Assembly: GCA_963805625.1 (NCBI GenBank) | Contig: CAWDVE010000010.1 | Span: forward strand, 1,472,001-1,536,000 | Reading direction: 5' to 3' | Source of the DNA: an uncultured Candidatus Rokubacteria bacterium | Lineage (GTDB): Bacteria > Methylomirabilota > Methylomirabilia > Rokubacteriales > DASRDR01 | DNA length: 64,000 nucleotides | Part shown: in pieces, positions 1-64,000 of the stretch | Layout: each line of letters opens with the position of its first letter | Numbering within the stretch: position 1 is the first letter of the stretch | Position numbers and translations under genes: made by a program | The notes under the pieces: generated by a model | Seen by the model: only the letters and a program-made list of their open reading frames with translations | Database searches by the model: none | What the model was told of the DNA's origin: nothing

Positions 1-121
1 CCGAACCTTCGCAGGTCCTTGCCACCACACGTCCTCCAGGGGGTCGCCCGGTTAGTCGTCAGCCGGGGCAGGGCGATCCTGGACCCCTGGAGGCCCTCCG
101 TCTGGGCCCTCGGACAGCCCG

Positions 122-862
122 TCAGACGGCCAGGAGACGGTGCTTCAGGGCGGGATTCGCCTCGAGCTCGGCGGCGGGGCCCGCGTGGACGATTCGGCCG
201 TCGTCGATGACGTACGCGCGATCGGCGAGCCCGAGGGCCATCGAGGAGTTCTGCTCGACGAGCAGGATGGCGATCCCCTCGTTCCGCATCTCCTGGATGA
301 CCGCCATGATGTCCTCCACGATCCTGGGGGCGAGCCCCTGGGACGGCTCGTCCATGAGGACCAGCCGCGGGTGCATGAGGAGGGCGCGGGCGATCGCGAC
401 CAGCTGGGCTTCCCCGCCGGAGAGGTGCTCGCCGATCCGGTGCCGGAGACGTCCCAGGATCGGGAAGCGCTCGTAGACCCGCTCGAGTGTCCAGGCCCGC
501 ACCGCCTCGCGCGGCGGAAGCGCGCGGTTCAGCGCCATGGCGAGGTTCCGCTCCACGGTGAGCGTCGGGAAGACCCGGCGATTGTCCGGCACCCAGGCGA
601 TCCCCCGGCGCGCGACGAGATGGGTCGGCAGCCCCGTGACGTCGGTACCGTCGAAGGCGATCCGCCCTCGCCGGACCGGGACGAGCCCGAGGATGCTCTT
701 GATCGCGGTCGTCTTCCCTCGCCCGTTCCGGCCGAGGAGGCAGACCGTCTCGCCCGCCTGGACCTCGAGCGACAGCCCGCGCAGGATCTGGGCGTCTCCG
801 TAGAAGGTGTCGATCCCCTCGACCGTGAGAAGGGCCGACCCGGGCGAGGGTGGACCGTTCAC
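122..862 (-). CDS. livF: Branched-chain amino acid-type ABC transporter ATP-binding protein (LivF-like)
   Basis: Walker A GRNGRGKT, signature LSGGEAQ, Walker B LMDEPSQGLAP, LLVEQN. Confidence 0.9.
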   Translation of the reverse strand: MNGPPSPGSALLTVEGIDTFYGDAQILRGLSLEVQAGETVCLLGRNGRGKTTAIKSILGLVPVRRGRIAFDGTDVTGLPTHLVARRGIAWVPDNRRVFPTLTVERNLAMALNRALPPREAVRAWTLERVYERFPILGRLRHRIGEHLSGGEAQLVAIARALLMHPRLVLMDEPSQGLAPRIVEDIMAVIQEMRNEGIAILLVEQNSSMALGLADRAYVIDDGRIVHAGPAAELEANPALKHRLLAV

Positions 863-1662
863 GCGCGCGCCCCCCGCGGTGCCGGCGCCCCGAGACGTCC
901 GAGATAAGCCTCGCGGACTTCGGGGTGGTCCCGGATCGCCGCCGGCGGACCCTCCGCGATGACCTGGCCCCGGTGCAGCACCGTGACGTGGTGCGAGAGC
1001 GTGAGGACGAAGTCCATGTCGTGCTCGATCACGACGATCGTGAGCCGCGCGGAGAGCTGCTGGACCAGCTCGCGGAGCGTCTCCATCGGCCGCATCCCGA
1101 GTCCGCTCGTCGGCTCGTCGAGGAGGAGCAGCTCCGGCTCCCCGGCGAGCGCGACGCCGATCTCGAGCAGGCGTCGCTGGCCGTAGGAGAGATAGCGGGC
1201 GGCAACGCGCTCGCGCCCGGCGAGCCCGATCAGGCGCACGATCTGCGCGGCCCGGTCCTCCGCCTCGGTCACGGAGTCAGCGGGCGTCCAGCAATCGAAG
1301 CCTCGCGCCCGCATCGCGGGCACGGCCACCCGCACGTTCTCGAGCACCGTGTCGTCGTCGAAGAGGTTGAGGACCTGGAACGACCGGCAGATTCCCAGCC
1401 GGGCCCGGCGATGCGGGGGCAGGCGGGTGACGTCTCGCCCCTTGAATCGGATCTCGCCCGCGTCCGCGGCGAGGAAGCCGGTGAGGAGGTTGAAGCACGT
1501 CGTCTTCCCCGCTCCGTTCGGCCCGATCAGGGCCGACAGCCGGCCTGGCTCGAAGGCGAGGTCCACGCCATCGAGGACGACGTGACCGCCGAACGCCTTC
1601 CGGAGGCCGCGCGTCTCGAGGACGGGCGTCGCCCCGGATGCCCCGAGCGAGGCGCCGGTCAT
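859..1662 (-). CDS. livG: Branched-chain amino acid-type ABC transporter ATP-binding protein (LivG-like)
   Basis: GPNGAGKTT, LSYGQRRLLE, LLDEPTSG, IEHDM, C-terminal VREAYLG; 4-bp overlaps with neighbours. Confidence 0.9.
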   Translation of the reverse strand: MTGASLGASGATPVLETRGLRKAFGGHVVLDGVDLAFEPGRLSALIGPNGAGKTTCFNLLTGFLAADAGEIRFKGRDVTRLPPHRRARLGICRSFQVLNLFDDDTVLENVRVAVPAMRARGFDCWTPADSVTEAEDRAAQIVRLIGLAGRERVAARYLSYGQRRLLEIGVALAGEPELLLLDEPTSGLGMRPMETLRELVQQLSARLTIVVIEHDMDFVLTLSHHVTVLHRGQVIAEGPPAAIRDHPEVREAYLGRLGAPAPRGARA

Positions 1663-2697
1663 GACTCGCGCTCGTCGGGCACGCCCCGGGGGGCGGGCGC
1701 CGAGGACTCGCGCGCGCGGGCCGCCTGGGCCACGCCCGTGTCATGGAACCCGGCCGGCTGGCGGAGCCGCCGCACGACCCCGAGGATGCCCTCGGGCATG
1801 AAGAGGATGACCGCCATGAACAGGACGCCGTAGGCGAGCATCCAGTGGTCGGTCAAGGTCGACAGCACGTCGCGCAACACCAGGAAGACGACGACGCCGA
1901 GGACCGGCCCGTAGAAGCTCGCGAACCCCCCACCGATCAAGCACATGAGGACGACGTTGCCCGACTGCGACAGGCTCATCGGCTCGGCAAAGGCCCCAAA
2001 CCGTGCCAGCGCGTAAAGCCCCCCCGCCAGGCCGGCGAACCCACACGAGAGCGTGAACACCGCCCACTTGTACCGGGCCGCGTCGTACCCGACGGCGCGG
2101 GCGCGCGTCTCGCTCTGCCGGATCGCCCGGATGACCTGGCCGAACGGCGAGTTGACGATCCGCCAGAGGACGACCGTCGCGCCGACGAACCAGGCGTAGA
2201 CGAAGTAGTAGAAGGGCACGTTGTCCCGGAGCGCGTAACCGAGGACCGTCAGCCGGTTGATACCGGTGAGCCCGTCCTCGCCGCCGGTCCACGTGTCGAA
2301 GACGAAGACCATGAACCAGAACATGACGCCGAAGGCGATCGTGAGGAGGGAGAAGTAGATGCCGCGCCGGCGAGCGACGAAGAGCGCGACGACGGCGCCG
2401 CAAGAGGAGCGTCCCCGTTGCCGCCACGGCGAGCGGGAGGGCAAGCCCGCCGGTGACCCACTTCTGGGACATCCCCAGAAGGTAGCCGCCGATCCCGAAG
2501 AACGCCCCGTGGCCGAAGGCCGGGAGGCCGGTGTAGCCGAGCAGCAGGTTGTAGCCGAGGGCGAAGATGGCAAAGATCATCACCTCGGTGCCGAGGTACG
2601 TGTAGCCGAACCGAGGCAGGACGGTCGGCAGCAGGAGGAACAGGGCAAACATCGCCAGCATGGGAGGCGGCGCCCAGCGGGCGAGGACGGTGCCCAC
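1659..2697 (-). pseudogene. livM: LivM-like ABC permease split by a 1-bp frameshift near 2402 (sequencing error or pseudogene)
   Basis: N-terminal half (NLLLGYTGLPAFGHGAFFGIG) is in ORF 1741..2697. C-terminal half (GIYFSLLTIAF, TGGEDGL, SPFG..IRAIRQSE) is in ORF 1659..2573. Confidence 0.85.
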
Positions 2698-2703
2698 GGG
2701 GAA

Positions 2704-3585
2704 CTAGAGCTCCAGGACCGACTTCTGGCCCATGAGGCCGCGGGGGCGCCAGAGCAGGATGACCGCCATGAGAACGTACATCACGAGGATCGAGCCCCGC
2801 GGCACCACGAGGTTCGAGAGCCCGCTCACGGTACCGAGCAGGAGACCGCCGATGACGGCACCCCAGAAGGAACCGATCCCGCCGATCACCACCACGATGA
2901 ATGCGGGCATCACCGCCTCGGCACCCACGGTGGGCTTGAGGCTCCACATCGGCGCCGCGATCACGCCGGCGACGCCCGCCATCACCGTCCCGAGCGAGAA
3001 CACGAGGCTCCGCAGGCGGCCGAGGTCGATCCCGAGCGCCCGCACCATCTCGCCGTCGTGCGCGCCGGCCTTCATGATGGCGCCGTACGGCGTCTTCTCG
3101 AGGAACCACCACACGAGGGCGAGGAGCACGATCGCGAGGACCGCGACGAGGATCCGGTATCGCGAGTAGACGAGGAATCCCCACTGGAAGCGGCCCGCCA
3201 CGAACGCAGGCGCGGAGATCGTGTACCCGCGCGGGGTCCACACGATCCGGATCACTTCCTCCAGCGCCAGCGCGGCGCCGAAGGTGAACAGGAGCCCGAA
3301 GAGGGGATCCTTTCCGTAGGTCCGCCGGACGCCCCGCTCGAGCGCGAATCCGACCAGGCCCACGCCGAGCGGCGCCAGCAGGAGCGCGCCCCACCACCCG
3401 ACGCGCGGCTGGAGCGCGAGCGCGAAGTAGCCGCCCAGGGCGAAGAGGACGCCGTGGGCAAAGTTGATCACCTCCATCGTCCCCAGGATCAGCATGAACC
3501 CAAGCGCGATGAGGGCGTAGAGGAGCCCCAGCACGAGGCCGTTCAGCAGCTGCGTGACGAGCTCGGCCAGCCCCGGCATCACCAC
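2704..3585 (-). CDS. livH: LivH-like ABC permease
   Basis: QLLNGLVLG, VINFAHG, VVVIGGIGSFWGA, RPRGLMG motifs. Confidence 0.9.
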   Translation of the reverse strand: MVMPGLAELVTQLLNGLVLGLLYALIALGFMLILGTMEVINFAHGVLFALGGYFALALQPRVGWWGALLLAPLGVGLVGFALERGVRRTYGKDPLFGLLFTFGAALALEEVIRIVWTPRGYTISAPAFVAGRFQWGFLVYSRYRILVAVLAIVLLALVWWFLEKTPYGAIMKAGAHDGEMVRALGIDLGRLRSLVFSLGTVMAGVAGVIAAPMWSLKPTVGAEAVMPAFIVVVIGGIGSFWGAVIGGLLLGTVSGLSNLVVPRGSILVMYVLMAVILLWRPRGLMGQKSVLEL

Positions 3586-3882
3586 CTCACTCGCGTGACT
3601 CTGAGAATGTCGGAGCGTGTCCGCTGGCGTCCGGCATGGCGGCGATCACGACGAAGGCGCGCTTCTCATGGAAATCATGGGGGGGCCACCGAGGTGGCCG
3701 ATCCGCCTCACGTGACCCAGCACCCTCGGTACAGGTCGTCCGCCCCGTGATGTCGTCGGTTTCGAGATGGATGGCGGTCACTCCCCGCCGGGGGAAGCCC
3801 CGCACGACCGCCCGGGTTCGGGGGCGGAGGTTGACGATCCTCACCGATCGCCGGCCTCCGCCCGGGCGCGAGCCAGGGCGCT

Positions 3883-5170
3883 CTACCCGCCGTACACCGG
3901 GGTGTCGGCGAGCGACTGCATCTTGCACTTCGAGAGATCGCGCGGCGGCGACACTTCCTCCGGCGAGAGGTCCGCGATCAGCTCGATCAGGTCGTACTTC
4001 TCCTTCATCTCCTTCTCTTTCTTCGCCCGAGCGAGGAAGAGCATCTGGCCGACCAGGTGGTCCCACTCTCTGATCGTCGACGGGTACTTGCGGAAGTTGT
4101 CCTTGATGACGTGCCCCTCGAGCGCCTTGATGACCTCGTGGTTCCGCGTCGTCCCCGCCCGCTCGATCGCCCGGAACAGCTCGCGGGTCGCGATGTACCC
4201 GTTGCACGAGACGTTGTCGGGCACCTCGATCGGCGCGCCAGCCCAGCGCTTGCGGAACCGCTGGTACGAACTCCTGCGCCCCGGGATCCGTCAGGTTGTA
4301 GTGCCACGTCGTCGTGAAGTAGCCGAAGGCCTTCTTGGCGCCGAGCGCGAAGAGGTCGGGGTAGTCCTGCTGCGGGAACACCCAGTGGGCGTCCTTCTCG
4401 GAGCCGAACTCGTTCGCCTGCTCCCGGAGGGCGGTCTGCTCGATGCCCGCCACGTTCGCGAAGACGACCTCGGGCTTGGCGCTGCGGATCCGGAGGAGCT
4501 GGGCGCTGAAGTCACGCGTCCCCTGGGGGACCATCAGCTCCCCTACCTCCTCGGCGCCGACCTTCTTCATGATGTCGCGCGTGCCGGCGGTGACGTTCTT
4601 CCCCCAGACGTAGTCGTGCGTCAGGATGAACCACTTCTTTCCGAGGTTCTTGGCGACGAGCGGCCCGAGCGCCTGGTTGAACATGTAGCCGTTGGCGTCC
4701 CACACGAAGTTGACGCGCTGACACTTCTCGCCGGAGACCGTGTCGGCGCTCGAGTTCGAGTTGAAATAGACGATCCCGTACCGCTGGGCGAGCTCCGAGA
4801 GGGGCGCCGCGACGCCGCTCGACAAGGCGCCGATCATGAAGTCGATCTTGTCGCGCTCGATGAGCTTCTGCGCCTTCCGTACCGCCACCGACGGGTCGGT
4901 CTCGGTGTCCTCCCAGCGGGCCTCGATCGGACGGCCGAGCACGCCGCCGCGGGCGTTCTGCTCCTCGATGGCAAGGATCATCCCGCGCCGGTCCGCCTGG
5001 CCGCTGTCGGCGAAGGTGCCGGTGGCGTCGCAGGTGAGGCCGATGATGAGCGGTTTCTTCGCCTGGGCGCGGGCCCAGCGCCAGTTCCCGATGAAGCCCA
5101 CCCCCGCCCCGAACGCCGCCGCGCCCCTCAGGACCTGCCGTCGGCTCGGTCGCCAGCCCTGGTCAGCCAT
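3883..5170 (-). pseudogene. Tat-exported LivK/LivJ-family substrate-binding protein with a 1-bp frameshift near 4265
   Basis: Tat motif SRRQVLRG and NARGGVLGRPIE. After AQEFV the frame shifts to QRFRKRW..PDNVSCNGY and continues in ORF 3883..4224 to a stop at 3883. Confidence 0.8.
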
Positions 5171-5209
5171 CGTGCCCCTCCTTGTCTTCCGGGTGGTTGT
5201 TCATCCGCG

Positions 5210-5989
5210 TCACGTCGTCTCGGCCAGTCGCTCCATGGCCCGCAGGCGGTGCGTCTCCACGGCCCGGGTCGCCCGGGGCCAGTCGGCCGCCTCGAGGGCC
5301 CGCAGGATCTCCTCGTGCTCGGCGAGCGACTCGGCCGCGAAGCCGCCCCGCCGCGCGTGCATGATCACGCGGTAGTATTCGCCCCGGTCCCAGACGTTCT
5401 GGAGCAGCTGGAGCACCTGCTTGAGGCCCGAGGCCTCCCAGAGCCGCCGGTGGAACTCGCTGTCCGCCGCGACCGCGAGCGCCGTGTTGCCGGCGCCCCG
5501 GGCCGCGATCATGTCCTTTTGGAGCCCGCGGAGCCCGGCCAGGAGCGGCGGGGTGATCCGGCCTGCGGCCTCGCGCAGGCACAAGGCCTCGAGGGCGGCC
5601 ATCAGGAGGAAGCGCTCGCGGAACTCCCCCGGCGAGAGGCCCGCCACCACCACGTCCTTGTGCGGATTGATCCGGACGAAGCCCTCGCTCTCCAGGCGCC
5701 GGAGCGCCTGGAGCACCGGGATGCGGCTGATGCCTGCCGCCTGGGCGACCGCGCCGGCCACGATGCGCTCACCGGGCGCGAGCCGACCCTCGACGAGGGC
5801 CTGGCGGAGATGACGATAGGCGAGCTCCTCGAGCGTCTGCCGGCGGATGGGCTCCTCGAAGAGGGGGCGGCGGGCGCCGTCGCTCGCCTTGCCGGGCCTG
5901 GATCGCCGCGCCGGAGTGGCGCGCGGCGGCGCATCACGGGACGTGCGGCGCGTCGGCACGAGGGCGGCCCGGCGGGCCCCGGCCTTCAT
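5210..5989 (-). CDS. GntR family transcriptional regulator (FCD domain)
   Basis: wHTH LRQALVEGRLAPGERI..ISRIPVLQAL; FCD motifs DSEFH and EHEEILRAL. Confidence 0.9.
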   Translation of the reverse strand: MKAGARRAALVPTRRTSRDAPPRATPARRSRPGKASDGARRPLFEEPIRRQTLEELAYRHLRQALVEGRLAPGERIVAGAVAQAAGISRIPVLQALRRLESEGFVRINPHKDVVVAGLSPGEFRERFLLMAALEALCLREAAGRITPPLLAGLRGLQKDMIAARGAGNTALAVAADSEFHRRLWEASGLKQVLQLLQNVWDRGEYYRVIMHARRGGFAAESLAEHEEILRALEAADWPRATRAVETHRLRAMERLAETT

Positions 5990-5993
5990 GGAC

Positions 5994-6026
5994 TGTATAC
6001 AATATGCATGTGCCCCGTGCTGTCAA
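5994..6026 (-). promoter_or_regulatory. Sigma70-type promoter of gntR with an overlapping TGTATACA palindrome (likely GntR operator)
   Basis: The minus strand reads TTGACA-16nt-TATTGT-ATACAGTCC-ATG. This is an AT-rich island in very GC-rich DNA, with palindrome TGTATACA at 5994-6001. Confidence 0.6.
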
Positions 6027-6103
6027 GGACGATCGGCCGAAGGCTGGCGGCCTGGGGTGGCCCCTGGGAAACCGCCGAGCGGAGCTCGGGTCTCGCCGGG
6101 ATT

Positions 6104-6135
6104 CCGGGGAGCCCTCGACCGACGGGGCTCCCCGG
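6104..6135 (-). terminator. GC-rich stem-loop downstream of the family-5 binding protein gene
   Basis: CCGGGGAGCCC-10nt-GGGCTCCCCGG forms an 11-bp stem; no U-tract. Confidence 0.45.
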
Positions 6136-6147
6136 GTCGGCGTGACG

Positions 6148-7704
6148 CTACATCCAGGACATCTCCTGCGGCACGAGCACGCCCGTCGGGAACGGCTGGT
6201 AGGCGAGATCCTTCTTCATGACGACCGGCTGGACCACCTGGAAGAGCGGGACGATGTAGCCCTTCTCGACGATGTAGCGCGCCGCCTTCTTCGCCGCGGC
6301 GATGCGCTTCGGCTCGTCGCGCTCGTCGAAGATCGGGTCGATCAGGGGGACGACGTCCTCCGACTCCCACACGCGGAACGGTCCCTTGACGTTGTTCTGG
6401 AAGCCCACCGAGTTGATCGGGTCGCCGGTGGGATTGGACCAGAAGTAGAGGGAGAGCGGGGCGAGATCCTGGCCCCCCTGCCCGCGGGCCGTCCGAAACT
6501 GAAACCACTGCGGGATCGTGATGACCTCCAGCTCGGCCTCGATGCCGACGTCCTTCCACATCTGCGCGATCGCGGACATGAACTCGAAGTCCTTCGCGCG
6601 GACGCCGCGGGTCGTCATGACCTTGAGGCGGAGCGGGCTGGATGCCGAGTATCCGGCCGTCTGGAGGAGCTGCCGCGCCTTCGCGGGATCGTAGGGGAAG
6701 CTGAAGGACGGGTCGTACGCGTCGTAGAGCGGCGCCTCGGTGAGCGACAGCGGCATGCCGAACCCGAGCAGCACCTTCTCGACGATCGCCTTCTTGTCGA
6801 TCGCGTGGTGGACCGCCAGGCGCACCTCTTCCTTCTTGAACGGCTCGAAGCGGGGATTCAGGAAGATCTGCGCCATGTCCGCGACCGGCTGCTTCACCCC
6901 CTTGAGGGTCGGCTGGGTCGAGAGCCGGCCGAACTCCTCGACGGGGACCTCGGACGTGATGTCGGCGTTCCCCGACAGGATCTCCGCCACCCGGGCCGTC
7001 GGATCGGTGACCATCTTGAAGACGGCCCGCTTGATGGGCGGCGCGCCCTTCCAGTAGCGGTCGAACGCCTCCAGGACGAGGGTGCTCCCGGGCGTGAAGG
7101 CCACCACCCGGTACGGCCCCGAGCCGACCGGCTTTCGCGCGAACTCCTCCCCCCGCGCCTTGTCGTCCGGGCCGAGGGACTGAAAGTACCCCTGGGGAAC
7201 GACGAAGCCGGCCAGGAAGCCGAGCCAGCGCGGGAACGAGGGATCGAACCGCTCGAAGACCAGCTGGAGGGTGGCCTTGTCGCGGACCTGGTACTCCTTG
7301 ACCTTCGCGTACGTCGCCTTGTAGATCGAGACCTCCTTCAGCCGGTTCATGCTGAAGGCGACGTCCTCGGCGGTGAGGTCCGACCCGTCGTGGAACTTCA
7401 CGCCCTGGCGGACCTTGACGGCCATGCCCATCTTGCCGTCGGTCCACTGCCAGCTCTCGATGATCTGCGGCCCGTACTTGCCCTGCCGGTCCTGCTGGAG
7501 GAAGCGGTCGAACACCGCCTCGTACATCGACTCCCGGGGGCTGTTGCGCGGAGCCGGGTGCGGGTCCATCGAGGTGACCGTCTCCGGGAAGGCGATCGTC
7601 ACCACCTGCTTCTTCTGGGCGTGGGCGAGGGTGGCGCGCACGCCGGTCGCCAGGGCGGCCGCGCCGCCGGTTGCACGCAGGAACGTCCGTCGCGTCATCC
7701 GCAT
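6148..7704 (-). CDS. ABC transporter substrate-binding protein, family 5 (DppA/OppA-like), Tat signal
   Basis: MTRRTFLR Tat motif, VKFHDGSDLTAEDVAFS, PVGSGPY, VRLAVHHAIDK; GGAGG RBS before 7704. Confidence 0.88.
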   Translation of the reverse strand: MRMTRRTFLRATGGAAALATGVRATLAHAQKKQVVTIAFPETVTSMDPHPAPRNSPRESMYEAVFDRFLQQDRQGKYGPQIIESWQWTDGKMGMAVKVRQGVKFHDGSDLTAEDVAFSMNRLKEVSIYKATYAKVKEYQVRDKATLQLVFERFDPSFPRWLGFLAGFVVPQGYFQSLGPDDKARGEEFARKPVGSGPYRVVAFTPGSTLVLEAFDRYWKGAPPIKRAVFKMVTDPTARVAEILSGNADITSEVPVEEFGRLSTQPTLKGVKQPVADMAQIFLNPRFEPFKKEEVRLAVHHAIDKKAIVEKVLLGFGMPLSLTEAPLYDAYDPSFSFPYDPAKARQLLQTAGYSASSPLRLKVMTTRGVRAKDFEFMSAIAQMWKDVGIEAELEVITIPQWFQFRTARGQGGQDLAPLSLYFWSNPTGDPINSVGFQNNVKGPFRVWESEDVVPLIDPIFDERDEPKRIAAAKKAARYIVEKGYIVPLFQVVQPVVMKKDLAYQPFPTGVLVPQEMSWM

Positions 7705-7759
7705 GGGTCTGCCTCCGGTGTCATTGATTCGCATGGGGTTCGGATGGGGTTCAGGGGGC

Positions 7760-10120
7760 TCAGGTTCCGGCCTCGGCGGTTCGCGCCGCCCGGAGCGCAC
7801 GGTACACGCGCTCGGGCGTCATCGGAAGCTCGGTGATCCGCACCCCGGTCGCGTCCTTCACCGCGTTCGCGACCGCGGCGGAGATGGGAATCGTCCCCGC
7901 CTCGCCGAGCCCCTTCGCCCCGAAGGGCCCGGCCTCGTCCACCGTCTCGATCAGCGTGATCAGGACCTCGGGCATGTCGGGGGCCGTGAGGAGCTTGTAG
8001 TCGAGGAATCCCGGGTTCAGCACGCGCCCGTCCCGGAGCCGGAGCTCCTCGGTGAGACAGTAGCCGAGCCCCATATGGATGCCGCCCTCGATCTGACCCT
8101 CGCAGCCGACCGGATTCAGGGCCCGCCCCACGTCGTGCGCGGAGGCGACCCGCACCACCTCGATCTTGCCCGTCGCCTCCTCCACCTCGACCAGGGCCGC
8201 CTGCGCCGCGAAGCCGTATGTCACCGACACGTTGCCCCGGAAGTCCTTGTCCAGCATCTGGGTCGGCGGGTCGTAGAACGCCTGCCCCATCAGAATCCGG
8301 CCGCCCTCGCGGAAGTGCCCCGCCCGGACGACCCGCTCGTACGCCATCCGGCGCTGGGGTGCCGCCGTAACGTACACGTACCCGTCCTCGACGTCGAGCG
8401 CCTCGGCCAGCTCGTCGAGTTGGGGGGCGCCGAGCGCGAGGAGCTGCCGCTTCACGTCCCGGGCCGCCAGGAGCGCGGCGTTTCCCGCGATGAACGTGGT
8501 CCGGCTCGCGTGGACGCCGACGTCCCAGGGTTTGACGGCCGTGTCGTTGTTCACGACGTCGACCCGCCCGAGCGGGATCCCCAGCTCCTCGGCGACGATC
8601 ATCGCAAGGACCGTCTCCGACCCCTGCCCGATCTCGCTGGCGCCGGTGATCAGCGTCACCTTCCCGAAGTCGTCGAGCTTGACGATTGCCCCGCAGCCGT
8701 CGGAGCGGTACACGCGCGCGCCACCTCCCACGTGGAACATGCCCGCGTAGCCGATCCCCCGCACCCAGCCTGGCCGGAGCGGCCGCTCGACGGGCCGGCG
8801 GATGTCGCGCGCGACCGCGTCGAAGCACTCGGCGAGCGCGCAGCTCGTGATCCGGAGACCCTGCGGCGTCACGTCTCCCGGGCGGTTCGCGTTCCGGCGC
8901 CGGATCTCCAGGCGGTCCAGCCCGAGCCGCTCGGCGAGGTCGTCCATCTGCGCCTCGACGGCGAAGGTGGACTCGAGGTTGCCGTAGCCCCGCATCGAGC
9001 CCGAGTACACGTTGTTCGTGTAGACGATCGCCGTGTCGAACCGGATGTTCGGGCAGCGGTAGAAGCCAGCGAGCGTCGTCATCATCACGTACGGCGTCGT
9101 CGACCCCCAGGACACGTAGGCGCCGTTGTCGATCAGGACCCGCGCGTCCCGCCCGATGAGCGTCCCGTCCGCCCGGGCGGCGGTACGGAGCGTGAAGACG
9201 CACGGCTCGCGCGTCGGGCTTGCGACGAACTCTTCCTCCCGGTCGAACACAATCTTCACCGGCCGGCTGACGTGCCGGGCCAGGAGCGCCGCGATGATGT
9301 CGATCGGGTAGAGATCGAGGCCCCGGCCGAAGTTCCCACCGACCGGCGGCTGGATGACGCGGATGCGGTCCCCGGAGATGCCCAGCGCCTCCGCGAGGTC
9401 GCGCTGGTAGAGGAACGGGATCTGGGTCATCGACCACATCGTGAGATTCCCGCGCGGATCCCACTGGGCGACCGCCGCCATGGTGCCGAGGCACGCGGTG
9501 GTGACGTAGTTCAGGCGGTAGGTCCCCTCGACCACCACGTCCGCCTCGCGGAAGGCGCGGTCGACGTCGCCGGCCGTGAACTTGTAGGTGAAGTTGACCA
9601 GGTTCCCCGGACACTGCGGGTGGATCCGGGGCGCCTCCGGTCGGAGCGCCGCTTCGGGGTCGAAGACCGCCGGCAGCTCCTCGTAGTCCACGTCGATCAG
9701 CCGGCACGCCTCCGCCGCGATCTCCTCGGTCTCGGCGGCCACGGCGGCGACCTCGTCACGGATGCAGCGCACGATGTCAGTCTTGAGGGCGAGGTGGTCC
9801 TTCGCGTACCCGAACGGGCGCTGCGCCACGTTCCGGCCCGTGACCACGCCCAGGACGCCCGGGAGCGCCTCGGCGCGGGTCGTGTCAATCCGGGTGATGC
9901 GAGCGTGTGGAACCCGCGTCCGCAGGATCTTGCCCCAGACCATCCCCGGCATCTCGAGGTCGGGGAGGTACTGGACCGCGCCCGTCACCTTCTCCACGGC
10001 GTCGAGCTTGGCGACGCGCGTGCCGATGACGCGGAACGGCCGGGCCGGGTGCGGGCTCGCCGGCGCGCCGGTGCCCCCGGCAATCTCGCGCGGCCCCGGA
10101 CGCCCCTCGGACCGGCTCAC
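7760..10120 (-). CDS. Xanthine dehydrogenase-family molybdopterin-binding large subunit (CoxL/XdhA-like)
   Basis: KVTGAVQY, VGGNFG, MRGYG, EIGQGSET, GQIEGG, GAKGLGE; start placed at the GTG overlapping the upstream stop. Confidence 0.92.
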   Translation of the reverse strand: MSRSEGRPGPREIAGGTGAPASPHPARPFRVIGTRVAKLDAVEKVTGAVQYLPDLEMPGMVWGKILRTRVPHARITRIDTTRAEALPGVLGVVTGRNVAQRPFGYAKDHLALKTDIVRCIRDEVAAVAAETEEIAAEACRLIDVDYEELPAVFDPEAALRPEAPRIHPQCPGNLVNFTYKFTAGDVDRAFREADVVVEGTYRLNYVTTACLGTMAAVAQWDPRGNLTMWSMTQIPFLYQRDLAEALGISGDRIRVIQPPVGGNFGRGLDLYPIDIIAALLARHVSRPVKIVFDREEEFVASPTREPCVFTLRTAARADGTLIGRDARVLIDNGAYVSWGSTTPYVMMTTLAGFYRCPNIRFDTAIVYTNNVYSGSMRGYGNLESTFAVEAQMDDLAERLGLDRLEIRRRNANRPGDVTPQGLRITSCALAECFDAVARDIRRPVERPLRPGWVRGIGYAGMFHVGGGARVYRSDGCGAIVKLDDFGKVTLITGASEIGQGSETVLAMIVAEELGIPLGRVDVVNNDTAVKPWDVGVHASRTTFIAGNAALLAARDVKRQLLALGAPQLDELAEALDVEDGYVYVTAAPQRRMAYERVVRAGHFREGGRILMGQAFYDPPTQMLDKDFRGNVSVTYGFAAQAALVEVEEATGKIEVVRVASAHDVGRALNPVGCEGQIEGGIHMGLGYCLTEELRLRDGRVLNPGFLDYKLLTAPDMPEVLITLIETVDEAGPFGAKGLGEAGTIPISAAVANAVKDATGVRITELPMTPERVYRALRAARTAEAGT

Positions 10121-10659
10121 GCTTCCCTCCGCGCCGCGCGCATGCGCTCCGCGGCGAGCTGGATGGCGCGGATGATCTTGACGTAGCCGGTGCAGCGGCA
10201 GAGGTTTCCCTCGAGACCGGCTCGGATCTCGATCTCGCTGGGCTCGGGCGTCGCCTCGAGGAGGCCCGCGGCGGCCATGATCATCCCCGCGGTGCAGAAT
10301 CCGCACTGGGCGCCGCCCTCCTCCAGGAACCCCTGCTGGACCGGGTGGAGAGACGGCGGGCGCTCATCCATCCGTGCCGAGCGCGCATGCCACCGGGCCG
10401 CCAGGCCCTCGATCGTCGTCACCTCGGCGCCGTCGACGTCGAGCGCCAGGATGAGACACGACGTGGCGGGCCGGCCGTCGACCAGGACAGTGCAGGCGCC
10501 GCAGTCGCCCGTGTCGCATGCGAGGTTCGTCCCGGTGAGGCGAAGATCGCCGCGAAGACACTCGAGGAGCGTGCGGGAGCCCGGCACTTCGCGGCGCACC
10601 CGGCGCCCGTTGACCGTCAGCTCAAGCGGGTAGCGATCCGCCACGGCCGGATCACCCAT
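10117..10659 (-). CDS. XDH-family (2Fe-2S)-binding small subunit (CoxS-like)
   Basis: CDTGDCGACTV..SC, QCGFCTAG, GNLCRCTGY. Confidence 0.92.
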   Translation of the reverse strand: MGDPAVADRYPLELTVNGRRVRREVPGSRTLLECLRGDLRLTGTNLACDTGDCGACTVLVDGRPATSCLILALDVDGAEVTTIEGLAARWHARSARMDERPPSLHPVQQGFLEEGGAQCGFCTAGMIMAAAGLLEATPEPSEIEIRAGLEGNLCRCTGYVKIIRAIQLAAERMRAARREA

Positions 10660-11503
10660 TGGCGAGCGCCCGCCGGACCAGGGCGCCCACCATCTCGCGG
10701 CGGTACTCCGCCGTTGCCCGCACGTCGCCGATCGGCCGCGCCGCAGCCATCGCGAGCTCGGCCGTCCGCTCGACGGCGGCCCGGCCGAGGCCACCCTCCA
10801 CGAGCGCCGCCTCGGCCGCCGGGACGCGGAGCGGCGTCGGCGCCACCGCGCCGAGCGCCAGGCGCGCCTCCGCGACGCCGCTGCCGTCGAGCCGGAGCGC
10901 GACGGCTACCCCGGCGATCGCGATGTCCATCGCGCGACGGACGTCCAGCCGCTCGTAGCGCACGATCCAGCCCGCGTGCTTCCGGGGAAACTCCAGCCAC
11001 ACGAGAAGCTCGGCCGCCGCGAGCGCCGTCTGTCCGGGTCCCTGGAAGAAGCGATCGAGGGAGAGCCGCCGCGCCCCGGCCGGACCGACGATCCCGACGT
11101 CGGCGTCCAGGACGAGCAGCACCGGCGACAGGTCGGCCGCCGGCGAGGCGTTGCAGAGGTTCCCCCCGACCGTGGCGAGATGCCGGATCGCAGGCGACCC
11201 CATGTAGCGCGCCGTGAACGGCAGCACTGGGTACTCGGCCTGGATGATCGGGTGCTCGATCAGCGCCGCGAGCGTGGTGAGGGCGCCGATACGGATTGCG
11301 CTCCCGCTCACCTCGATACGGCCCAGCCCCGGGATGCGCTTGACGTTGATGACCGCGGGCGGGCGCTTCCCCCGCTGCGGCTGGCGGAGGTGCACCATGA
11401 GATCCGTGCCGCCCGCCAGGACCGCGGCGCGCGGCTCCGCGGCGAGGAGCCGGCACGCCTCCTCGAGCGTCGCGGGGCGGTGATAGGCGAACGAGGGCCT
11501 CAG
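10652..11503 (-). CDS. XDH-family FAD-binding medium subunit (CoxM-like), apparent CTG start
   Basis: Conserved N-terminus FAYHRPATLEEA..LAGGTDL lies upstream of the called Met; ATVGGNLCNASPAAD; DVRATAEYR. Confidence 0.88.
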   Translation of the reverse strand: MRPSFAYHRPATLEEACRLLAAEPRAAVLAGGTDLMVHLRQPQRGKRPPAVINVKRIPGLGRIEVSGSAIRIGALTTLAALIEHPIIQAEYPVLPFTARYMGSPAIRHLATVGGNLCNASPAADLSPVLLVLDADVGIVGPAGARRLSLDRFFQGPGQTALAAAELLVWLEFPRKHAGWIVRYERLDVRRAMDIAIAGVAVALRLDGSGVAEARLALGAVAPTPLRVPAAEAALVEGGLGRAAVERTAELAMAAARPIGDVRATAEYRREMVGALVRRALANG

Positions 11504-11550
11504 GCGTCCTCCTCAGCGGCTCGTCGGCGCCAGTCTAGCATCGGGTCACG

Positions 11551-12744
11551 TTAGATGATGACCCGCTGCTGACGGAGAAGGTCGATCCGCTCGAGCGAGT
11601 ATCCCAGGAGCTCCCGGAGCACCGGGTCGGTGTCCTCGCCGAGCGCGCGAGGCGGGGCGGGTCGGAACGGCGGCGCCCCGTCTGCCTTGACCGGCGTGCC
11701 GAGGGTGCTGAGCGTCCCCAGCGTCGGGTGCTCGAGCTCCACCACCATCTCGCGAAGCAGCACCTGCGGATCGCTGACGACCCGGTCCACCGTGTTGATC
11801 GGTGCGACGGGCACGCCCTCCCGCTGCAAGCGGGCAAGCCACTCGGCGGTCGTCCGCGCCGGGAACACGGCCTCGAGCCCGGGAACGAGCTCCTCGCGCC
11901 GCTCCACCCGCTTCAGGTTCGAGTCGAACCGCGGATCGGCCGCGAGCTCGGGGCGCTCGATCGCCCGGCAGAAGCTCGCCCAGAACTTCTCCGCGAACAC
12001 CGCGACCACCACGTGGCCGTCCCGCGTCGGGAACGCCTGGTAGGGAACCACCGATGCGTGGCCCGAGCCGACGCGACCCGGCACCCGCCCATCCGCCCAG
12101 AAATACTGGGCGATGTACGTCAGGAGCGAGACCTGGCAGTCGAGGAGCGAGAGGTCGAAGTGCGTCCCCTCGCCGGTCTGCGTGCGCCGGAACAGGGCAC
12201 TCGCCACGGCAAGCGCGCCGAACATCCCACCTGCCAGGTCGCCCATCGGAAGCCCCATCCGCGCCGGGGGCCGGCCGGCCTCACCCGTGAGGCTCATCGC
12301 GCCGCCCATGGCCTGGAGCGCGAGGTCAAAGGCGGGCCACTCGCGATACGGCCCTTGCTGGCCGAAGGCCGAGATCGAGCAGACCACGAGTCGAGGGTTG
12401 AGCCGGCGGAGCGTCTCCGGCGCGCACCCGAGCCGGGCCATCACGCCCGGGCGGAAGTTCTCCCACACGACGTCGGACACCCGGCAGAGATCGTGGAAGA
12501 CCGCCTGCCCCTCCGGCGTCTCGAGGTCGAGGGCGACGCTCTTCTTGTTCCGGTTGACCGAGAGGAAGTACGCGCTCTCGCGGTCGGATCCGAGGAACGG
12601 CGGCCCCATCGCGCGCATCGGGTCCCCGCCCTGCGGTTCCTCGATCTTGATGACCTCCGCCCCGAGGTCGGCCAGGAGCATTGACCCGTAGGGCCCGGCC
12701 AGCATGCGCGAGAGGTCGAGCACGCGGACGCCGGCGAGCAGCAT
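11551..12744 (-). CDS. Class III CoA-transferase (CaiB/BaiF family)
   Basis: LAGVRVLDLSRMLAGPY, LADLGAEVIKIE, NRNKKS, ENFRPG, catalytic Asp in MGDLAGG. Confidence 0.93.
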   Translation of the reverse strand: MLLAGVRVLDLSRMLAGPYGSMLLADLGAEVIKIEEPQGGDPMRAMGPPFLGSDRESAYFLSVNRNKKSVALDLETPEGQAVFHDLCRVSDVVWENFRPGVMARLGCAPETLRRLNPRLVVCSISAFGQQGPYREWPAFDLALQAMGGAMSLTGEAGRPPARMGLPMGDLAGGMFGALAVASALFRRTQTGEGTHFDLSLLDCQVSLLTYIAQYFWADGRVPGRVGSGHASVVPYQAFPTRDGHVVVAVFAEKFWASFCRAIERPELAADPRFDSNLKRVERREELVPGLEAVFPARTTAEWLARLQREGVPVAPINTVDRVVSDPQVLLREMVVELEHPTLGTLSTLGTPVKADGAPPFRPAPPRALGEDTDPVLRELLGYSLERIDLLRQQRVII

Positions 12745-12754
12745 CAGTCCCGTC

Positions 12755-13528
12755 TCACCGCCGCCGGGCCAGCACGTCGTAGGAGGGCTGATCGGCCTGA
12801 AACGAGACGCCGGCGCCATCGTAGAGGTCGGTGACGACGACCACGTCGAATCCGTGGCGCCGGAGGGCCGCCTCGACCTCCTCCACCGTGTAGAGCCGCA
12901 TCACGTGGCGCTCGTGGGCGACGTGGTGCGGCGTCTCGAGCGTGAGATCGACCGAGAGGGTGCGGGCCGCCTCGTCGAACCGCCCGCGGCTGTCGGCCGC
13001 GATGCGCCCGCCCGCCAGCACCCGCGAGTTGCGGAACGTGTAGCGCCGGCGGCCGGCCGGCGTGATGAAGTCGAAGAGGAAGAGGCCGCCCGGCCGGACG
13101 CGGTCCCGGAGCTTCACGAGGAACCCGTCGAGCCCGCCGTGCTGCGCGCCGACGTACGCGACGACGTCGTCGATGGCGGTGACGAGGTCGAACGCCGGCG
13201 ACGGACGCAGACAGTCGACGGTCCCGCACACCCGGGCAAGTCGGCCTCCCGCGCCCTCGAGCCGCGCCCGCGCGAGCATCTGGTGGAGCATGTCCAGACA
13301 CACCGACCGGAACCCGGCACGCGCCCAGTACCGGCTGTACCGGCAGGTCCCCGCCCCCACGTCGAGGTGGCGCCCGGCCCGGAGCCCGGCCGCCGCGACC
13401 AGTCCCGAGGCGCCGGCGAACCATCGGCGGATCCCTCGGGGCTCGAAAAGCTGAGCGAAGTAGGGCGCGAGCGTCGCGTACGGCCGCTCGGGGAGCAACG
13501 AGGCCACCGGCGAGGACGAGGCGCTCAC
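12755..13528 (-). CDS. Class I SAM-dependent methyltransferase
   Basis: HLDVGAGT motif I, MLARAR, RPGGLFLFD. Confidence 0.8.
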   Translation of the reverse strand: MSASSSPVASLLPERPYATLAPYFAQLFEPRGIRRWFAGASGLVAAAGLRAGRHLDVGAGTCRYSRYWARAGFRSVCLDMLHQMLARARLEGAGGRLARVCGTVDCLRPSPAFDLVTAIDDVVAYVGAQHGGLDGFLVKLRDRVRPGGLFLFDFITPAGRRRYTFRNSRVLAGGRIAADSRGRFDEAARTLSVDLTLETPHHVAHERHVMRLYTVEEVEAALRRHGFDVVVVTDLYDGAGVSFQADQPSYDVLARRR

Positions 13529-14253
13529 GCCTTGCGCCCGCACACGCTGAGGACGATCTGGGCGCAGACGAACCGGCCGGAGCGGTCAGCCTCGATCAGG
13601 CTCTCCACCCATCGGGTGGCGTCGGCGGGTGCGATCGCCCCGCCGGCGACGGCCCGGTCGGCCTTGTCGCGGAGCTTCAGCACCTCCTCGTCGTATGCGA
13701 TCGCGAGGGCCGCGTAGGGGGTGACCGCGATCGACCCCAGTCCCGCGTCGAGAAACAGCCCTGGGAGCTTCCGCCCCACCTGGCCGCACTCCATCCGGTC
13801 CGCGTGGTGCGCGAGGATCCGGCGGGTGAGCTCGAGATCGACCGCCTCCACGAACAGGCTGTCGTAGTCGGTATCGCACACCACCACGCGCCCGCCCGAT
13901 CTCGTCACCCGCACCATCTCGCCGAGGGCCTTCGAGGGATCGACCAGGTGGTGGAACACGCGGTCGGCCCGGCACGCGTCGAAGGTCTCGTCCTCGAATG
14001 GGATCGCGTACGCGTCGCCGACACGGAAGTCCACGGGCCGCGGCAGGCCGAGGGTCCGGGCGCGCGCCTCGCGGATCTTGTCCTCGCTCGCGTCGATGCC
14101 AGTCGCGGACACACCCGGCGCCCGGCCCGCGATGGTCCGGACGTCCTCGCCGGTGCCGCAGCCGACGTCGAGGACGTGGTCCCCACCGGCGAGGGCGAGC
14201 AGCTCGAAGCTCCGCGCCTTGTAGCCGAGCCAAGCGGCCTCAACGGTCCCCAC
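13525..14253 (-). CDS. Class I SAM-dependent methyltransferase (UbiE-like)
   Basis: VLDVGCGTG, GDAYAIPFEDETFD, EMVRVTRSGG; GTG start with AAGGA RBS just after the mutase stop. Confidence 0.85.
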   Translation of the reverse strand: MGTVEAAWLGYKARSFELLALAGGDHVLDVGCGTGEDVRTIAGRAPGVSATGIDASEDKIREARARTLGLPRPVDFRVGDAYAIPFEDETFDACRADRVFHHLVDPSKALGEMVRVTRSGGRVVVCDTDYDSLFVEAVDLELTRRILAHHADRMECGQVGRKLPGLFLDAGLGSIAVTPYAALAIAYDEEVLKLRDKADRAVAGGAIAPADATRWVESLIEADRSGRFVCAQIVLSVCGRKA

Positions 14254-14261
14254 GGCGTCCT

Positions 14262-15887
14262 TCAGAAGGCGGTCTGTTCCTTGTGCTCGCCCCACACGTC
14301 GCGGAGGGCGTTGGCCATCTCCCCCAGCGTGGCGTAGGCCCGCACCGCCTCGAGGATCGGCGGCATGAGGTTGTCGCGACCGCGGGCGGCGTCGCGGAGA
14401 CGCGCGACCGCCTGGTCCACGGCGCCCTGCTCCCGCTCGCGGCGAAGGCGCTTGAGCCGCGCGACCTGCGCCTCGGCGACCCGGGCGTCGAACGCGTAGA
14501 GCTCGATGGCCTCCGACGCGTCGCGCCCGGCATCCGGGGCGACGTGGCGGTTCACCCCAACCTTCGGGTACTCGCCGGAGAGCATCATCTGCTCGAACCG
14601 GTAGGCCTGGCGGGCGACTTCCGCCTGAATGGCGCCCGACTTGACGGCCTCGATGATCCCACCCATCCGCTCGACCCGCTCCATCTCGGCTCGGATCCGC
14701 GCCTCCATCTCGTTGGTCAGCGTCTCGACGAAGTAGGAGCCGGCCAGAGGGTCGACCGTGTCGGCCACGCCTGTCTCCTCCGCGCAGATCTGCATGGTGC
14801 GGAGGGCGATGAGCTGGGCCTTGGGCGACGGGATCGTGTACGCCTCGTCGTACGTCGGGAGCGCGCTCGTCTGACACCCGGACAGCGCCGCCGCGAGGCT
14901 GTAGTAGGCTCCCCGCACGATGTTGTTCTCGGGCTCCTGCACCGTGAAGCCGGAGCCGCCCCCGCCGATCAGGGACCGGAACATCATCGACCGGGGGTTC
15001 TGCGCCCCGAAGCGCTCCTTCATCATCTGCGCGTACAGCCGGCGGCCTGCGCGAAACTTCGCGACCTCCTCGAAGAGTCGGCCCCAGCACGTGAAGTTGA
15101 ACGACAGGCGCGGCGCGAACTCGTCGACGGGCAAGCCGCGCTTCACCAAGAGGTCGGCGTACGCGGCGACGATGAGGAGCCCGTAGGCCATCTCCTGGGC
15201 GGGGGTGCACCCGGCCTCGCGGATGTGGTAGCCGCAGACCGATATGGGGTTGACTTTCGGCGCGTGCCGCGCGCAGAACTCGGCGATGTCACAGACCAGG
15301 CGGAGCGAGGGATCGACCGGGTACACCCACGTCCCGCGGGCGACGAATTCCTTGAGGATGTCGTTCTGGGGCGTGGTCACGACCCGGTCCCAGGCGACGC
15401 CCTGCTTCTCCGCCACCACGAAGAACATCGCCTGGATGAAGGCCGCCATGGAGTTGATCGTGAACGAGATGGACACCCGGTCGGCGGCGATGCCGTCGAA
15501 CGCCTCCTCCATGTCGAGGAGGGAGTCGATCGCCATCCCCACCCGGCCCACCTCGCCCTCGGCGCGCGGGTCGTCGGAGTCGAGCCCGAGCTGCGTCGGC
15601 AGGTCGAAGGCGACGTTGAGCGCGTCCTGGCCGTGGGCCATGAGGTACTTGAAGCGCGCGTTCGTCTCTGCCGGTGTCCCGAAGCCGATGTACTGCCGCA
15701 TGGTCCACACGCGCGCGCGGTACATGTGGGGATGGATTCCCCGCGTGAAGGGGTACTCGCCGGGATCGCCGAGGTCGCGCCTGTAGTCGAGCCCCGCCAC
15801 GTCGGCGGGCCCGTACACGGGTTTCACCTCGATCCCGTCGAGGTAGGTCACGTCCCGAAGCTTCCTGTCCCCACGCGGCTCCGCCAT
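14262..15887 (-). CDS. B12-dependent acyl-CoA mutase, large (substrate-binding) subunit, methylmalonyl-CoA mutase family
   Basis: PGEYPFTRG, WTMRQYIGFG, AFDLPTQLGLDSD, QNDILKE, GYHIRE, EEVAKFRAGR, DPLAGSYFVE. Confidence 0.93.
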   Translation of the reverse strand: MAEPRGDRKLRDVTYLDGIEVKPVYGPADVAGLDYRRDLGDPGEYPFTRGIHPHMYRARVWTMRQYIGFGTPAETNARFKYLMAHGQDALNVAFDLPTQLGLDSDDPRAEGEVGRVGMAIDSLLDMEEAFDGIAADRVSISFTINSMAAFIQAMFFVVAEKQGVAWDRVVTTPQNDILKEFVARGTWVYPVDPSLRLVCDIAEFCARHAPKVNPISVCGYHIREAGCTPAQEMAYGLLIVAAYADLLVKRGLPVDEFAPRLSFNFTCWGRLFEEVAKFRAGRRLYAQMMKERFGAQNPRSMMFRSLIGGGGSGFTVQEPENNIVRGAYYSLAAALSGCQTSALPTYDEAYTIPSPKAQLIALRTMQICAEETGVADTVDPLAGSYFVETLTNEMEARIRAEMERVERMGGIIEAVKSGAIQAEVARQAYRFEQMMLSGEYPKVGVNRHVAPDAGRDASEAIELYAFDARVAEAQVARLKRLRREREQGAVDQAVARLRDAARGRDNLMPPILEAVRAYATLGEMANALRDVWGEHKEQTAF

Positions 15888-15900
15888 CGACCCGCCCTCC

Positions 15901-16305
15901 CTACGCGTCCGCCCGCCGGTACGATCGGAAGTAGGACACGATCTCGGGCAGCGGCGTTCCCATCGGGAAGACGGCGTGCACCCCCATCGCCCGGAGCGCC
16001 GCGGCGTCGCGCGCGGGAATCGTGCCGCCCACCACGACCGCGACGTCACCAGCGTCCGCCGCCCGGAGCCGCTCGAGAAGACGCCCCGACAGCGTGAGGT
16101 GCGCTCCCGAGAGCACCGACAGGCCGATGACGTCCACGTCCTCCTGGACCGCCTCGGCAACCAGCTCGTCGGGCGTCCGCTTGAGCCCCGAGTACACGAC
16201 CTCGATCCCGGCGTCCCGGAGCGCGTGCGCAACGACCTTGGCCCCGCGGTCGTGCCCGTCGAGACCCGGCTTCGCGATCAGCACCCTGAGCGGACGGTCC
16301 GTCAC
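15901..16305 (-). CDS. Cobalamin-binding small subunit of acyl-CoA mutase
   Basis: [14 protein letters not shown] (DxHxxG), [15 protein letters not shown]. Confidence 0.93.
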
Positions 16306-16784
16306 CCTGGTGTCACGGCCGGCGTGAAGGCCGGCAGGTAGCGCGGCTGCCCCTGCGGATCGTCGGCGACCCGGACTGGCGCGAACCTGACGCGAGCGCC
16401 CACCGCGAGAGCGGCCGGATCCGCGACGCCCACGAGGGGCGCGAAGACGCGGAGCCCCGCCACGTCGATGATCGCGAACACGAGGGGCCTCGTGAAGCCC
16501 GCCGGCACGCCGGTCTCCTGGACGCTGAAACCGTGGACCCGGCCGTCCGGCGGGAGATCCACCCAGTCGAACGCGTCGGACGTGCACGCGGGACAGAAGC
16601 CGCGCGGTGGCCAGTCAATCCGGCCGCAACCCCCGCACCGGGTCGTGGTCAGGCGCCCCTCCGCGAGGTGCGTGTAGAAGGGGTGGAGCTTGTTGTGCTC
16701 GGAGGATTCGAGCGGCAGGGGGTCCACCACCCGGACGTACGGCAGCCTGGTTGGGGTGCCCGGCGCGGTGGCGGGCTCCGTCAT
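16302..16784 (-). CDS. DUF35 / Zn-ribbon plus OB-fold protein (thiolase partner)
   Basis: [16 protein letters not shown] zinc ribbon followed by OB-fold [12 protein letters not shown]. Confidence 0.88.
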
Positions 16785-16850
16785 GGGATCAGCTCTCCAC
16801 GCGGCAGTCTATCATCGCCGGCGCGACCGCAGGGACGGCCGCGAGCGAGA

Positions 16851-17381
16851 TCAGCCGGTGAGAAGGCCCCGGACGAAGGCCTCCTGAACGGGCTCCTGCA
16901 TGGCGCTCGACCGGTAGATCCGCCGGAGCTCCGTCACCGGATCAATGGCCAGCCCGTGCGCCTTCAAGACAGACGCGAGCACCACGGCCGTCCGGCCGAG
17001 GCCAGCGTTGCAGTGGACCAGGATTCCGTCGCCGGCGGCCAGACGCTCCCCGACGTCGCGGAGCAGCTGCCCGAACCCCGGCTCCTCCCTCGGCACCCCG
17101 AAGTCCGCGATGGGGTACCGGCGCAGGTCGATCCGCTCGCGCGCGAGCGCCTCGAACAGTCCCGGAGCCCGCCTCGGCACCTCCCAGTCCTCGATCAGGC
17201 TCAGGACGAGCGTGACCCCTGATTCCCGCCAGGCCCGGACACCAGAGTCCACCGCGTCGGCCCTGGGCGGCTCGTCCGGATAGCTGGGCCGCCCGGCGCC
17301 CCAGAGCCGCGCCCGACGGGGCAGGACGGGGTGCACGAGCCGGAGAGGCTGTCCGACAGGAGGCGTCTCGACGGCGTTCAC
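16851..17381 (-). CDS. Dual-specificity/tyrosine protein phosphatase family protein
   Basis: CX5R motif VHCNAGLGRT and general-acid loop PIADFGVP; start approximate. Confidence 0.85.
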   Translation of the reverse strand: MNAVETPPVGQPLRLVHPVLPRRARLWGAGRPSYPDEPPRADAVDSGVRAWRESGVTLVLSLIEDWEVPRRAPGLFEALARERIDLRRYPIADFGVPREEPGFGQLLRDVGERLAAGDGILVHCNAGLGRTAVVLASVLKAHGLAIDPVTELRRIYRSSAMQEPVQEAFVRGLLTG

Positions 17382-17499
17382 CAGCGGGAGTATAGCAGCC
17401 GGAACCGGCACCGCCCGCGCGCCCTGAGGGGACCCGGCTCCGTGGACCGGACCGGGCCTCGCCGTCTCCCTCTCGCCGGGCGCGCGCGAACCCACCGTC

Positions 17500-18948
17500 A
17501 TGCGCTACACTGAAGTGACTGTGACGACCAGCTCGAGCCGAGACGGCGGCCGGAAGAAGACGCGAGGCACTACTTCTCGCGCGGCGTCGAGCGGACGAGG
17601 CAGCAGGAAGGCGGCCGCGTCCCCCCGTCGCCCGGTCGTAGAGGCGCCGCCGCCCGAGCCCGTCGTTCCAATCGTCCCGCAAGTCATCGACGAGCCCGAG
17701 CCCTTCCCGCTCCCGGTCTCCGCCGTCGAGAGCACGTTCGTCGCTCGCATGCCGCCGCCCGAGCCCGAGCGGCCACGGCCCCCCGGTCGGCGCGCGATCT
17801 TCCTCGACGTCGAGAACACGAGCCGCGCCCAGCACCTCGCCCACGTCATCGACCATCTGGGGGTCAATCCCTGGGACCGCAGGACCGAGCTCGTGGCCGT
17901 CGCGAACTGGCGGGTGGTGGGTCACGAGGCAGCGCGGCTGCTGGCGGCGCGCGGGGCCCATCTCGTGCACAGCGCCCCCTCGACGGGCGTCCGTGACTGG
18001 AGCGACCTGCGCATCGCCGTCGCGGCCGGGATCTGGCTGGCCTCGGCCCGACCCGGCGACATGATCGAGATCGTGTCCGACGACCGCGCCTTCGACGCCG
18101 TGGGAGACGTCGCCGCGAGCCTGGGGATCGAGTTCCGTCGCCTGTCGTATCGCCGTCTCAAGGAGGACTCGCCGGAAACGGTGTTGGTGGAGGAGGAGAG
18201 CCGGCCGCTTGCGACGGGCGTGAGCGCCTCAAGCTCGCGCCGCCGGCGTCGCCGCCGGGGGCGTGGCCCCGGTGGTCCCTCGCCGTTGCATGCCGGGGAG
18301 CGCCGGCCTGCCGATTCGCGGGAAGGCCCCCGGCATGGCGCCTCTGGCGGCCCGCGCGGCGGGCGGACGGGAGGCGGCAGGGGCCGCCCGGTCGGGTCCC
18401 ATGCCCCTCGGTCACAGCCCGACGCCCCCCAGACCACGGCTCCGCACGACGAGCTGGTTTCGGTGGTGCGCGGCCTCGTCGAGGGGGCGCCCAAGCGCAG
18501 CGTCAGCATCGACGCGGTGGCCAACGCGCTGAAGTCCCGGGGGTTCCAGCGGTCACCGGGCTCTCCCCGGCTCGTCACGCGGCTCCGCCGCATCAAGGAG
18601 CTCCTCGTGAGCCCGTCCGGGACGATCACGCTCGCCGAGGACGGCGCCCCGCCCGCGAGCGAACCGCAGGTCGAGAGCGAGCCCCGAGTCGAGAGCGCGG
18701 TGCAGATCGTGGTCAAGCCGATGGACGAGGCCGCCGAGATCGACGAGGCCGACGAGGACCGCCAGCCGGACTTTCTCCGCTCGCGAGAGAGCGAGCCCGA
18801 GCTGCCCGAGGTCGACGGCAACCGGGCCTTGCCCGCTCCCGGTCCTTCTGGCGCTCCGGCTGGCCCTCCGGCTCGTGGCCGCCGGCGTCGCCGCCGGCGC
18901 TGGCGCGGGGGTCCGCGCCAGTCGGTTCCGGGGTCCCAGCCGGCCTGA
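17500..18948 (+). CDS. NYN-domain (PIN-fold) ribonuclease-like protein with a putative OST-HTH domain and Arg-rich disordered regions
   Basis: AIFLDVEN, SDLRI, IVSDDRAF; helical segment IDAVANALKSRGF..RLVTRL. Confidence 0.7.
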   Translation: MRYTEVTVTTSSSRDGGRKKTRGTTSRAASSGRGSRKAAASPRRPVVEAPPPEPVVPIVPQVIDEPEPFPLPVSAVESTFVARMPPPEPERPRPPGRRAIFLDVENTSRAQHLAHVIDHLGVNPWDRRTELVAVANWRVVGHEAARLLAARGAHLVHSAPSTGVRDWSDLRIAVAAGIWLASARPGDMIEIVSDDRAFDAVGDVAASLGIEFRRLSYRRLKEDSPETVLVEEESRPLATGVSASSSRRRRRRRGRGPGGPSPLHAGERRPADSREGPRHGASGGPRGGRTGGGRGRPVGSHAPRSQPDAPQTTAPHDELVSVVRGLVEGAPKRSVSIDAVANALKSRGFQRSPGSPRLVTRLRRIKELLVSPSGTITLAEDGAPPASEPQVESEPRVESAVQIVVKPMDEAAEIDEADEDRQPDFLRSRESEPELPEVDGNRALPAPGPSGAPAGPPARGRRRRRRRWRGGPRQSVPGSQPA

Positions 18949-19022
18949 CCTGGCCGGGCCGCCCGCAGACTCGGGGGCCGCGCCCCCTCCCAGTCCGCTA
19001 CGTTCCCGTCAACCGGCGCGAC

Positions 19023-20186
19023 TCAGTCACGGCCGTAGAGCATGACGACGTGCTCGCCCATCCCCGAGTTGTTGTGGGTGAGGGCGAGTCGCGCCTCGGG
19101 TACCTGGCGCGGGCCGGCCTCGCCGCGAAGCTGCCAGAAGGCCTCGGAGGCCTGGGCGATCCCAGTGGCGCCGAGGGGGTGGCCGCAGCCGATCAGCCCG
19201 CCGCGCGGGTTGACCACGACCTTCCCGCCATAGTCGGACAGGCCCTTCTCGACGAAGCGGCCGCCCTCGCCCTTCGCACAGAAGCCGAGCTCCTCGTATG
19301 CGATGATCTCCGCGATGGCGAAGCAGTCGTGCACCTCCGCGAGATCCACGTCGTCGGGTCCGACGCCGGCCATCCGGTACGCCTGTTCCGCGGCCCGCCG
19401 CATCGACGGCCAGCTCGCGTAGTCCTCGGGGAGCGAGGACAGGGTGAACCCATCCAGCGCCTGGCCGGTACCCCGGATCCACACAGGCCGGTCCGTCAGG
19501 TCCCGGGCTCGCTCCTCGCTGGCGACGATGACGGCGGCAGCGCCGTCGGTGATGGGCGAGCACATGAACAGGCGAAACGGGGTCGCGATCATGCGCGAGC
19601 ACAGCACCTGGTCGAGGGTCGCGCCCTTCTGGAAGTGTGCGTAGGGGTTCTTGCTCGCGTGGTTGTGGTTCTTCACGCTGACCAGCGCCATCTGCTCCTC
19701 GGTCGTGCCGTGGCGCGCCATGTGCGCCTGGGCGGCCAGGGCGAAGCAGGGCGGCGCGGTGAGCCCGTGGGCCGCCTCCCACTCGCGGTCGACGCCCGTG
19801 CCCATGTTGAGGAGGGCCTCGTCCGGCGTCGGCACGTTCAGCTTCTCCACGCCCAGGACCATGACGAGGTCAGCGAGGCCGGCCGCGATGAAGGCGTAGG
19901 CGTACCGGAGCCCGACGGTGCCTGAGGCGCACATGTGCTCGGTCCGGGCGGAGAGCCGGGTCGGCTTGATCCCGAGCGCCTCGGCGGCGAGCGAGGAGAT
20001 GTGGCTCTGGAACGCCGTGCGCTCCGGCATGACCGAGCCCACCACGATCCCCTCGAGATCGACCGGCCTGAGGCCGGGGACCGAGTCGAAGCACGCCTTG
20101 CCGGCCTCCCAGATGAGGTCACGGTACGTCGCCTTCCGCACGCCGAAACGCGTCATGCCCGCTCCGACCAGGGCCACCTTCCGCAT
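19023..20186 (-). CDS. Thiolase family protein (SCP2/SCP-x type)
   Basis: EHMCASG, CSPITDGAAA, EVHDCF, GHPLGATG. Confidence 0.92.
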   Translation of the reverse strand: MRKVALVGAGMTRFGVRKATYRDLIWEAGKACFDSVPGLRPVDLEGIVVGSVMPERTAFQSHISSLAAEALGIKPTRLSARTEHMCASGTVGLRYAYAFIAAGLADLVMVLGVEKLNVPTPDEALLNMGTGVDREWEAAHGLTAPPCFALAAQAHMARHGTTEEQMALVSVKNHNHASKNPYAHFQKGATLDQVLCSRMIATPFRLFMCSPITDGAAAVIVASEERARDLTDRPVWIRGTGQALDGFTLSSLPEDYASWPSMRRAAEQAYRMAGVGPDDVDLAEVHDCFAIAEIIAYEELGFCAKGEGGRFVEKGLSDYGGKVVVNPRGGLIGCGHPLGATGIAQASEAFWQLRGEAGPRQVPEARLALTHNNSGMGEHVVMLYGRD

Positions 20187-20280
20187 GTCCCAGCCTCCAG
20201 GGCGGCGGCGCGCCGCCTCGCTCTCCCCTTATACCTCACGCGGGCGCGTCATGGGCAACGCCACCATGTATGGAGTTGCC

Positions 20281-21614
20281 TCAGGCCCGGGCTCCCGGAT
20301 CGAAACCCGCCAGGAAGAAGGCGGCGACGTGGTGCATTTGACAGAAGCTGCCCGCGCGGATCAGGGCGAGAACGGCCTCAGGCGCGACGTACTCGACGGC
20401 CACCCCGGGCTCCGGAACGAACTCCGCCAGGGGTCCGGATGCCTCGACGCGGAAGACGTGCTGGACGAGCTCGAGGCGGCCCGCGTCGGGGCGGAGCCCG
20501 CCGAGGTAGGTGACGCGCTCGGCCCGGAGACCGGTCTCCTCCAGGAGCTCCCGGCGGCACGCGGTCTCCGGATCCTCGCCCGGATCTTTCAGGCCCGAGG
20601 GCAGCTCCCACGTGTACTGCTCGACCGCCGGCCGGAACTGCCGGACGACCGCGACGCGCCCGTCCGGCGTCCGCGCGACGGCAACCACCCAGTCGAACGG
20701 CCCGAACGCGTGATAGGTGTCCGGCGCGCGGTTCGGGACGAACTCGACGTCCTTCTCGATGAGGGTGGTCCACGGCGACAGCTGACGCACTCGCCGCGCC
20801 ACGATCCGGGCCCGCTCGCCCCACCAGGTCTCGAGGAACCGCGCCGTCGGCTCCCGGCCCCGCACCCGGGCGACATCGGCAGGTGTCCGCCCTTCCGCGG
20901 TCCGCATCGACGTCTCGGCCCCGCGCAGGAGGAGCCGTGTCACCAGGGAGAGCTCCCCCCGCTCGCCGCGATGTGGAGCGGCGTGAAGCCTCCGCCGTCC
21001 ACGGCGTTCACCTCCGCGCCCGCCGAGAGCAGGCGGTCCACCAGGTCGAGCCCGGCGGTGCCTGCCAGGCCCGCGTGAAGTGGCGTGTTTTCCAGCGGGT
21101 TCCGGGAGCGAGCGCGCGGATCCCCGCCGTGCGCGAGAAGCAAAGCGACGGCCGGTGTCTCGCCGAAGTGAGCCGCGAGATGGAGCGGCGTCCAACCATC
21201 GCCCGCGTGCGTGGAGACGAGTCCTGGCGCTTCCCCGAGGAGCGCGGCAAGGCGGGTGACGTCGCCCGCGGCGGTGGCCTCGAACGCGTCGAGCACGGCG
21301 CCGCGGGCCCGCAGGAGGCCGAGGACGGCCGGCACGCGGTGGTAGCAGGCCAGGAGCGCGGGCGTCGTGCCCTCGAACAGGCCGAGCTGGTTGGCCTGGC
21401 CCGTCGCGATGGTCAGGACGAGCATGCCGTGGGCGATCCGGCCCTTCATGGGGCCCTGCCGCGCGGACTCCTCGTCGGTGTGGAGGGGATTGAAATCGCC
21501 GGAGAGCCCGGCGAAGCGGTCCACGGTCCCCTCGGTCACGGTGCGCGCGGCCGTCGTGAAGGCCTCGCCCACCGCGAACTCCTCGCAGTGCCGGCCGCGC
21601 GGGACGTAGGTCAT
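20281..21614 (-). pseudogene. Chimeric locus: truncated MaoC dehydratase fused in frame to an ankyrin-repeat plus NUDIX hydrolase, with a frameshift near 20955
   Basis: MaoC motifs SGDFNPLH..IAHG; ankyrin repeats GWTPLHLAA, NTPLHAG, GFTPLHIAA; Nudix box GLKDPGEDPETACRRELLEETG in the shifted frame. Confidence 0.75.
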
Positions 21615-22765
21615 CCGAGACTCGGGGGGCGCTCGAGGTCGCGCCCGATGATGACCCGCAGGATCTCCGACGTCCCCCCGCCCCAGAGCAGGAAGCGAGC
21701 GTCGCGGAAATAGCGCTCGATGGGGTACTCGGTCGCGAAGGAGTAGGACGCGAAGATCCGGGAGGCCTCGTCACAGATCCGGTTCGCGGCCTCGGAGGCG
21801 AAGAGCTTGGTCATCGCGGCCTCCCGTGTGACCGGCAGCCCCTGGTCGATGGACCATGCCGCGTGGTAGACGAGCAGGCTCGCCGCGTGGAGCTGGGTGA
21901 GCATGTCGACGAGCCGGAAGGTCACCGCCTGGTGCTCGCCGATGGGCTTGCCGAACGTTACGCGCTCCTTCGAGTAGCGGAGCGCGGCGTCGTAGGCCGC
22001 ACGGCCGAGGCCGACCGAGAGGGCCCCGGTCATCACCCGGATCTCCGAGAGGATGCCCCCCACCTTCTCGACGCCGCCGGTCTCGCCGCCGAGGAGGTGC
22101 TCGTCGGGGACGACCACGTCGTCGAGGATGATCTCGCCCGTCGCCGACGCCCGCACGCCGAGCTTCTCGATCCGCTTGCCGAGCGTCACGCCGGGGAATT
22201 GCCGGTCAACCAGGAACAGCGCGATGTGCTTCATCCCGCGCTCGGGAGACGTCTTCGCGCAGACCGTCAGCATGTCGGCGACGGGAGCGTTCGTGACCCA
22301 CGTCTTTGTGCCCTTGAGGCGCCAGCCGCCCTCGACGCGCTCGGCCCTGGTGGCCAGGTTGCCGATGTCGGAGCCCGCGTTCGGCTCCGTCAAGGCGAAC
22401 GTGGCGACCTTCTCTCCCCGAAGCGCGGGGACGAGGTAGCGCTCGCGGAGCGCGTCGCTCCCGTACTTCCAGATGAAATGCGTCCCCATGAGGCTCTGCA
22501 TCGCGGCGAGCGCGGCGACCGACATCGATCCGCGGCCCAGCTCCTCGGCGAAGAGGCAGTAGGTCACGAAGTCCGCGTCCGCCCCGCCGTAGGCCTCGGG
22601 ATAGCGAAGGGCGAGGTAGCCTTGCTTGCCCAGGCGCCGGAAGAGCGCGCGGGGAAACTCCCCCGCCTCGTCGATCTCGTGAGCGACCGGCGCCACCTCG
22701 GCGTCCACGAAGCGGGCGACGGCCCGCCGGAACTCCTCCTGCTCTGCGCTCAGCCGGAAGTCCAT
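21611..22765 (-). CDS. Acyl-CoA dehydrogenase family protein
   Basis: FALTEPNAGSD, GTKTWVTN, ERVTFGKPI, ERYFRDAR, GGTSEILR. Confidence 0.93.
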   Translation of the reverse strand: MDFRLSAEQEEFRRAVARFVDAEVAPVAHEIDEAGEFPRALFRRLGKQGYLALRYPEAYGGADADFVTYCLFAEELGRGSMSVAALAAMQSLMGTHFIWKYGSDALRERYLVPALRGEKVATFALTEPNAGSDIGNLATRAERVEGGWRLKGTKTWVTNAPVADMLTVCAKTSPERGMKHIALFLVDRQFPGVTLGKRIEKLGVRASATGEIILDDVVVPDEHLLGGETGGVEKVGGILSEIRVMTGALSVGLGRAAYDAALRYSKERVTFGKPIGEHQAVTFRLVDMLTQLHAASLLVYHAAWSIDQGLPVTREAAMTKLFASEAANRICDEASRIFASYSFATEYPIERYFRDARFLLWGGGTSEILRVIIGRDLERPPSLG

Positions 22766-22772
22766 CCCTTCC

Positions 22773-22871
22773 TCAGAGATCGCGAGGGATCGGCCGCGGA
22801 CCCCCAGGGCGCACTCGGTCCACGAGGGCGCTGAGTCGGTTCCTCGCCTCGGTGAGGGTGACGGTTCTCAC
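22773..22871 (-). pseudogene. Truncated Phd/YefM-family antitoxin remnant
   Basis: Translates as MRTVTLTEARNRLSALVDRVR.., a typical Phd/YefM N-terminus, then stops after 32 aa. Confidence 0.6.
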
Positions 22872-22935
22872 GAGGCTAGCGGTTGTGAACCTGTTCGCGT
22901 CATCACGCGCCGAGTCGACCGCGACTGGTCTGAGC

Positions 22936-24300
22936 TCACCTCTTGACCTTCGGAAGGCCGGCCAGCGCCGCCTTCACCTGCTCCGCGGGGTACTCGAAGT
23001 CCTCGAGCTTGCCCGTCATGTAGCGCTCGTAGGCGGAGAGGTCGAAGTGGCCGTGGCCACAGAAGTTGAACGCGATGACCTTCCGGTCGCCCGAGGCCTT
23101 GCAGCGCAGCGCCTCGTCGATGACGACCCGGATCGCGTGGGCCGCCTCGGGCGCCGGCAGGAACCCTTCCGCCCGCGTGAACGTCAGCGCCGCCTCGAAG
23201 GTGGGGTTCTGGTGGACGGCCACCGCCTCGATCACCTTGTGGTCGTACAAGGCGCACACCAGGGGCGCCATGCCGTGGTAGCGGAGGCCCCCCGCGTGGA
23301 TCGGCGCCGGGATGAAAGAGTGACCGAGCGTATACATCTTGACCAGTGGCGTCATCTGCCCGGTGTCGCCGAAGTCGTAGACGTACTCGCCCTTGGTGAG
23401 GCTCGGGGCCGCGTGGGGCTCGACGGCGATGACGCGAAGGTCCTTCCGCCGCCCGCTCAGCTTGTCCTGGAGGAAGGGGAACGTGAAACCGCCGAAGTTC
23501 GAGCCGCCCCCGATGCAGCCGACGAGGATGTCCGGGCGGTCGCCCGCCATCTCCAGCTGCCGCTGGGCCTCCAGCCCGATGACCGTCTGGTGCGTCAGGA
23601 CGTGGTTCAGCACGGAGCCGAGCGAGTACTTCGTATCCTCCCGCTGGGCAGCCTCCTCGACCGCCTCCGAGATCGCCATGCCAAGGCTTCCCGGCGAGTG
23701 CGGGTCCTTTGTGAGCGCCGCGCGGCCGGCCGCCGTCTCGCGAGACGGGCTCGCCACCACCTTGCCGCCCCATGCCTCCATCATGATGCGCCGGTACGGC
23801 TTCTGGTCGTAGGAGACCCGCACCATGTAGACCTTGCACTCGATCCCGAAGATCTGACAGGCAAATGACAGCGCCGAGCCCCACTGCCCCGCTCCCGTCT
23901 CCGTCGTGATGCGCCGGACGCCTTCCTGGTGGTTGTAGTAGGCCTGGGCGACCGCGGTGTTCGGCTTGTGGCTCCCGGCGGGCGAGACGCCCTCCCACTT
24001 GTAGTAGATCCGCGCTGGCGTCCCGAGCGCCTTCTCCAGGCGATGGGCACGGTAGAGCGGCGTCGGCCGCCAGAGCCGGTAGACGTCCCGCACGGGCTCG
24101 GGGATGTCGATCCACCGCTCCTGGCTCACCTCCTGCTTGATGATCTCCATCGGGAACAGGGGGGCGAGGTCCTGAGGACCGATGGGCTGGAGCGTGCCCG
24201 GGTGGATCACCGGCGGGAGCGGCGCCGGCAGGTCCGCCTGGATGTTGTACCAGCGGCTCGGCAGGTCCTTCTCGTCTAGCAGGAACTTGGTCTGGGCCAC
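22936..24300 (-). CDS. trpB2: Tryptophan synthase beta chain type 2 (TrpB-like PLP enzyme)
   Basis: [17 protein letters not shown] (PLP Lys), [43 protein letters not shown]. Confidence 0.95.
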
Positions 24301-24314
24301 GGGAACCTCCTTGT

Positions 24315-25220
24315 TCAGCCTGGGCGGCGTTGGCCGGGTCGCGCCGGATCCGGGAGAGTAGCCCGCGCGAGCGCGTCCGCGTACGCGTGGCGTCCCGCCT
24401 CGTCAGCGAAGAGATCGTCAGGGATGCGGTGATCGGCGAACTGCCAGAGCCGCTCGGGGTAGCGACGGTCGACGGCCAGCCCGCCACCGAGGCACGCAAG
24501 CGGCCGCGCCCGCTCACGCTCGACCTCGTCCGCGAGCGCCGCTCGCAGCCCGCCGAGCGCCGCGAGCGGCACGGCCAGCCCGAGCACGCGGTACGGCAAG
24601 AGGAAGCGCGTCGACTTCGGCGGTAGGAGCGCCACCTCCGCTCGCCGGCGCACGGCCGGCTTGTCGAGCGCCGGCGGACGCAGGACGACGACGTCCGCCG
24701 CCCCCAGCCACCCGGCGATCGCCTCGTCCTCGACGAGACGCGCCGGACGCCGGTGGCCGTTCCGCGAGACGAGCCGCTCGACCTCGCTCGCCAGGGCGTG
24801 GGGATCCGACGCCTCGGGTCCAGGCCGACCGTAGACCCGATCGCCGTAGTGACAGCGGAGCCCGCCCTCCACACCAGCCTTGAGCCCGAGCGCCCGGCGC
24901 GCGGCGTCGAAGGCGGCCGCCGGCACGCCCTCGAGCACGCGGCACCAGGTTCCGATGCGAACCTCGGGCGACTCGAGGTCGACCTGCTGAATCACGGCGA
25001 AGCGCGCACCGAAATCGCGCGCGAGGACGACGGCGCGATGGCTCCCGTCCAGGATCAGCCCGGATCCGGCATCGACGACGAGCGGCCACGACAGGACGCG
25101 CGCGGCCCCGAGGAGGTCCGCCACGCGGGACTCACCATCCGGGGACGTGGCTTCGTGCGGGCGAAGGTCCCCGAGCCTGGCAACGGCAAGACTCGCTCGG
25201 ACGTCGTCCGCTGACTCCAT
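24315..25220 (-). CDS. ParB/Srx-fold protein, SerK/SbnI-like free L-serine kinase homologue
   Basis: LRPHE, ILDGSHR, VRIGTW and C-terminal [11 protein letters not shown] match the recalled SerK motif order PHE, DGHHR, TW, PKTTRH. Confidence 0.7.
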
Positions 25221-25275
25221 TGGGCCTCGGCACGTCCTCTACTGGTGTCGGAGAACGGATCCGCGCGCGCGCCGG

Positions 25276-26592
25276 TCAGCGCCCGCGCAGCGCCCGGCGC
25301 GCTTCCTCGGTGGCGTCGCTCTCCGGAAAGTCACGGACGAGCTGGCTCCAAGCCTGCCGCGCGTCGGACTCTCGCTTCTGGGCGCGATAGGCGAGGCCGA
25401 GGCGGAGCAGGGCCTGGGGCGTGTCCTTCCCCTTCGGGGCGAGATCGATGGCCTTCCGGTACTCGAGCGCGGCGCGCTCGAAGTCGCGCGCCGCGTAGTA
25501 CGCCTCGCCGATCCGGAACTGCGCCGACGCGGCGAGTGGGTCCGACGGAAACGTCTGGACGAGCTCCTCGAACTCCAGCACGGCCTGTCCCTGCTCGCCC
25601 TTGCTCCAGTTCTCCATCGCGCGATCGAAGAGGGCACGGGCGGTAGACGATCCCGGCCCGGGGAGGGTCGTCGTCGCCGCCGTGCCGGCCTTGGCGGGGC
25701 GCGGCGGCGTCGCCCCCGCTGGGCGCTCCGGGGCCGCCGTTTTCGGCTCGACGGGAGGCGGAGCGGCCTTCGCCACGCGCGCCGCTTCGTCGGGGGCCGG
25801 GCGAGCCGGGGTCGTGGCGCGAGGAGCGTCCGGCTTCTTCCAGGCCGGGGGCGTGTCGGCCACGCGAGGGCCCGTAGAGTCGACCATGGTCTCGCGCGGA
25901 GGAGCGGGCGCCACCGCTGGGGGCGGTGTCGAGCTCCTGGGGTTGCGCGAGGACCCGAGCGTCGCCGGCGGCGTGAGGCCGGCCCCCGCCGCAGCGCTGT
26001 CCGGCGCGGAGGCCGGCGGCGTGGACTCCTCGGCGGGACGGGGGGCCGATGACGCGGCCGGCGACCGCGCGGGCGATCCGCTTCGGGCCCCGGACGCCGA
26101 TGTCGACGCAGAGTCCAGGATCCGGGCGAGCTGGCTCTCGACCCCCGTGAGGCTCATCTCGACCCGGCGCAGTACCTGGCCCAGCTCGGTCGCTCGCCTC
26201 TCCAGGAGGTCGATGCGCCGGGCCTGGGCGTCGAGCACCTCGACCTGGCGCTGGAGGTCGTGACGGGACGACGCCTCGATCGCCTTCTGGACGGCGTCGA
26301 ACTCCGCTCGCGTCTCCTGCGCGACACGATCCGCGTGCTCCGTGCCGGCGCGCTGCGAAGCCTCCACGCGCGTGCGGAGCTCGGCGACATCGGCGCGGAG
26401 ACGGTCCACCTCCTGGCGCAGAGCAGCGGGAGAGTCGGGCGGCGGCGCCTTCGTCTCGTCCGCCGGCTTCGCGCCGCGCCCGCAGCCGCCGCTCAGGCCG
26501 GTCACCAGGACCACCGCGACCGCAACAGCCGTGTCGAGCCATCGTCGCGACCGGTCGCGACCTCGGATCTCTCGTGCCTGGGCCGATTTCAC
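25276..26592 (-). CDS. CpoB/YbgF-like lipoprotein (coiled coil, Pro/Ala linker, C-terminal TPRs)
   Basis: Hydrophobic signal plus LSGGC; TPRs AQFRIGEAYY, PQALLRLG, LVRDFPES; start approximate. Confidence 0.75.
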   Translation of the reverse strand: MKSAQAREIRGRDRSRRWLDTAVAVAVVLVTGLSGGCGRGAKPADETKAPPPDSPAALRQEVDRLRADVAELRTRVEASQRAGTEHADRVAQETRAEFDAVQKAIEASSRHDLQRQVEVLDAQARRIDLLERRATELGQVLRRVEMSLTGVESQLARILDSASTSASGARSGSPARSPAASSAPRPAEESTPPASAPDSAAAGAGLTPPATLGSSRNPRSSTPPPAVAPAPPRETMVDSTGPRVADTPPAWKKPDAPRATTPARPAPDEAARVAKAAPPPVEPKTAAPERPAGATPPRPAKAGTAATTTLPGPGSSTARALFDRAMENWSKGEQGQAVLEFEELVQTFPSDPLAASAQFRIGEAYYAARDFERAALEYRKAIDLAPKGKDTPQALLRLGLAYRAQKRESDARQAWSQLVRDFPESDATEEARRALRGR

Positions 26593-26775
26593 GCGCACAG
26601 TATCGCACCGTAGCACCCGCGCCGTTTCAGGGTCAACCAACGGGGGCCCCGCTGCTGTTGCCAAATGGAAATGTCACCTCCCCTAACTGGCACCCGAGCG
26701 GCTCAGCAACGGCTGCGGCAGTCGGGTGGCTGCCGCGGGTGGCCGCCCGGCGCGGCGCCGCGGTAAGCTGGCCAT

Positions 26776-28296
26776 GTGGCCGTCGCGACGCCGTCCCGGC
26801 TCCGCGTCCGACACCCGCTCCCTCCGGCGCGCTGGCCGACGCGCGAGGAGGCCGAGCAGGCCCGCTGGTTCTCCCCGGTCCGTCTCGGCGTCCACTGCCT
26901 GGCGGCCGACCGCACGTGGGTGCCGGCGATGGTCCCCTGGCGGGCGACCGAGGACGGCCACGTCACCCCCGAGGTGCTCGAGTGGTACGGCCGCTTCGCC
27001 GAGGGCCAGCCCGGTGTGCTGGTCGTGGAGGCAACCGGCATCCGCGACGTACCGAGCGGCCCGCTCCTCCGCATCGGCAGCGACCGTTTCGTCCCGGGGC
27101 TCCGGCACCTCGTCGAGACGGTGCGGGAGCGGAGCGAGGGGCGGACGCGCCTCTTCATCCAGGTCATCGACTTCGTCGCGGTCCGGCGGCGGCCGCAGCC
27201 GGCGACATTCTTCGCGCGCTATCTCGAGATCGGGGACGACCTCCGTCGCCGCCTGGCCGAGGCGCTCGACGACGCGCGCTGGCAGGACGCGGCTGCGGCG
27301 CCGGATGCCGAGGTGCGGGCCCGCCTGGCCGAAGCCGGACGCTCCCTCGTCGAGGCCGTTCTCAGCGCGCGCGAGCGGGAGTCGCTCGACTACGGCTACC
27401 GCGAGCGGGTAGGCGACCTCCACCTGCCGCACATCCGCGACCTGCCGCGGGTCCTGCCGGGCCTCTTCGCCGAGGCCGCGCAGCGGGCGCGCGAGGCGGG
27501 CTTCGACGGCGTCGAGCTTCACTACGCGCACGCCTACACGATGGCCTCGTTCCTCTCGCGGATGAACCGGCGGACTGACGGCTACGGCGGGGCGCGCCCG
27601 GAGCGGGCGCGGCTTCCGCTGGAGGTGCTCCACACGGTCCGGAACAAGGTCGGCGACGACTACGTGGTGGGCATCCGCTACCTGGGCCACGACGTGGTGG
27701 CAGGCGGTAACGACCTCGACGACGCGATCTGGTTCGGGCTTCGCTTCGCCGAGGGTCGGGCGGACTACCTGTCGGTGTCCAAGGGCGGCCGATTCGAGGA
27801 CGCCCGGCAGCCCAAGGTCGGCGAGGCGGTCTACCCCTACACCGGTGAGTCGGGCTATGAATGCATGCCCACCGTGATGTCGGACGCGCGAGGCCCGTTC
27901 GGCCGCAACGTGCCGCTGGCGGCCGCCATCCGGGCCGGCCTCCGGGCGGCGGGGCACCAGCTCCCGGTGGTCACGAGCGGCGGCGTGTCCACCTTCGACC
28001 AGGCGGAGGGCATCCTGGCCCGCGGGGAGGCGGATATCGTGGCGGCCGCACGCCAGACCCTCGCCGATCCGGACTGGTTCCGGAAGATCCGGCTGGGCCA
28101 CGGGCACCTCGTCCGTCGCTGCGAGTTCACGAACTACTGCGAGGGCCTGGACCAGCGGCACAAGCAGGTGACCTGCAAGCTGTGGGATCGCGATCTCGAC
28201 CAGGATGACCCGGGTGTGACGCTCGCGAGCGACGGGCGACGCCGGCTCGCGCCTCCGTCCTGGCGGCCGCCGGCCGCAGCGGGCGGAGAATCCTGA
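26776..28296 (+). CDS. NADH:flavin oxidoreductase (old yellow enzyme family)
   Basis: PAMVPW, EAGFDGVELHYAHAY, NRRTDGYGG, ARQTLADPDW, C-terminal CEFTNYC. Confidence 0.88.
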   Translation: MAVATPSRLRVRHPLPPARWPTREEAEQARWFSPVRLGVHCLAADRTWVPAMVPWRATEDGHVTPEVLEWYGRFAEGQPGVLVVEATGIRDVPSGPLLRIGSDRFVPGLRHLVETVRERSEGRTRLFIQVIDFVAVRRRPQPATFFARYLEIGDDLRRRLAEALDDARWQDAAAAPDAEVRARLAEAGRSLVEAVLSARERESLDYGYRERVGDLHLPHIRDLPRVLPGLFAEAAQRAREAGFDGVELHYAHAYTMASFLSRMNRRTDGYGGARPERARLPLEVLHTVRNKVGDDYVVGIRYLGHDVVAGGNDLDDAIWFGLRFAEGRADYLSVSKGGRFEDARQPKVGEAVYPYTGESGYECMPTVMSDARGPFGRNVPLAAAIRAGLRAAGHQLPVVTSGGVSTFDQAEGILARGEADIVAAARQTLADPDWFRKIRLGHGHLVRRCEFTNYCEGLDQRHKQVTCKLWDRDLDQDDPGVTLASDGRRRLAPPSWRPPAAAGGES

Positions 28297-28400
28297 CGCG
28301 CGGCTCCGCCGGAGAGCCGGCGCACGATGCGGAATCTCGACAGCCCAAGGGGGCGCCCCGATGGACGTTGGCGTCATCCCGGGGCACAAGGAGATCCTCG

Positions 28401-28739
28401 ATGGGGAGCTACTACGCGTCCGAGCACCTCGGGAAGTTCGGAACCATCGCCCAGGGGAGCCCGGACCTTGCCGAGAAGTTCTTCGCCTGGTACAACGCGG
28501 TCTTCGCCGAGGGCGCCCTCAGCGAGCGCGAGAAGGCGCTGATCGCGCTGGGCGTGGCCCACGCCGTCCAGTGCCCCTACTGCATCGACGCGTACACGAA
28601 GACGTGTCTCGAGAAGGGCTCCGATCTCGAGCAGATGACGGAAGCGGTCCACGTGGCCTCGGCCATCCGGGGAGGCGCCTCGCTGGTCCATGGCGTCCAG
28701 ATGCTCGAGCACGCGCGGCACGCGGGGATGGCGGAGTGA
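28401..28739 (+). CDS. AhpD/carboxymuconolactone decarboxylase-family protein (ArsS-cluster associated)
   Basis: LSEREKALIAL..QCPYCID, GGASLVHGVQM; AAGGAG RBS. Confidence 0.88.
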   Translation: MGSYYASEHLGKFGTIAQGSPDLAEKFFAWYNAVFAEGALSEREKALIALGVAHAVQCPYCIDAYTKTCLEKGSDLEQMTEAVHVASAIRGGASLVHGVQMLEHARHAGMAE

Positions 28740-29848
28740 CGCCACCGGGGACAGGCGCCGCCGACCCCGACCTCGCGACCCTGGCCGCGGGCCCCAAGGG
28801 AACGCGAAGCCTCCGAGCCCGGGACTCCCCGCTCGCCTCGACTGCGGCTCAACTCCGGCTCCTCGAGACGCTGCCGCTCCCCGGCGGGGATTTCGACGCA
28901 ACCCTCGGAGCGTGTGGATGGACCGAGCTCAGGCCGGCGCCGCTCGAGATCTTCCAGATCAACGTGGGCCGCCTCTGTAACATGACCTGCCGCCACTGCC
29001 ACGTCGACGCGGGACCCGACCGGCTGGCGGAGAACATGGACCGCGAGACGGTCGACCTCTGCCTCGCGGCCCTCGACCGGACGACCGCGCACACGGTCGA
29101 CATCACCGGCGGGGCACCCGAGCTCAACCCTCACTTCCGCTACCTGGTCGACCAAGCCGTGGCGCGCGGAAAACATGTGATGGACCGGTGCAACCTCACG
29201 ATCCTCCTCCTTCCCCGCTGCGCCGACCTGCCCGAGTGGCTCGCGGCGCGTGGCGTCGAGATCGTATCCTCACTCCCCCACTACCGCCGGTTGAACACTG
29301 ACGCCCAGCGGGGTGAAGGCACCTTCGACCTGTCGATCGAGGCGCTGAGACGGCTGAACGCCGCGGGCTACGGGCAGGGCGATCCCAGACGCCGGCTGAC
29401 GCTCGTCAGCAATCCTGCCGGAGCGTTCCTACCCGGCTCGCAGGCTTCGCTCGAGCGCGACTGGAAGGCAGGGCTCGCCCGCCACCACGGCGTCACGTTC
29501 GACCGGCTCTTCACGCTGGTCAACATGCCGATCAATCGCTTCCTCGACTGGCTCGTCGAAAGCGGCAACCTCCAGGAGTACATGGCGCGGCTGCTGGCGA
29601 CCTTCAACCCGGCGGCGATCCCGGGTCTCATGTGTCGCAACACGATCTCGGTCGGCTGGGACGGGACGCTCCACGACTGCGACTTCAACCAGATGCTCGA
29701 CCTCCCGGTCGAGGCTCCTCCCGGTCGCCGCCCTCACGTGCGGGACCTCGACCCCGCCTGGCTCGAGACGCGCCGGATCCGCACCGCGCGTCACTGCTTC
29801 GGGTGCACGGCGGGCGCCGGGAGCTCCTGCGGCGGCGCCACGACGTGA
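28736..29848 (+). CDS. arsS: Radical SAM/Cys-rich protein, arsenosugar biosynthesis ArsS-like
   Basis: CNMTCRHC, DITGGAPE, LMCRNTISV, DCDFNQML, HCFGCTAGAGSSCGG. Confidence 0.85.
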   Translation: MTPPGTGAADPDLATLAAGPKGTRSLRARDSPLASTAAQLRLLETLPLPGGDFDATLGACGWTELRPAPLEIFQINVGRLCNMTCRHCHVDAGPDRLAENMDRETVDLCLAALDRTTAHTVDITGGAPELNPHFRYLVDQAVARGKHVMDRCNLTILLLPRCADLPEWLAARGVEIVSSLPHYRRLNTDAQRGEGTFDLSIEALRRLNAAGYGQGDPRRRLTLVSNPAGAFLPGSQASLERDWKAGLARHHGVTFDRLFTLVNMPINRFLDWLVESGNLQEYMARLLATFNPAAIPGLMCRNTISVGWDGTLHDCDFNQMLDLPVEAPPGRRPHVRDLDPAWLETRRIRTARHCFGCTAGAGSSCGGATT

Positions 29849-31371
29849 GCGATTCGCCGAGGCTGCTCCCGGACGACGTCCACAACCGCACGCTGATCCA
29901 GAACGTCCACCCACCCGGCTGGGAGAACCCGGAGCCGGCCCGGCGGTACAACCTCGTGGTGGTCGGCGCGGGGACGGCGGGCCTCGTGAGCGCGGCGGGC
30001 GCCGCGGGCCTCGGCGCCCGGGTCGCCCTGGTCGAGCGGCACTTCATGGGCGGCGATTGCCTGGTCACGGGCTGCGTCCCCTCGAAGGCTGTGATCCGCT
30101 CCTCACGCGTCATCGGCGAGATCCGGGAGGCCGCGACATTCGGCGTGAAGGTTCCCGGCGGGGTGGTGGTCGACTTCGGCGCCGTCATGGAGCGGATGCG
30201 ACGGGTCCGCGCGGAGATCAGCCCGCATGACTCGGCCTGGCGCTTCAGCCGGGAACTCGGCGTCGACGTCTTCCTCGGCGACGCGGCATTCACCGGGCCC
30301 GACACGTTGGCCGTCGCCGGCCGGACCCTTCGCTTCGCGAGGGCCGTCGTCGCCACCGGAGCGCGGCCCGGACACCCGCCGATCCCCGGCCTCGCCGAGA
30401 CCGGATTCCTCACGAGCGAGACCGTCTTCGAGCTGACCGAGCGGCCCGGTCACCTGGCCGTGTTGGGCGGCGGCCCGATCGGGTGCGAGCTGGCCCAGGC
30501 GCTCCGTCGTCTCGGCGCGGAGGTGACCCTCCTGAGCGACGTGGCGCAGCTCCTGCCGCGCGAGGATGCGGACGCGGCCGAGATCGTCCGGCAGGCGCTC
30601 CTCCGGGACGGAGTGCGGCTGATCCTCGGCGCCGAGATCGCCAGCGTCACGCGCGAGGCGACGCGGAAAGTCCTCCGCTACCGGGAGAGCGGGCGGGAGG
30701 GCACCGTGGCGGCCGATGAGATCCTCGTCGCGGCCGGCCGCGTGCCGAACGTCGAGGGGCTCGGGCTCGAGGCAGCAGGCGTACGGCACGCGCGCGAGGG
30801 CATCGTCGTGGACGACCACCTGCGGACGACGAACCGCCGGGTCTACGCCGCCGGTGATGTGTGCCTCGGCTGGAAGTTCACCCACGCCGCCGGCGCCGCC
30901 GCGCGGATCGTCGTCCAGAACGCGCTCTTCGGGCTCGCCGGCCGCCGCCGGGTGAGCCGGCTCGTCATGCCGTGGTGCACGTACACGGACCCGGAGGTGG
31001 CGCACGTCGGGCTCAGCGAGCGCGAGGCGGGCGAGCGCGGGCTCGGGATCGACACGCTCGTGCGCCGCCTCGAGGACGTGGACCGTGCGCTCACCGACGG
31101 CGAGACGGAGGGCTTCGTCAAGGTGCACGTACGGCGCGGCACCGACCGGATCGTCGGCGCGACCATCGTCGCCCGGCGGGCCGGCGAGATGATCAGCGAG
31201 GTAACGCTCGCCATCGTCGCCGGGGTCGGGCTCGGCCTGCTCTCGGACGTCATCCACCCCTACCCCACGCAGGCCGAGGCGGTGCGCCACGTCGCCGATC
31301 AGTACCAGCGGACGCGATTGACGCCCTTCGTGCGCGCGGCGCTCAGGGCCTGGCTCAGGTTGGCGCGGTGA
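29845..31371 (+). CDS. Pyridine nucleotide-disulfide oxidoreductase (mercuric reductase/dihydrolipoamide dehydrogenase-like)
   Basis: GAGTAG, GGDCLVTGCVPSK, GGGPIGCE, IHPYPT. Confidence 0.9.
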   Translation: MSDSPRLLPDDVHNRTLIQNVHPPGWENPEPARRYNLVVVGAGTAGLVSAAGAAGLGARVALVERHFMGGDCLVTGCVPSKAVIRSSRVIGEIREAATFGVKVPGGVVVDFGAVMERMRRVRAEISPHDSAWRFSRELGVDVFLGDAAFTGPDTLAVAGRTLRFARAVVATGARPGHPPIPGLAETGFLTSETVFELTERPGHLAVLGGGPIGCELAQALRRLGAEVTLLSDVAQLLPREDADAAEIVRQALLRDGVRLILGAEIASVTREATRKVLRYRESGREGTVAADEILVAAGRVPNVEGLGLEAAGVRHAREGIVVDDHLRTTNRRVYAAGDVCLGWKFTHAAGAAARIVVQNALFGLAGRRRVSRLVMPWCTYTDPEVAHVGLSEREAGERGLGIDTLVRRLEDVDRALTDGETEGFVKVHVRRGTDRIVGATIVARRAGEMISEVTLAIVAGVGLGLLSDVIHPYPTQAEAVRHVADQYQRTRLTPFVRAALRAWLRLAR

Positions 31372-32075
31372 GCAAGGCGGCCCCTGGGGGCCCCGGCCGG
31401 CTGGCCCTTCTCGCGCTCGGCCTGCTCGCGGCGGGCGTCCTCGCGTGGGCCCTCGGCCTCTACGACTGGGTACGGCCGGAGCGGCTGGCCCGCCTGAGGA
31501 CGGCGATCGAGGCATACGGGGCCTGGGGGCCCCTCCTGTACGTGGGCGGCTACGTGGTGGCCGAGCTCCTCTTCGTCCCCGCGCTCCCCCTGACGCTCCT
31601 CGGCGGGCTCGTGTTCGGGCCGATCTGGGGCACGGTATACACGTGGATCGCGGCCACCCTCGCGGCCGCGTCTGCATTCCTGGTCGCCCGGCACCTCGCG
31701 CGGGACACCGTCGAGCGCTGGCGGGCCCAGAGCCCCCGGGTCGCGCGGATCGACGCCGCCGTCGAGCGCCACGGCTGGCGCATCCTGATGGTGACCCGCC
31801 TCGTCCCGCTCTTCCCGTTCAACCTCCAGAACTTCGCGTACGGCCTGACACGGATCCCCTTTTGGACGTACGTCGGAGTGTCGTCGGTGTGCATGCTGCC
31901 AGGCACCATCGCATTCACGCTGGCGGGCGGCGCGCTCTCCGGCGGCGGCAATTCCACACGGATCGCGTGGACCCTCGCCGCCGCAGCCGCCCTGATCGTC
32001 CTCGTGTCGCTCGTGCCCCGCTGGCTCACGCAGAAGAGCCCCGCGGCCAGGGAGCTCCTTGCTCCGGACCGCTGA
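31368..32075 (+). CDS. TVP38/TMEM64 (VTT, DedA superfamily) membrane protein
   Basis: LTLLGGLVFG, RLVPLFPFNLQNFAYGLT, MLPGT. Confidence 0.9.
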   Translation: MSKAAPGGPGRLALLALGLLAAGVLAWALGLYDWVRPERLARLRTAIEAYGAWGPLLYVGGYVVAELLFVPALPLTLLGGLVFGPIWGTVYTWIAATLAAASAFLVARHLARDTVERWRAQSPRVARIDAAVERHGWRILMVTRLVPLFPFNLQNFAYGLTRIPFWTYVGVSSVCMLPGTIAFTLAGGALSGGGNSTRIAWTLAAAAALIVLVSLVPRWLTQKSPAARELLAPDR

Positions 32076-32087
32076 GGCGTCCGCGCC

Positions 32088-33086
32088 GTGAAACTCTCGA
32101 TCGTCGTCCCCGTTCTCGACGAGGCCGACCGACTCGAGGCCCTGCTGGCGGAACTCGCCCGAGACTGCCCCGGTGTCGAGGTGGTCGTCGCGGACGGCGG
32201 AAGCCGGGACGGAAGCCTGGAGATCGCCGCGCGGACCGCGGGCGTCGGTCTCGTGTCCAGCAACCGCAGCCGCGCGCGCCAGATGAACGCGGGCGCCCTC
32301 CGGGCGCTCGGTGAGATTCTCCTCTTCCTCCACGCCGACACACGCCTGCCGTCCGGAGCGGCCGAGGCCGTCCACCGCGCCCTCGCCGACCCCTCGGTCG
32401 TCTATGGCCGCTTCGACGTTCGCTTCGACAGCCCCGGGGCGGCGTTCCGGCTGATCGCCCGGCTCATGAATGTCCGCTCACGCCTGACGGGTATCTGCAC
32501 GGGAGACCAGGCGATCTTCGTCCGCCGCGCAGCGTTCGAGCGCCTCGGCGGTTACCCCGACATCGCCCTCATGGAGGACATCGAGCTCACGCGCCGGCTG
32601 AAGCGCATCGGCCGCTTTGCTCCGTTGGGGCTCCGGGTCACGACCTCCGCCCGGCGATGGGAGCAGAACGGAGTGGCGCGGACGATCGCTCTCATGTGGA
32701 CGCTGCGCTTCCTCTACCTCTGTGGGGTTAGGCCGGACCGCCTCCACCGCTGGTACTACGGAGCGCCGGCAAGCGGCGCGTCGAGCGGGAGAGGCGGGTC
32801 AGGTCCGGTGGTGCTTTACAGCGCGTCGGCGCGCCTCACGCCACCGGCGCCATCGGCTGGTCCCTTCCACGCGGCTCCCCAGGAGCACGGCCGGCACCGA
32901 GAGCAGGAGCACGACGATGAGCGCCACGCCGAGCCAGCGATTGGCGTCGGCGCCGAACCAGCGGACCGCGCTCTGCTGAACGATGAGCCCCACCAGCACG
33001 GCGCCGGACCAGAACAGCGCTCGACGTCCCACGGCTCGCCGTCCTCCACCCGTCAGGGGCGCTCGGAAGCTAGGCGTCCACCCTAG
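32088..33086 (+). CDS. Family 2 glycosyltransferase (radical SAM/arsenosugar-cluster type) with an atypical C-terminal extension
   Basis: SIVVPVLDE, DGGSRD, RARQMNAG, FLHADT, GDQAIF, MEDIE, TSARRW. Confidence 0.88.
   Translation: MKLSIVVPVLDEADRLEALLAELARDCPGVEVVVADGGSRDGSLEIAARTAGVGLVSSNRSRARQMNAGALRALGEILLFLHADTRLPSGAAEAVHRALADPSVVYGRFDVRFDSPGAAFRLIARLMNVRSRLTGICTGDQAIFVRRAAFERLGGYPDIALMEDIELTRRLKRIGRFAPLGLRVTTSARRWEQNGVARTIALMWTLRFLYLCGVRPDRLHRWYYGAPASGASSGRGGSGPVVLYSASARLTPPAPSAGPFHAAPQEHGRHREQEHDDERHAEPAIGVGAEPADRALLNDEPHQHGAGPEQRSTSHGSPSSTRQGRSEARRPP
32799..33032 (-). CDS. Small hypothetical membrane protein (2 TM)
   Basis: Two hydrophobic helices and a basic tail, with GGAGG upstream; overlaps the non-conserved tail of the glycosyltransferase. 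Confidence 0.45.
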   Translation of the reverse strand: MGRRALFWSGAVLVGLIVQQSAVRWFGADANRWLGVALIVVLLLSVPAVLLGSRVEGTSRWRRWREARRRAVKHHRT

Positions 33087-33130
33087 GACGCGCTCCCCGG
33101 TCGCGGAAGAGGGGACTCACGCAGAGGGGA

Positions 33131-34249
33131 TCACGCGGGCGCGCGGTAGCGGCGGACGAACCGGCGGTCGATGCGGTCCTTCAGCCACCAGGCGAAGCGC
33201 GAGTGGCTGACGATCCCGTGCCAGCGGAGGAGAGCCTTGCCGTCGGCGGTGTTGAGGAGCGACAGGAAGGTCCTCTGCGGGACGTACGTCGCAGGTCTCC
33301 CCTCGCCCAGCGCCGCGCGCAGGTTCCGCGCCAGCACCGGTCCCTGGCGAACCGCGTACACCCCCGCCTTCGGCGTGTTCGGGTAGTCGACGAGCGTCGC
33401 GCAATCGCCCGCGCCCCAGACGGGCGCGCCGTTGGCGCCCCGAAGCGTGGCATCGACGAGCAAGAAGCCTCGGGGATCGAGCGGGAGCCCGGCGTCCGCG
33501 AGCAGGGCGGGACCCGCGGCGCCGGCGAGCCAGACGACCAGGTCCGCGGCCGCGCGCGTCCCGTTCATGAGCTCGATGGCGTTCCCGTCCACCCGGCTCA
33601 CCGCGCTCCCCAGGGTGACGGCAACGCCGCGGCGAGCGAGGATGTCCGCCGCACGCCGCCGCACCGGTGCCTCGTAGTCCGGCAGGACGTCTGACGCCGC
33701 TTCGACGAGGGCGACCTCTGGCCGCGCGCCGGCTTCCCGGATGCGCCGGTGGACGGCCAGCGCCACCTCGACGCCACCGGCACCGGCCCCCACGATGGTC
33801 ACGCGCACGGGGCCGCGTCGGGCCGGCGCTGCCAGCGCATCGATCCGCGTCCGGAGCGCGACCGCCTGTCGCATGGGCCGGACGGTCACCGCGTGCTCCC
33901 GCACGCCCGGAACGTCGAGGCCGGCCGGGGTCCCGCCCACGTCGAGCGACAGGATATCGAAGGGAAGCCTCGCCCCGCCCAGGTCCACGGTGCGCCCGCC
34001 GACGTCGACCCGCTCGGCCATGGCCTCGAGGAGCCGTACCCCGGCGCGGGCGGCGAGCGAGGCGAGATCGATCGTCAGGTCCGCCTCCGCGTACCTGCCC
34101 TGGAGGAAGCCCGGCACCATGCCGGAGTAGTGGTGCCAGGCCGACGGCGACACGAGCGTGACCTCGGCGCCGGGAAGCGGTCGGGCGGCGAGATCGGCCA
34201 GGACGTGGAGGTGGGCGTGCCCGCCGCCCACCAAGACGAGCCGCCTCAC
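33131..34249 (-). CDS. FAD-dependent oxidoreductase of the 'N-terminal to SelD' / NDH-2-like family
   Basis: LVLVGGGHAH, YSGMVPG, GAGAGGVE, GDCA..PKAGVYAVRQGP, WWLKDRIDRRF. Confidence 0.87.
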   Translation of the reverse strand: MRRLVLVGGGHAHLHVLADLAARPLPGAEVTLVSPSAWHHYSGMVPGFLQGRYAEADLTIDLASLAARAGVRLLEAMAERVDVGGRTVDLGGARLPFDILSLDVGGTPAGLDVPGVREHAVTVRPMRQAVALRTRIDALAAPARRGPVRVTIVGAGAGGVEVALAVHRRIREAGARPEVALVEAASDVLPDYEAPVRRRAADILARRGVAVTLGSAVSRVDGNAIELMNGTRAAADLVVWLAGAAGPALLADAGLPLDPRGFLLVDATLRGANGAPVWGAGDCATLVDYPNTPKAGVYAVRQGPVLARNLRAALGEGRPATYVPQRTFLSLLNTADGKALLRWHGIVSHSRFAWWLKDRIDRRFVRRYRAPA

Positions 34250-34295
34250 GGCCGGGTGCGCGCGTCGCGGCCCGGCCTGTCCGGGAGCGCGCCCC

Positions 34296-36281
34296 TCAGG
34301 ACGGCCCCGGCGGCAGGTGCTCTCCGAACCACTCAAGCAGGATCCGGAACCGCGCGAGCCGGTGGCGCGGCCGTCCGGAGCGCGAGAGTTCGTGGTCCTC
34401 GTCCGGGAACCGCACGAAGCGAACCGTCCGCTTGAGCTTCTTGAGCGCCACGTAGAGCTGCTCCGCCTGCTCCATCGGGCACCGGAGATCGCTCTCGGAG
34501 TGCACGATCAGGAGCGGGGTGCGGATGTCACGCGCGTAGGAGAGTGGCGAACGCTCGAGATACCAGCGGAGGTCCTCCCACGGCGGCCGGCCCACCGCGT
34601 GGGCCTCCTGGAACCAGAAGCCGATGTCACTGGTCCCGTACATGCTCCACATGGCGTTGACGGCGCGCTCCGAGCACGCGGCGCGGAAACGGTCGGTGTG
34701 GCCGACGATCCAGCTCGTCATGAAGCCGCCGTAGCTCCCGCCCATCACCCCGAGCCGTCCGGCATCAAGAAAGTCGAAACGGCCGAGCGCCTCGTCGAGC
34801 CCGGCCATCAGGTCGGCGTAGTCGCCGCCGCCCCAGTCCCCCACGACCGCCCGCGCGAACGCCTCGCCGTAGCCCCGGCTGCCTCGAGGGTTCACGTACA
34901 CGACGGCATACCCCGCGCCCGCGTACACCTGGAATTCGTCGAAGAAGCGGTGGCCATACTGGCTCGCGGGCCCGCCGTGAATGTTGAGGAGCACCGGGTA
35001 GCGCCGGCCCGCCTCTCGGCCGAACGGCGGCATCACCCAGCCGTCGACGCTGAAGCCCGCGCGCTCGAACCGGAAGCGCTCCGGGCGCGCCCGCGCAACT
35101 TCCGCCTTCCAGTCCCGGTTCAGATCCGTCAGCTGCCGCTCGCCGGTCCCGTCGGCCTGGCACACGAAGACCTCCGGGGGCGACGTGTCGTCCGTGGCGG
35201 TGAAAGCGATGAGGGCGCCGTCTCCTGCTGCGGAGAAGGCGGTCACCTGGCGGGTCCCGCCGATGAGGCGCCCCGGGGCGGCGCCGCCTGCCGCCGCAAC
35301 CCGGTAGAGGGGCACGTCGCCCTCGTCCTCGACCTGGAACAGGAGCGCATCCGTCTCTCCGAGCCACTGGGGACCCACCGCGCCCATCATCGGCTCGCAG
35401 TTCCGGTCGAGGGTCGCGGTCAGGCATGCCGGCACGCCCCCGTCGGCGGGAACCACGTACAGGCGGTGGTGACGGGAGACCCCGCGGGCATCGGTATGCC
35501 CGACGTAGGCGACCGTCCGGCCGTCCGGCGAGAAAACCGGCCACGACACCGGTCCCTCGGTCCGCGTCAGCTGGCGCGCCTCGCCTCCCCCGACGGCCAC
35601 CGTGAAGACGTCCGCCGCACCGTCCTCGTCGCGGTCCGCGTGACGGGCGGACACGAACGCCACGCGCTGGCCGTCGGGCGCCCACGCGGGATGGTGATTG
35701 TCGAAGGTCCCGACGGTGAGCTGGCGGGCCGCCCCGCCGTCCACCGAGACCACGAAGACCTGCTGCGGCCGGTCGTGGACGAAACCCATGCCGTTCGACT
35801 TGTACTTGAGCACATCGATGATCCGAGGCGGCTTGGAACGCTCGCGCTCCTCCTCGTCCGCCGGCTCCTCCCACCCGCCGACTCGCGAGACAAAAGCGAG
35901 CCACCGACCGTCCGGCGACCAGGCGGGACTCGTCACGCCGGGCCGGAGGTCGGTCAGCCGCATGGCCTCCCCCCCGTCCGCCGGCATCACGTGGAGCTGG
36001 CCCTTGCCCTTCTTCTCTCGCTCGGACACGAAGGCGAGCCATCGGCCGTCGGGGGACCAGCGAGGCGCCGTGTCGCGCCGCGGCCCGCGGGTGAATGGGC
36101 GCGCGTCGCCGCCGTTCACGTCCACCACCCAGATGGTGGAGAGGTACTCGTCCCGCGCCTCGGACAGCATGGTGACGACGAAGGCGACGCGGCCCTCGTC
36201 GGGATGGAGCTGGGGATCGCTGACGAATCGGATCCGGAACAGGTCTTCCGGAACCATGGGGCGGCCAGGCGGCTGGGTCAT
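34296..36281 (-). CDS. S9 family peptidase (acylaminoacyl/dipeptidyl peptidase)
   Basis: PD40-like WSPDG repeats, IHGGP, GGSYGG, D in SDLRC, H in EDHELSRSG. Confidence 0.93.
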   Translation of the reverse strand: MTQPPGRPMVPEDLFRIRFVSDPQLHPDEGRVAFVVTMLSEARDEYLSTIWVVDVNGGDARPFTRGPRRDTAPRWSPDGRWLAFVSEREKKGKGQLHVMPADGGEAMRLTDLRPGVTSPAWSPDGRWLAFVSRVGGWEEPADEEERERSKPPRIIDVLKYKSNGMGFVHDRPQQVFVVSVDGGAARQLTVGTFDNHHPAWAPDGQRVAFVSARHADRDEDGAADVFTVAVGGGEARQLTRTEGPVSWPVFSPDGRTVAYVGHTDARGVSRHHRLYVVPADGGVPACLTATLDRNCEPMMGAVGPQWLGETDALLFQVEDEGDVPLYRVAAAGGAAPGRLIGGTRQVTAFSAAGDGALIAFTATDDTSPPEVFVCQADGTGERQLTDLNRDWKAEVARARPERFRFERAGFSVDGWVMPPFGREAGRRYPVLLNIHGGPASQYGHRFFDEFQVYAGAGYAVVYVNPRGSRGYGEAFARAVVGDWGGGDYADLMAGLDEALGRFDFLDAGRLGVMGGSYGGFMTSWIVGHTDRFRAACSERAVNAMWSMYGTSDIGFWFQEAHAVGRPPWEDLRWYLERSPLSYARDIRTPLLIVHSESDLRCPMEQAEQLYVALKKLKRTVRFVRFPDEDHELSRSGRPRHRLARFRILLEWFGEHLPPGPS

Positions 36282-36438
36282 CGGCGCTCCGTCGGGGCCG
36301 CTCGGGCGGATCGCGCGGCGGCCGACGGCAGTCTACCATCGGCACCGCCCGCGGATCCGCCCGGCCCCCGGCGGCGGGTCAGCCACCCTTGAAGCCCGGG
36401 GCAATCGGCCTGGCCAGCGGCTTGAAAGGAAGCCGCGC

Positions 36439-37011
36439 TCAGCGGGACGCGGTCGGCTTGATCCGTCCTCCGCTCGACTCGTAAGCCTCGACGGCCTTCT
36501 TGAGATCCTTGTACTGAGAGCACGGGAAGAAGCAGAGCTTGTCGAGGCGCGCGAGGTGTTCCTTGGCCTTCGGCAGGTTGTCGAGCGTGAGATACGCCTC
36601 GCCGATGTACTCGTGGGCGCCGCGATGCTTGGGATCGATGGCCAGCGCCTTCTGGTAGATGGGGATCGATCCCGCCGGATCACCGTTCCGGCGCACGGCG
36701 TAGCCCAGCCAGTTGTGGGCATCCGCGTTGGTGCCGTCCCGCGCGATGGCCTTCTGCAGCAGGGGGATCGCGGTCGCGTATTGGCCGGCGTCGATCGCCT
36801 TCACGCCGGCGGCGTAGTCGGGATCCACCGGCTTGGCGGGCATCTCCGACGGCCCCGCGCCGCCGCCACCCCCTCCGCCGCCACCGCCCCCACCGCCGCC
36901 GGCACCGTCGGCGTTCACTCCCGAGGGAGAGGCCAGGAGCAAGAGCGCGGCAAACCCCGCGCCGAGGGCCCACGCCGCGAGGGTGACCGAGGTCGACCAT
37001 CGTCCGTTCAT
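36439..37011 (-). CDS. Exported TPR-repeat protein with a poly-Gly linker
   Basis: Signal peptide, 14 consecutive Gly, TPRs ADAHNWLGY and HRGAHEYIGEAY, CxxxC near the C-terminus. Confidence 0.8.
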   Translation of the reverse strand: MNGRWSTSVTLAAWALGAGFAALLLLASPSGVNADGAGGGGGGGGGGGGGGAGPSEMPAKPVDPDYAAGVKAIDAGQYATAIPLLQKAIARDGTNADAHNWLGYAVRRNGDPAGSIPIYQKALAIDPKHRGAHEYIGEAYLTLDNLPKAKEHLARLDKLCFFPCSQYKDLKKAVEAYESSGGRIKPTASR

Positions 37012-37241
37012 GTGTGTCCTCCAGCCGGACGGGCGCGCGTCTGGGCGCACCCAGTCCTATTTCCTATTTCTGGAACGCGCCGGCAAGCCGCCGCGTTCCC
37101 GCGGCACCGGGGTGACTCCGGCCGGAGACCGAGGGTCGCGCTGCCCTGATCCCGAAGCGGCGCCGCCTTGACCCCCGCGGCCGGCTGGCCCTACAGTCGC
37201 GCCTGTCAACGGGCGCGCCTGGGGTGCGCGAGGGGGGCGAC

Positions 37242-38396
37242 ATGCGGTTTCCACTGACCGCGGAACAAGAGGGCGTCCGAGCGCGCGCCCGCGCGCTCGC
37301 CGACCAGGAGTTCCGCGAGCGGGCGGCGCGCTGGGACGAGCGCGAGGAGTACCCCTGGGAGAACGTCAAGCAGCTCGTCGAGGCAGGGTTCATGGGCATG
37401 ACCGTTCCCGCCGCATACGGCGGCCAGGGCCGCGCCCTCCTCGACGTGGTCCTCGTGATCGAGCAGGTCGCGCGAGCCTGCGGTGTGACTGGGCGCCTCC
37501 TCGTCGACTCGAACCTGGGGCCGGTCGGCGCGATCGTCCATCACGGCACCGAGGCGCAAAGGCAGAAATTCCTGCCGCGCGTGGTCCGGGGGGACAAGCC
37601 GGCCATTGCCATCACCGAGCCCGGCGCGGGCTCGGCGGCCTCCGAGCTCGAGACGCGCGCCGAGCGGGACGGCGATGCGTGGGTGCTGACCGGGACGAAG
37701 CGCTGGATCACGGGCGCGGGCGTCTCGCGGACCTACGTGGTGCTCTGCCGGTTCGACGGCATCCCCGGATCGGCGGGGATCGGCGCGCTGATCGTCGAGG
37801 CCGACACCCCGGGTCTGGCCGTCACACGGCGCGAGCGGGCGATGGGGATGCGTGGCATTCCCGAGGGCGAGGTCGTCTTCGACCGTTGCCGCGTCCCCAG
37901 CGACAACCTCCTCCTTCCCGCGGGCGGCTTCAAGCGCCTCATGTCGGCCTACAACGGCCAGCGGCTCGGCGCCGCAACGGTCGCGCTCGGCATCGCCCAG
38001 GGAGCGCTCGAGGCCGCCGTCCGGTACGCCGGGGAGCGCCAGCAGTTCGGCCGGCCGATCGGGCACTTCCAAGGGCTCCGCTGGATGGTCGCCGACATGG
38101 GGCTCCAGGTGGAGGCCGCGCGGCAGCTCATCTATCGCGCGGCGGCCAACGCCGGGCACGGCCTGCCCGACATGATCGAGGCCGCCATGGCCAAGACCCT
38201 GGCGAGCGAGACCGCCGTGCGCGTCACGAACGACGCCCTCCAGATCTTCGGGGCGAGCGGCTACTCGCGCGACCTCCCGCTCGAGCGGATGGTGCGCGAC
38301 GCCCGCATGTTCACGATTGGCGGCGGGACGGTCCAAATGATGCGGAACCTGGTCGCCGGCGCCTGGCTCGGCCGTCCGGACGACCCGGGACTCTGA
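37242..38396 (+). CDS. Acyl-CoA dehydrogenase-fold protein, 3-sulfinopropanoyl-CoA desulfinase-like
   Basis: YPWEN, GRLLVDSNLG, GDKPAI, MGMRGIPE, LMSAYNGQR, RDARMFTI. Confidence 0.8.
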   Translation: MRFPLTAEQEGVRARARALADQEFRERAARWDEREEYPWENVKQLVEAGFMGMTVPAAYGGQGRALLDVVLVIEQVARACGVTGRLLVDSNLGPVGAIVHHGTEAQRQKFLPRVVRGDKPAIAITEPGAGSAASELETRAERDGDAWVLTGTKRWITGAGVSRTYVVLCRFDGIPGSAGIGALIVEADTPGLAVTRRERAMGMRGIPEGEVVFDRCRVPSDNLLLPAGGFKRLMSAYNGQRLGAATVALGIAQGALEAAVRYAGERQQFGRPIGHFQGLRWMVADMGLQVEAARQLIYRAAANAGHGLPDMIEAAMAKTLASETAVRVTNDALQIFGASGYSRDLPLERMVRDARMFTIGGGTVQMMRNLVAGAWLGRPDDPGL

Positions 38397-38442
38397 CGAG
38401 CGGGACCCGGATTCCGGCACGCGCCGTTCCGGCCCTCGACGG

Positions 38443-38886
38443 ATGATGAGCGCCGACGCGTACGGGCTCCCGGCCACCACGGCCACGGCCGCCGCGCTCG
38501 CCCGCTACGACGACGGAGTGCGCGATCTCCTCGGCTGGGGCCGAGGCGCCCTCGATGCCTTCCGCGAGGCGGCAGCGCTCGACCCCGGCTTGGCGCTGGC
38601 TCATGCGGGCGCGGCCGTCTGCCTGTTCCTCGAGGAGCGTTTCGCTCCGGCGCGGGAGGCGGCGGAGAGCGCGCGCCGCAGCGTCTACCCAGACGGCGAG
38701 GGAGCGGAGTCACGTCGAGACCGTCGCCCTTCTGGTCGGGAACCGACCGGCCCTGGCCGAGCGACAGATGACGGAGCATCTCTCCGGGCCGACGACGCGG
38801 GCCGCGCCACTCGCTTGCTGACCGAGCGCGTCGCGCGCCGGCCCGACCACTACTGGCTCCACCACGGCCGCGCGCCGGCGGCCTGA
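38443..38886 (+). pseudogene. Collapsed TTC38-like TPR gene remnant (frameshift and internal deletion)
   Basis: N-terminus DAYGLP..ALDPGLALAHAG, then TARERSHV in a shifted frame, then a jump to the C-terminal-like LLTERVARRP. Confidence 0.55.
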
Positions 38887-38939
38887 GGTCGATCGCGACC
38901 CTGGCGCCGTAGCCCGACCGCGGGCAAGGCGTAGGTGGG

Positions 38940-39654
<715 letters not shown>

Positions 39655-39662
<8 letters not shown>

Positions 39663-40410
39663 GGCGCCCTCCGCCGAGATAGATCTCCTGCACGCGCCGG
39701 TCGGAGGCGATCTGGGACGGCGTGCCCTCGACGAGGATCTGGCCGCCGACCATCACGATGATGCGGCTCGCGAACTGGAAGACCACGTTCATGTCGTGCT
39801 CGATGAAGAGCACCGTCAGGTCCTGAGACAGACCGGCGACTGCGGCGAACAGTCCGGCGCTCTCGTCCCGAGGGACGCCGGCGGCCGGCTCGTCCAACAG
39901 GAGCACGCGTGGCCGCGTGGCGAGCGCGAGCGCGATCTCGAGAAGCCGCTGTTGCCCGTAGGGCAGCTCGAAGGTCGGCCGATGGCACACGGCGTCGAGC
40001 GCCAGGGAGCAGAGAATGCTGTACGCCTCGTCCATCTCGCCCCGGTAGGTGCCGAGCCCACGCCACCACGTGGTGGCGACCCCGCGCCGCTCGCATACGG
40101 CGAGGGTCGCGGCCTCGAGCGGGCTGAGACGGGGAAACAGGGCGTTTATCTGGAAGGTGCGCGCGAGCCCACGCTTGACGCGCTGGGCTGGTTCGAGCCC
40201 GGACACGTCCTCCTCACCGAGGAGGACGTGTCCGCTGTCGGGCGGAATCATGCCGGTGATCAGGTTGATGAGGGTCGTCTTCCCGGCGCCGTTGGGACCG
40301 ATCAGGGCGTAGCGCGCCCCAGGGGGAAGGGACAGCTCGACGTCCTTGGCCACCACGAGGGATCCGAAGCTCTTGCTGAGCCGTCGCGTCGACAGAGCCG
40401 GGGCGCTCAC
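39655..40410 (-). CDS. livG: LivG-like ABC ATP-binding protein
   Basis: GPNGAGKTT, YGQQRLLE, LDEPAAG, IEHDM. Confidence 0.9.
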
Positions 40411-41483
40411 GAGGTCCTGTCCCGCCGCGACGGGGCGAGCCGCGCGAGGCATCCCACGATACCGCGGCCCCGCGGCCTCGGTGCGGGCCGCCCACCGGAG
40501 CTCGGCCGGGCTCCCGCCAGCCGGGCGAGCCCTCCAAGCACGCCATTGGGCAGCACCATGACGACCAGGACCAGGAGCGCGCCCACCCAGAAGTACCAGT
40601 ACTGGGGATTGAGACCGGAGAACTGGTCGCGCGCGACCAGGAAAATGACGGCGCCCACCAGGCTCCCGTAGAGGCGGCCGGCGCCGCCGAGGATCAGGAT
40701 CACGAGCACCTCCGCCGAGCGCTGGAAGTCCAGCGTCGCGAGGGACACGGTCTCGGTCGTCTGGGCGAGGAGGGCGCCAGCGAGCCCCGCGAGGACCGCG
40801 GCGATGGCGTATGCCTTCCGGATGTGCGAGCGGCTCGGCGCGCCCAGGGCGGGCATCCGGACCGGATTCTCGCGGATCCCGCGCAGCGAGAGCCCGAACG
40901 GGGAGTGAACCAGCCGCCGCACGACGAGGAAGGCGAGGGCGAGGACGACGAGGGAGTAACCGTAGGCGGTGTAGCCGTAGAGGTCGAACCGGAAGCGGCC
41001 GAGGAGCGGCCACATCCGGACTCCCTGGAGGCCGTCGGCGCCGCCCGTCAGCCAGTGCGCCTTGTTCGCGGCCTCGTGGACCAGGAGGCCGAGGCCGAGC
41101 GTGACCATAATGAGCGCCAGGTGCCGGACGCGGGCGACGATGAAGCTCGCGGCGTAGCCGGCCAGGCCGGCCGCCGCCGCCGCGGCCGCGAGCCCCGACA
41201 GCGGCTCGCCCCAGCCGCCCTTGGCCAGGAGCCCGGCGGCGTAGGCGCCCACACCGAAGAAGGCGGCATGGCCGAGCGAGACGATCCCCGCGTAGCCGAG
41301 GAGGAGATCGAGCGACAGCGCGAAGAGCGCGGTGATGGCGATCTGGCTCGCGAGCTGGAGGTGGGACGGGAAGAGGAGGAAGGGAGACAGCGCGGCGAGC
41401 CAGAAGACCGCCTCCAGGCCCCGCCATCGGGCCTGGCTCGCGAGCTCGTGACGCGGGTCCGCGGCCGCCTCGGAGGCGCTCAC
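40407..41483 (-). CDS. livM: LivM-like ABC permease
   Basis: LLLGYAGIVSLGHAAFFG, TGGADGL, SPFGLSLRGIREN. Confidence 0.9.
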   Translation of the reverse strand: MSASEAAADPRHELASQARWRGLEAVFWLAALSPFLLFPSHLQLASQIAITALFALSLDLLLGYAGIVSLGHAAFFGVGAYAAGLLAKGGWGEPLSGLAAAAAAAGLAGYAASFIVARVRHLALIMVTLGLGLLVHEAANKAHWLTGGADGLQGVRMWPLLGRFRFDLYGYTAYGYSLVVLALAFLVVRRLVHSPFGLSLRGIRENPVRMPALGAPSRSHIRKAYAIAAVLAGLAGALLAQTTETVSLATLDFQRSAEVLVILILGGAGRLYGSLVGAVIFLVARDQFSGLNPQYWYFWVGALLVLVVMVLPNGVLGGLARLAGARPSSGGRPAPRPRGRGIVGCLARLAPSRRDRTS

Positions 41484-41484
41484 C

Positions 41485-42348
41485 CTAGCGCCGGCCGAAC
41501 AGGCCGGCCGGGCGCCACATGAGGAGTCCGACCATCACGAGGTAGATGAGGAAGGCGCCGAGCTCGGGCACGTAGTACTTGCCGGCGACGTCGCTCACGC
41601 CCAGGAGGGTCGCCGCGGCGAACGATCCCCCGATGGAACCGAGCCCTCCCACCGACACCACGATGAGGACGTACACGAGGTAGGTGAAGGCGAAGGCGGG
41701 ATCGAGGCCGACCATCTCGATGGCGAGCGCCCCGCCGAGGCCCGCGAGCCCGCTACCCAGGGCGAAGGTGATCGCGAATCGCCGGTCGACGTCGATGCCG
41801 AGCCCGCGCGCCATGCGCTGGTTGTCGACGGCGGCGCGGACCTGCGCGCCGAAGCGCGTGTACTCGAGGGCGAGGACGAGGACGAGTGTGATCGCGAGCG
41901 CCGTCGCGACCAGGAACAGCCGGTACACGCCGAGCCGGAGGCCCAGCCAGGTGACCGCGCCGCGCAGGTAGGGGGGCGTCTCGATCGGCTGCTGGGTCGT
42001 CCCGTAGACGTAGGCCGCCGCCGCCACCGACATGAACACGATGCCGATCGTCAGGAGGCACTGGTCGAGATCGCTCGCGCGGTACAGCCGGCGGTAGAGC
42101 GCGCGCTCGAGAAGGACGCTCGCCGCCGCGGTGGCAGCGAACGCCGCCGGCAGCGCGCCGAGGAACGGCCATCCGAGCGTCTGCGTCAGCGTGATCATGA
42201 CATAGCCGCCGAGCATGGCGAAGCTGCAGTGCGCCAGGTTGACGAAGTTCATCATGCCCAGCGTCACCGACAGGCCCACCGAGAGGAGGAAGAGCAGCAT
42301 CCCGTAGGCGAATCCGTCGAACAGGACGCCCACCACGGGCACGAGCAC
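41485..42348 (-). CDS. livH: LivH-like ABC permease
   Basis: GLSVTLGMMNFVNLAH, VGGLGSIGG, WRPAGLFG. Confidence 0.9.
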   Translation of the reverse strand: MLVPVVGVLFDGFAYGMLLFLLSVGLSVTLGMMNFVNLAHCSFAMLGGYVMITLTQTLGWPFLGALPAAFAATAAASVLLERALYRRLYRASDLDQCLLTIGIVFMSVAAAAYVYGTTQQPIETPPYLRGAVTWLGLRLGVYRLFLVATALAITLVLVLALEYTRFGAQVRAAVDNQRMARGLGIDVDRRFAITFALGSGLAGLGGALAIEMVGLDPAFAFTYLVYVLIVVSVGGLGSIGGSFAAATLLGVSDVAGKYYVPELGAFLIYLVMVGLLMWRPAGLFGRR

Positions 42349-42385
42349 GGCCGGTCTCGCGCCGGCTGTCAGGAGCGGCGGTCGG

Positions 42386-43561
42386 TCATGGCTTCATGCG
42401 GGCCTTCACCGGGTCCTTGACGTTCTCGACCTTGTCGAACTCCACGTTCCGGAGCTGCCCCCCGACCTTCTCCACCCGCCGGATGTAGACGGTCTGGATG
42501 ATGTCGCGCGTCTCGGGGTCGATGGCGACGGGCCCCCGCGGGCTCTCCCACTGCATGCCCTTGGCCGCCGCGACGAGCGCGTCGCCGTCTGTCTTGCCCC
42601 CGGTCTTCTTCAGCGCCTCGTAGATGAGGTGCATGCCGTCGTAGCCTCCGATGCTGTAGATGTTGGGGTTCCGCCCACTGGCCTCGTGGTAGGCCTTCAC
42701 GAACTCCCGATTCAGCGTCGAATCGTGATTGTAGTCGTAGTGATAAACGGTGACGAGCCCGAGCCCGGCGTCGCCCATGCTCCGGAGCGCCTCCTCCTCC
42801 GTCAGCTCCCCCTGCCCCAGGATCCGCGTCTTCCGGGGGTCGATGCCGCGCTCAGCCAGCGTCTTGCCTATCGCGGCCGGCTGCACGCCGCCGGGTACCC
42901 AGATGTAGATCGCCTCCGGGCTCAGGTCCTTGGCGCGCTGGATGAAGGCCGAGAAGTCGGGATTCGCCACCGGGAACCGCACCGATCCGACGATCTCCCC
43001 ACCGGCTTCCTTGAATGCGCGCTGGAACGCGCCCTCCGCGTCGTGGGCCGGGCCGAAGTCGGACACCATCGAGTAGAGCTTGCGGACGCCGCTCCGGAAC
43101 GCCCACGCCCCGAACGACTCGTTCAGCTGCGGGGTGGTGACCGAGGTCCGCACGATGTACGGGGACTTCGTCGTGATGATCGACGTGGCGGCGTTCATCA
43201 CCACCATGAGCTTCTTCGCCTCCGCCGACACGTCACCGGCGGCGAGCGCGTTGGGCGTGAGGACGAAGCCGGCGAGGATGTCCACCTGGTCGCGCACGAT
43301 CAGCTCCTGCGCCAGGCGCTTGGCGACGTCGGGCGCAGCGCCGCCGGTGTCCCGGCGTATGAACTCGAGCTTGCGGCCCGCGACGGTGTCGCCCTTCTGC
43401 TTCACGTAGAGCTTGATGGCGTTGTCCATCTGGGTCGCCGTGTCGGCGAACTGGCCCGAGTACGGCATGATCAGCCCGATCTTGACGGGTGACTGGGCAT
43501 CGGCCGAGGCGACGGCGAGGAGGATGGCGAGGCTGCCTAGTCCAATCACGATCCTTCGCAT
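42386..43561 (-). CDS. Liv-family substrate-binding protein (aromatic-acid-binding type)
   Basis: Sec signal, VKIGLIMPYSGQFA, LTPNALA, MNAATS, ESPRGP..DPETRDIIQ. Confidence 0.87.
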   Translation of the reverse strand: MRRIVIGLGSLAILLAVASADAQSPVKIGLIMPYSGQFADTATQMDNAIKLYVKQKGDTVAGRKLEFIRRDTGGAAPDVAKRLAQELIVRDQVDILAGFVLTPNALAAGDVSAEAKKLMVVMNAATSIITTKSPYIVRTSVTTPQLNESFGAWAFRSGVRKLYSMVSDFGPAHDAEGAFQRAFKEAGGEIVGSVRFPVANPDFSAFIQRAKDLSPEAIYIWVPGGVQPAAIGKTLAERGIDPRKTRILGQGELTEEEALRSMGDAGLGLVTVYHYDYNHDSTLNREFVKAYHEASGRNPNIYSIGGYDGMHLIYEALKKTGGKTDGDALVAAAKGMQWESPRGPVAIDPETRDIIQTVYIRRVEKVGGQLRNVEFDKVENVKDPVKARMKP

Positions 43562-43706
43562 TGGTGCCCTCCCTGGAGGAGAAACGGGCCGCGGTCCCTG
43601 GACCCCGGGGAGCAGCATAGAGCACCTGCCGACCCGTTGGCCACTGGCGGGAGCACGACCATGTCCCCCTCGACGGCGTAGAACGACCGGAGAGTCCCGC
43701 CCTCTG

Positions 43707-46412
43707 TCATGTCGAGCCTCGGACACAGAGGGACGTGATCGCCCCCTCACCCCGGTACGGGAGCCACACCTCCACCCGCACCGCCCGCCCCGGCCGCTCC
43801 CCCAGCGCCAGCTCCGTCGCGCCACCCGAGAACGTGAAGAGCGTCCGCCCCGCCCACGCCCACTCCGCCACGGGGCGAGCGCCGTCCACCGTCCGCCAGG
43901 TGCCGCCGTCGTCGGACAGCCCCACCCCGAGGATCGCCGCGTACCGGGTCGAGACCCGCGGGTGCTCGAGCCGGATCGTGGCGAGGCGTGTGAGCTCCGG
44001 CAGACGTCCCTCGACGACGTAACGCGCGCTGCGGCCGTCGGGCTCGGGCGTCTCGGACGCTACGCGCCAGTCCAGCGGCCGACAGCGGCCCGACGTGACC
44101 AGCGGCCCGGCCAGCTGGAACAGCACCGCGGGCCCGATCGGTTCGGACGTGACGGGCACGCCCGCCGCCTCGAATCGCTCGCGCAGCTCTGTGGCGTCTT
44201 CCGCCGCCACCAGGGCGGCGTCCGTCTCCCGGAGCCGGAGGCGCGCGTAGAGATGGGTCGGCGGGGAGAACCCGTGACTGTTGAGCACGCCGTTGGCCGG
44301 CAGGGTGGCGACCGCCCCCTTCGTCACGAGCGTCACCCGGGCGGACACGACCGGATCGGCCAGGAGCCGCGTCACGCCGCGGGCGCGGATGGCGCGGAGC
44401 AAGGCGTCGACGTCCGGCCCTTCCTGCACGGGCTGATCGACGGCCTCGTAGACAAAGAGCTCCCCCACCATCCCGACGCCGACCGAGCCCGGCTCCGCAG
44501 GGCGGATGCGCAGGTACCGGGCTGATCGGGGCGCCGTCACCAGCTCGAGCCAGCCGTTGCGTGGCCGGAACAACGGGCGCCGCCCGGCGATGAAGATCGG
44601 CTGCGCCACCTCCGCCGGCGTGACGCCCAGGCGGTCCCACGTGATCGCGTCCGGCGAGGCCGCGACCTCAAGCGGCACGATCACGTCGGTCAGCGCCGTG
44701 GGCCAGAGGATGAGGCGCGCCACGGACCGGGGCGCCCCGAGGTCCAGCACGAGCGGGTCCGCCTCCGACTGGGCGAGCCGCTGCGCGGGCCAGACGGTGC
44801 CCAGGTCGCCGTCCGCCGCGGCCGGCGGTGAATCGGGCTGACCGAGGGCCCGCCACTCTGCCCGGGGCAGCAGCCGGTACGCGCGGCCCGGAACGCGGAC
44901 ATCCTCGTAGAGCCGCTCCTCGCCGAACCGCACCACCGACGCGGTCGCGCCGACCGCCTCGAGCTGCTCGGGGATTCGCGCGCCCCGCCGGGATGCGAGG
45001 ATCGCCACGCGCTCCGACGCGTCGGCCGGGATCGCCGACGGGTAGTAGACCTCCGACATGAGCGCCGAGATCCGCGGGCGGCTCAGGAGGAATTGCCAGC
45101 GGAGACTCTCCATGGGGTCGTCCACGAGGAGCGCCTCGGCGGTCCGGGCCTCGAGACGCTGGGCGAGCGCCGCCCGCGCGGCCATCTCGGCGCCGCGCCG
45201 CGCCCGCTCGGCTGGCCGGAGCGGCCACAGGTAGGCGAGGTTCGTCCACAGGTGGAACGCCAGGACGAACGCCAGCACGGTTCCCGCCGCCAGTCGCGAG
45301 CGGCGCGCCAGACGCGTGATCGCCGCCCCAAGGAACAGCAGGAGGGGAATGTACGCCGGCAGGAGGTACCGGCCTCGCGACATCTGCCACAGGAGGTTGA
45401 ACGTGGAGCCGTAGAGCGCCGCGTAAGTGGCGCCGAGCGTCAGCAGCAGGAGCCAGAGGCCCCACGCCCGGCGCGTCGGCGCCCCGCCGCGGAGAGCGCG
45501 GATCGCCTCCACGCCGGCGAGACCGACCGCCGCCGCATACAGGCTCAGGCACAGCCCCAGAGCCAGGAGCCGGGCGGGCGTGTCGGGCTCCCAGTAGTAC
45601 GTACCCACGACGAGCGGCACGGCGTTGGTGAGGAACTCCCACATCCGCGCCCACGAGAGGTCGATGTCGGATTCGAGGAACCGCCGGGCGGAGCCGAGAT
45701 TCCCCTGCCCCGGATCCGGGTGGGTGAGGTAGAAGAGCCAGGCCGGAAGGTTGCCTACCAGGAACCCGGCGCCAAGGAGCCAGCCTCCGCGCCGCAGCGG
45801 CAGGCGCGGGTCGTGGATCAGGAGGACCAGGAGGATCGGGCCCAGCACCACCAGGGTCTTCATGCTCGTCCAGCACGCCAGCCCCGCGATGAATCCCAGG
45901 CCCGCGAGGGCCCGGATGCGAGGGGACCCCGCCGGCGCCGTCAGGGCCACCAGGGCCACCAGCAGGAGAAGCACGCCGAACGTGTTGGTCTCAAAATGCG
46001 GCTCCGCGACCGTGCTGTAGTACGTGAGCAGAAAAGGCGGGATCGCGGCGAGAAGGAGCGTCACCCGGGCTGCCGATTCATCGTAGAGCCGCCGTGCCAG
46101 GACGTAGAGACCGAGCGGAAACAAGAGGGACCAGGCAACCGCGTTCAGCCGTACCAGGAGGACGGAGGGCCCGAACAGGAACAAGGCCGGGACCATGTGG
46201 AAGCCGTTTAGCGATCCCATGAACGACTGCCGGTAGAAGAACGCCGGCAGGTCCTCGCCGCTCAGGATGTGCTTCGCCATCAGGGCCACGGTGGCGTCGT
46301 CGCCGGAGATGTTCTGGTAGAACATCGCCGCGACGCGCACGAGCGCCGCCAGCCCGAGGAGCGCCACGACGACGGGCCAGCGTGACAGGCGCGGCGGCGC
46401 GGGCGTCGCCAC
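43707..46412 (-). CDS. GT-C fold (ArnT/PMT, GT39/83-like) membrane glycosyltransferase with C-terminal discoidin-like domains
   Basis: SGDDATVALMA acidic loop, many TM helices, RYLLPAY; C-terminal ADGDLGTVW..LDLG and SDDGGTW. Confidence 0.72.
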   Translation of the reverse strand: MATPAPPRLSRWPVVVALLGLAALVRVAAMFYQNISGDDATVALMAKHILSGEDLPAFFYRQSFMGSLNGFHMVPALFLFGPSVLLVRLNAVAWSLLFPLGLYVLARRLYDESAARVTLLLAAIPPFLLTYYSTVAEPHFETNTFGVLLLLVALVALTAPAGSPRIRALAGLGFIAGLACWTSMKTLVVLGPILLVLLIHDPRLPLRRGGWLLGAGFLVGNLPAWLFYLTHPDPGQGNLGSARRFLESDIDLSWARMWEFLTNAVPLVVGTYYWEPDTPARLLALGLCLSLYAAAVGLAGVEAIRALRGGAPTRRAWGLWLLLLTLGATYAALYGSTFNLLWQMSRGRYLLPAYIPLLLFLGAAITRLARRSRLAAGTVLAFVLAFHLWTNLAYLWPLRPAERARRGAEMAARAALAQRLEARTAEALLVDDPMESLRWQFLLSRPRISALMSEVYYPSAIPADASERVAILASRRGARIPEQLEAVGATASVVRFGEERLYEDVRVPGRAYRLLPRAEWRALGQPDSPPAAADGDLGTVWPAQRLAQSEADPLVLDLGAPRSVARLILWPTALTDVIVPLEVAASPDAITWDRLGVTPAEVAQPIFIAGRRPLFRPRNGWLELVTAPRSARYLRIRPAEPGSVGVGMVGELFVYEAVDQPVQEGPDVDALLRAIRARGVTRLLADPVVSARVTLVTKGAVATLPANGVLNSHGFSPPTHLYARLRLRETDAALVAAEDATELRERFEAAGVPVTSEPIGPAVLFQLAGPLVTSGRCRPLDWRVASETPEPDGRSARYVVEGRLPELTRLATIRLEHPRVSTRYAAILGVGLSDDGGTWRTVDGARPVAEWAWAGRTLFTFSGGATELALGERPGRAVRVEVWLPYRGEGAITSLCVRGST

Positions 46413-46539
46413 GGGGTCTAGCGCGCCCGTGATGTATGGCTCCTGGCGCTCGAGTCCGAGCTACTCCTCATGGGCATCCTCCGTGACGATCTCAGCGTGG
46501 GCCGCCGACCCGGCCACCGCAAACGATACAACCCTCCGC

Positions 46540-46775
46540 CGGTCACCTCCACGAACAACGATCGCACCTCTTCCGGCTGGATCACCCCGAACGTGTTGGT
46601 CTCGAAGTGCGGCTCCGCCACGTTGCGTAGTACGTCAGCAGGAAGGGCGGGACCGCGGCAAGGAGGGGCGTCGCGCGGGCGGCTCTCGTAGAACGTCGCC
46701 GCAACACGGCGCCAGCCCCAGGACGGCGGCGACGACGAACCAGCGCGAGCGGTGCGGCGGGGCCGGTGCCGCCCT
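46540..46775 (-). pseudogene. Collapsed remnant of a paralogue of the adjacent glycosyltransferase
   Basis: Encodes RVAATFY and VAEPHFETNTFGV, matching RVAAMFY and VAEPHFETNTFGV of the neighbour, with the intervening sequence missing. Confidence 0.7.
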
Positions 46776-46779
46776 GCGT

Positions 46780-49038
46780 CTAGCGCACTCGTGGGGTGTA
46801 GCTCTTGACGGAGACGTACTGGTCGGGCCACGGGAGATCGTAGTCCTGCTCCCGGGCAGCGTGGCGGGTCCAGTAGGGGTCGTAGAGATGGCCGCGGGCG
46901 AGAACGCACAGGTCCGCCCGGCCAGCGGCGAGGATCGAGTTGGCGTCGGCGTGCGTGGACAGGTTCCCGACCGTCATCGTCGGGATCCCCGCCTCGTGGC
47001 GGATCCGGTCGCTGAACGGAGTTTGGTAGAGCCGCCCGTAGACGGGCTTCTGGTGCCGCACCGTCTGGCCCGTGGAGACCGTGACGGCGTCGCAGCCGTG
47101 CGCCCTGAGCCGCGCCGCGATCCGGACCGCGTCGTCGGCGGTCGTGCCGCCCGGGGCCCAGTCCGTGGCCGAGATCTTGACCGAGATGGGCTTGGCCGCC
47201 GGCCAGGCGGCCCGGACCGCGTCGAAGACCTCGAGGGGGTAGCGCATCCGGAGCTCGAGCAGTCCCCCGTAGGCGTCCGTGCGTAGGTTGGTGAGAGGCG
47301 AGATGAAGCTCGCCAGGAGATAGCCATGCGCCATGTGGAGCTCGAGCATGTCGAATCCGGCATCGTCGGCCATCCGGGCGGCTTCTCTGAACTGGTCGCG
47401 GACCAGATCCATGTCTTCGCGGGTCATCTCGCGCGGGACCTGGCTGTGCGGGGAGTACGGAAGAGGCGAGGCGGACACAAGCGGCCAGTTTCCGTCCCGA
47501 AGCGGCTCGTCGATGCCCTCCCACATGCGCCGCGTCGAGCCCTTGCGCCCGGCGTGGGCGAGCTGGAGCGCGATCCGTGCCCCGGTGTGGCGGTGGACGA
47601 AGTCCACGATGCGCCGCCACGCGTCGACGTGCTCCGGCTTGTACATCCCAGTGCACCCCGGGCTGATGCGCCCCTCCCGGCTCACGTCGGTCATCTCGGC
47701 CACGATCAGGGCGGCCCCGCCCGCCGCGCGGCTGCCGAGATGGACGAGGTGCCAGTCGTTCGGCGTTCCGTCCTCGGCCGAGTACTGGCACATCGGCGAC
47801 ACGACGATGCGGTTGGAGAGAACGAGGTCGCGGAGGCGGAACGGCGTGAACATGGGCGGCGGAACCCGCGCCGGCGCCGCCGGGAGGGGCACGCCGCTCT
47901 GCCGCGCGGCGCCCTCCGCGAACCACCGGTCCACCGTCGCGACGAACCGGGGATCCCGGACCTTGAGGTTGTCGTGCGTGACCCGGAGGCTCCGCGTGAG
48001 GAGGCTCATCGCGAACTGGATGGGCTCGAGACGCTGGTACCGCTCGGTCGTCTCGAACCATTCGAGACTCACCTGGGCCGCGCGCTGGAGGCTCTCGACC
48101 TCGGGCCGCCGCTCCGCCTCGTAGGCCGCGAGGGCGGCCGGAACCGCCGGGTGGCGCTGGAGCGCCCGGCTGAGCGCGACGGCGTCCTCCATGGCGAGCT
48201 TCGTCCCGGAGCCCACCGAGAAGTGCGCGGTGTGGGCGGCGTCGCCGACCAGGACGACGTTGTCGTGCGACCAGCGCTCGTTCCGGACAACGGGGAAGTT
48301 CCGCCAGAGCGACCGGTTCTTGAGGATGGGGTGGCCCTTGAGCTCGTCCGCGAACAGCTCCTCCGTGAACGCCACCGTGTCGTCCTCGGACGCCTCGTCG
48401 AGGCCCGCCCGCCGCCAGGTGGCGTCGGTGGTCTCCAGGATAAAGGTGGCGTGCTGCGCGTCGTAGCGGTACGCGTGGACCCGCCAGAGCCCGTGCACGT
48501 CCTCCTTGAAGAGGAAGGTGAAGGCCGGGAACGGACAGGTCGTGCCGAGCCAGACGAAGCGGTTGGGCCGCCACTCGATCCGGCGGCCGAACCGCTCGGC
48601 GTGGCGGGCCCGGATCGCGCTGTTGACCCCGTCCGCGGCGAGGATCACGTCCGCATCCCGGTACGGGGCGAGGTCGCGCACCTCCGTCTGGTACTCGAGC
48701 GTCACGCCGAGGCTCCGGCACCGGCGCTGCAGGATGTCGAGGAGGAGCTGCCGCGACATCCCGGCGAAGCCGTGGCCCGTCGAGGTGACGACGGTGCCGC
48801 GGTAGTGGATGTCGATGTCGTCCCAATGGGCGAAGGCGCGGACGATCTCGTCGTGCGTCTCGCGATCGGCCTGGGCGAAGTGCTCAAGAGTCGCGTCGGA
48901 GAAGACGACGCCGAAGCCGAACGTGTCGTCGGGGCGGTTCCGCTCAACGACGGTGACATCGTGCGCGGGATCGACCTTCTTCATGAGGGCCGCGAAGTAG
49001 AGCCCGGCCGGACCCCCGCCGACGCAGACGATCCTCAA
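46780..49038 (-). CDS. abmA: Bifunctional 2-aminobenzoyl-CoA monooxygenase/reductase (salicylyl-CoA 5-hydroxylase family)
   Basis: [40 protein letters not shown], fused OYE domain ([15 protein letters not shown]). Confidence 0.88.
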
Positions 49039-49220
49039 CCGCGCGCCTCCTTCGATCCTGGCGCCCCTGGCGACCCCGGTCCCGACGCGAGCCGGGGACG
49101 ACGTCGGCGGTAGTGTATCACCGCGCGTCGCGCCGGCCGGAGCTCGCGCCGCGGCGGCACGCGTCCGCGTGCACGCGTCCGCGTTGACCCGCCTTCGGAG
49201 CGGCGTCTATACTGCGCGCC

Positions 49221-49997
49221 GTGAAGCTACCGGACCGCGTCGCCCTCGTGACCGGCGGCGGCCGGGGCATCGGGCGGGCGATCGCGCTCGCGTTCGCCCG
49301 CGAGGGCGCCCACGTCGCCGTCACCGCGCGCACGGGCGCGGAGCTCGACTCCGTCGCCGCGGAGATCCGGGCGCTCGGCAGGAAGGCGCTCGCCGTGCCC
49401 TGCGACGTCGGCGAGCGGGCCCAGGTCGACGACGCCGTGCGGCGTGTCGCGGAAGGCCTCGGCCCGGTCCAGATCCTGGTCAACAACGCGGGCATCGCCG
49501 TCTCCGCGAAGCTCCTCGACACGGACGACGCGCTCTGGGAGCGTCACCTCCGCGTGAACCTGACGGGCGCGTTCCTGATGACCCGCGCGGTCCTGCCCGG
49601 CATGCTGGCGGCGCGGTGGGGCCGCATCATCAACATTGCTTCGATCGCGGGCCGCCAAGGGTACCCGCTCATCGCCGCCTACGCGGCTTCAAAGCACGGC
49701 CTGCTCGGGCTGACCCGCGCCCTCGCTCAGGAGGTCGTGACAGCGGGCGTGACGGTGAACGCCATCTGCCCGGGCTACGTGGCGACCGAAATGACGTGGG
49801 CCGGCGCCCGGAACATCCAGAAGCGCACCGGGCGCGCGTACGAGGAAGCGATTCAGGCGCTCGCGGCCTTCTCTCCGCAGAGGCGCCTGATAGAGCCCGA
49901 GGAGGTGGCAGCGGTGGCCGTGCTGCTCGCCAGCGACGAGGCGCGCGGGGTGACCGCCCAGGCCTGGAACGTCGACGGCGGCGCCGTCCAGGCCTGA
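49221..49997 (+). CDS. Short-chain dehydrogenase/reductase (3-hydroxyacyl-CoA dehydrogenase-like)
   Basis: TGGGRGIG, NNAG, YAASK, NAICPGYV. Confidence 0.92.
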   Translation: MKLPDRVALVTGGGRGIGRAIALAFAREGAHVAVTARTGAELDSVAAEIRALGRKALAVPCDVGERAQVDDAVRRVAEGLGPVQILVNNAGIAVSAKLLDTDDALWERHLRVNLTGAFLMTRAVLPGMLAARWGRIINIASIAGRQGYPLIAAYAASKHGLLGLTRALAQEVVTAGVTVNAICPGYVATEMTWAGARNIQKRTGRAYEEAIQALAAFSPQRRLIEPEEVAAVAVLLASDEARGVTAQAWNVDGGAVQA

Positions 49998-50002
49998 GAC
50001 CG

Positions 50003-50314
50003 ATGGGCCTCTACCACGGGTTCGACTACCGGATCGAGGAAGGCGTCGGGACGGTGACATTCGCCCGTCCCGACACGCTGAACTCCCTCACGTTCGAGGT
50101 CTACGCGGAGCTCGGGCGGCTGGCGCTCGAGTGCCAGACCGACGAGCCCGTCCGCGTCCTCGTCCTCACCGGCACCGGCAAGGGCTTCTGCTCGGGCGGC
50201 GACGTGCGCGAGATCATCGGCGAGCTCTTCAAGCGCGACGTCAAGGGCATGCTCCAGTTACGCGCATGACGGGCCTTCACGGAGAAGCGCCCGCCCCGCT
50301 TCACCGGCCGCTGA
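50003..50314 (+). pseudogene. Enoyl-CoA hydratase pseudogene with a 1-bp loss and a large internal deletion
   Basis: N-terminus RPDTLNSLTFE..FCSGGDV..TRMTG is joined directly to the family C-terminus AFTEKRPPRFTGR*. Confidence 0.8.
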
Positions 50315-50390
50315 CGGGGTCAGACTTTGACTTCTATACAGGCCGCGCCACCCCGCTGGTGAATTCTTTGAGGGTCAAAGTCTGACCCCG
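50315..50390. repeat. 76-bp element with 17-bp perfect terminal inverted repeats (REP/MITE-like)
   Basis: CGGGGTCAGACTTTGAC ... GTCAAAGTCTGACCCCG. Confidence 0.8.
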
Positions 50391-50401
50391 AGGAGGGACT
50401 C

Positions 50402-50800
50402 GTGCCGAAGGTGATCGTGAATCCGCCCTGGCTGCCGAAGCCCTCGGGCTACTCACACGGCATCGAGGCGCAGGGCCGGATCCTCTTTATCGCCGGCCAG
50501 ACGGCCCTGGACGCCGACGGCCGGATCGTCCCGGCCGGTGACCTAGTCGGCCAGTTCCGGCACGCGCTGGCCAACGTCGGCGCCGTCGTCGGCGCGCGCG
50601 GCGGGACGCTGCGCGACCTCGTCAAGGTGACATTTTATGTGGTCGACAAGCGCGAGTACCGCAGGAGGGCCCCCGAGATCGGGCAGGTCTACCGTGAGAT
50701 GATGGAGGGCCACTGGCCCGCCACCACGCTGGTGGAGGTGCAGGGGCTCTGGGACGACGACGCCCTGATCGAGATCGACGCGATCGCGGTCCTCGGCTAG
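50402..50800 (+). CDS. RidA/YjgF family protein
   Basis: GYSHG, LFIAGQ, WPATTLVEV, LIEIDAIA. Confidence 0.9.
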   Translation: MPKVIVNPPWLPKPSGYSHGIEAQGRILFIAGQTALDADGRIVPAGDLVGQFRHALANVGAVVGARGGTLRDLVKVTFYVVDKREYRRRAPEIGQVYREMMEGHWPATTLVEVQGLWDDDALIEIDAIAVLG

Positions 50801-50809
50801 GAGGCGACA

Positions 50810-51307
50810 ATGCAGGTCGGCCCCGTCTATCACACCGGCTTCACGGTGAGCGACATCGAGCGCTCGCTGGTCTTCTACCGGGACGTCCTCGGTCTCACCC
50901 TCGTCAAGCGGCAGACGGGCACCGCGCCCTACCTGGCGACCATCACGGGCTTCGAGGGGGTGCGCCTCGAGACCGCGCATCTCCAGCCGGCGGCCGGCGG
51001 CAGCATGCTGGAGCTACTCCAGTACGTCTCGCACCCCGCGCCGCCAACCGATCGCGCCACGAACCGCCCCGGCAACGGCCACCTCTGCTTCAAGGTCGAC
51101 GACGTGCGGGCGGCCTCCGCCGAGCTCCGGCGCCGGGGCGTGACGCTGATCTCGGAGCCGGCGGAGATCACCGCGGGCGCCCACGCCGGTGGCTGGGGCG
51201 TCTACCTCCGGGACCCGGACGGCTTCACCGTAGAGCTCTACCAGGGCCCGTCGGCGAGCCCGGCCGACGCGGCGGCCGCCACGGCCGGCGCGACCCACCG
51301 CGCCTGA
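50810..51307 (+). CDS. VOC/glyoxalase family protein
   Basis: HTGFTVSDIERSLVFY, LELLQY, GHLCF, RDPDGFTVEL. Confidence 0.88.
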   Translation: MQVGPVYHTGFTVSDIERSLVFYRDVLGLTLVKRQTGTAPYLATITGFEGVRLETAHLQPAAGGSMLELLQYVSHPAPPTDRATNRPGNGHLCFKVDDVRAASAELRRRGVTLISEPAEITAGAHAGGWGVYLRDPDGFTVELYQGPSASPADAAAATAGATHRA

Positions 51308-51813
51308 TGAGCCGCGACGGCTCGACGCCTCTGGTCGGTCGGGTCGCCGGGGCGCTCGCCTGGCGGGTGTTCGTCAGCACGGCCTACACGACCGGGCTGA
51401 CGCTCCTGATCCCCTTCGTCGCGCTGCGCGTCCAGCCCGCCGAGCTCGAGCTCGTGCCGGTCGCGATGTCGCCGGTGCTCCTGTGGGTGGCGATCGGGCT
51501 GATGGCGGCGGCGCTGATCGTGCGGCTCTCGGTGACCCACTCCCTGAGCGGCTCGCTCAAGGCGCTCGGAATGCTGACCTTCCTCCCGGGCTTCATCGGC
51601 ATTCTCGCGTCGATCTTCGGGCGCGAGTGGCTCCTGAACCGGTTCGCGGACACGGTGCCGCGCTTCCAGGAGGTCCGCCCGGCGATCGAGCTCTACCTCG
51701 ACCGCGCCGTGCCCCAGGTCGTCTACCTGACGGTGGGCTTCTTCGTCGCCGGCGTGCTCCTGCTGACGCTCGGCAGCCGGCTCGCCCCGACGCGCCCGCC
51801 CGCCGGATCCTGA
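51307..51813 (+). CDS. Hypothetical membrane protein (about 4 TM)
   Basis: Hydrophobic segments; start overlaps the upstream stop (TGATG). Confidence 0.65.
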   Translation: MSRDGSTPLVGRVAGALAWRVFVSTAYTTGLTLLIPFVALRVQPAELELVPVAMSPVLLWVAIGLMAAALIVRLSVTHSLSGSLKALGMLTFLPGFIGILASIFGREWLLNRFADTVPRFQEVRPAIELYLDRAVPQVVYLTVGFFVAGVLLLTLGSRLAPTRPPAGS

Positions 51814-51817
51814 GGCG

Positions 51818-52078
51818 TCAGCGACCTCGCTGGCTCCAGAGCAGGAGCAGCAGCAGGGGGACGTAAAGTGCGAGCACGCCCTGGAGCGTCAGCATGGGCC
51901 CTTCCGCTCCGCTGCTGACCAGCGTGCCGCGCGCGACCGGCACGAAAGCCCACAGGGGATCACCGAGGGCGTCGTTCAGGACCTTGCCGAGGAGGCCGAT
52001 CACGGCTCCTGGCAGCAGGAACGGCAAGAGAGAGGCCACGAAGCAGACGATGACGACGACCGTGAAAATCAGGGCCAT
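51818..52078 (-). CDS. Small hypothetical membrane protein
   Basis: MALIFTVVVIVCFVASLL...; GAGGAGG RBS. Confidence 0.55.
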   Translation of the reverse strand: MALIFTVVVIVCFVASLLPFLLPGAVIGLLGKVLNDALGDPLWAFVPVARGTLVSSGAEGPMLTLQGVLALYVPLLLLLLWSQRGR

Positions 52079-52216
52079 CAGGGCCTCCTCGCATCGCCTA
52101 TCGTCTGCCGACGCATCGGCCGATGTCAACGAATCGGTGGGCCCCGCCGGCGGCCCGCTACGACCCCTGCGCGACCACCGGGCCGGTGGCAGCGCGGCGG
52201 GGCCGAGCCGGCTCCA

Positions 52217-52867
52217 GTGACGAGCGAGCCGACGGTCAGTGACGCCGCCTTCTGGCAGGGCCTCTACGACCAGGGGAGCGACCGCTGGGAGCTGGGCCGG
52301 CCGAGCCCCTCGCTCGGCGCCGACCTCGCCCGCCGGCCCCTGCCCCCGGGAACCGTGGCCGTCCCCGGCTGCGGTCGCGGCCACGACGCCCGCCTCCTGG
52401 CGCGCCGCGGTCACCGCGTCTTCGCCTTCGACTTCGCTCCGGAGGCGCTTCGCCAGGCGCGCGAGTTCGCCGGGCGCGAGCGGGTGGAGGTGACCTTCGA
52501 GGATCGTGACGTATTCCGGCTCGCTGAGGCCTATCCCCGCTTCTTCGACGGCGTGTGGGAGTACACGTGCTTCTGCGCCATCGATCCCGGCCGGCGGCCG
52601 GAGTACGTCGAGGTGCTCGCAGCGATCCTCAAGCCGGGCGGATGGCTCCTGGCCTGCTTCTTTCCGATGGGCGAGCGCTCGGGGGGACCGCCGTTCGCCG
52701 TGAGCGAACCAGAGGTCCGAGAACTCCTGACCGCACACTTCGCGCTGGTCGAGGACTACGTCCCCTTCGCATCGCCCGAAGGCCGCCAGGGCCGCGAATG
52801 GATGGTGCTGGCGCGGCTGCGGGGCGGCGAGCCGAGCTGGCGCCCGGTCACCCCGTTCCGCAGGTAG
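52217..52867 (+). CDS. Thiopurine/thiol/halide S-methyltransferase family protein
   Basis: FWQGLY..WELGRPSP, VPGCGRGHD, EYTCFCAI, GPPFAV. Confidence 0.88.
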   Translation: MTSEPTVSDAAFWQGLYDQGSDRWELGRPSPSLGADLARRPLPPGTVAVPGCGRGHDARLLARRGHRVFAFDFAPEALRQAREFAGRERVEVTFEDRDVFRLAEAYPRFFDGVWEYTCFCAIDPGRRPEYVEVLAAILKPGGWLLACFFPMGERSGGPPFAVSEPEVRELLTAHFALVEDYVPFASPEGRQGREWMVLARLRGGEPSWRPVTPFRR

Positions 52868-53170
52868 CCGGCGAGTGCGTCGGCCTCCTGAGCGGGGTCG
52901 GCGCGGCGCTCACGCTCCTCGGGCTGGCCCAGACCCGGGGTTGGCTGCCCCGACGCCGCCGGCGATCTTCGGGCGTCTGAGCCGAACGCCGGCCTGTTCC
53001 TGCGGCGGTCCCCTCGTCGCGCGACCCCAATGCGAGGCGGCGTGCCACGCGTGGGGGTCCCTGGCGTCGAGGCTCTCGCCCGGGCTACCATGCCGGCGGC
53101 CGACCGGGTCGGTGGAGCCGCGCGCCGCCGCGAGGCGATCAAGGACCCGGCGCGGGCCGGGAGGACGTCC

Positions 53171-53458
53171 ATGGCTGCCTATGTCATCGTCGATCTCGAG
53201 GTCACCGATCCCGCGCGCTACGCCGAGTACCGGCAACGGGCGCCGGCGACCGTCGCCGCGTACGGGGGCCGCTTCCTCGTGCGGGGCGGCGAGCACCAGG
53301 TTGCGGAGGGCAACTGGCGCCCGCGACGCCTCGTGGTGCTCGAGTTCCCGAGCCTGGCCCAAGCCCGGCAATGGTACAACTCGGAGGAGTACCGCGAGCC
53401 CAAGGCGATACGCCTCGCGGCCTCGAACGCGAACCTCGTCTTCGTCGAGGGAGCCTGA
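53171..53458 (+). CDS. DUF1330 family protein
   Basis: MAAYVIV..YGGRFLVRGG..LEFPS..WYNSEEY. Confidence 0.9.
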   Translation: MAAYVIVDLEVTDPARYAEYRQRAPATVAAYGGRFLVRGGEHQVAEGNWRPRRLVVLEFPSLAQARQWYNSEEYREPKAIRLAASNANLVFVEGA

Positions 53459-53460
53459 GG

Positions 53461-54195
53461 GTGGCTGCGAGCGCGAATGTCGCCCTGCGCCACGACGGCC
53501 CGATCGCGACCGTCACCCTCGACCGGCCCGAGCACCGGAACTCGCTGAGCGACGCCATGCTCGGCGAGCTGATCGAGGTGCTCGGAGCCCTCCGCGACGA
53601 CGCGCGGTCGCGCGTGGTGATCGTCACCGGGGCGCCGCCGGTCTTCTCGGCCGGCGCGCACTTTCCGGCCCGGCGCGGGATGTCGCCCGAGGAGCGCCGG
53701 CAGGTCTTCCTCTCGACGCCGAACCAGTTCCGGCGGCTCTTTGAGCGTGTCACGGTGCTCCTCGAGAACCTCGAACAAACGACGATCGCGATGATCAACG
53801 GACACGCGATCGGGGGCGGCTTCGGGCTGACGCTCGCGTGCGACTTCCGGTGGGCGGCGGCGGAGGCGACGCTCGGGATTCCCGAGGTCGATCTCGGGGT
53901 TCCGCTGGGGGTGGCCTCGACCACGCGGTTCGTCCGCCTGGTGGGCCCGGCCCGCGCCAAGGAGATCATCATGGAGGGCCGGCGGTACACAGCGGCCGAG
54001 GCGCACGCGATGGGCCTCGTCCATCGCGTGGTGCCGGGGGACCAGCTGGCCGCCGCGGTGCGCGCGTACGCCGAGATCCTCGCGGCCAAGCCCTTCGGCC
54101 CGCTCGCCCAGGTCAAGGCCCGGATCAACGCCATCGCCCGCACGGGCATCCCCGAGGTCAACGCGATGACCGAGGGCTTCCTCCCCCGCGAGTGA
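53461..54195 (+). CDS. Enoyl-CoA hydratase/isomerase family protein
   Basis: LDRPEHRNSL, FSAGA, INGHAIGGG, PEVDLG. Confidence 0.88.
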   Translation: MAASANVALRHDGPIATVTLDRPEHRNSLSDAMLGELIEVLGALRDDARSRVVIVTGAPPVFSAGAHFPARRGMSPEERRQVFLSTPNQFRRLFERVTVLLENLEQTTIAMINGHAIGGGFGLTLACDFRWAAAEATLGIPEVDLGVPLGVASTTRFVRLVGPARAKEIIMEGRRYTAAEAHAMGLVHRVVPGDQLAAAVRAYAEILAAKPFGPLAQVKARINAIARTGIPEVNAMTEGFLPRE

Positions 54196-54199
54196 GGGC

Positions 54200-55450
54200 G
54201 TGACCCCGCCGTCCGGCGATCAGGGCTCTCCCGGCATGCTCGCGGGGATCCGCGTCCTCGACCTCTCGCGTGTCGTCGCGGGCCCGTACTGCGCGATGCT
54301 GCTCGCCGATCTCGGCGCGGACGTGATCAAGGTCGAGCGCCCGGAGCGGGGCGACGACCTGCGCGAGTGGCGCGCGCGCACGGGGCGCGGCGGCATGAGC
54401 GCCGTGTTCGCCGCGATCAACCGGAACAAGCGCGGGATCGCCCTCGACTTCCAGAAGCCGGAGGGCGCGCGGATCCTCCGGGAGCTGGCCGCCCGCTCCG
54501 ACGTGCTCGTCGAGAACTTCGTGCCGGGCGTGGCCGACCGGCTCGGAGTGGGCTACGAGGCCGTGAGCGCCGTGAATCCCGGGATCGTCTACGTCTCCGT
54601 GAGCGGGTTCGGGCAGACCGGCCCCTACGCCCAGCGTCCCGGCTACAACACGATCGCCCAGGGCATGGGCGGCCTCATGGGCGTCACCGGCATGCCGGGC
54701 GACCCGCCGACGCGGGCCGGCGGGTCGATCGCCGACGTGGCGGCGGCCTACCTGTCCTTCGGTGCCACCAACGCGGCCCTGGTCCACCGGCTCCGGACCG
54801 GGCGAGGCCAGCATCTCGACGTGAACCTGCTCGCCGCGACCCTCGGTCTCCTCCCCGATCCCGTGGCCCATCTCTTCGACTCCGGCAAGCGCCCGGCGCG
54901 CGTGGGAAACCGGAACCCGACGCTCACGCCCGCCGAGGCCTTCCGGACGAAGGACGGCTGGCTCAACGTCGTCCTGATGAACCCCGCCCAGTGGGACCGC
55001 TTCTGCCGGGTGCTCGGCGACGAGGTGCTGCGGACCGAGCCACACTTCGCCACGAACCTCGGGCGCCTCGAGAACCACGAGGAGATGAAAGCGCGCGTCG
55101 AGACGGCGCTCGCCACCGCGACGACGGCGGAATGGGTCACGCGCTTCGAGGCGGCGTCGATCGCGGGCGGGCCGATCTACGAGCTGGACGAAGTCTTCGA
55201 CGACCCGCAGATCCGCCACCTCGGGCTCCTGGCCGAGGTGGAGCAGCCGACGTACGAGGCTCACGGAGGGCGCGTGCGGATGCTGGGCTTCCCCTTCGGC
55301 GCGTCCGCGACTCCGGCGTCCATCCGGCGGCCTGCCCCGCTTCTCGGCGAGCACACTGCGGAGGTCCTCACCGAGCTCCTCGGGCTCTCCCCGGCCGAGG
55401 TCGCGGGGCTGGCCGAGGCCGGCGCGATCGCCCTCGCCCCCCGCTCCTGA
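54200..55450 (+). CDS. Class III CoA-transferase (CaiB/BaiF family)
   Basis: LAGIRVLDLSRVVAGPY, NRNKRG, SGFGQTGP, APLLGEHT. Confidence 0.92.
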   Translation: MTPPSGDQGSPGMLAGIRVLDLSRVVAGPYCAMLLADLGADVIKVERPERGDDLREWRARTGRGGMSAVFAAINRNKRGIALDFQKPEGARILRELAARSDVLVENFVPGVADRLGVGYEAVSAVNPGIVYVSVSGFGQTGPYAQRPGYNTIAQGMGGLMGVTGMPGDPPTRAGGSIADVAAAYLSFGATNAALVHRLRTGRGQHLDVNLLAATLGLLPDPVAHLFDSGKRPARVGNRNPTLTPAEAFRTKDGWLNVVLMNPAQWDRFCRVLGDEVLRTEPHFATNLGRLENHEEMKARVETALATATTAEWVTRFEAASIAGGPIYELDEVFDDPQIRHLGLLAEVEQPTYEAHGGRVRMLGFPFGASATPASIRRPAPLLGEHTAEVLTELLGLSPAEVAGLAEAGAIALAPRS

Positions 55451-55462
55451 GCCGGCGGACCG

Positions 55463-56254
55463 TCAGCTCTTCGGCCGGTTCGCGACGAAGAGGTAGCGCG
55501 TCAGGCTGAAGAAGTACTCGCCGCCGCCGGCGCGCGCGAGGAGATCCGCTTTCCAGGCCTCCGCCTCCTCACGCGGCACCCCGTGGCGAACGGCCAGGTC
55601 GGCGGTCGGCCCGATGAGACCGCCGCTGAACGTCCCAGGACTCCCGCTGAGCTCGAGCACGGGGATCGCCTCGGCGTGTGCGAGCTCGAGACCCGCCCGG
55701 CCGAGGAACCCCGGCAGCCGCGGCGGAAGGTGCGCCTGCACGAAGTATCCACCGCGCGCCTCCATGACCCGGCGATGCCGATCGCGGTCGGCCGTGAGCC
55801 ACACGCAGGAGTCCCAGTCGGTGTCGACGACCGCCAGGCGGCCACCGGGGCGGAGGACGCGCGCGGCTTCCGCCAGCGCGCCCTCGACGTCGGGGACGTA
55901 GAGGTAGACCTGGACCGCGGTGACGAAATCGAAGGCGCCGGCCGGGAACGCGAGCCGGACGGCGTCGCCCTCCTGGACCTCCACGCGGTCCGCCAGGCCC
56001 TCCCGCGCGATGCGGGCGCGCGCCGCCTCCAACATCTCGGGACTCTCGTCGAGGCCGACGATGCGCCCGCCCGGTCCGACCTCGCGGCCGAGCTCGCAGG
56101 CGAGAAAGGCCGGCCCGCACCCCACGTCGAGACCGCGCTCGCCGGGGCGTGCGCCGAGCGCGGCGCGCGTGCGCGCCCGCTGGGCCGCGATCGCGGGCGA
56201 CGCGTAGACGGTCTCGAGCCGCGCCGCCTCGCGCGCGCCGAACTTCGCGGCCAT
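55463..56254 (-). CDS. Class I SAM-dependent methyltransferase (UbiE-like)
   Basis: LDVGCGP, GDAVRLAF, RVLRPGGR..DTDW. Confidence 0.87.
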   Translation of the reverse strand: MAAKFGAREAARLETVYASPAIAAQRARTRAALGARPGERGLDVGCGPAFLACELGREVGPGGRIVGLDESPEMLEAARARIAREGLADRVEVQEGDAVRLAFPAGAFDFVTAVQVYLYVPDVEGALAEAARVLRPGGRLAVVDTDWDSCVWLTADRDRHRRVMEARGGYFVQAHLPPRLPGFLGRAGLELAHAEAIPVLELSGSPGTFSGGLIGPTADLAVRHGVPREEAEAWKADLLARAGGGEYFFSLTRYLFVANRPKS

Positions 56255-56504
56255 CTTCCACCTCCAGGAAAGACGCCGGTGGATCGCCGGCTCCGTGGCA
56301 GCCTAGGGCGGAACCCGAGAGTCGGCCGGTCAGGCGGCCGCGCCGTCCGCGGGCCTCATCGTACATCGGCCAGGGGCCCGCGTGGGATTGCGCGCCCGCA
56401 TCCGGCGACCGGTCGGACGACTGGCCGCCGGGTTGTTCCACGCGGGGAAGTTGGCTACCATGGCGCCGCGCGGTGGTCTGGCTCCGGACAGAGGAGGGCC
56501 CTGG

Positions 56505-57107
56505 GTGGCGGTCGCGATCGAGGAAGGTCTCCCGCCGAAGGCGCTCTGGCCGGAGCGCATCTACACCCTCCCCGAGACGCGCTATCCCGTTCGACTCAAC
56601 GTCGCCACGGCGCTTCTCGACGCCAACGCCGACGCCATCAAGGGCCCGACGGGCTGCAAGTACTGGCGGAAGCCCGAGCGCCAGGCCGAGTACGTGCGGT
56701 TCGGGGGCTGGAACGTGACCGGCGACGTCTACGTCCACGATGATGACGGCTACTTCTCGTACCAGTGCCGGTCCGACGACATGATCGTGACGGGCGGCTA
56801 CAAGATCCCGGCACCCGAGGTCGAGCACGTGCTGGACGAGCACCCGGCCGTCGCCGAGTCCGCGGTGGTGGCGGCCCCGGACGCGACGCGCGGCTTCGTG
56901 CCGAAGGCGTTCGTGGTCCTGCGTCCGGGGTTCACGGCCACCGACGAGCTGGCGAAGGAGCTGCAGGACCACGTGAAGAAGGTGCTCGCTCCCTACAAGT
57001 ACCCCCGTCAGGTCGCGTTCGTCCCCGCGCTGCCGCACACGGAGACGGGCAAGATCCGCCGGGTTGAGCTCCGGCAGCAGGAGGCAGGGCGGGCCGCACC
57101 GCCCTGA
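56505..57107 (+). pseudogene. 2-aminobenzoate/benzoate-CoA ligase with a large in-frame internal deletion
   Basis: About 45 aa of N-terminus (LPPKALWPE..YPVRLN) is joined to the C-terminal KGPTGC, WNVTGD, RSDDMI, YKYPR, TETGKI; the AMP-binding P-loop is absent. Confidence 0.82.
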
Positions 57108-57195
57108 CCCGCCGTTCCCCGAGCGCGGGCCCGGCCCCGCGGCTCACCAGGCAGGCTCTCCAGGCAGCGGGCCCCCGGCCCGGGAAGGAGGCGTG

Positions 57196-57477
57196 ATGGA
57201 CGGCAAGAAGGTGACGATCGTCGGCATCGTGGCGATCCTCATCGGGCTCCTCGTCGGGTACCTCATGTGGGGCGCCCAGACGAAGTCGCTCCAGGGCGAG
57301 CTCGATAAGCTCAAGACGCAGCTCACCGACGCGCAGAAGGCCGGGACGCATGAACAGGAGCTGTCCGCCAAGCTCGCGCAGATGGAGGCTCAGCTAAAGC
57401 AGATGAGCGACGACCTCGCTGCCGAGAAGGCGAAGCGGGAGAAGATGCAGGCGCAGGTCTCCAAGGGCAAGAAGTGA
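57196..57477 (+). CDS. Small membrane-anchored coiled-coil protein
   Basis: N-terminal TM ending GYLMWG, heptad helix, KGKK tail; AAGGAGG RBS. Confidence 0.7.
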   Translation: MDGKKVTIVGIVAILIGLLVGYLMWGAQTKSLQGELDKLKTQLTDAQKAGTHEQELSAKLAQMEAQLKQMSDDLAAEKAKREKMQAQVSKGKK

Positions 57478-57511
57478 GGCGAGAACGCGCGGGGCACGAA
57501 CGGGAGGTGCC

Positions 57512-57787
57512 ATGCAAGCCGTCGTGATCGGGATCATCGCCGCCATCATCGGGCTGGGCATCGGGTACGTCACCTGGGGATCGCAGTCGGCGCAGGCCGC
57601 GAAGGACGTGGCGGCGGCGAAGGCGCAGCTCGAGGGGGCTCGGAAGACCGCCGAGCGGGAAGGCCAGCTGGCGACCAAGATCCAGGCAGCCGAGGCCAAG
57701 CTCAAGGAGACCCAGGAAGCTCTCAAGACCGAGACGGACCAGGCCACGAAGCTCGAGGCGATGCTGGCGAAGCGCAAGAAGAAGTAG
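57512..57787 (+). CDS. Small membrane-anchored coiled-coil protein, paralogue of the upstream gene
   Basis: TM ending GYVTWG, coiled coil, KRKKK tail; GGAGG RBS. Confidence 0.7.
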   Translation: MQAVVIGIIAAIIGLGIGYVTWGSQSAQAAKDVAAAKAQLEGARKTAEREGQLATKIQAAEAKLKETQEALKTETDQATKLEAMLAKRKKK

Positions 57788-58108
57788 CCGGGCGGGCCCC
57801 CAGGCGCCCTGAATCACTGGCACCGGGGCGCTCGGGGCTCGCGCGGTCGACCGCTCCACCGACAGCGGAGCTCGGCCCGCTGTCGGGCGGGCCTTCCTCT
57901 GCGGGCGGGGGCTCGTCCGTCCCGCGGCCGTGGGTCCGAACCGTTCATCTCCGCTCCGAACCTGACTTCGCGGAGACACCGGGGTTCCCGGCCATGGGCC
58001 GTTCGGTGTAGGCTCTGGGGACCGCTCGCATCGTGACTGGGTCGGGCGCCTGCCCGCGCCGTGGTGCTTCGCCGGACCGCAAGCTCGGGACTGTGAGGAG
58101 GAGAACGC

Positions 58109-59332
58109 ATGGACCAGCAGACTCGTCGGACGTTCCTCAAAGCCGCCGTCATCGGGGGCGGTGCCGCTGCCGGGATGGCCACGGGACCGTGGGTCCGCCG
58201 GGCCGGCGCTCAGGGCGGGCCGGTCAAGATCGGCGTCGTCCTGCCCTACTCGGGCGTCTACGCGGAGCTCGGGAACAGCATCACCCAGGCGATGGAGCTC
58301 GTCTTCGCGCGGGAGAACTGGACGGTCGCCGGCCGCAAGATCGAGATGATCCGCGAAGACGACGAGATGGCGGTGCCGGTCGGCGTGCGGAAGACCGAGA
58401 AGCTCATCGACTCCGACAAGGTGGATATCCTGACGGGTCCGGTCCACAGCGGCATCCTCATGGCCATGCGCGACAAGGTCCACAACTCGAAGACGATCCT
58501 GCTCGTGTCGAACGCGGGCGCCGATGCCATCAGCCGCACCCGCTGCTCGAAGTGGATCTTCCGGACCTCGTTCTCCAACTGGCAGCCCTGCCAGCCCATG
58601 GGCGGCTGGGTCGCGGAGAAGGTATCGAAGGAGGTTTTCCAGATCGCGCCCAACTACCAGGCCGGGAAAGACATGATGGAGGCATTCCGGGAGACCTATC
58701 ACCCGGCCGGCGGAAAGATCGTCGGCGAGGACTACCCGAAGCTCGGCGAGACCGACTACGCGCCGTACCTGACCAAGATCAAGCAGTCCGGCGCCAAGGC
58801 GGTGTTCGCGTTCTTCTCCGGGACGGACGCCGTAAACTTCGTCAAGCAATACGACGAGTTCGGGCTCAAGACGGGCATCAAGCTCACCGGTCCGGGCTTC
58901 CTGACCGAGCCCGACGTGCTGCCCGCCCAGGGCAAGGCGGCGCTCGGCACCCTCACCGGCCACTTCTACACGCCGCAGCTCGACAACCCGGTGAACCAGC
59001 GGTTCGTCAAGGAATTCCGGGACAAGTTCAAGGGCAAGACTCCGGACGGCTTCGCCTGCCAGGGGTACGACACCGCCGAGGTGATCGTGCGCGCTCTCAA
59101 GGCCGTGAACGGCAATACCCAGGACAAGGACAAGCTCGTCGGGGCGATCGCCGAGACGGAGTTCGACAGCCCGCGCGGGCGGTTCCGCTTCGACCCCAAG
59201 ACGCACAACGTGATCCAGCCCTTCATCTACATCCGCGAGGTCCGGGAGGTCGCCGGCAGCCTTGCGAATGTGCCGATCGACAGGGTCGCCGGCGTGCGTG
59301 ACCCCGGCACTGGCTGCACGCTCCCGGCCTGA
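58109..59332 (+). CDS. Tat-exported Liv-family substrate-binding protein (benzoate/aromatic-acid type)
   Basis: TRRTFLK, LPYSGVYA, GPVHSG, NAGA, FRTSFSNWQ, SPRG. Confidence 0.88.
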   Translation: MDQQTRRTFLKAAVIGGGAAAGMATGPWVRRAGAQGGPVKIGVVLPYSGVYAELGNSITQAMELVFARENWTVAGRKIEMIREDDEMAVPVGVRKTEKLIDSDKVDILTGPVHSGILMAMRDKVHNSKTILLVSNAGADAISRTRCSKWIFRTSFSNWQPCQPMGGWVAEKVSKEVFQIAPNYQAGKDMMEAFRETYHPAGGKIVGEDYPKLGETDYAPYLTKIKQSGAKAVFAFFSGTDAVNFVKQYDEFGLKTGIKLTGPGFLTEPDVLPAQGKAALGTLTGHFYTPQLDNPVNQRFVKEFRDKFKGKTPDGFACQGYDTAEVIVRALKAVNGNTQDKDKLVGAIAETEFDSPRGRFRFDPKTHNVIQPFIYIREVREVAGSLANVPIDRVAGVRDPGTGCTLPA

Positions 59333-59341
59333 CGAGGCCTC

Positions 59342-59372
59342 CGAAGGCCGGGGCCTCGCGCCCCGGCCTTCG
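59342..59372 (+). terminator. Intercistronic 13-bp stem-loop after the binding-protein gene (mRNA stabiliser or partial terminator)
   Basis: CGAAGGCCGGGGC-5nt-GCCCCGGCCTTCG. Confidence 0.55.
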
Positions 59373-59380
59373 CCAATCCC

Positions 59381-60253
59381 GTGCCCTTCCTCTCAGACGT
59401 CCTCGGGCAGGCCCTGAACGGCCTGGCCTACGGTGCTCTGCTGTTTCTCCTCTCGGTCGGTCTGACGCTCATCTTCGGAATGCTCGATGTCGTCAACCTC
59501 GCGCACGGCTCGTTCTACATGCTGGGTGCGTATGCGGGCCTAACCACCCTCACGCTGACCGGTAACTTCTGGCTCGCCGCCATCACGGCACCTCTCGCCG
59601 TGGGCCTCGTCGGCGCCCTCGTCGAGCGCGGCCTCCTCCGGCCGCTCTACCGGCGATCCCCGCTCGACCAGGTGCTCTTGACCTTCGGTCTCATCTATCT
59701 CTTCGAGGATCTGGTCAAGTGGGGCTGGGGGGGCCGCATTCGCTCGATCCCGCCCCCCGAGCTCTTCTCCGGCCGCGTGACGCTCGGCGGTCTCACCTTC
59801 CCCGCGTACCGGCTCTTCGTCATCGCCTTCGGCCTGCTCGTCGCGGTCCTGCTCTGGCTCGTCATCGAGAGGACGCGCCTCGGAGCCGTGATCCGCGCCG
59901 GCGTGTACGACGCCGAGATGGCCGCGGGTCTCGGGATCGACATCGGGCGCGTGTTCACGCTGGTCTTCGCCTTCGGCGCGGCGCTCGGCGGGCTCTCCGG
60001 CGTCATCGCCGGGCCGATCCAGTCCGCGTATCCGTCCATGGGCGTGAGCGTCCTCATCCCCGCCTTGATCGTGGTCGTCGTCGGCGGCCTGGGCTCGCTC
60101 AAGGGCTCGCTCGTGGGGAGCCTGATCATCGGGCAGGCCGAGACCTTCGGGAAGGTCTGGCTGCCCGGCGTCTCGATGCTGATGATCTACGTCGTGATGG
60201 CGCTCATCGTGCTGCTCCGGCCCCAGGGCCTGTTCGGCCGGCCCCTCCGGTGA
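59381..60253 (+). CDS. livH: LivH-like ABC permease
   Basis: GLTLIFGMLDVVNLAHGSFY, VVGGLGSL, RPQGLFG. Confidence 0.9.
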   Translation: MPFLSDVLGQALNGLAYGALLFLLSVGLTLIFGMLDVVNLAHGSFYMLGAYAGLTTLTLTGNFWLAAITAPLAVGLVGALVERGLLRPLYRRSPLDQVLLTFGLIYLFEDLVKWGWGGRIRSIPPPELFSGRVTLGGLTFPAYRLFVIAFGLLVAVLLWLVIERTRLGAVIRAGVYDAEMAAGLGIDIGRVFTLVFAFGAALGGLSGVIAGPIQSAYPSMGVSVLIPALIVVVVGGLGSLKGSLVGSLIIGQAETFGKVWLPGVSMLMIYVVMALIVLLRPQGLFGRPLR

Positions 60254-61248
60254 CACCCGCCGCGCCGCCCCGCCTGTCGGCCGAGACCTCCGCCTCGGGA
60301 GATTCGCGGGCCCCGAGACGGGCGCGGGCCCTGCGCGTCTGGGGCTTCGCCGTCCTCCTGCTCGCCGTCCTCGCGTTCCCGGCCGCATTCGGCCGGTACC
60401 CGGTGAAGCTGCTCCAGGAGATCCTGATCTGGGGGCTCTACGCGATGAGCCTCGACATCCTGATGGGCTACGCGGGGATGGTGTCCTTCGGACACTCCGC
60501 CTTCTTCGGCGTCGGCGGCTACGTGGCCGCCCTGGCCCTCACGGCATATCCCGGCCCGGTCGGCGCGCTCCTGCTGCCGGCGCTGGCCGGCGCCGTCGCC
60601 GCGCTCGTCATCGGCTTCTTCTCGACCCGGGTCAGCGGCGTGTACTTCATCATGCTCACGCTCGCGTTCTCCCAGATGCTCTACGCCTACGCGTTCCAGG
60701 CGTCGTGGCTCGGCGCCGAGGACGGGATCACGGGCGTCTCCCGGCCGGCGCTCCTCGGCGTGTCGACCGGGGAGGGCTTCGCGTTCCACGTCTACGTGGT
60801 AGCGATCGCCGCCGGCGCCATGCTCTTCCTCTGGCGCGTGGTGCGCTCGCCGTTCGGCCACGTGCTGATCGGCGTCCGCGAGAACGAGGGGCGGATGGAG
60901 GCGGTCGGCTACCCGGTCCGCCGCTACAAGCTCCTCGCCTTCGTCCTGGGCGGCACCCTGGCGGGCCTGTCGGGCTCGCTCTACGCCCAGTTCAGCGGGT
61001 CGATCACGCCCGACGCCTTGTTCTGGAAGACGTCCGGCGAGGCCTTGCTGATGGTGATCCTAGGGGGCACCGGCACGCTCGGGGGGGCGGTGCTCGGCGC
61101 CGCCGCGTTCATCCTCCTCCAGAGCCTCGTCTCGACCTACACGGAGCGCTGGATGCTCATCCTCGGCGTCACCTTCGTCCTCTTCGTCCTCTTCGCGCCG
61201 GGCGGGATCGTCGGCGCGCTCCGCGGCCGCATCGGGCTCCGCGCGTGA
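60250..61248 (+). CDS. livM: LivM-like ABC permease
   Basis: LMGYAGMVSFGHSAFFG, GVYFIMLTLAF, SPFGHVL..RENE. Confidence 0.9.
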   Translation: MTPAAPPRLSAETSASGDSRAPRRARALRVWGFAVLLLAVLAFPAAFGRYPVKLLQEILIWGLYAMSLDILMGYAGMVSFGHSAFFGVGGYVAALALTAYPGPVGALLLPALAGAVAALVIGFFSTRVSGVYFIMLTLAFSQMLYAYAFQASWLGAEDGITGVSRPALLGVSTGEGFAFHVYVVAIAAGAMLFLWRVVRSPFGHVLIGVRENEGRMEAVGYPVRRYKLLAFVLGGTLAGLSGSLYAQFSGSITPDALFWKTSGEALLMVILGGTGTLGGAVLGAAAFILLQSLVSTYTERWMLILGVTFVLFVLFAPGGIVGALRGRIGLRA

Positions 61249-61994
61249 CGGCCGCGCCCGCTCTCGCGCTGGAGGGGCTCCGCCGGAGCTTCGGCGCGCT
61301 GACGGCCGTCAACGGCGTGACCCTGTCGGTGGCGCCGCGCGAGCGACGGGCCATCATCGGGCCCAACGGCGCCGGCAAGACGACGCTGTTCAACCTGATC
61401 ACGGGCCACCTCGCGCCCACCGCCGGGCGCATCCTCTTCGAGGGCGCCCCGATTGCGGGCCTCCCGCCGCACGCGGTGGCGCGCCGCGGCATCTCGCGCT
61501 CGTTCCAGCGCACGAACGTCTTCTCGCGGCTGCCGGTGCGGGAGAACCTCCGGCTCGCCGCCGCCGCCCGGGGCCACGGCAGCTACCGCATGCTCGGCTC
61601 GGTGGACCGCCTCTGGGTGCCAATCGAGCGGGCGCGGGGCGCCGCCGAGGCCGTGGGGCTCACCGAGCGGCTCGACGCGCCGGCCGGTTCCCTCTCGTAC
61701 GGGGAGCAGCGCCAGCTGGAGATCGGGATCGCGCTCGCCACCGACCCGAAGCTCCTCCTCCTCGATGAGCCCACCGCCGGGATGTCGCCCGAGGAGACGC
61801 ACCGCATGACCGAGCTCCTTGCCGGGCTGCCGCGCGCCATCACCCTCCTGATCATCGAACACGACATGGACGTGGTGTTCACGCTCGCCGATCGCATCAC
61901 CGTGCTCCACTACGGGGAGGTGCTGGCCGAGGGCACGGCCACCGAGGTTCGCGCGGACCCACGCGTCTACGAGGTCTACCTCGGTGGACAGTGA
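61245..61994 (+). CDS. livG: LivG-like ABC ATP-binding protein
   Basis: GPNGAGKTT, LSYGEQRQLE, LDEPTAG, IEHDM, EVYLG. Confidence 0.9.
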   Translation: MTAAPALALEGLRRSFGALTAVNGVTLSVAPRERRAIIGPNGAGKTTLFNLITGHLAPTAGRILFEGAPIAGLPPHAVARRGISRSFQRTNVFSRLPVRENLRLAAAARGHGSYRMLGSVDRLWVPIERARGAAEAVGLTERLDAPAGSLSYGEQRQLEIGIALATDPKLLLLDEPTAGMSPEETHRMTELLAGLPRAITLLIIEHDMDVVFTLADRITVLHYGEVLAEGTATEVRADPRVYEVYLGGQ

Positions 61995-62100
61995 CGGCGG
62001 TCCGGCTTTGACTTCTGGACGCCTGCCCCGGTTATCGAGGGCTCGACGCCCGAACCTGGACGGCTTGAGACCGGACACCCGGAACGGCAAGGCCCGACCC
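61995..62100. repeat. Degenerate second copy of the 50315-50390 inverted-repeat element
   Basis: Starts CGGCGGTCCGGCTTTGACTTCT (compare CGGGGTCAGACTTTGACTTCT) and ends GCAAGGCCCGACCC (compare TCAAAGTCTGACCC). Confidence 0.5.
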
Positions 62101-62102
62101 TG

Positions 62103-62773
<671 letters not shown>

Positions 62774-62792
<19 letters not shown>

Positions 62793-63133
62793 CGGACGGT
62801 CAGGAAATACGCGGCGAGGCCGAGCCACAGGAGGTTCAGCGGATAGAAGAGGTGCAGGTTGGAGATGACCGGGAACCTCGGGTGGGTCCCGCCGCCCAGC
62901 AGGCAGGATCCGGTGCCGATCGTCGGGTCCCAGAGCAAGACCACTCCCCGCTGCAGCCAGTGATAGAAGTGCGGCTCGATGCTGAGCGCGAAATCCCCGG
63001 TCCGGTACTCGCGACCCCAGGGGCGCAGGAGGTTCCAGCACTTGACGACCACCAGCGCGGCGACGACGAGAATGGCGCCGACGTCCGGCAGTTAGGGCCA
63101 TCGTGAAGGCCGGTGCCCACTCTGCTCGCTCAC
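62774..63133 (-). pseudogene. 5' remnant of a YfhO-like (GT-C) membrane protein with an internal stop
   Basis: MSEQSGHRPSRWP*LPDVGAILVV..LWDPTIGTG..LFYPLNLL; in-frame TAA at 63092-63094; truncated against livF. Confidence 0.5.
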
Positions 63134-63278
63134 GGGCCCCCCAGTGTAGTGCTGGACCGCAAGATCTGGTCCCCCTTCGGTCCGCGCGCCCGACCCGAGA
63201 CCCCGTGCTCGAGGTGCCTCGCCCCCTCCGCCTAGCACGGGCTGGACACGCCGCGGAAGTTCCGGTAACAGAGAGACC

Positions 63279-64000
63279 GTGGCCTTCCGGGTCGGCTTCG
63301 ACGTCGGCGGGACCTTCACCGACTTCGCGCTCCAGGCCGACGACGGGCGTCTCCTCACCGGCAAGCGGCTCACGACGCCAAACGACCCGGCCCGGGCGTG
63401 CGTGGAGGGACTCCGCGAGTTGGTCGCCCGCGCGGGGCTCGGCTGGGCCGACCTCGTCCAGGCCGTACACGGGACCACGCTCGGCTCGAACGTCGTCATC
63501 GAGCGGAAGGGCGGGCACGTCGCCCTCCTGACGACCCGGGGCTTCCGCGACGTCCTGATCATCGGCCGGGAGAAGCGCTACCAGCTCTACGACCTCCTCA
63601 TCCAGAAGCCCGCCCCGCTGGTCCCCCGCTCGCGGATCCGGGAGGTCACCGAGCGGGTGGCTTTCGACGGCGAAGTGCTCGTGCCGCTCGACGAGACCGG
63701 CTTGCGGGAGACCGTCCGGGGTCTCCGCCGGGACGGGGTCGGGTCGATCGCCATCTGCTTCCTGCACTCCTACGTCAACCCGGCGCACGAGCGGCGCGCC
63801 GCCGAGATCGTCCGCGAGGAAGCGCCCGGGGTTGCGATCAGCCTGTCGTCGGAGATCTCGCCCGTCATCCGCGAGTACGAGCGGACCTCGACGACCGTCG
63901 TCAACGCGTACGTGATGACTGCGATGCGCGACTACCTCGGGCGCCTCGAGGAGGCGCTCCGGGCGCTCGACTACCCCGGGCGGCTCTTCGTCATGCAGTC
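63279..64000 (+). CDS. Hydantoinase/oxoprolinase family subunit A (N-terminal part, runs off the window)
   Basis: GFDVGGTFTD, HGTTLGSNVVIERKG, TTRGFRD, LHSYVNPAHE, REYERTSTT. Confidence 0.92.
   Translation, partial: MAFRVGFDVGGTFTDFALQADDGRLLTGKRLTTPNDPARACVEGLRELVARAGLGWADLVQAVHGTTLGSNVVIERKGGHVALLTTRGFRDVLIIGREKRYQLYDLLIQKPAPLVPRSRIREVTERVAFDGEVLVPLDETGLRETVRGLRRDGVGSIAICFLHSYVNPAHERRAAEIVREEAPGVAISLSSEISPVIREYERTSTTVVNAYVMTAMRDYLGRLEEALRALDYPGRLFVMQ

Follow-up and report, generated by a model that had tools for sequence, protein, structure and literature searches.

A SerK/SbnI-like gene directly upstream of trpB2 in an uncultured Rokubacteria bacterium: a putative source of O-phosphoserine for tryptophan synthesis

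TrpB2 is a widespread enzyme which is reported to use or prefer O-phosphoserine (OPS) in the accessible part of PMC11917138 (citing Busch 2014), and our literature search found no dedicated OPS source for it. Where, then, does a TrpB2 obtain its OPS? A possible answer is given by a gene pair of soil Rokubacteria, studied here in an uncultured Candidatus Rokubacteria bacterium (genome G000, 99.9% complete and 6.3% contaminated), of which a stretch of 64,000 nucleotides, here called the window, was analyzed. On the minus strand of the window, trpB2, encoding a stand-alone pyridoxal phosphate (PLP) enzyme of the TrpB2_o type (22936..24300, GTG start, 454 amino acids), is directly preceded by an open reading frame (ORF) for a protein of 301 amino acids (24315..25220, ATG start). 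An earlier note on this DNA had proposed that the ORF encodes a serine kinase. Judged from its fold and catalytic residues, the 301-amino acid protein is probably a free L-serine kinase that would supply OPS to the adjoining TrpB2, thereby converting serine to OPS and, with indole, OPS to tryptophan.

The coordinates bear out the arrangement that the earlier note had described: the ORF ends 14 bp before trpB2, on the same strand. The spacer (24301..24314, minus strand) contains a Shine–Dalgarno-like AAGGAGG (24312-24306) for trpB2, and the two genes would be co-translated. The spacer is 10–26 bp long in 14 of the 16 paired loci measured and 53–68 bp in the remaining two. Two further genes of the minus strand provide context only: a gene for a YbgF/CpoB-like TPR protein (25276..26664; 80.2 bits, cut-off 90.1), which ends 55 bp before the kinase-like ORF and is limited to genus-level relatives, and an acyl-CoA dehydrogenase gene (acd, 21611..22765), which begins 170 bp after trpB2 and stays behind trpB2 in relatives with and without the kinase. 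The RNA data consisted of small-share RNA runs only. The kinase–trpB2 junction is spanned by one 237-bp contig of a relative; this contig may be DNA and is no proof of a transcript. A scan found no promoter or terminator, and is uninformative at this G+C content.

Elsewhere in the window, an acyl-CoA cluster (13525-22765, minus strand) follows trpB2 and comprises the dehydrogenase, a MaoC-like/ankyrin-like region that appears frameshifted around 20900-21600, a thiolase, an OB-fold partner, and split methylmalonyl-CoA-mutase-like genes. An ORF of 506 amino acids (26776-28296, minus strand), by eye an NADH:flavin oxidoreductase with a large insert, is conserved in 8/8 related loci and has no Pfam match at E ≤ 1 and no NCBIfam match at E ≤ 1e-15. 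Positions 28368-34336 hold an arsenosugar-type cluster, all members of which score over cut-offs (a peroxidase-like TIGR04169 protein, the radical SAM protein ArsS TIGR04167, an FAD oxidoreductase, a TIGR04283 glycosyltransferase, and a SelD-N-like oxidoreductase).

The 301-amino acid ORF is not a chance reading frame, since 90 homologues were found at E ≤ 0.001, the dN/dS values against 14 relatives (0.16–0.47) point to purifying selection, and the predicted structure has pLDDT 90.8. TrpB2 has dN/dS values of 0.02–0.19, i.e., selection on the kinase-like gene is much weaker; all these values come from a simple counting method applied to 14 pairs and are rough at this G+C content. As the earlier note had foreseen, automated annotation misses the gene: the protein has no Pfam match at E ≤ 1, and most of its named homologues carry the label “hypothetical protein”. 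The model for SerK (NF053625) gives 15.9 bits (E 0.0055) and its curated cut-off of 380 is not reached, and the model for SbnI (NF033589, cut-off 350 bits) gives no match, although it is weakly matched by 41 of 50 wider homologues (best E 7e-17). A single-sequence search of the PDB reached SerK only at E 0.68, which was resolved by profiles. Profile A1, built from 48 of the 90 close homologues, retrieves SerK and SbnI alone from the PDB at E ≤ 1e-4 (7 sequences). Profile A2, in which A1 was widened with distant representatives to 50 rows, has SerK as its best sequence-profile match (E 1.2e-35, 126 bits), followed by SbnI (E 1e-24) and ParB (E 0.016), and its alignment reaches residue 254 of 5ujd (SbnI). 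When the predicted model was searched with Foldseek, ranks 1–9 were all SbnI or SerK (E 1.8e-13 to 1.3e-11, query TM 0.51–0.64). Rank 1 is SbnI (E 1.8e-13, 244 columns, query TM 0.64), and the two-domain SerK fold is matched at E 5.5e-13 to 1.3e-11 (TM 0.51–0.56). The next match, a ParB N-domain (E 8.6e-3, TM 0.20), lies eight orders of magnitude behind. The ParB clamp architecture (N-domain, HTH and dimerization) is absent from the 301-amino acid protein: about 80 columns match, with TM about 0.2, and there is no TIGR00180 or Pfam match.

The motifs are present where the earlier note had placed them: PHE (21-23), DGSHR (58-62), IGTW (89-92), and an 11-residue motif at 200-210. The motif order quoted there for both known kinases, ending in DGHHR..PKTTRH, holds for SerK; SbnI reads DGVHR..AGVTRF, and it is the SbnI-type Phe that is found in the 301-amino acid protein. 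In the profile alignments from which residue equivalences were drawn, E23, D58, H61, R62, W92, K202, T204, and R205 align with SerK E30, D69, H72, R73, W102, K221, T223, and R224, respectively, and all eight are invariant in A1 (48/48). F206 stands for SerK H225, so that KSTRF is found in place of SerK KTTRH, in agreement with the TRF of SbnI; Phe occupies this position in 48/48 sequences of A1 and His in 34/50 of the wider family. The partner of E23, SerK E30, is the residue mutated in the E30A and E30Q substrate complexes (PDB titles). A C-terminal extension like that of SbnI, with RxYxE at 252-256, is present as well. Overall identity to SerK and SbnI is about 16–20%. Thus, the likeness put forward earlier was upheld by profiles, by structure prediction and by the conserved catalytic positions: the 301-amino acid protein is a genuine SerK/SbnI homologue, a member of neither curated family, nearer to SerK by sequence and nearer to SbnI by structure.

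The wider family comprises 1,123 clusters at 50% identity (E ≤ 0.001), and a feature search, which gives a lead only, places the protein near mostly archaeal unannotated clusters. G000 has no second or “mini” paralogue of the kinase (best other E 0.9). Fusions of kinase and TrpB2 were sought among 7,994 scored matches, of which three were “longer”. Two of these (P0244 and P0245) come from close relatives and result from reading through a frameshift, and the idea of a fusion was rejected, its absence being weak evidence. In P0243, a 69%-identical kinase homologue lies in frame behind an NRPS adenylation/carrier fragment, which may reflect an artefact of gene calling or a copy next to a biosynthetic cluster.

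The product of the adjoining gene is clearly a TrpB2, with 667.9 bits on TIGR01415 (cut-off 518.85), 744.5 on PRK12391 (cut-off 366) and only 141 on the trpB1 model. Its nearest solved structures are the Sulfolobus-type 6hul, 4qys, and 6hte, with the TrpB1 entries following at a wide distance. K112 lies within GSHKPN and E134 within a stretch of ten residues. R170 and R340 are invariant in 75/75 copies, whether or not a kinase is present, and R340 takes the place of an Asp of TrpB1 (GLDYPG); both arginines are presumably linked to phosphate binding. The gene is of the TrpB2_o type in that it lies outside trp genes, a separate trpB1–trpA being found on contig C16. TrpB2 is said, by the title of a 2014 paper of Hiyama, to serve tryptophan synthesis and indole salvage. 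Besides trp operons, no conserved neighbourhood of trpB2 was detected by Merkl 2007 (PMC1854888, accessible text). Cys414 of TrpB2 (window 23059-23061) is found where the TrpB1 of the same genome has the Ser of SGRG, and Cys occurs there in 38/75 TrpB2 proteins of the phylum sample.

Is the neighbourhood of the two genes conserved? Of 251 genomes that represent the phylum, 16 have the kinase-like gene (17 matches) and 151 have trpB2; these tallies include five unpublished genomes (G034, G044, G076, G217, and G218), on which no specific claim rests. In every one of the 17 loci (16 genomes, one phylum; G243 is a mixed bin with two such loci), the kinase-like gene is directly upstream of trpB2. 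Fifteen copies are of full length, one is cut by a contig end (G232) and one is truncated (G241). In the last of these (L023, about 1420-1515), the kinase breaks after ~107 codons into a run of 9-bp repeats directly before an intact trpB2, which could be a decaying copy or an assembly artefact. Seen from the kinase, the pairing, whose conservation across genomes the earlier note had named as a check, is thus complete, and it extends over three upstream contexts (the TPR gene, a hydantoinase-like pair and a divergent ferritin-like gene, named by eye). Seen from trpB2 it is not, as about 135 of the 151 trpB2-bearing genomes lack the kinase, which is therefore dispensable; of these ~135 loci, 60 were sampled and none had any homologue within the fetched stretch.

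The pair is kept behind other upstream genes in G250 (51% identity) and in G214 and G215 (about 41%), whereas the twelve other kinase-bearing genomes belong to one genus, share synteny and are therefore not independent. In G244 the kinase has been cleanly lost, and the TPR gene directly precedes trpB2 at a distance of 65 bp; in G202, likewise a clean loss, the hydantoinase-like pair lies directly before trpB2, whereas in G214 and G215 the kinase sits between them. A tree of 75 TrpB2 proteins, which left out one frameshifted locus and the cut-off copy of G215, requires four changes of the paired state, forced by supported branches. Most simply, the pair would be old and the kinase would have been lost from it repeatedly; a history of repeated gain is a conceivable alternative. 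Part of the linkage may be inertia, since the synteny of trpB2 and acd is inherited likewise.

Of seven loci in a metagenome scan, one was a true homologue, with the pair kept, and six were chance matches; a viral scan found no kinase homologue. SbnI-like matches occur in 139 plasmid records. Among 12 trpB2 loci on plasmids, the five that were inspected had no annotated ParB-like neighbour. A profile search of five plasmid records (three with loci inspected in this way, one other, and one of Brevibacillus) matched the Brevibacillus record alone. In this record (Brevibacillus laterosporus NZ_CP011076.1, L099 4839-8739), an unannotated SbnI-like gene lies ~2 kb before a PLP enzyme which is SbnA/CysK-like by eye. 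Within the phylum genomes, a single further homologue, distant and of full length, was gained with the wider profile, in G031; 11 other genomes gave weak matches only (E above 1e-4). The G031 gene (L121, G031:C144, 13-2048; 280 amino acids), on a 2.2-kb contig that is possibly a contaminant, is SbnI-like and overlaps by 4 bp a gene for a cystathionine-β-synthase-like PLP enzyme with a CBS-domain tail; the two may be a pair in which OPS is fed to a cystathionine or cysteine synthase.

The earlier note had regarded the two genes as a bypass of TrpA and SerA/C. No bypass is needed in G000, which has trpB1–trpA, serA (over cut-off), glyA, cysE, and CysK, and, just upstream of serA, a class-V aminotransferase that matches no SerC model. 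As trpB1–trpA and serA have been kept, the kinase–trpB2 pair is an extra route and fills no gap; trpA was also found in 14 of the 15 other kinase-bearing genomes. Cysteine synthesis need not draw on OPS, since 20 of 21 genomes have cysE over cut-off, among them all five from which serA is deleted (see below). Two further CysM-like enzymes of G000, below family cut-offs, might use OPS, and there are two strong PF01212 matches, which bear on the question of a tryptophanase. No SerB over cut-off and no match to DUF1015 (PF06245) were found anywhere in G000; there are five histidine-phosphatase homologues. In family f2 (L162-L164, L168, L169, and L176), a gene for a histidine phosphatase comes after an aminotransferase(–serA) block, together with hisZ and purA, and serA is often elsewhere, in varying contexts. 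The phosphatase encoded there could be the SerB that is otherwise missing.

In a chosen set of 34 genomes, serA is missing from 6/15 other kinase-bearing genomes and from 0/19 kinase-less genomes. In one of the six, G232 (71% complete), the whole locus is absent. In the other five (G235, G237, G238, G239, and G243; L140-L144), serA is gone from its native locus and the aminotransferase beside it is intact (91–94%). The aminotransferase of G237 runs straight into the next gene, G238 has decayed remnants of serA, G235 has other sequence, and G239 and G243 have one replacement in common. No serA orthologue was found elsewhere in these five assemblies (best 47% or less). There were at least two deletion events, since a tree of the aminotransferases groups G235, G237, and G238 (100/99). 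The TrpB2 of all five is under strong selection (dN/dS 0.02–0.08), glyA is present in four of the five assemblies and cysE in all five. What is new here is that five kinase-bearing genomes lack serA at its native locus and keep TrpB2 under strong selection. The aminotransferase probably has a second role, as it has been kept after the loss of serA. These five deletions fit a second source of phosphoserine in kinase-bearing genomes.

Among kinase-less or kinase-broken members of the same family that are at least 85% complete, 8/8 keep serA; G244 (L145) retains only the catalytic 319 residues of SerA. Over all 170 genomes with a completeness of 85% or more, no serA was found in 3/8 with an intact kinase and in 11/162 without; the Fisher p of 0.02 for this comparison was set aside, as related genomes are not independent and assembly gaps are among the 11. 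The copy in G161, one of those 11, is broken; G104, G128, and G175 also lack the aminotransferase; G106 ends at the aminotransferase; and five more are without clear status. G164 (95% complete, of another family) carries trpB2 but no kinase; serA is absent from both loci at which its kin have it, which looks like a true loss. A strict rule of “kinase or serA” is ruled out by this genome. The role of SerA could be taken over by other 2-hydroxyacid dehydrogenases, of which there are many (about 45% identical). The association of the kinase with loss of serA is a suggestive pattern within one family and not a rule.

The mechanism that we propose would begin with serine derived from glycine by GlyA or taken up from outside. 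The kinase would phosphorylate serine to OPS, and TrpB2, if it prefers OPS and accepts indole as the nucleophile, would eliminate the phosphate on PLP and then add indole to give tryptophan. The pair would provide a local supply of OPS, redundant with that from SerA and the aminotransferase, so that lineages could lose either source; where serA is gone and GlyA would provide serine from glycine, the kinase would be the only recognizable source of OPS left. By analogy, these steps mirror SerK–CysK and SbnI–SbnA.

A serine kinase need not serve its neighbour. It could supply a general pool of OPS, for serine assimilation or for OPS-using cysteine synthases, with its place before trpB2 being inherited synteny. 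Thermococcus SerK serves both of these purposes in the accessible text of PMC5120207, and the two CysM-like proteins of G000 (below family cut-offs), the retention of the aminotransferase after loss of serA, and the CBS-like partner of the G031 homologue would all suit such a role. Yet cysE and CysK are present, assimilation to 3-phosphoglycerate requires the SerA that five carriers have deleted, and no copy of the subfamily was found away from trpB2 in 17/17 loci, which makes a general pool unlikely. Slightly less likely again is a nucleotide-binding protein with a different phosphorylation substrate or with a regulatory function such as SbnI also has; a DNA- and heme-binding role of SbnI is given in the available text of PMC7139808. 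The identity of about 16–20% to SerK and SbnI and the Phe in place of SerK His225 leave room for this, but this Phe is shared by SbnI, which is proven to be a serine kinase, the residues on the nucleotide side (DGxHR) and on the serine side (E23, W92, and KxTR) are all invariant, and the neighbour belongs to an enzyme class reported to need OPS.

Two other explanations appear quite improbable, to the same degree. With OPS from the kinase, TrpB2 might use some nucleophile that is not free indole; its product would then not be tryptophan and would be tied to the acyl-CoA dehydrogenase/thiolase/mutase cluster downstream. In family-level relatives acd follows trpB2 (by 13 bp in G228), as it does in G250 and G202, but the distance varies widely; Cys414 is present in 14/15 kinase-paired TrpB2 proteins, where TrpB1 of the genome has Ser, but also in 24/60 unpaired copies. 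No source of indole was identified, which favours another nucleophile, whereas the TrpB2 is an ordinary member of TIGR01415, 70–88% identical to kinase-less TrpB2 proteins of the order. Alternatively, the kinase might run in reverse and replace phosphoserine phosphatase, as proposed for DUF1015/SerBK, a structural relative of SbnI that complements serB (PMC13759103, accessible text). G000 has neither SerB over cut-off nor DUF1015, but it has the five histidine-phosphatase homologues, the kinase is never beside serA, and it is under selection in five genomes without serA, which would thus have no OPS to dephosphorylate. A kinase that feeds OPS to TrpB2 for tryptophan synthesis is the reading that we prefer.

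A broader reading is offered tentatively, with rather less than an even chance of being correct. The 301-amino acid protein and its relatives might be a third branch of free-serine kinases, which together with TrpB2 would form an old two-gene unit for making tryptophan from serine and indole, with a dedicated source of OPS. This would make the phosphorylated serine pathway disposable, so that carriers could delete serA, draw their serine from glycine and remake OPS by phosphorylating serine directly; and the distant clusters, over 1,100 in number, might be an unrecognized superfamily of phosphoserine feeders, each with its own PLP β-replacement enzyme (TrpB2, CysK, SbnA, or CBS-like). Free-serine kinases, described from two niches, would come to include a large family that lacks annotation (1,123 clusters). 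As an experiment of nature, the serA deletions suggest that phosphoserine can be supplied by the kinase in place of the route from glycolysis, and they bear on the prediction of amino acid pathways in uncultured soil bacteria. A kinase–TrpB2 couple would be a simple biocatalytic route to tryptophan analogues, and the pair offers a direct two-gene test in E. coli.

The earlier note knew of no description of this pairing, and a literature search (subscription papers and supplements being outside it) found none either. TrpB is unmentioned in the main texts of PMC12704722 and PMC13759103, as far as these were accessible, and the dataset files of PMC12704722 might list such neighbourhoods; the main text of the SerK paper (PMC5120207), likewise in its accessible part, does not mention tryptophan.

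How does the pair compare with known systems? SerK (Thermococcus kodakarensis TK0378, ADP-dependent; PDB 5x0b-5x0k, 1vk1; NF053625) shares its fold with the 301-amino acid protein over about 235 columns, as well as the HE, DGxHR, W, and KxTR motifs. SerK feeds OPS to the PLP β-replacement enzyme CysK, whereas the partner here is TrpB2; the protein also differs from SerK in having ~60 extra C-terminal residues, a bacterial host, Phe for His225, and a score far below the family cut-off. SbnI (Staphylococcus; PDB 5ujd, 5uje, 6nr6; NF033589) is the best structural match and shares the TRF motif and the C-terminal extension. It is encoded with SbnA, a PLP enzyme that uses the OPS made by SbnI, just as the 301-amino acid protein is encoded beside TrpB2. 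In contrast to SbnI, there is no sbnA/sbnB siderophore operon at this locus, the neighbours being the TPR gene, trpB2, and acd, and the product here would be tryptophan, whereas the SbnI–SbnA route leads to diaminopropionate. Our trpB2 is a full member of its family (TIGR01415, COG1350; TrpB2_o of Merkl 2007, PMC1854888, in its accessible text; PDB 4qys, 6hul), and differs from other TrpB2 in its dedicated kinase-like neighbour. SerBK/DUF1015, a proposed serine kinase in the accessible text of PMC13759103, has a remote structural likeness to SbnI but is of a different family (PF06245, absent from G000), and lies with serA and serC, whereas the 301-amino acid gene lies with trpB2. The logic of a kinase plus a PLP enzyme is seen in SerK with CysK (PMC5120207) and in SbnI with SbnA (PMC7139808), as far as the accessible texts go. 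The pair described here, with its predicted function, is a variant of this known module, well supported by structure and context.
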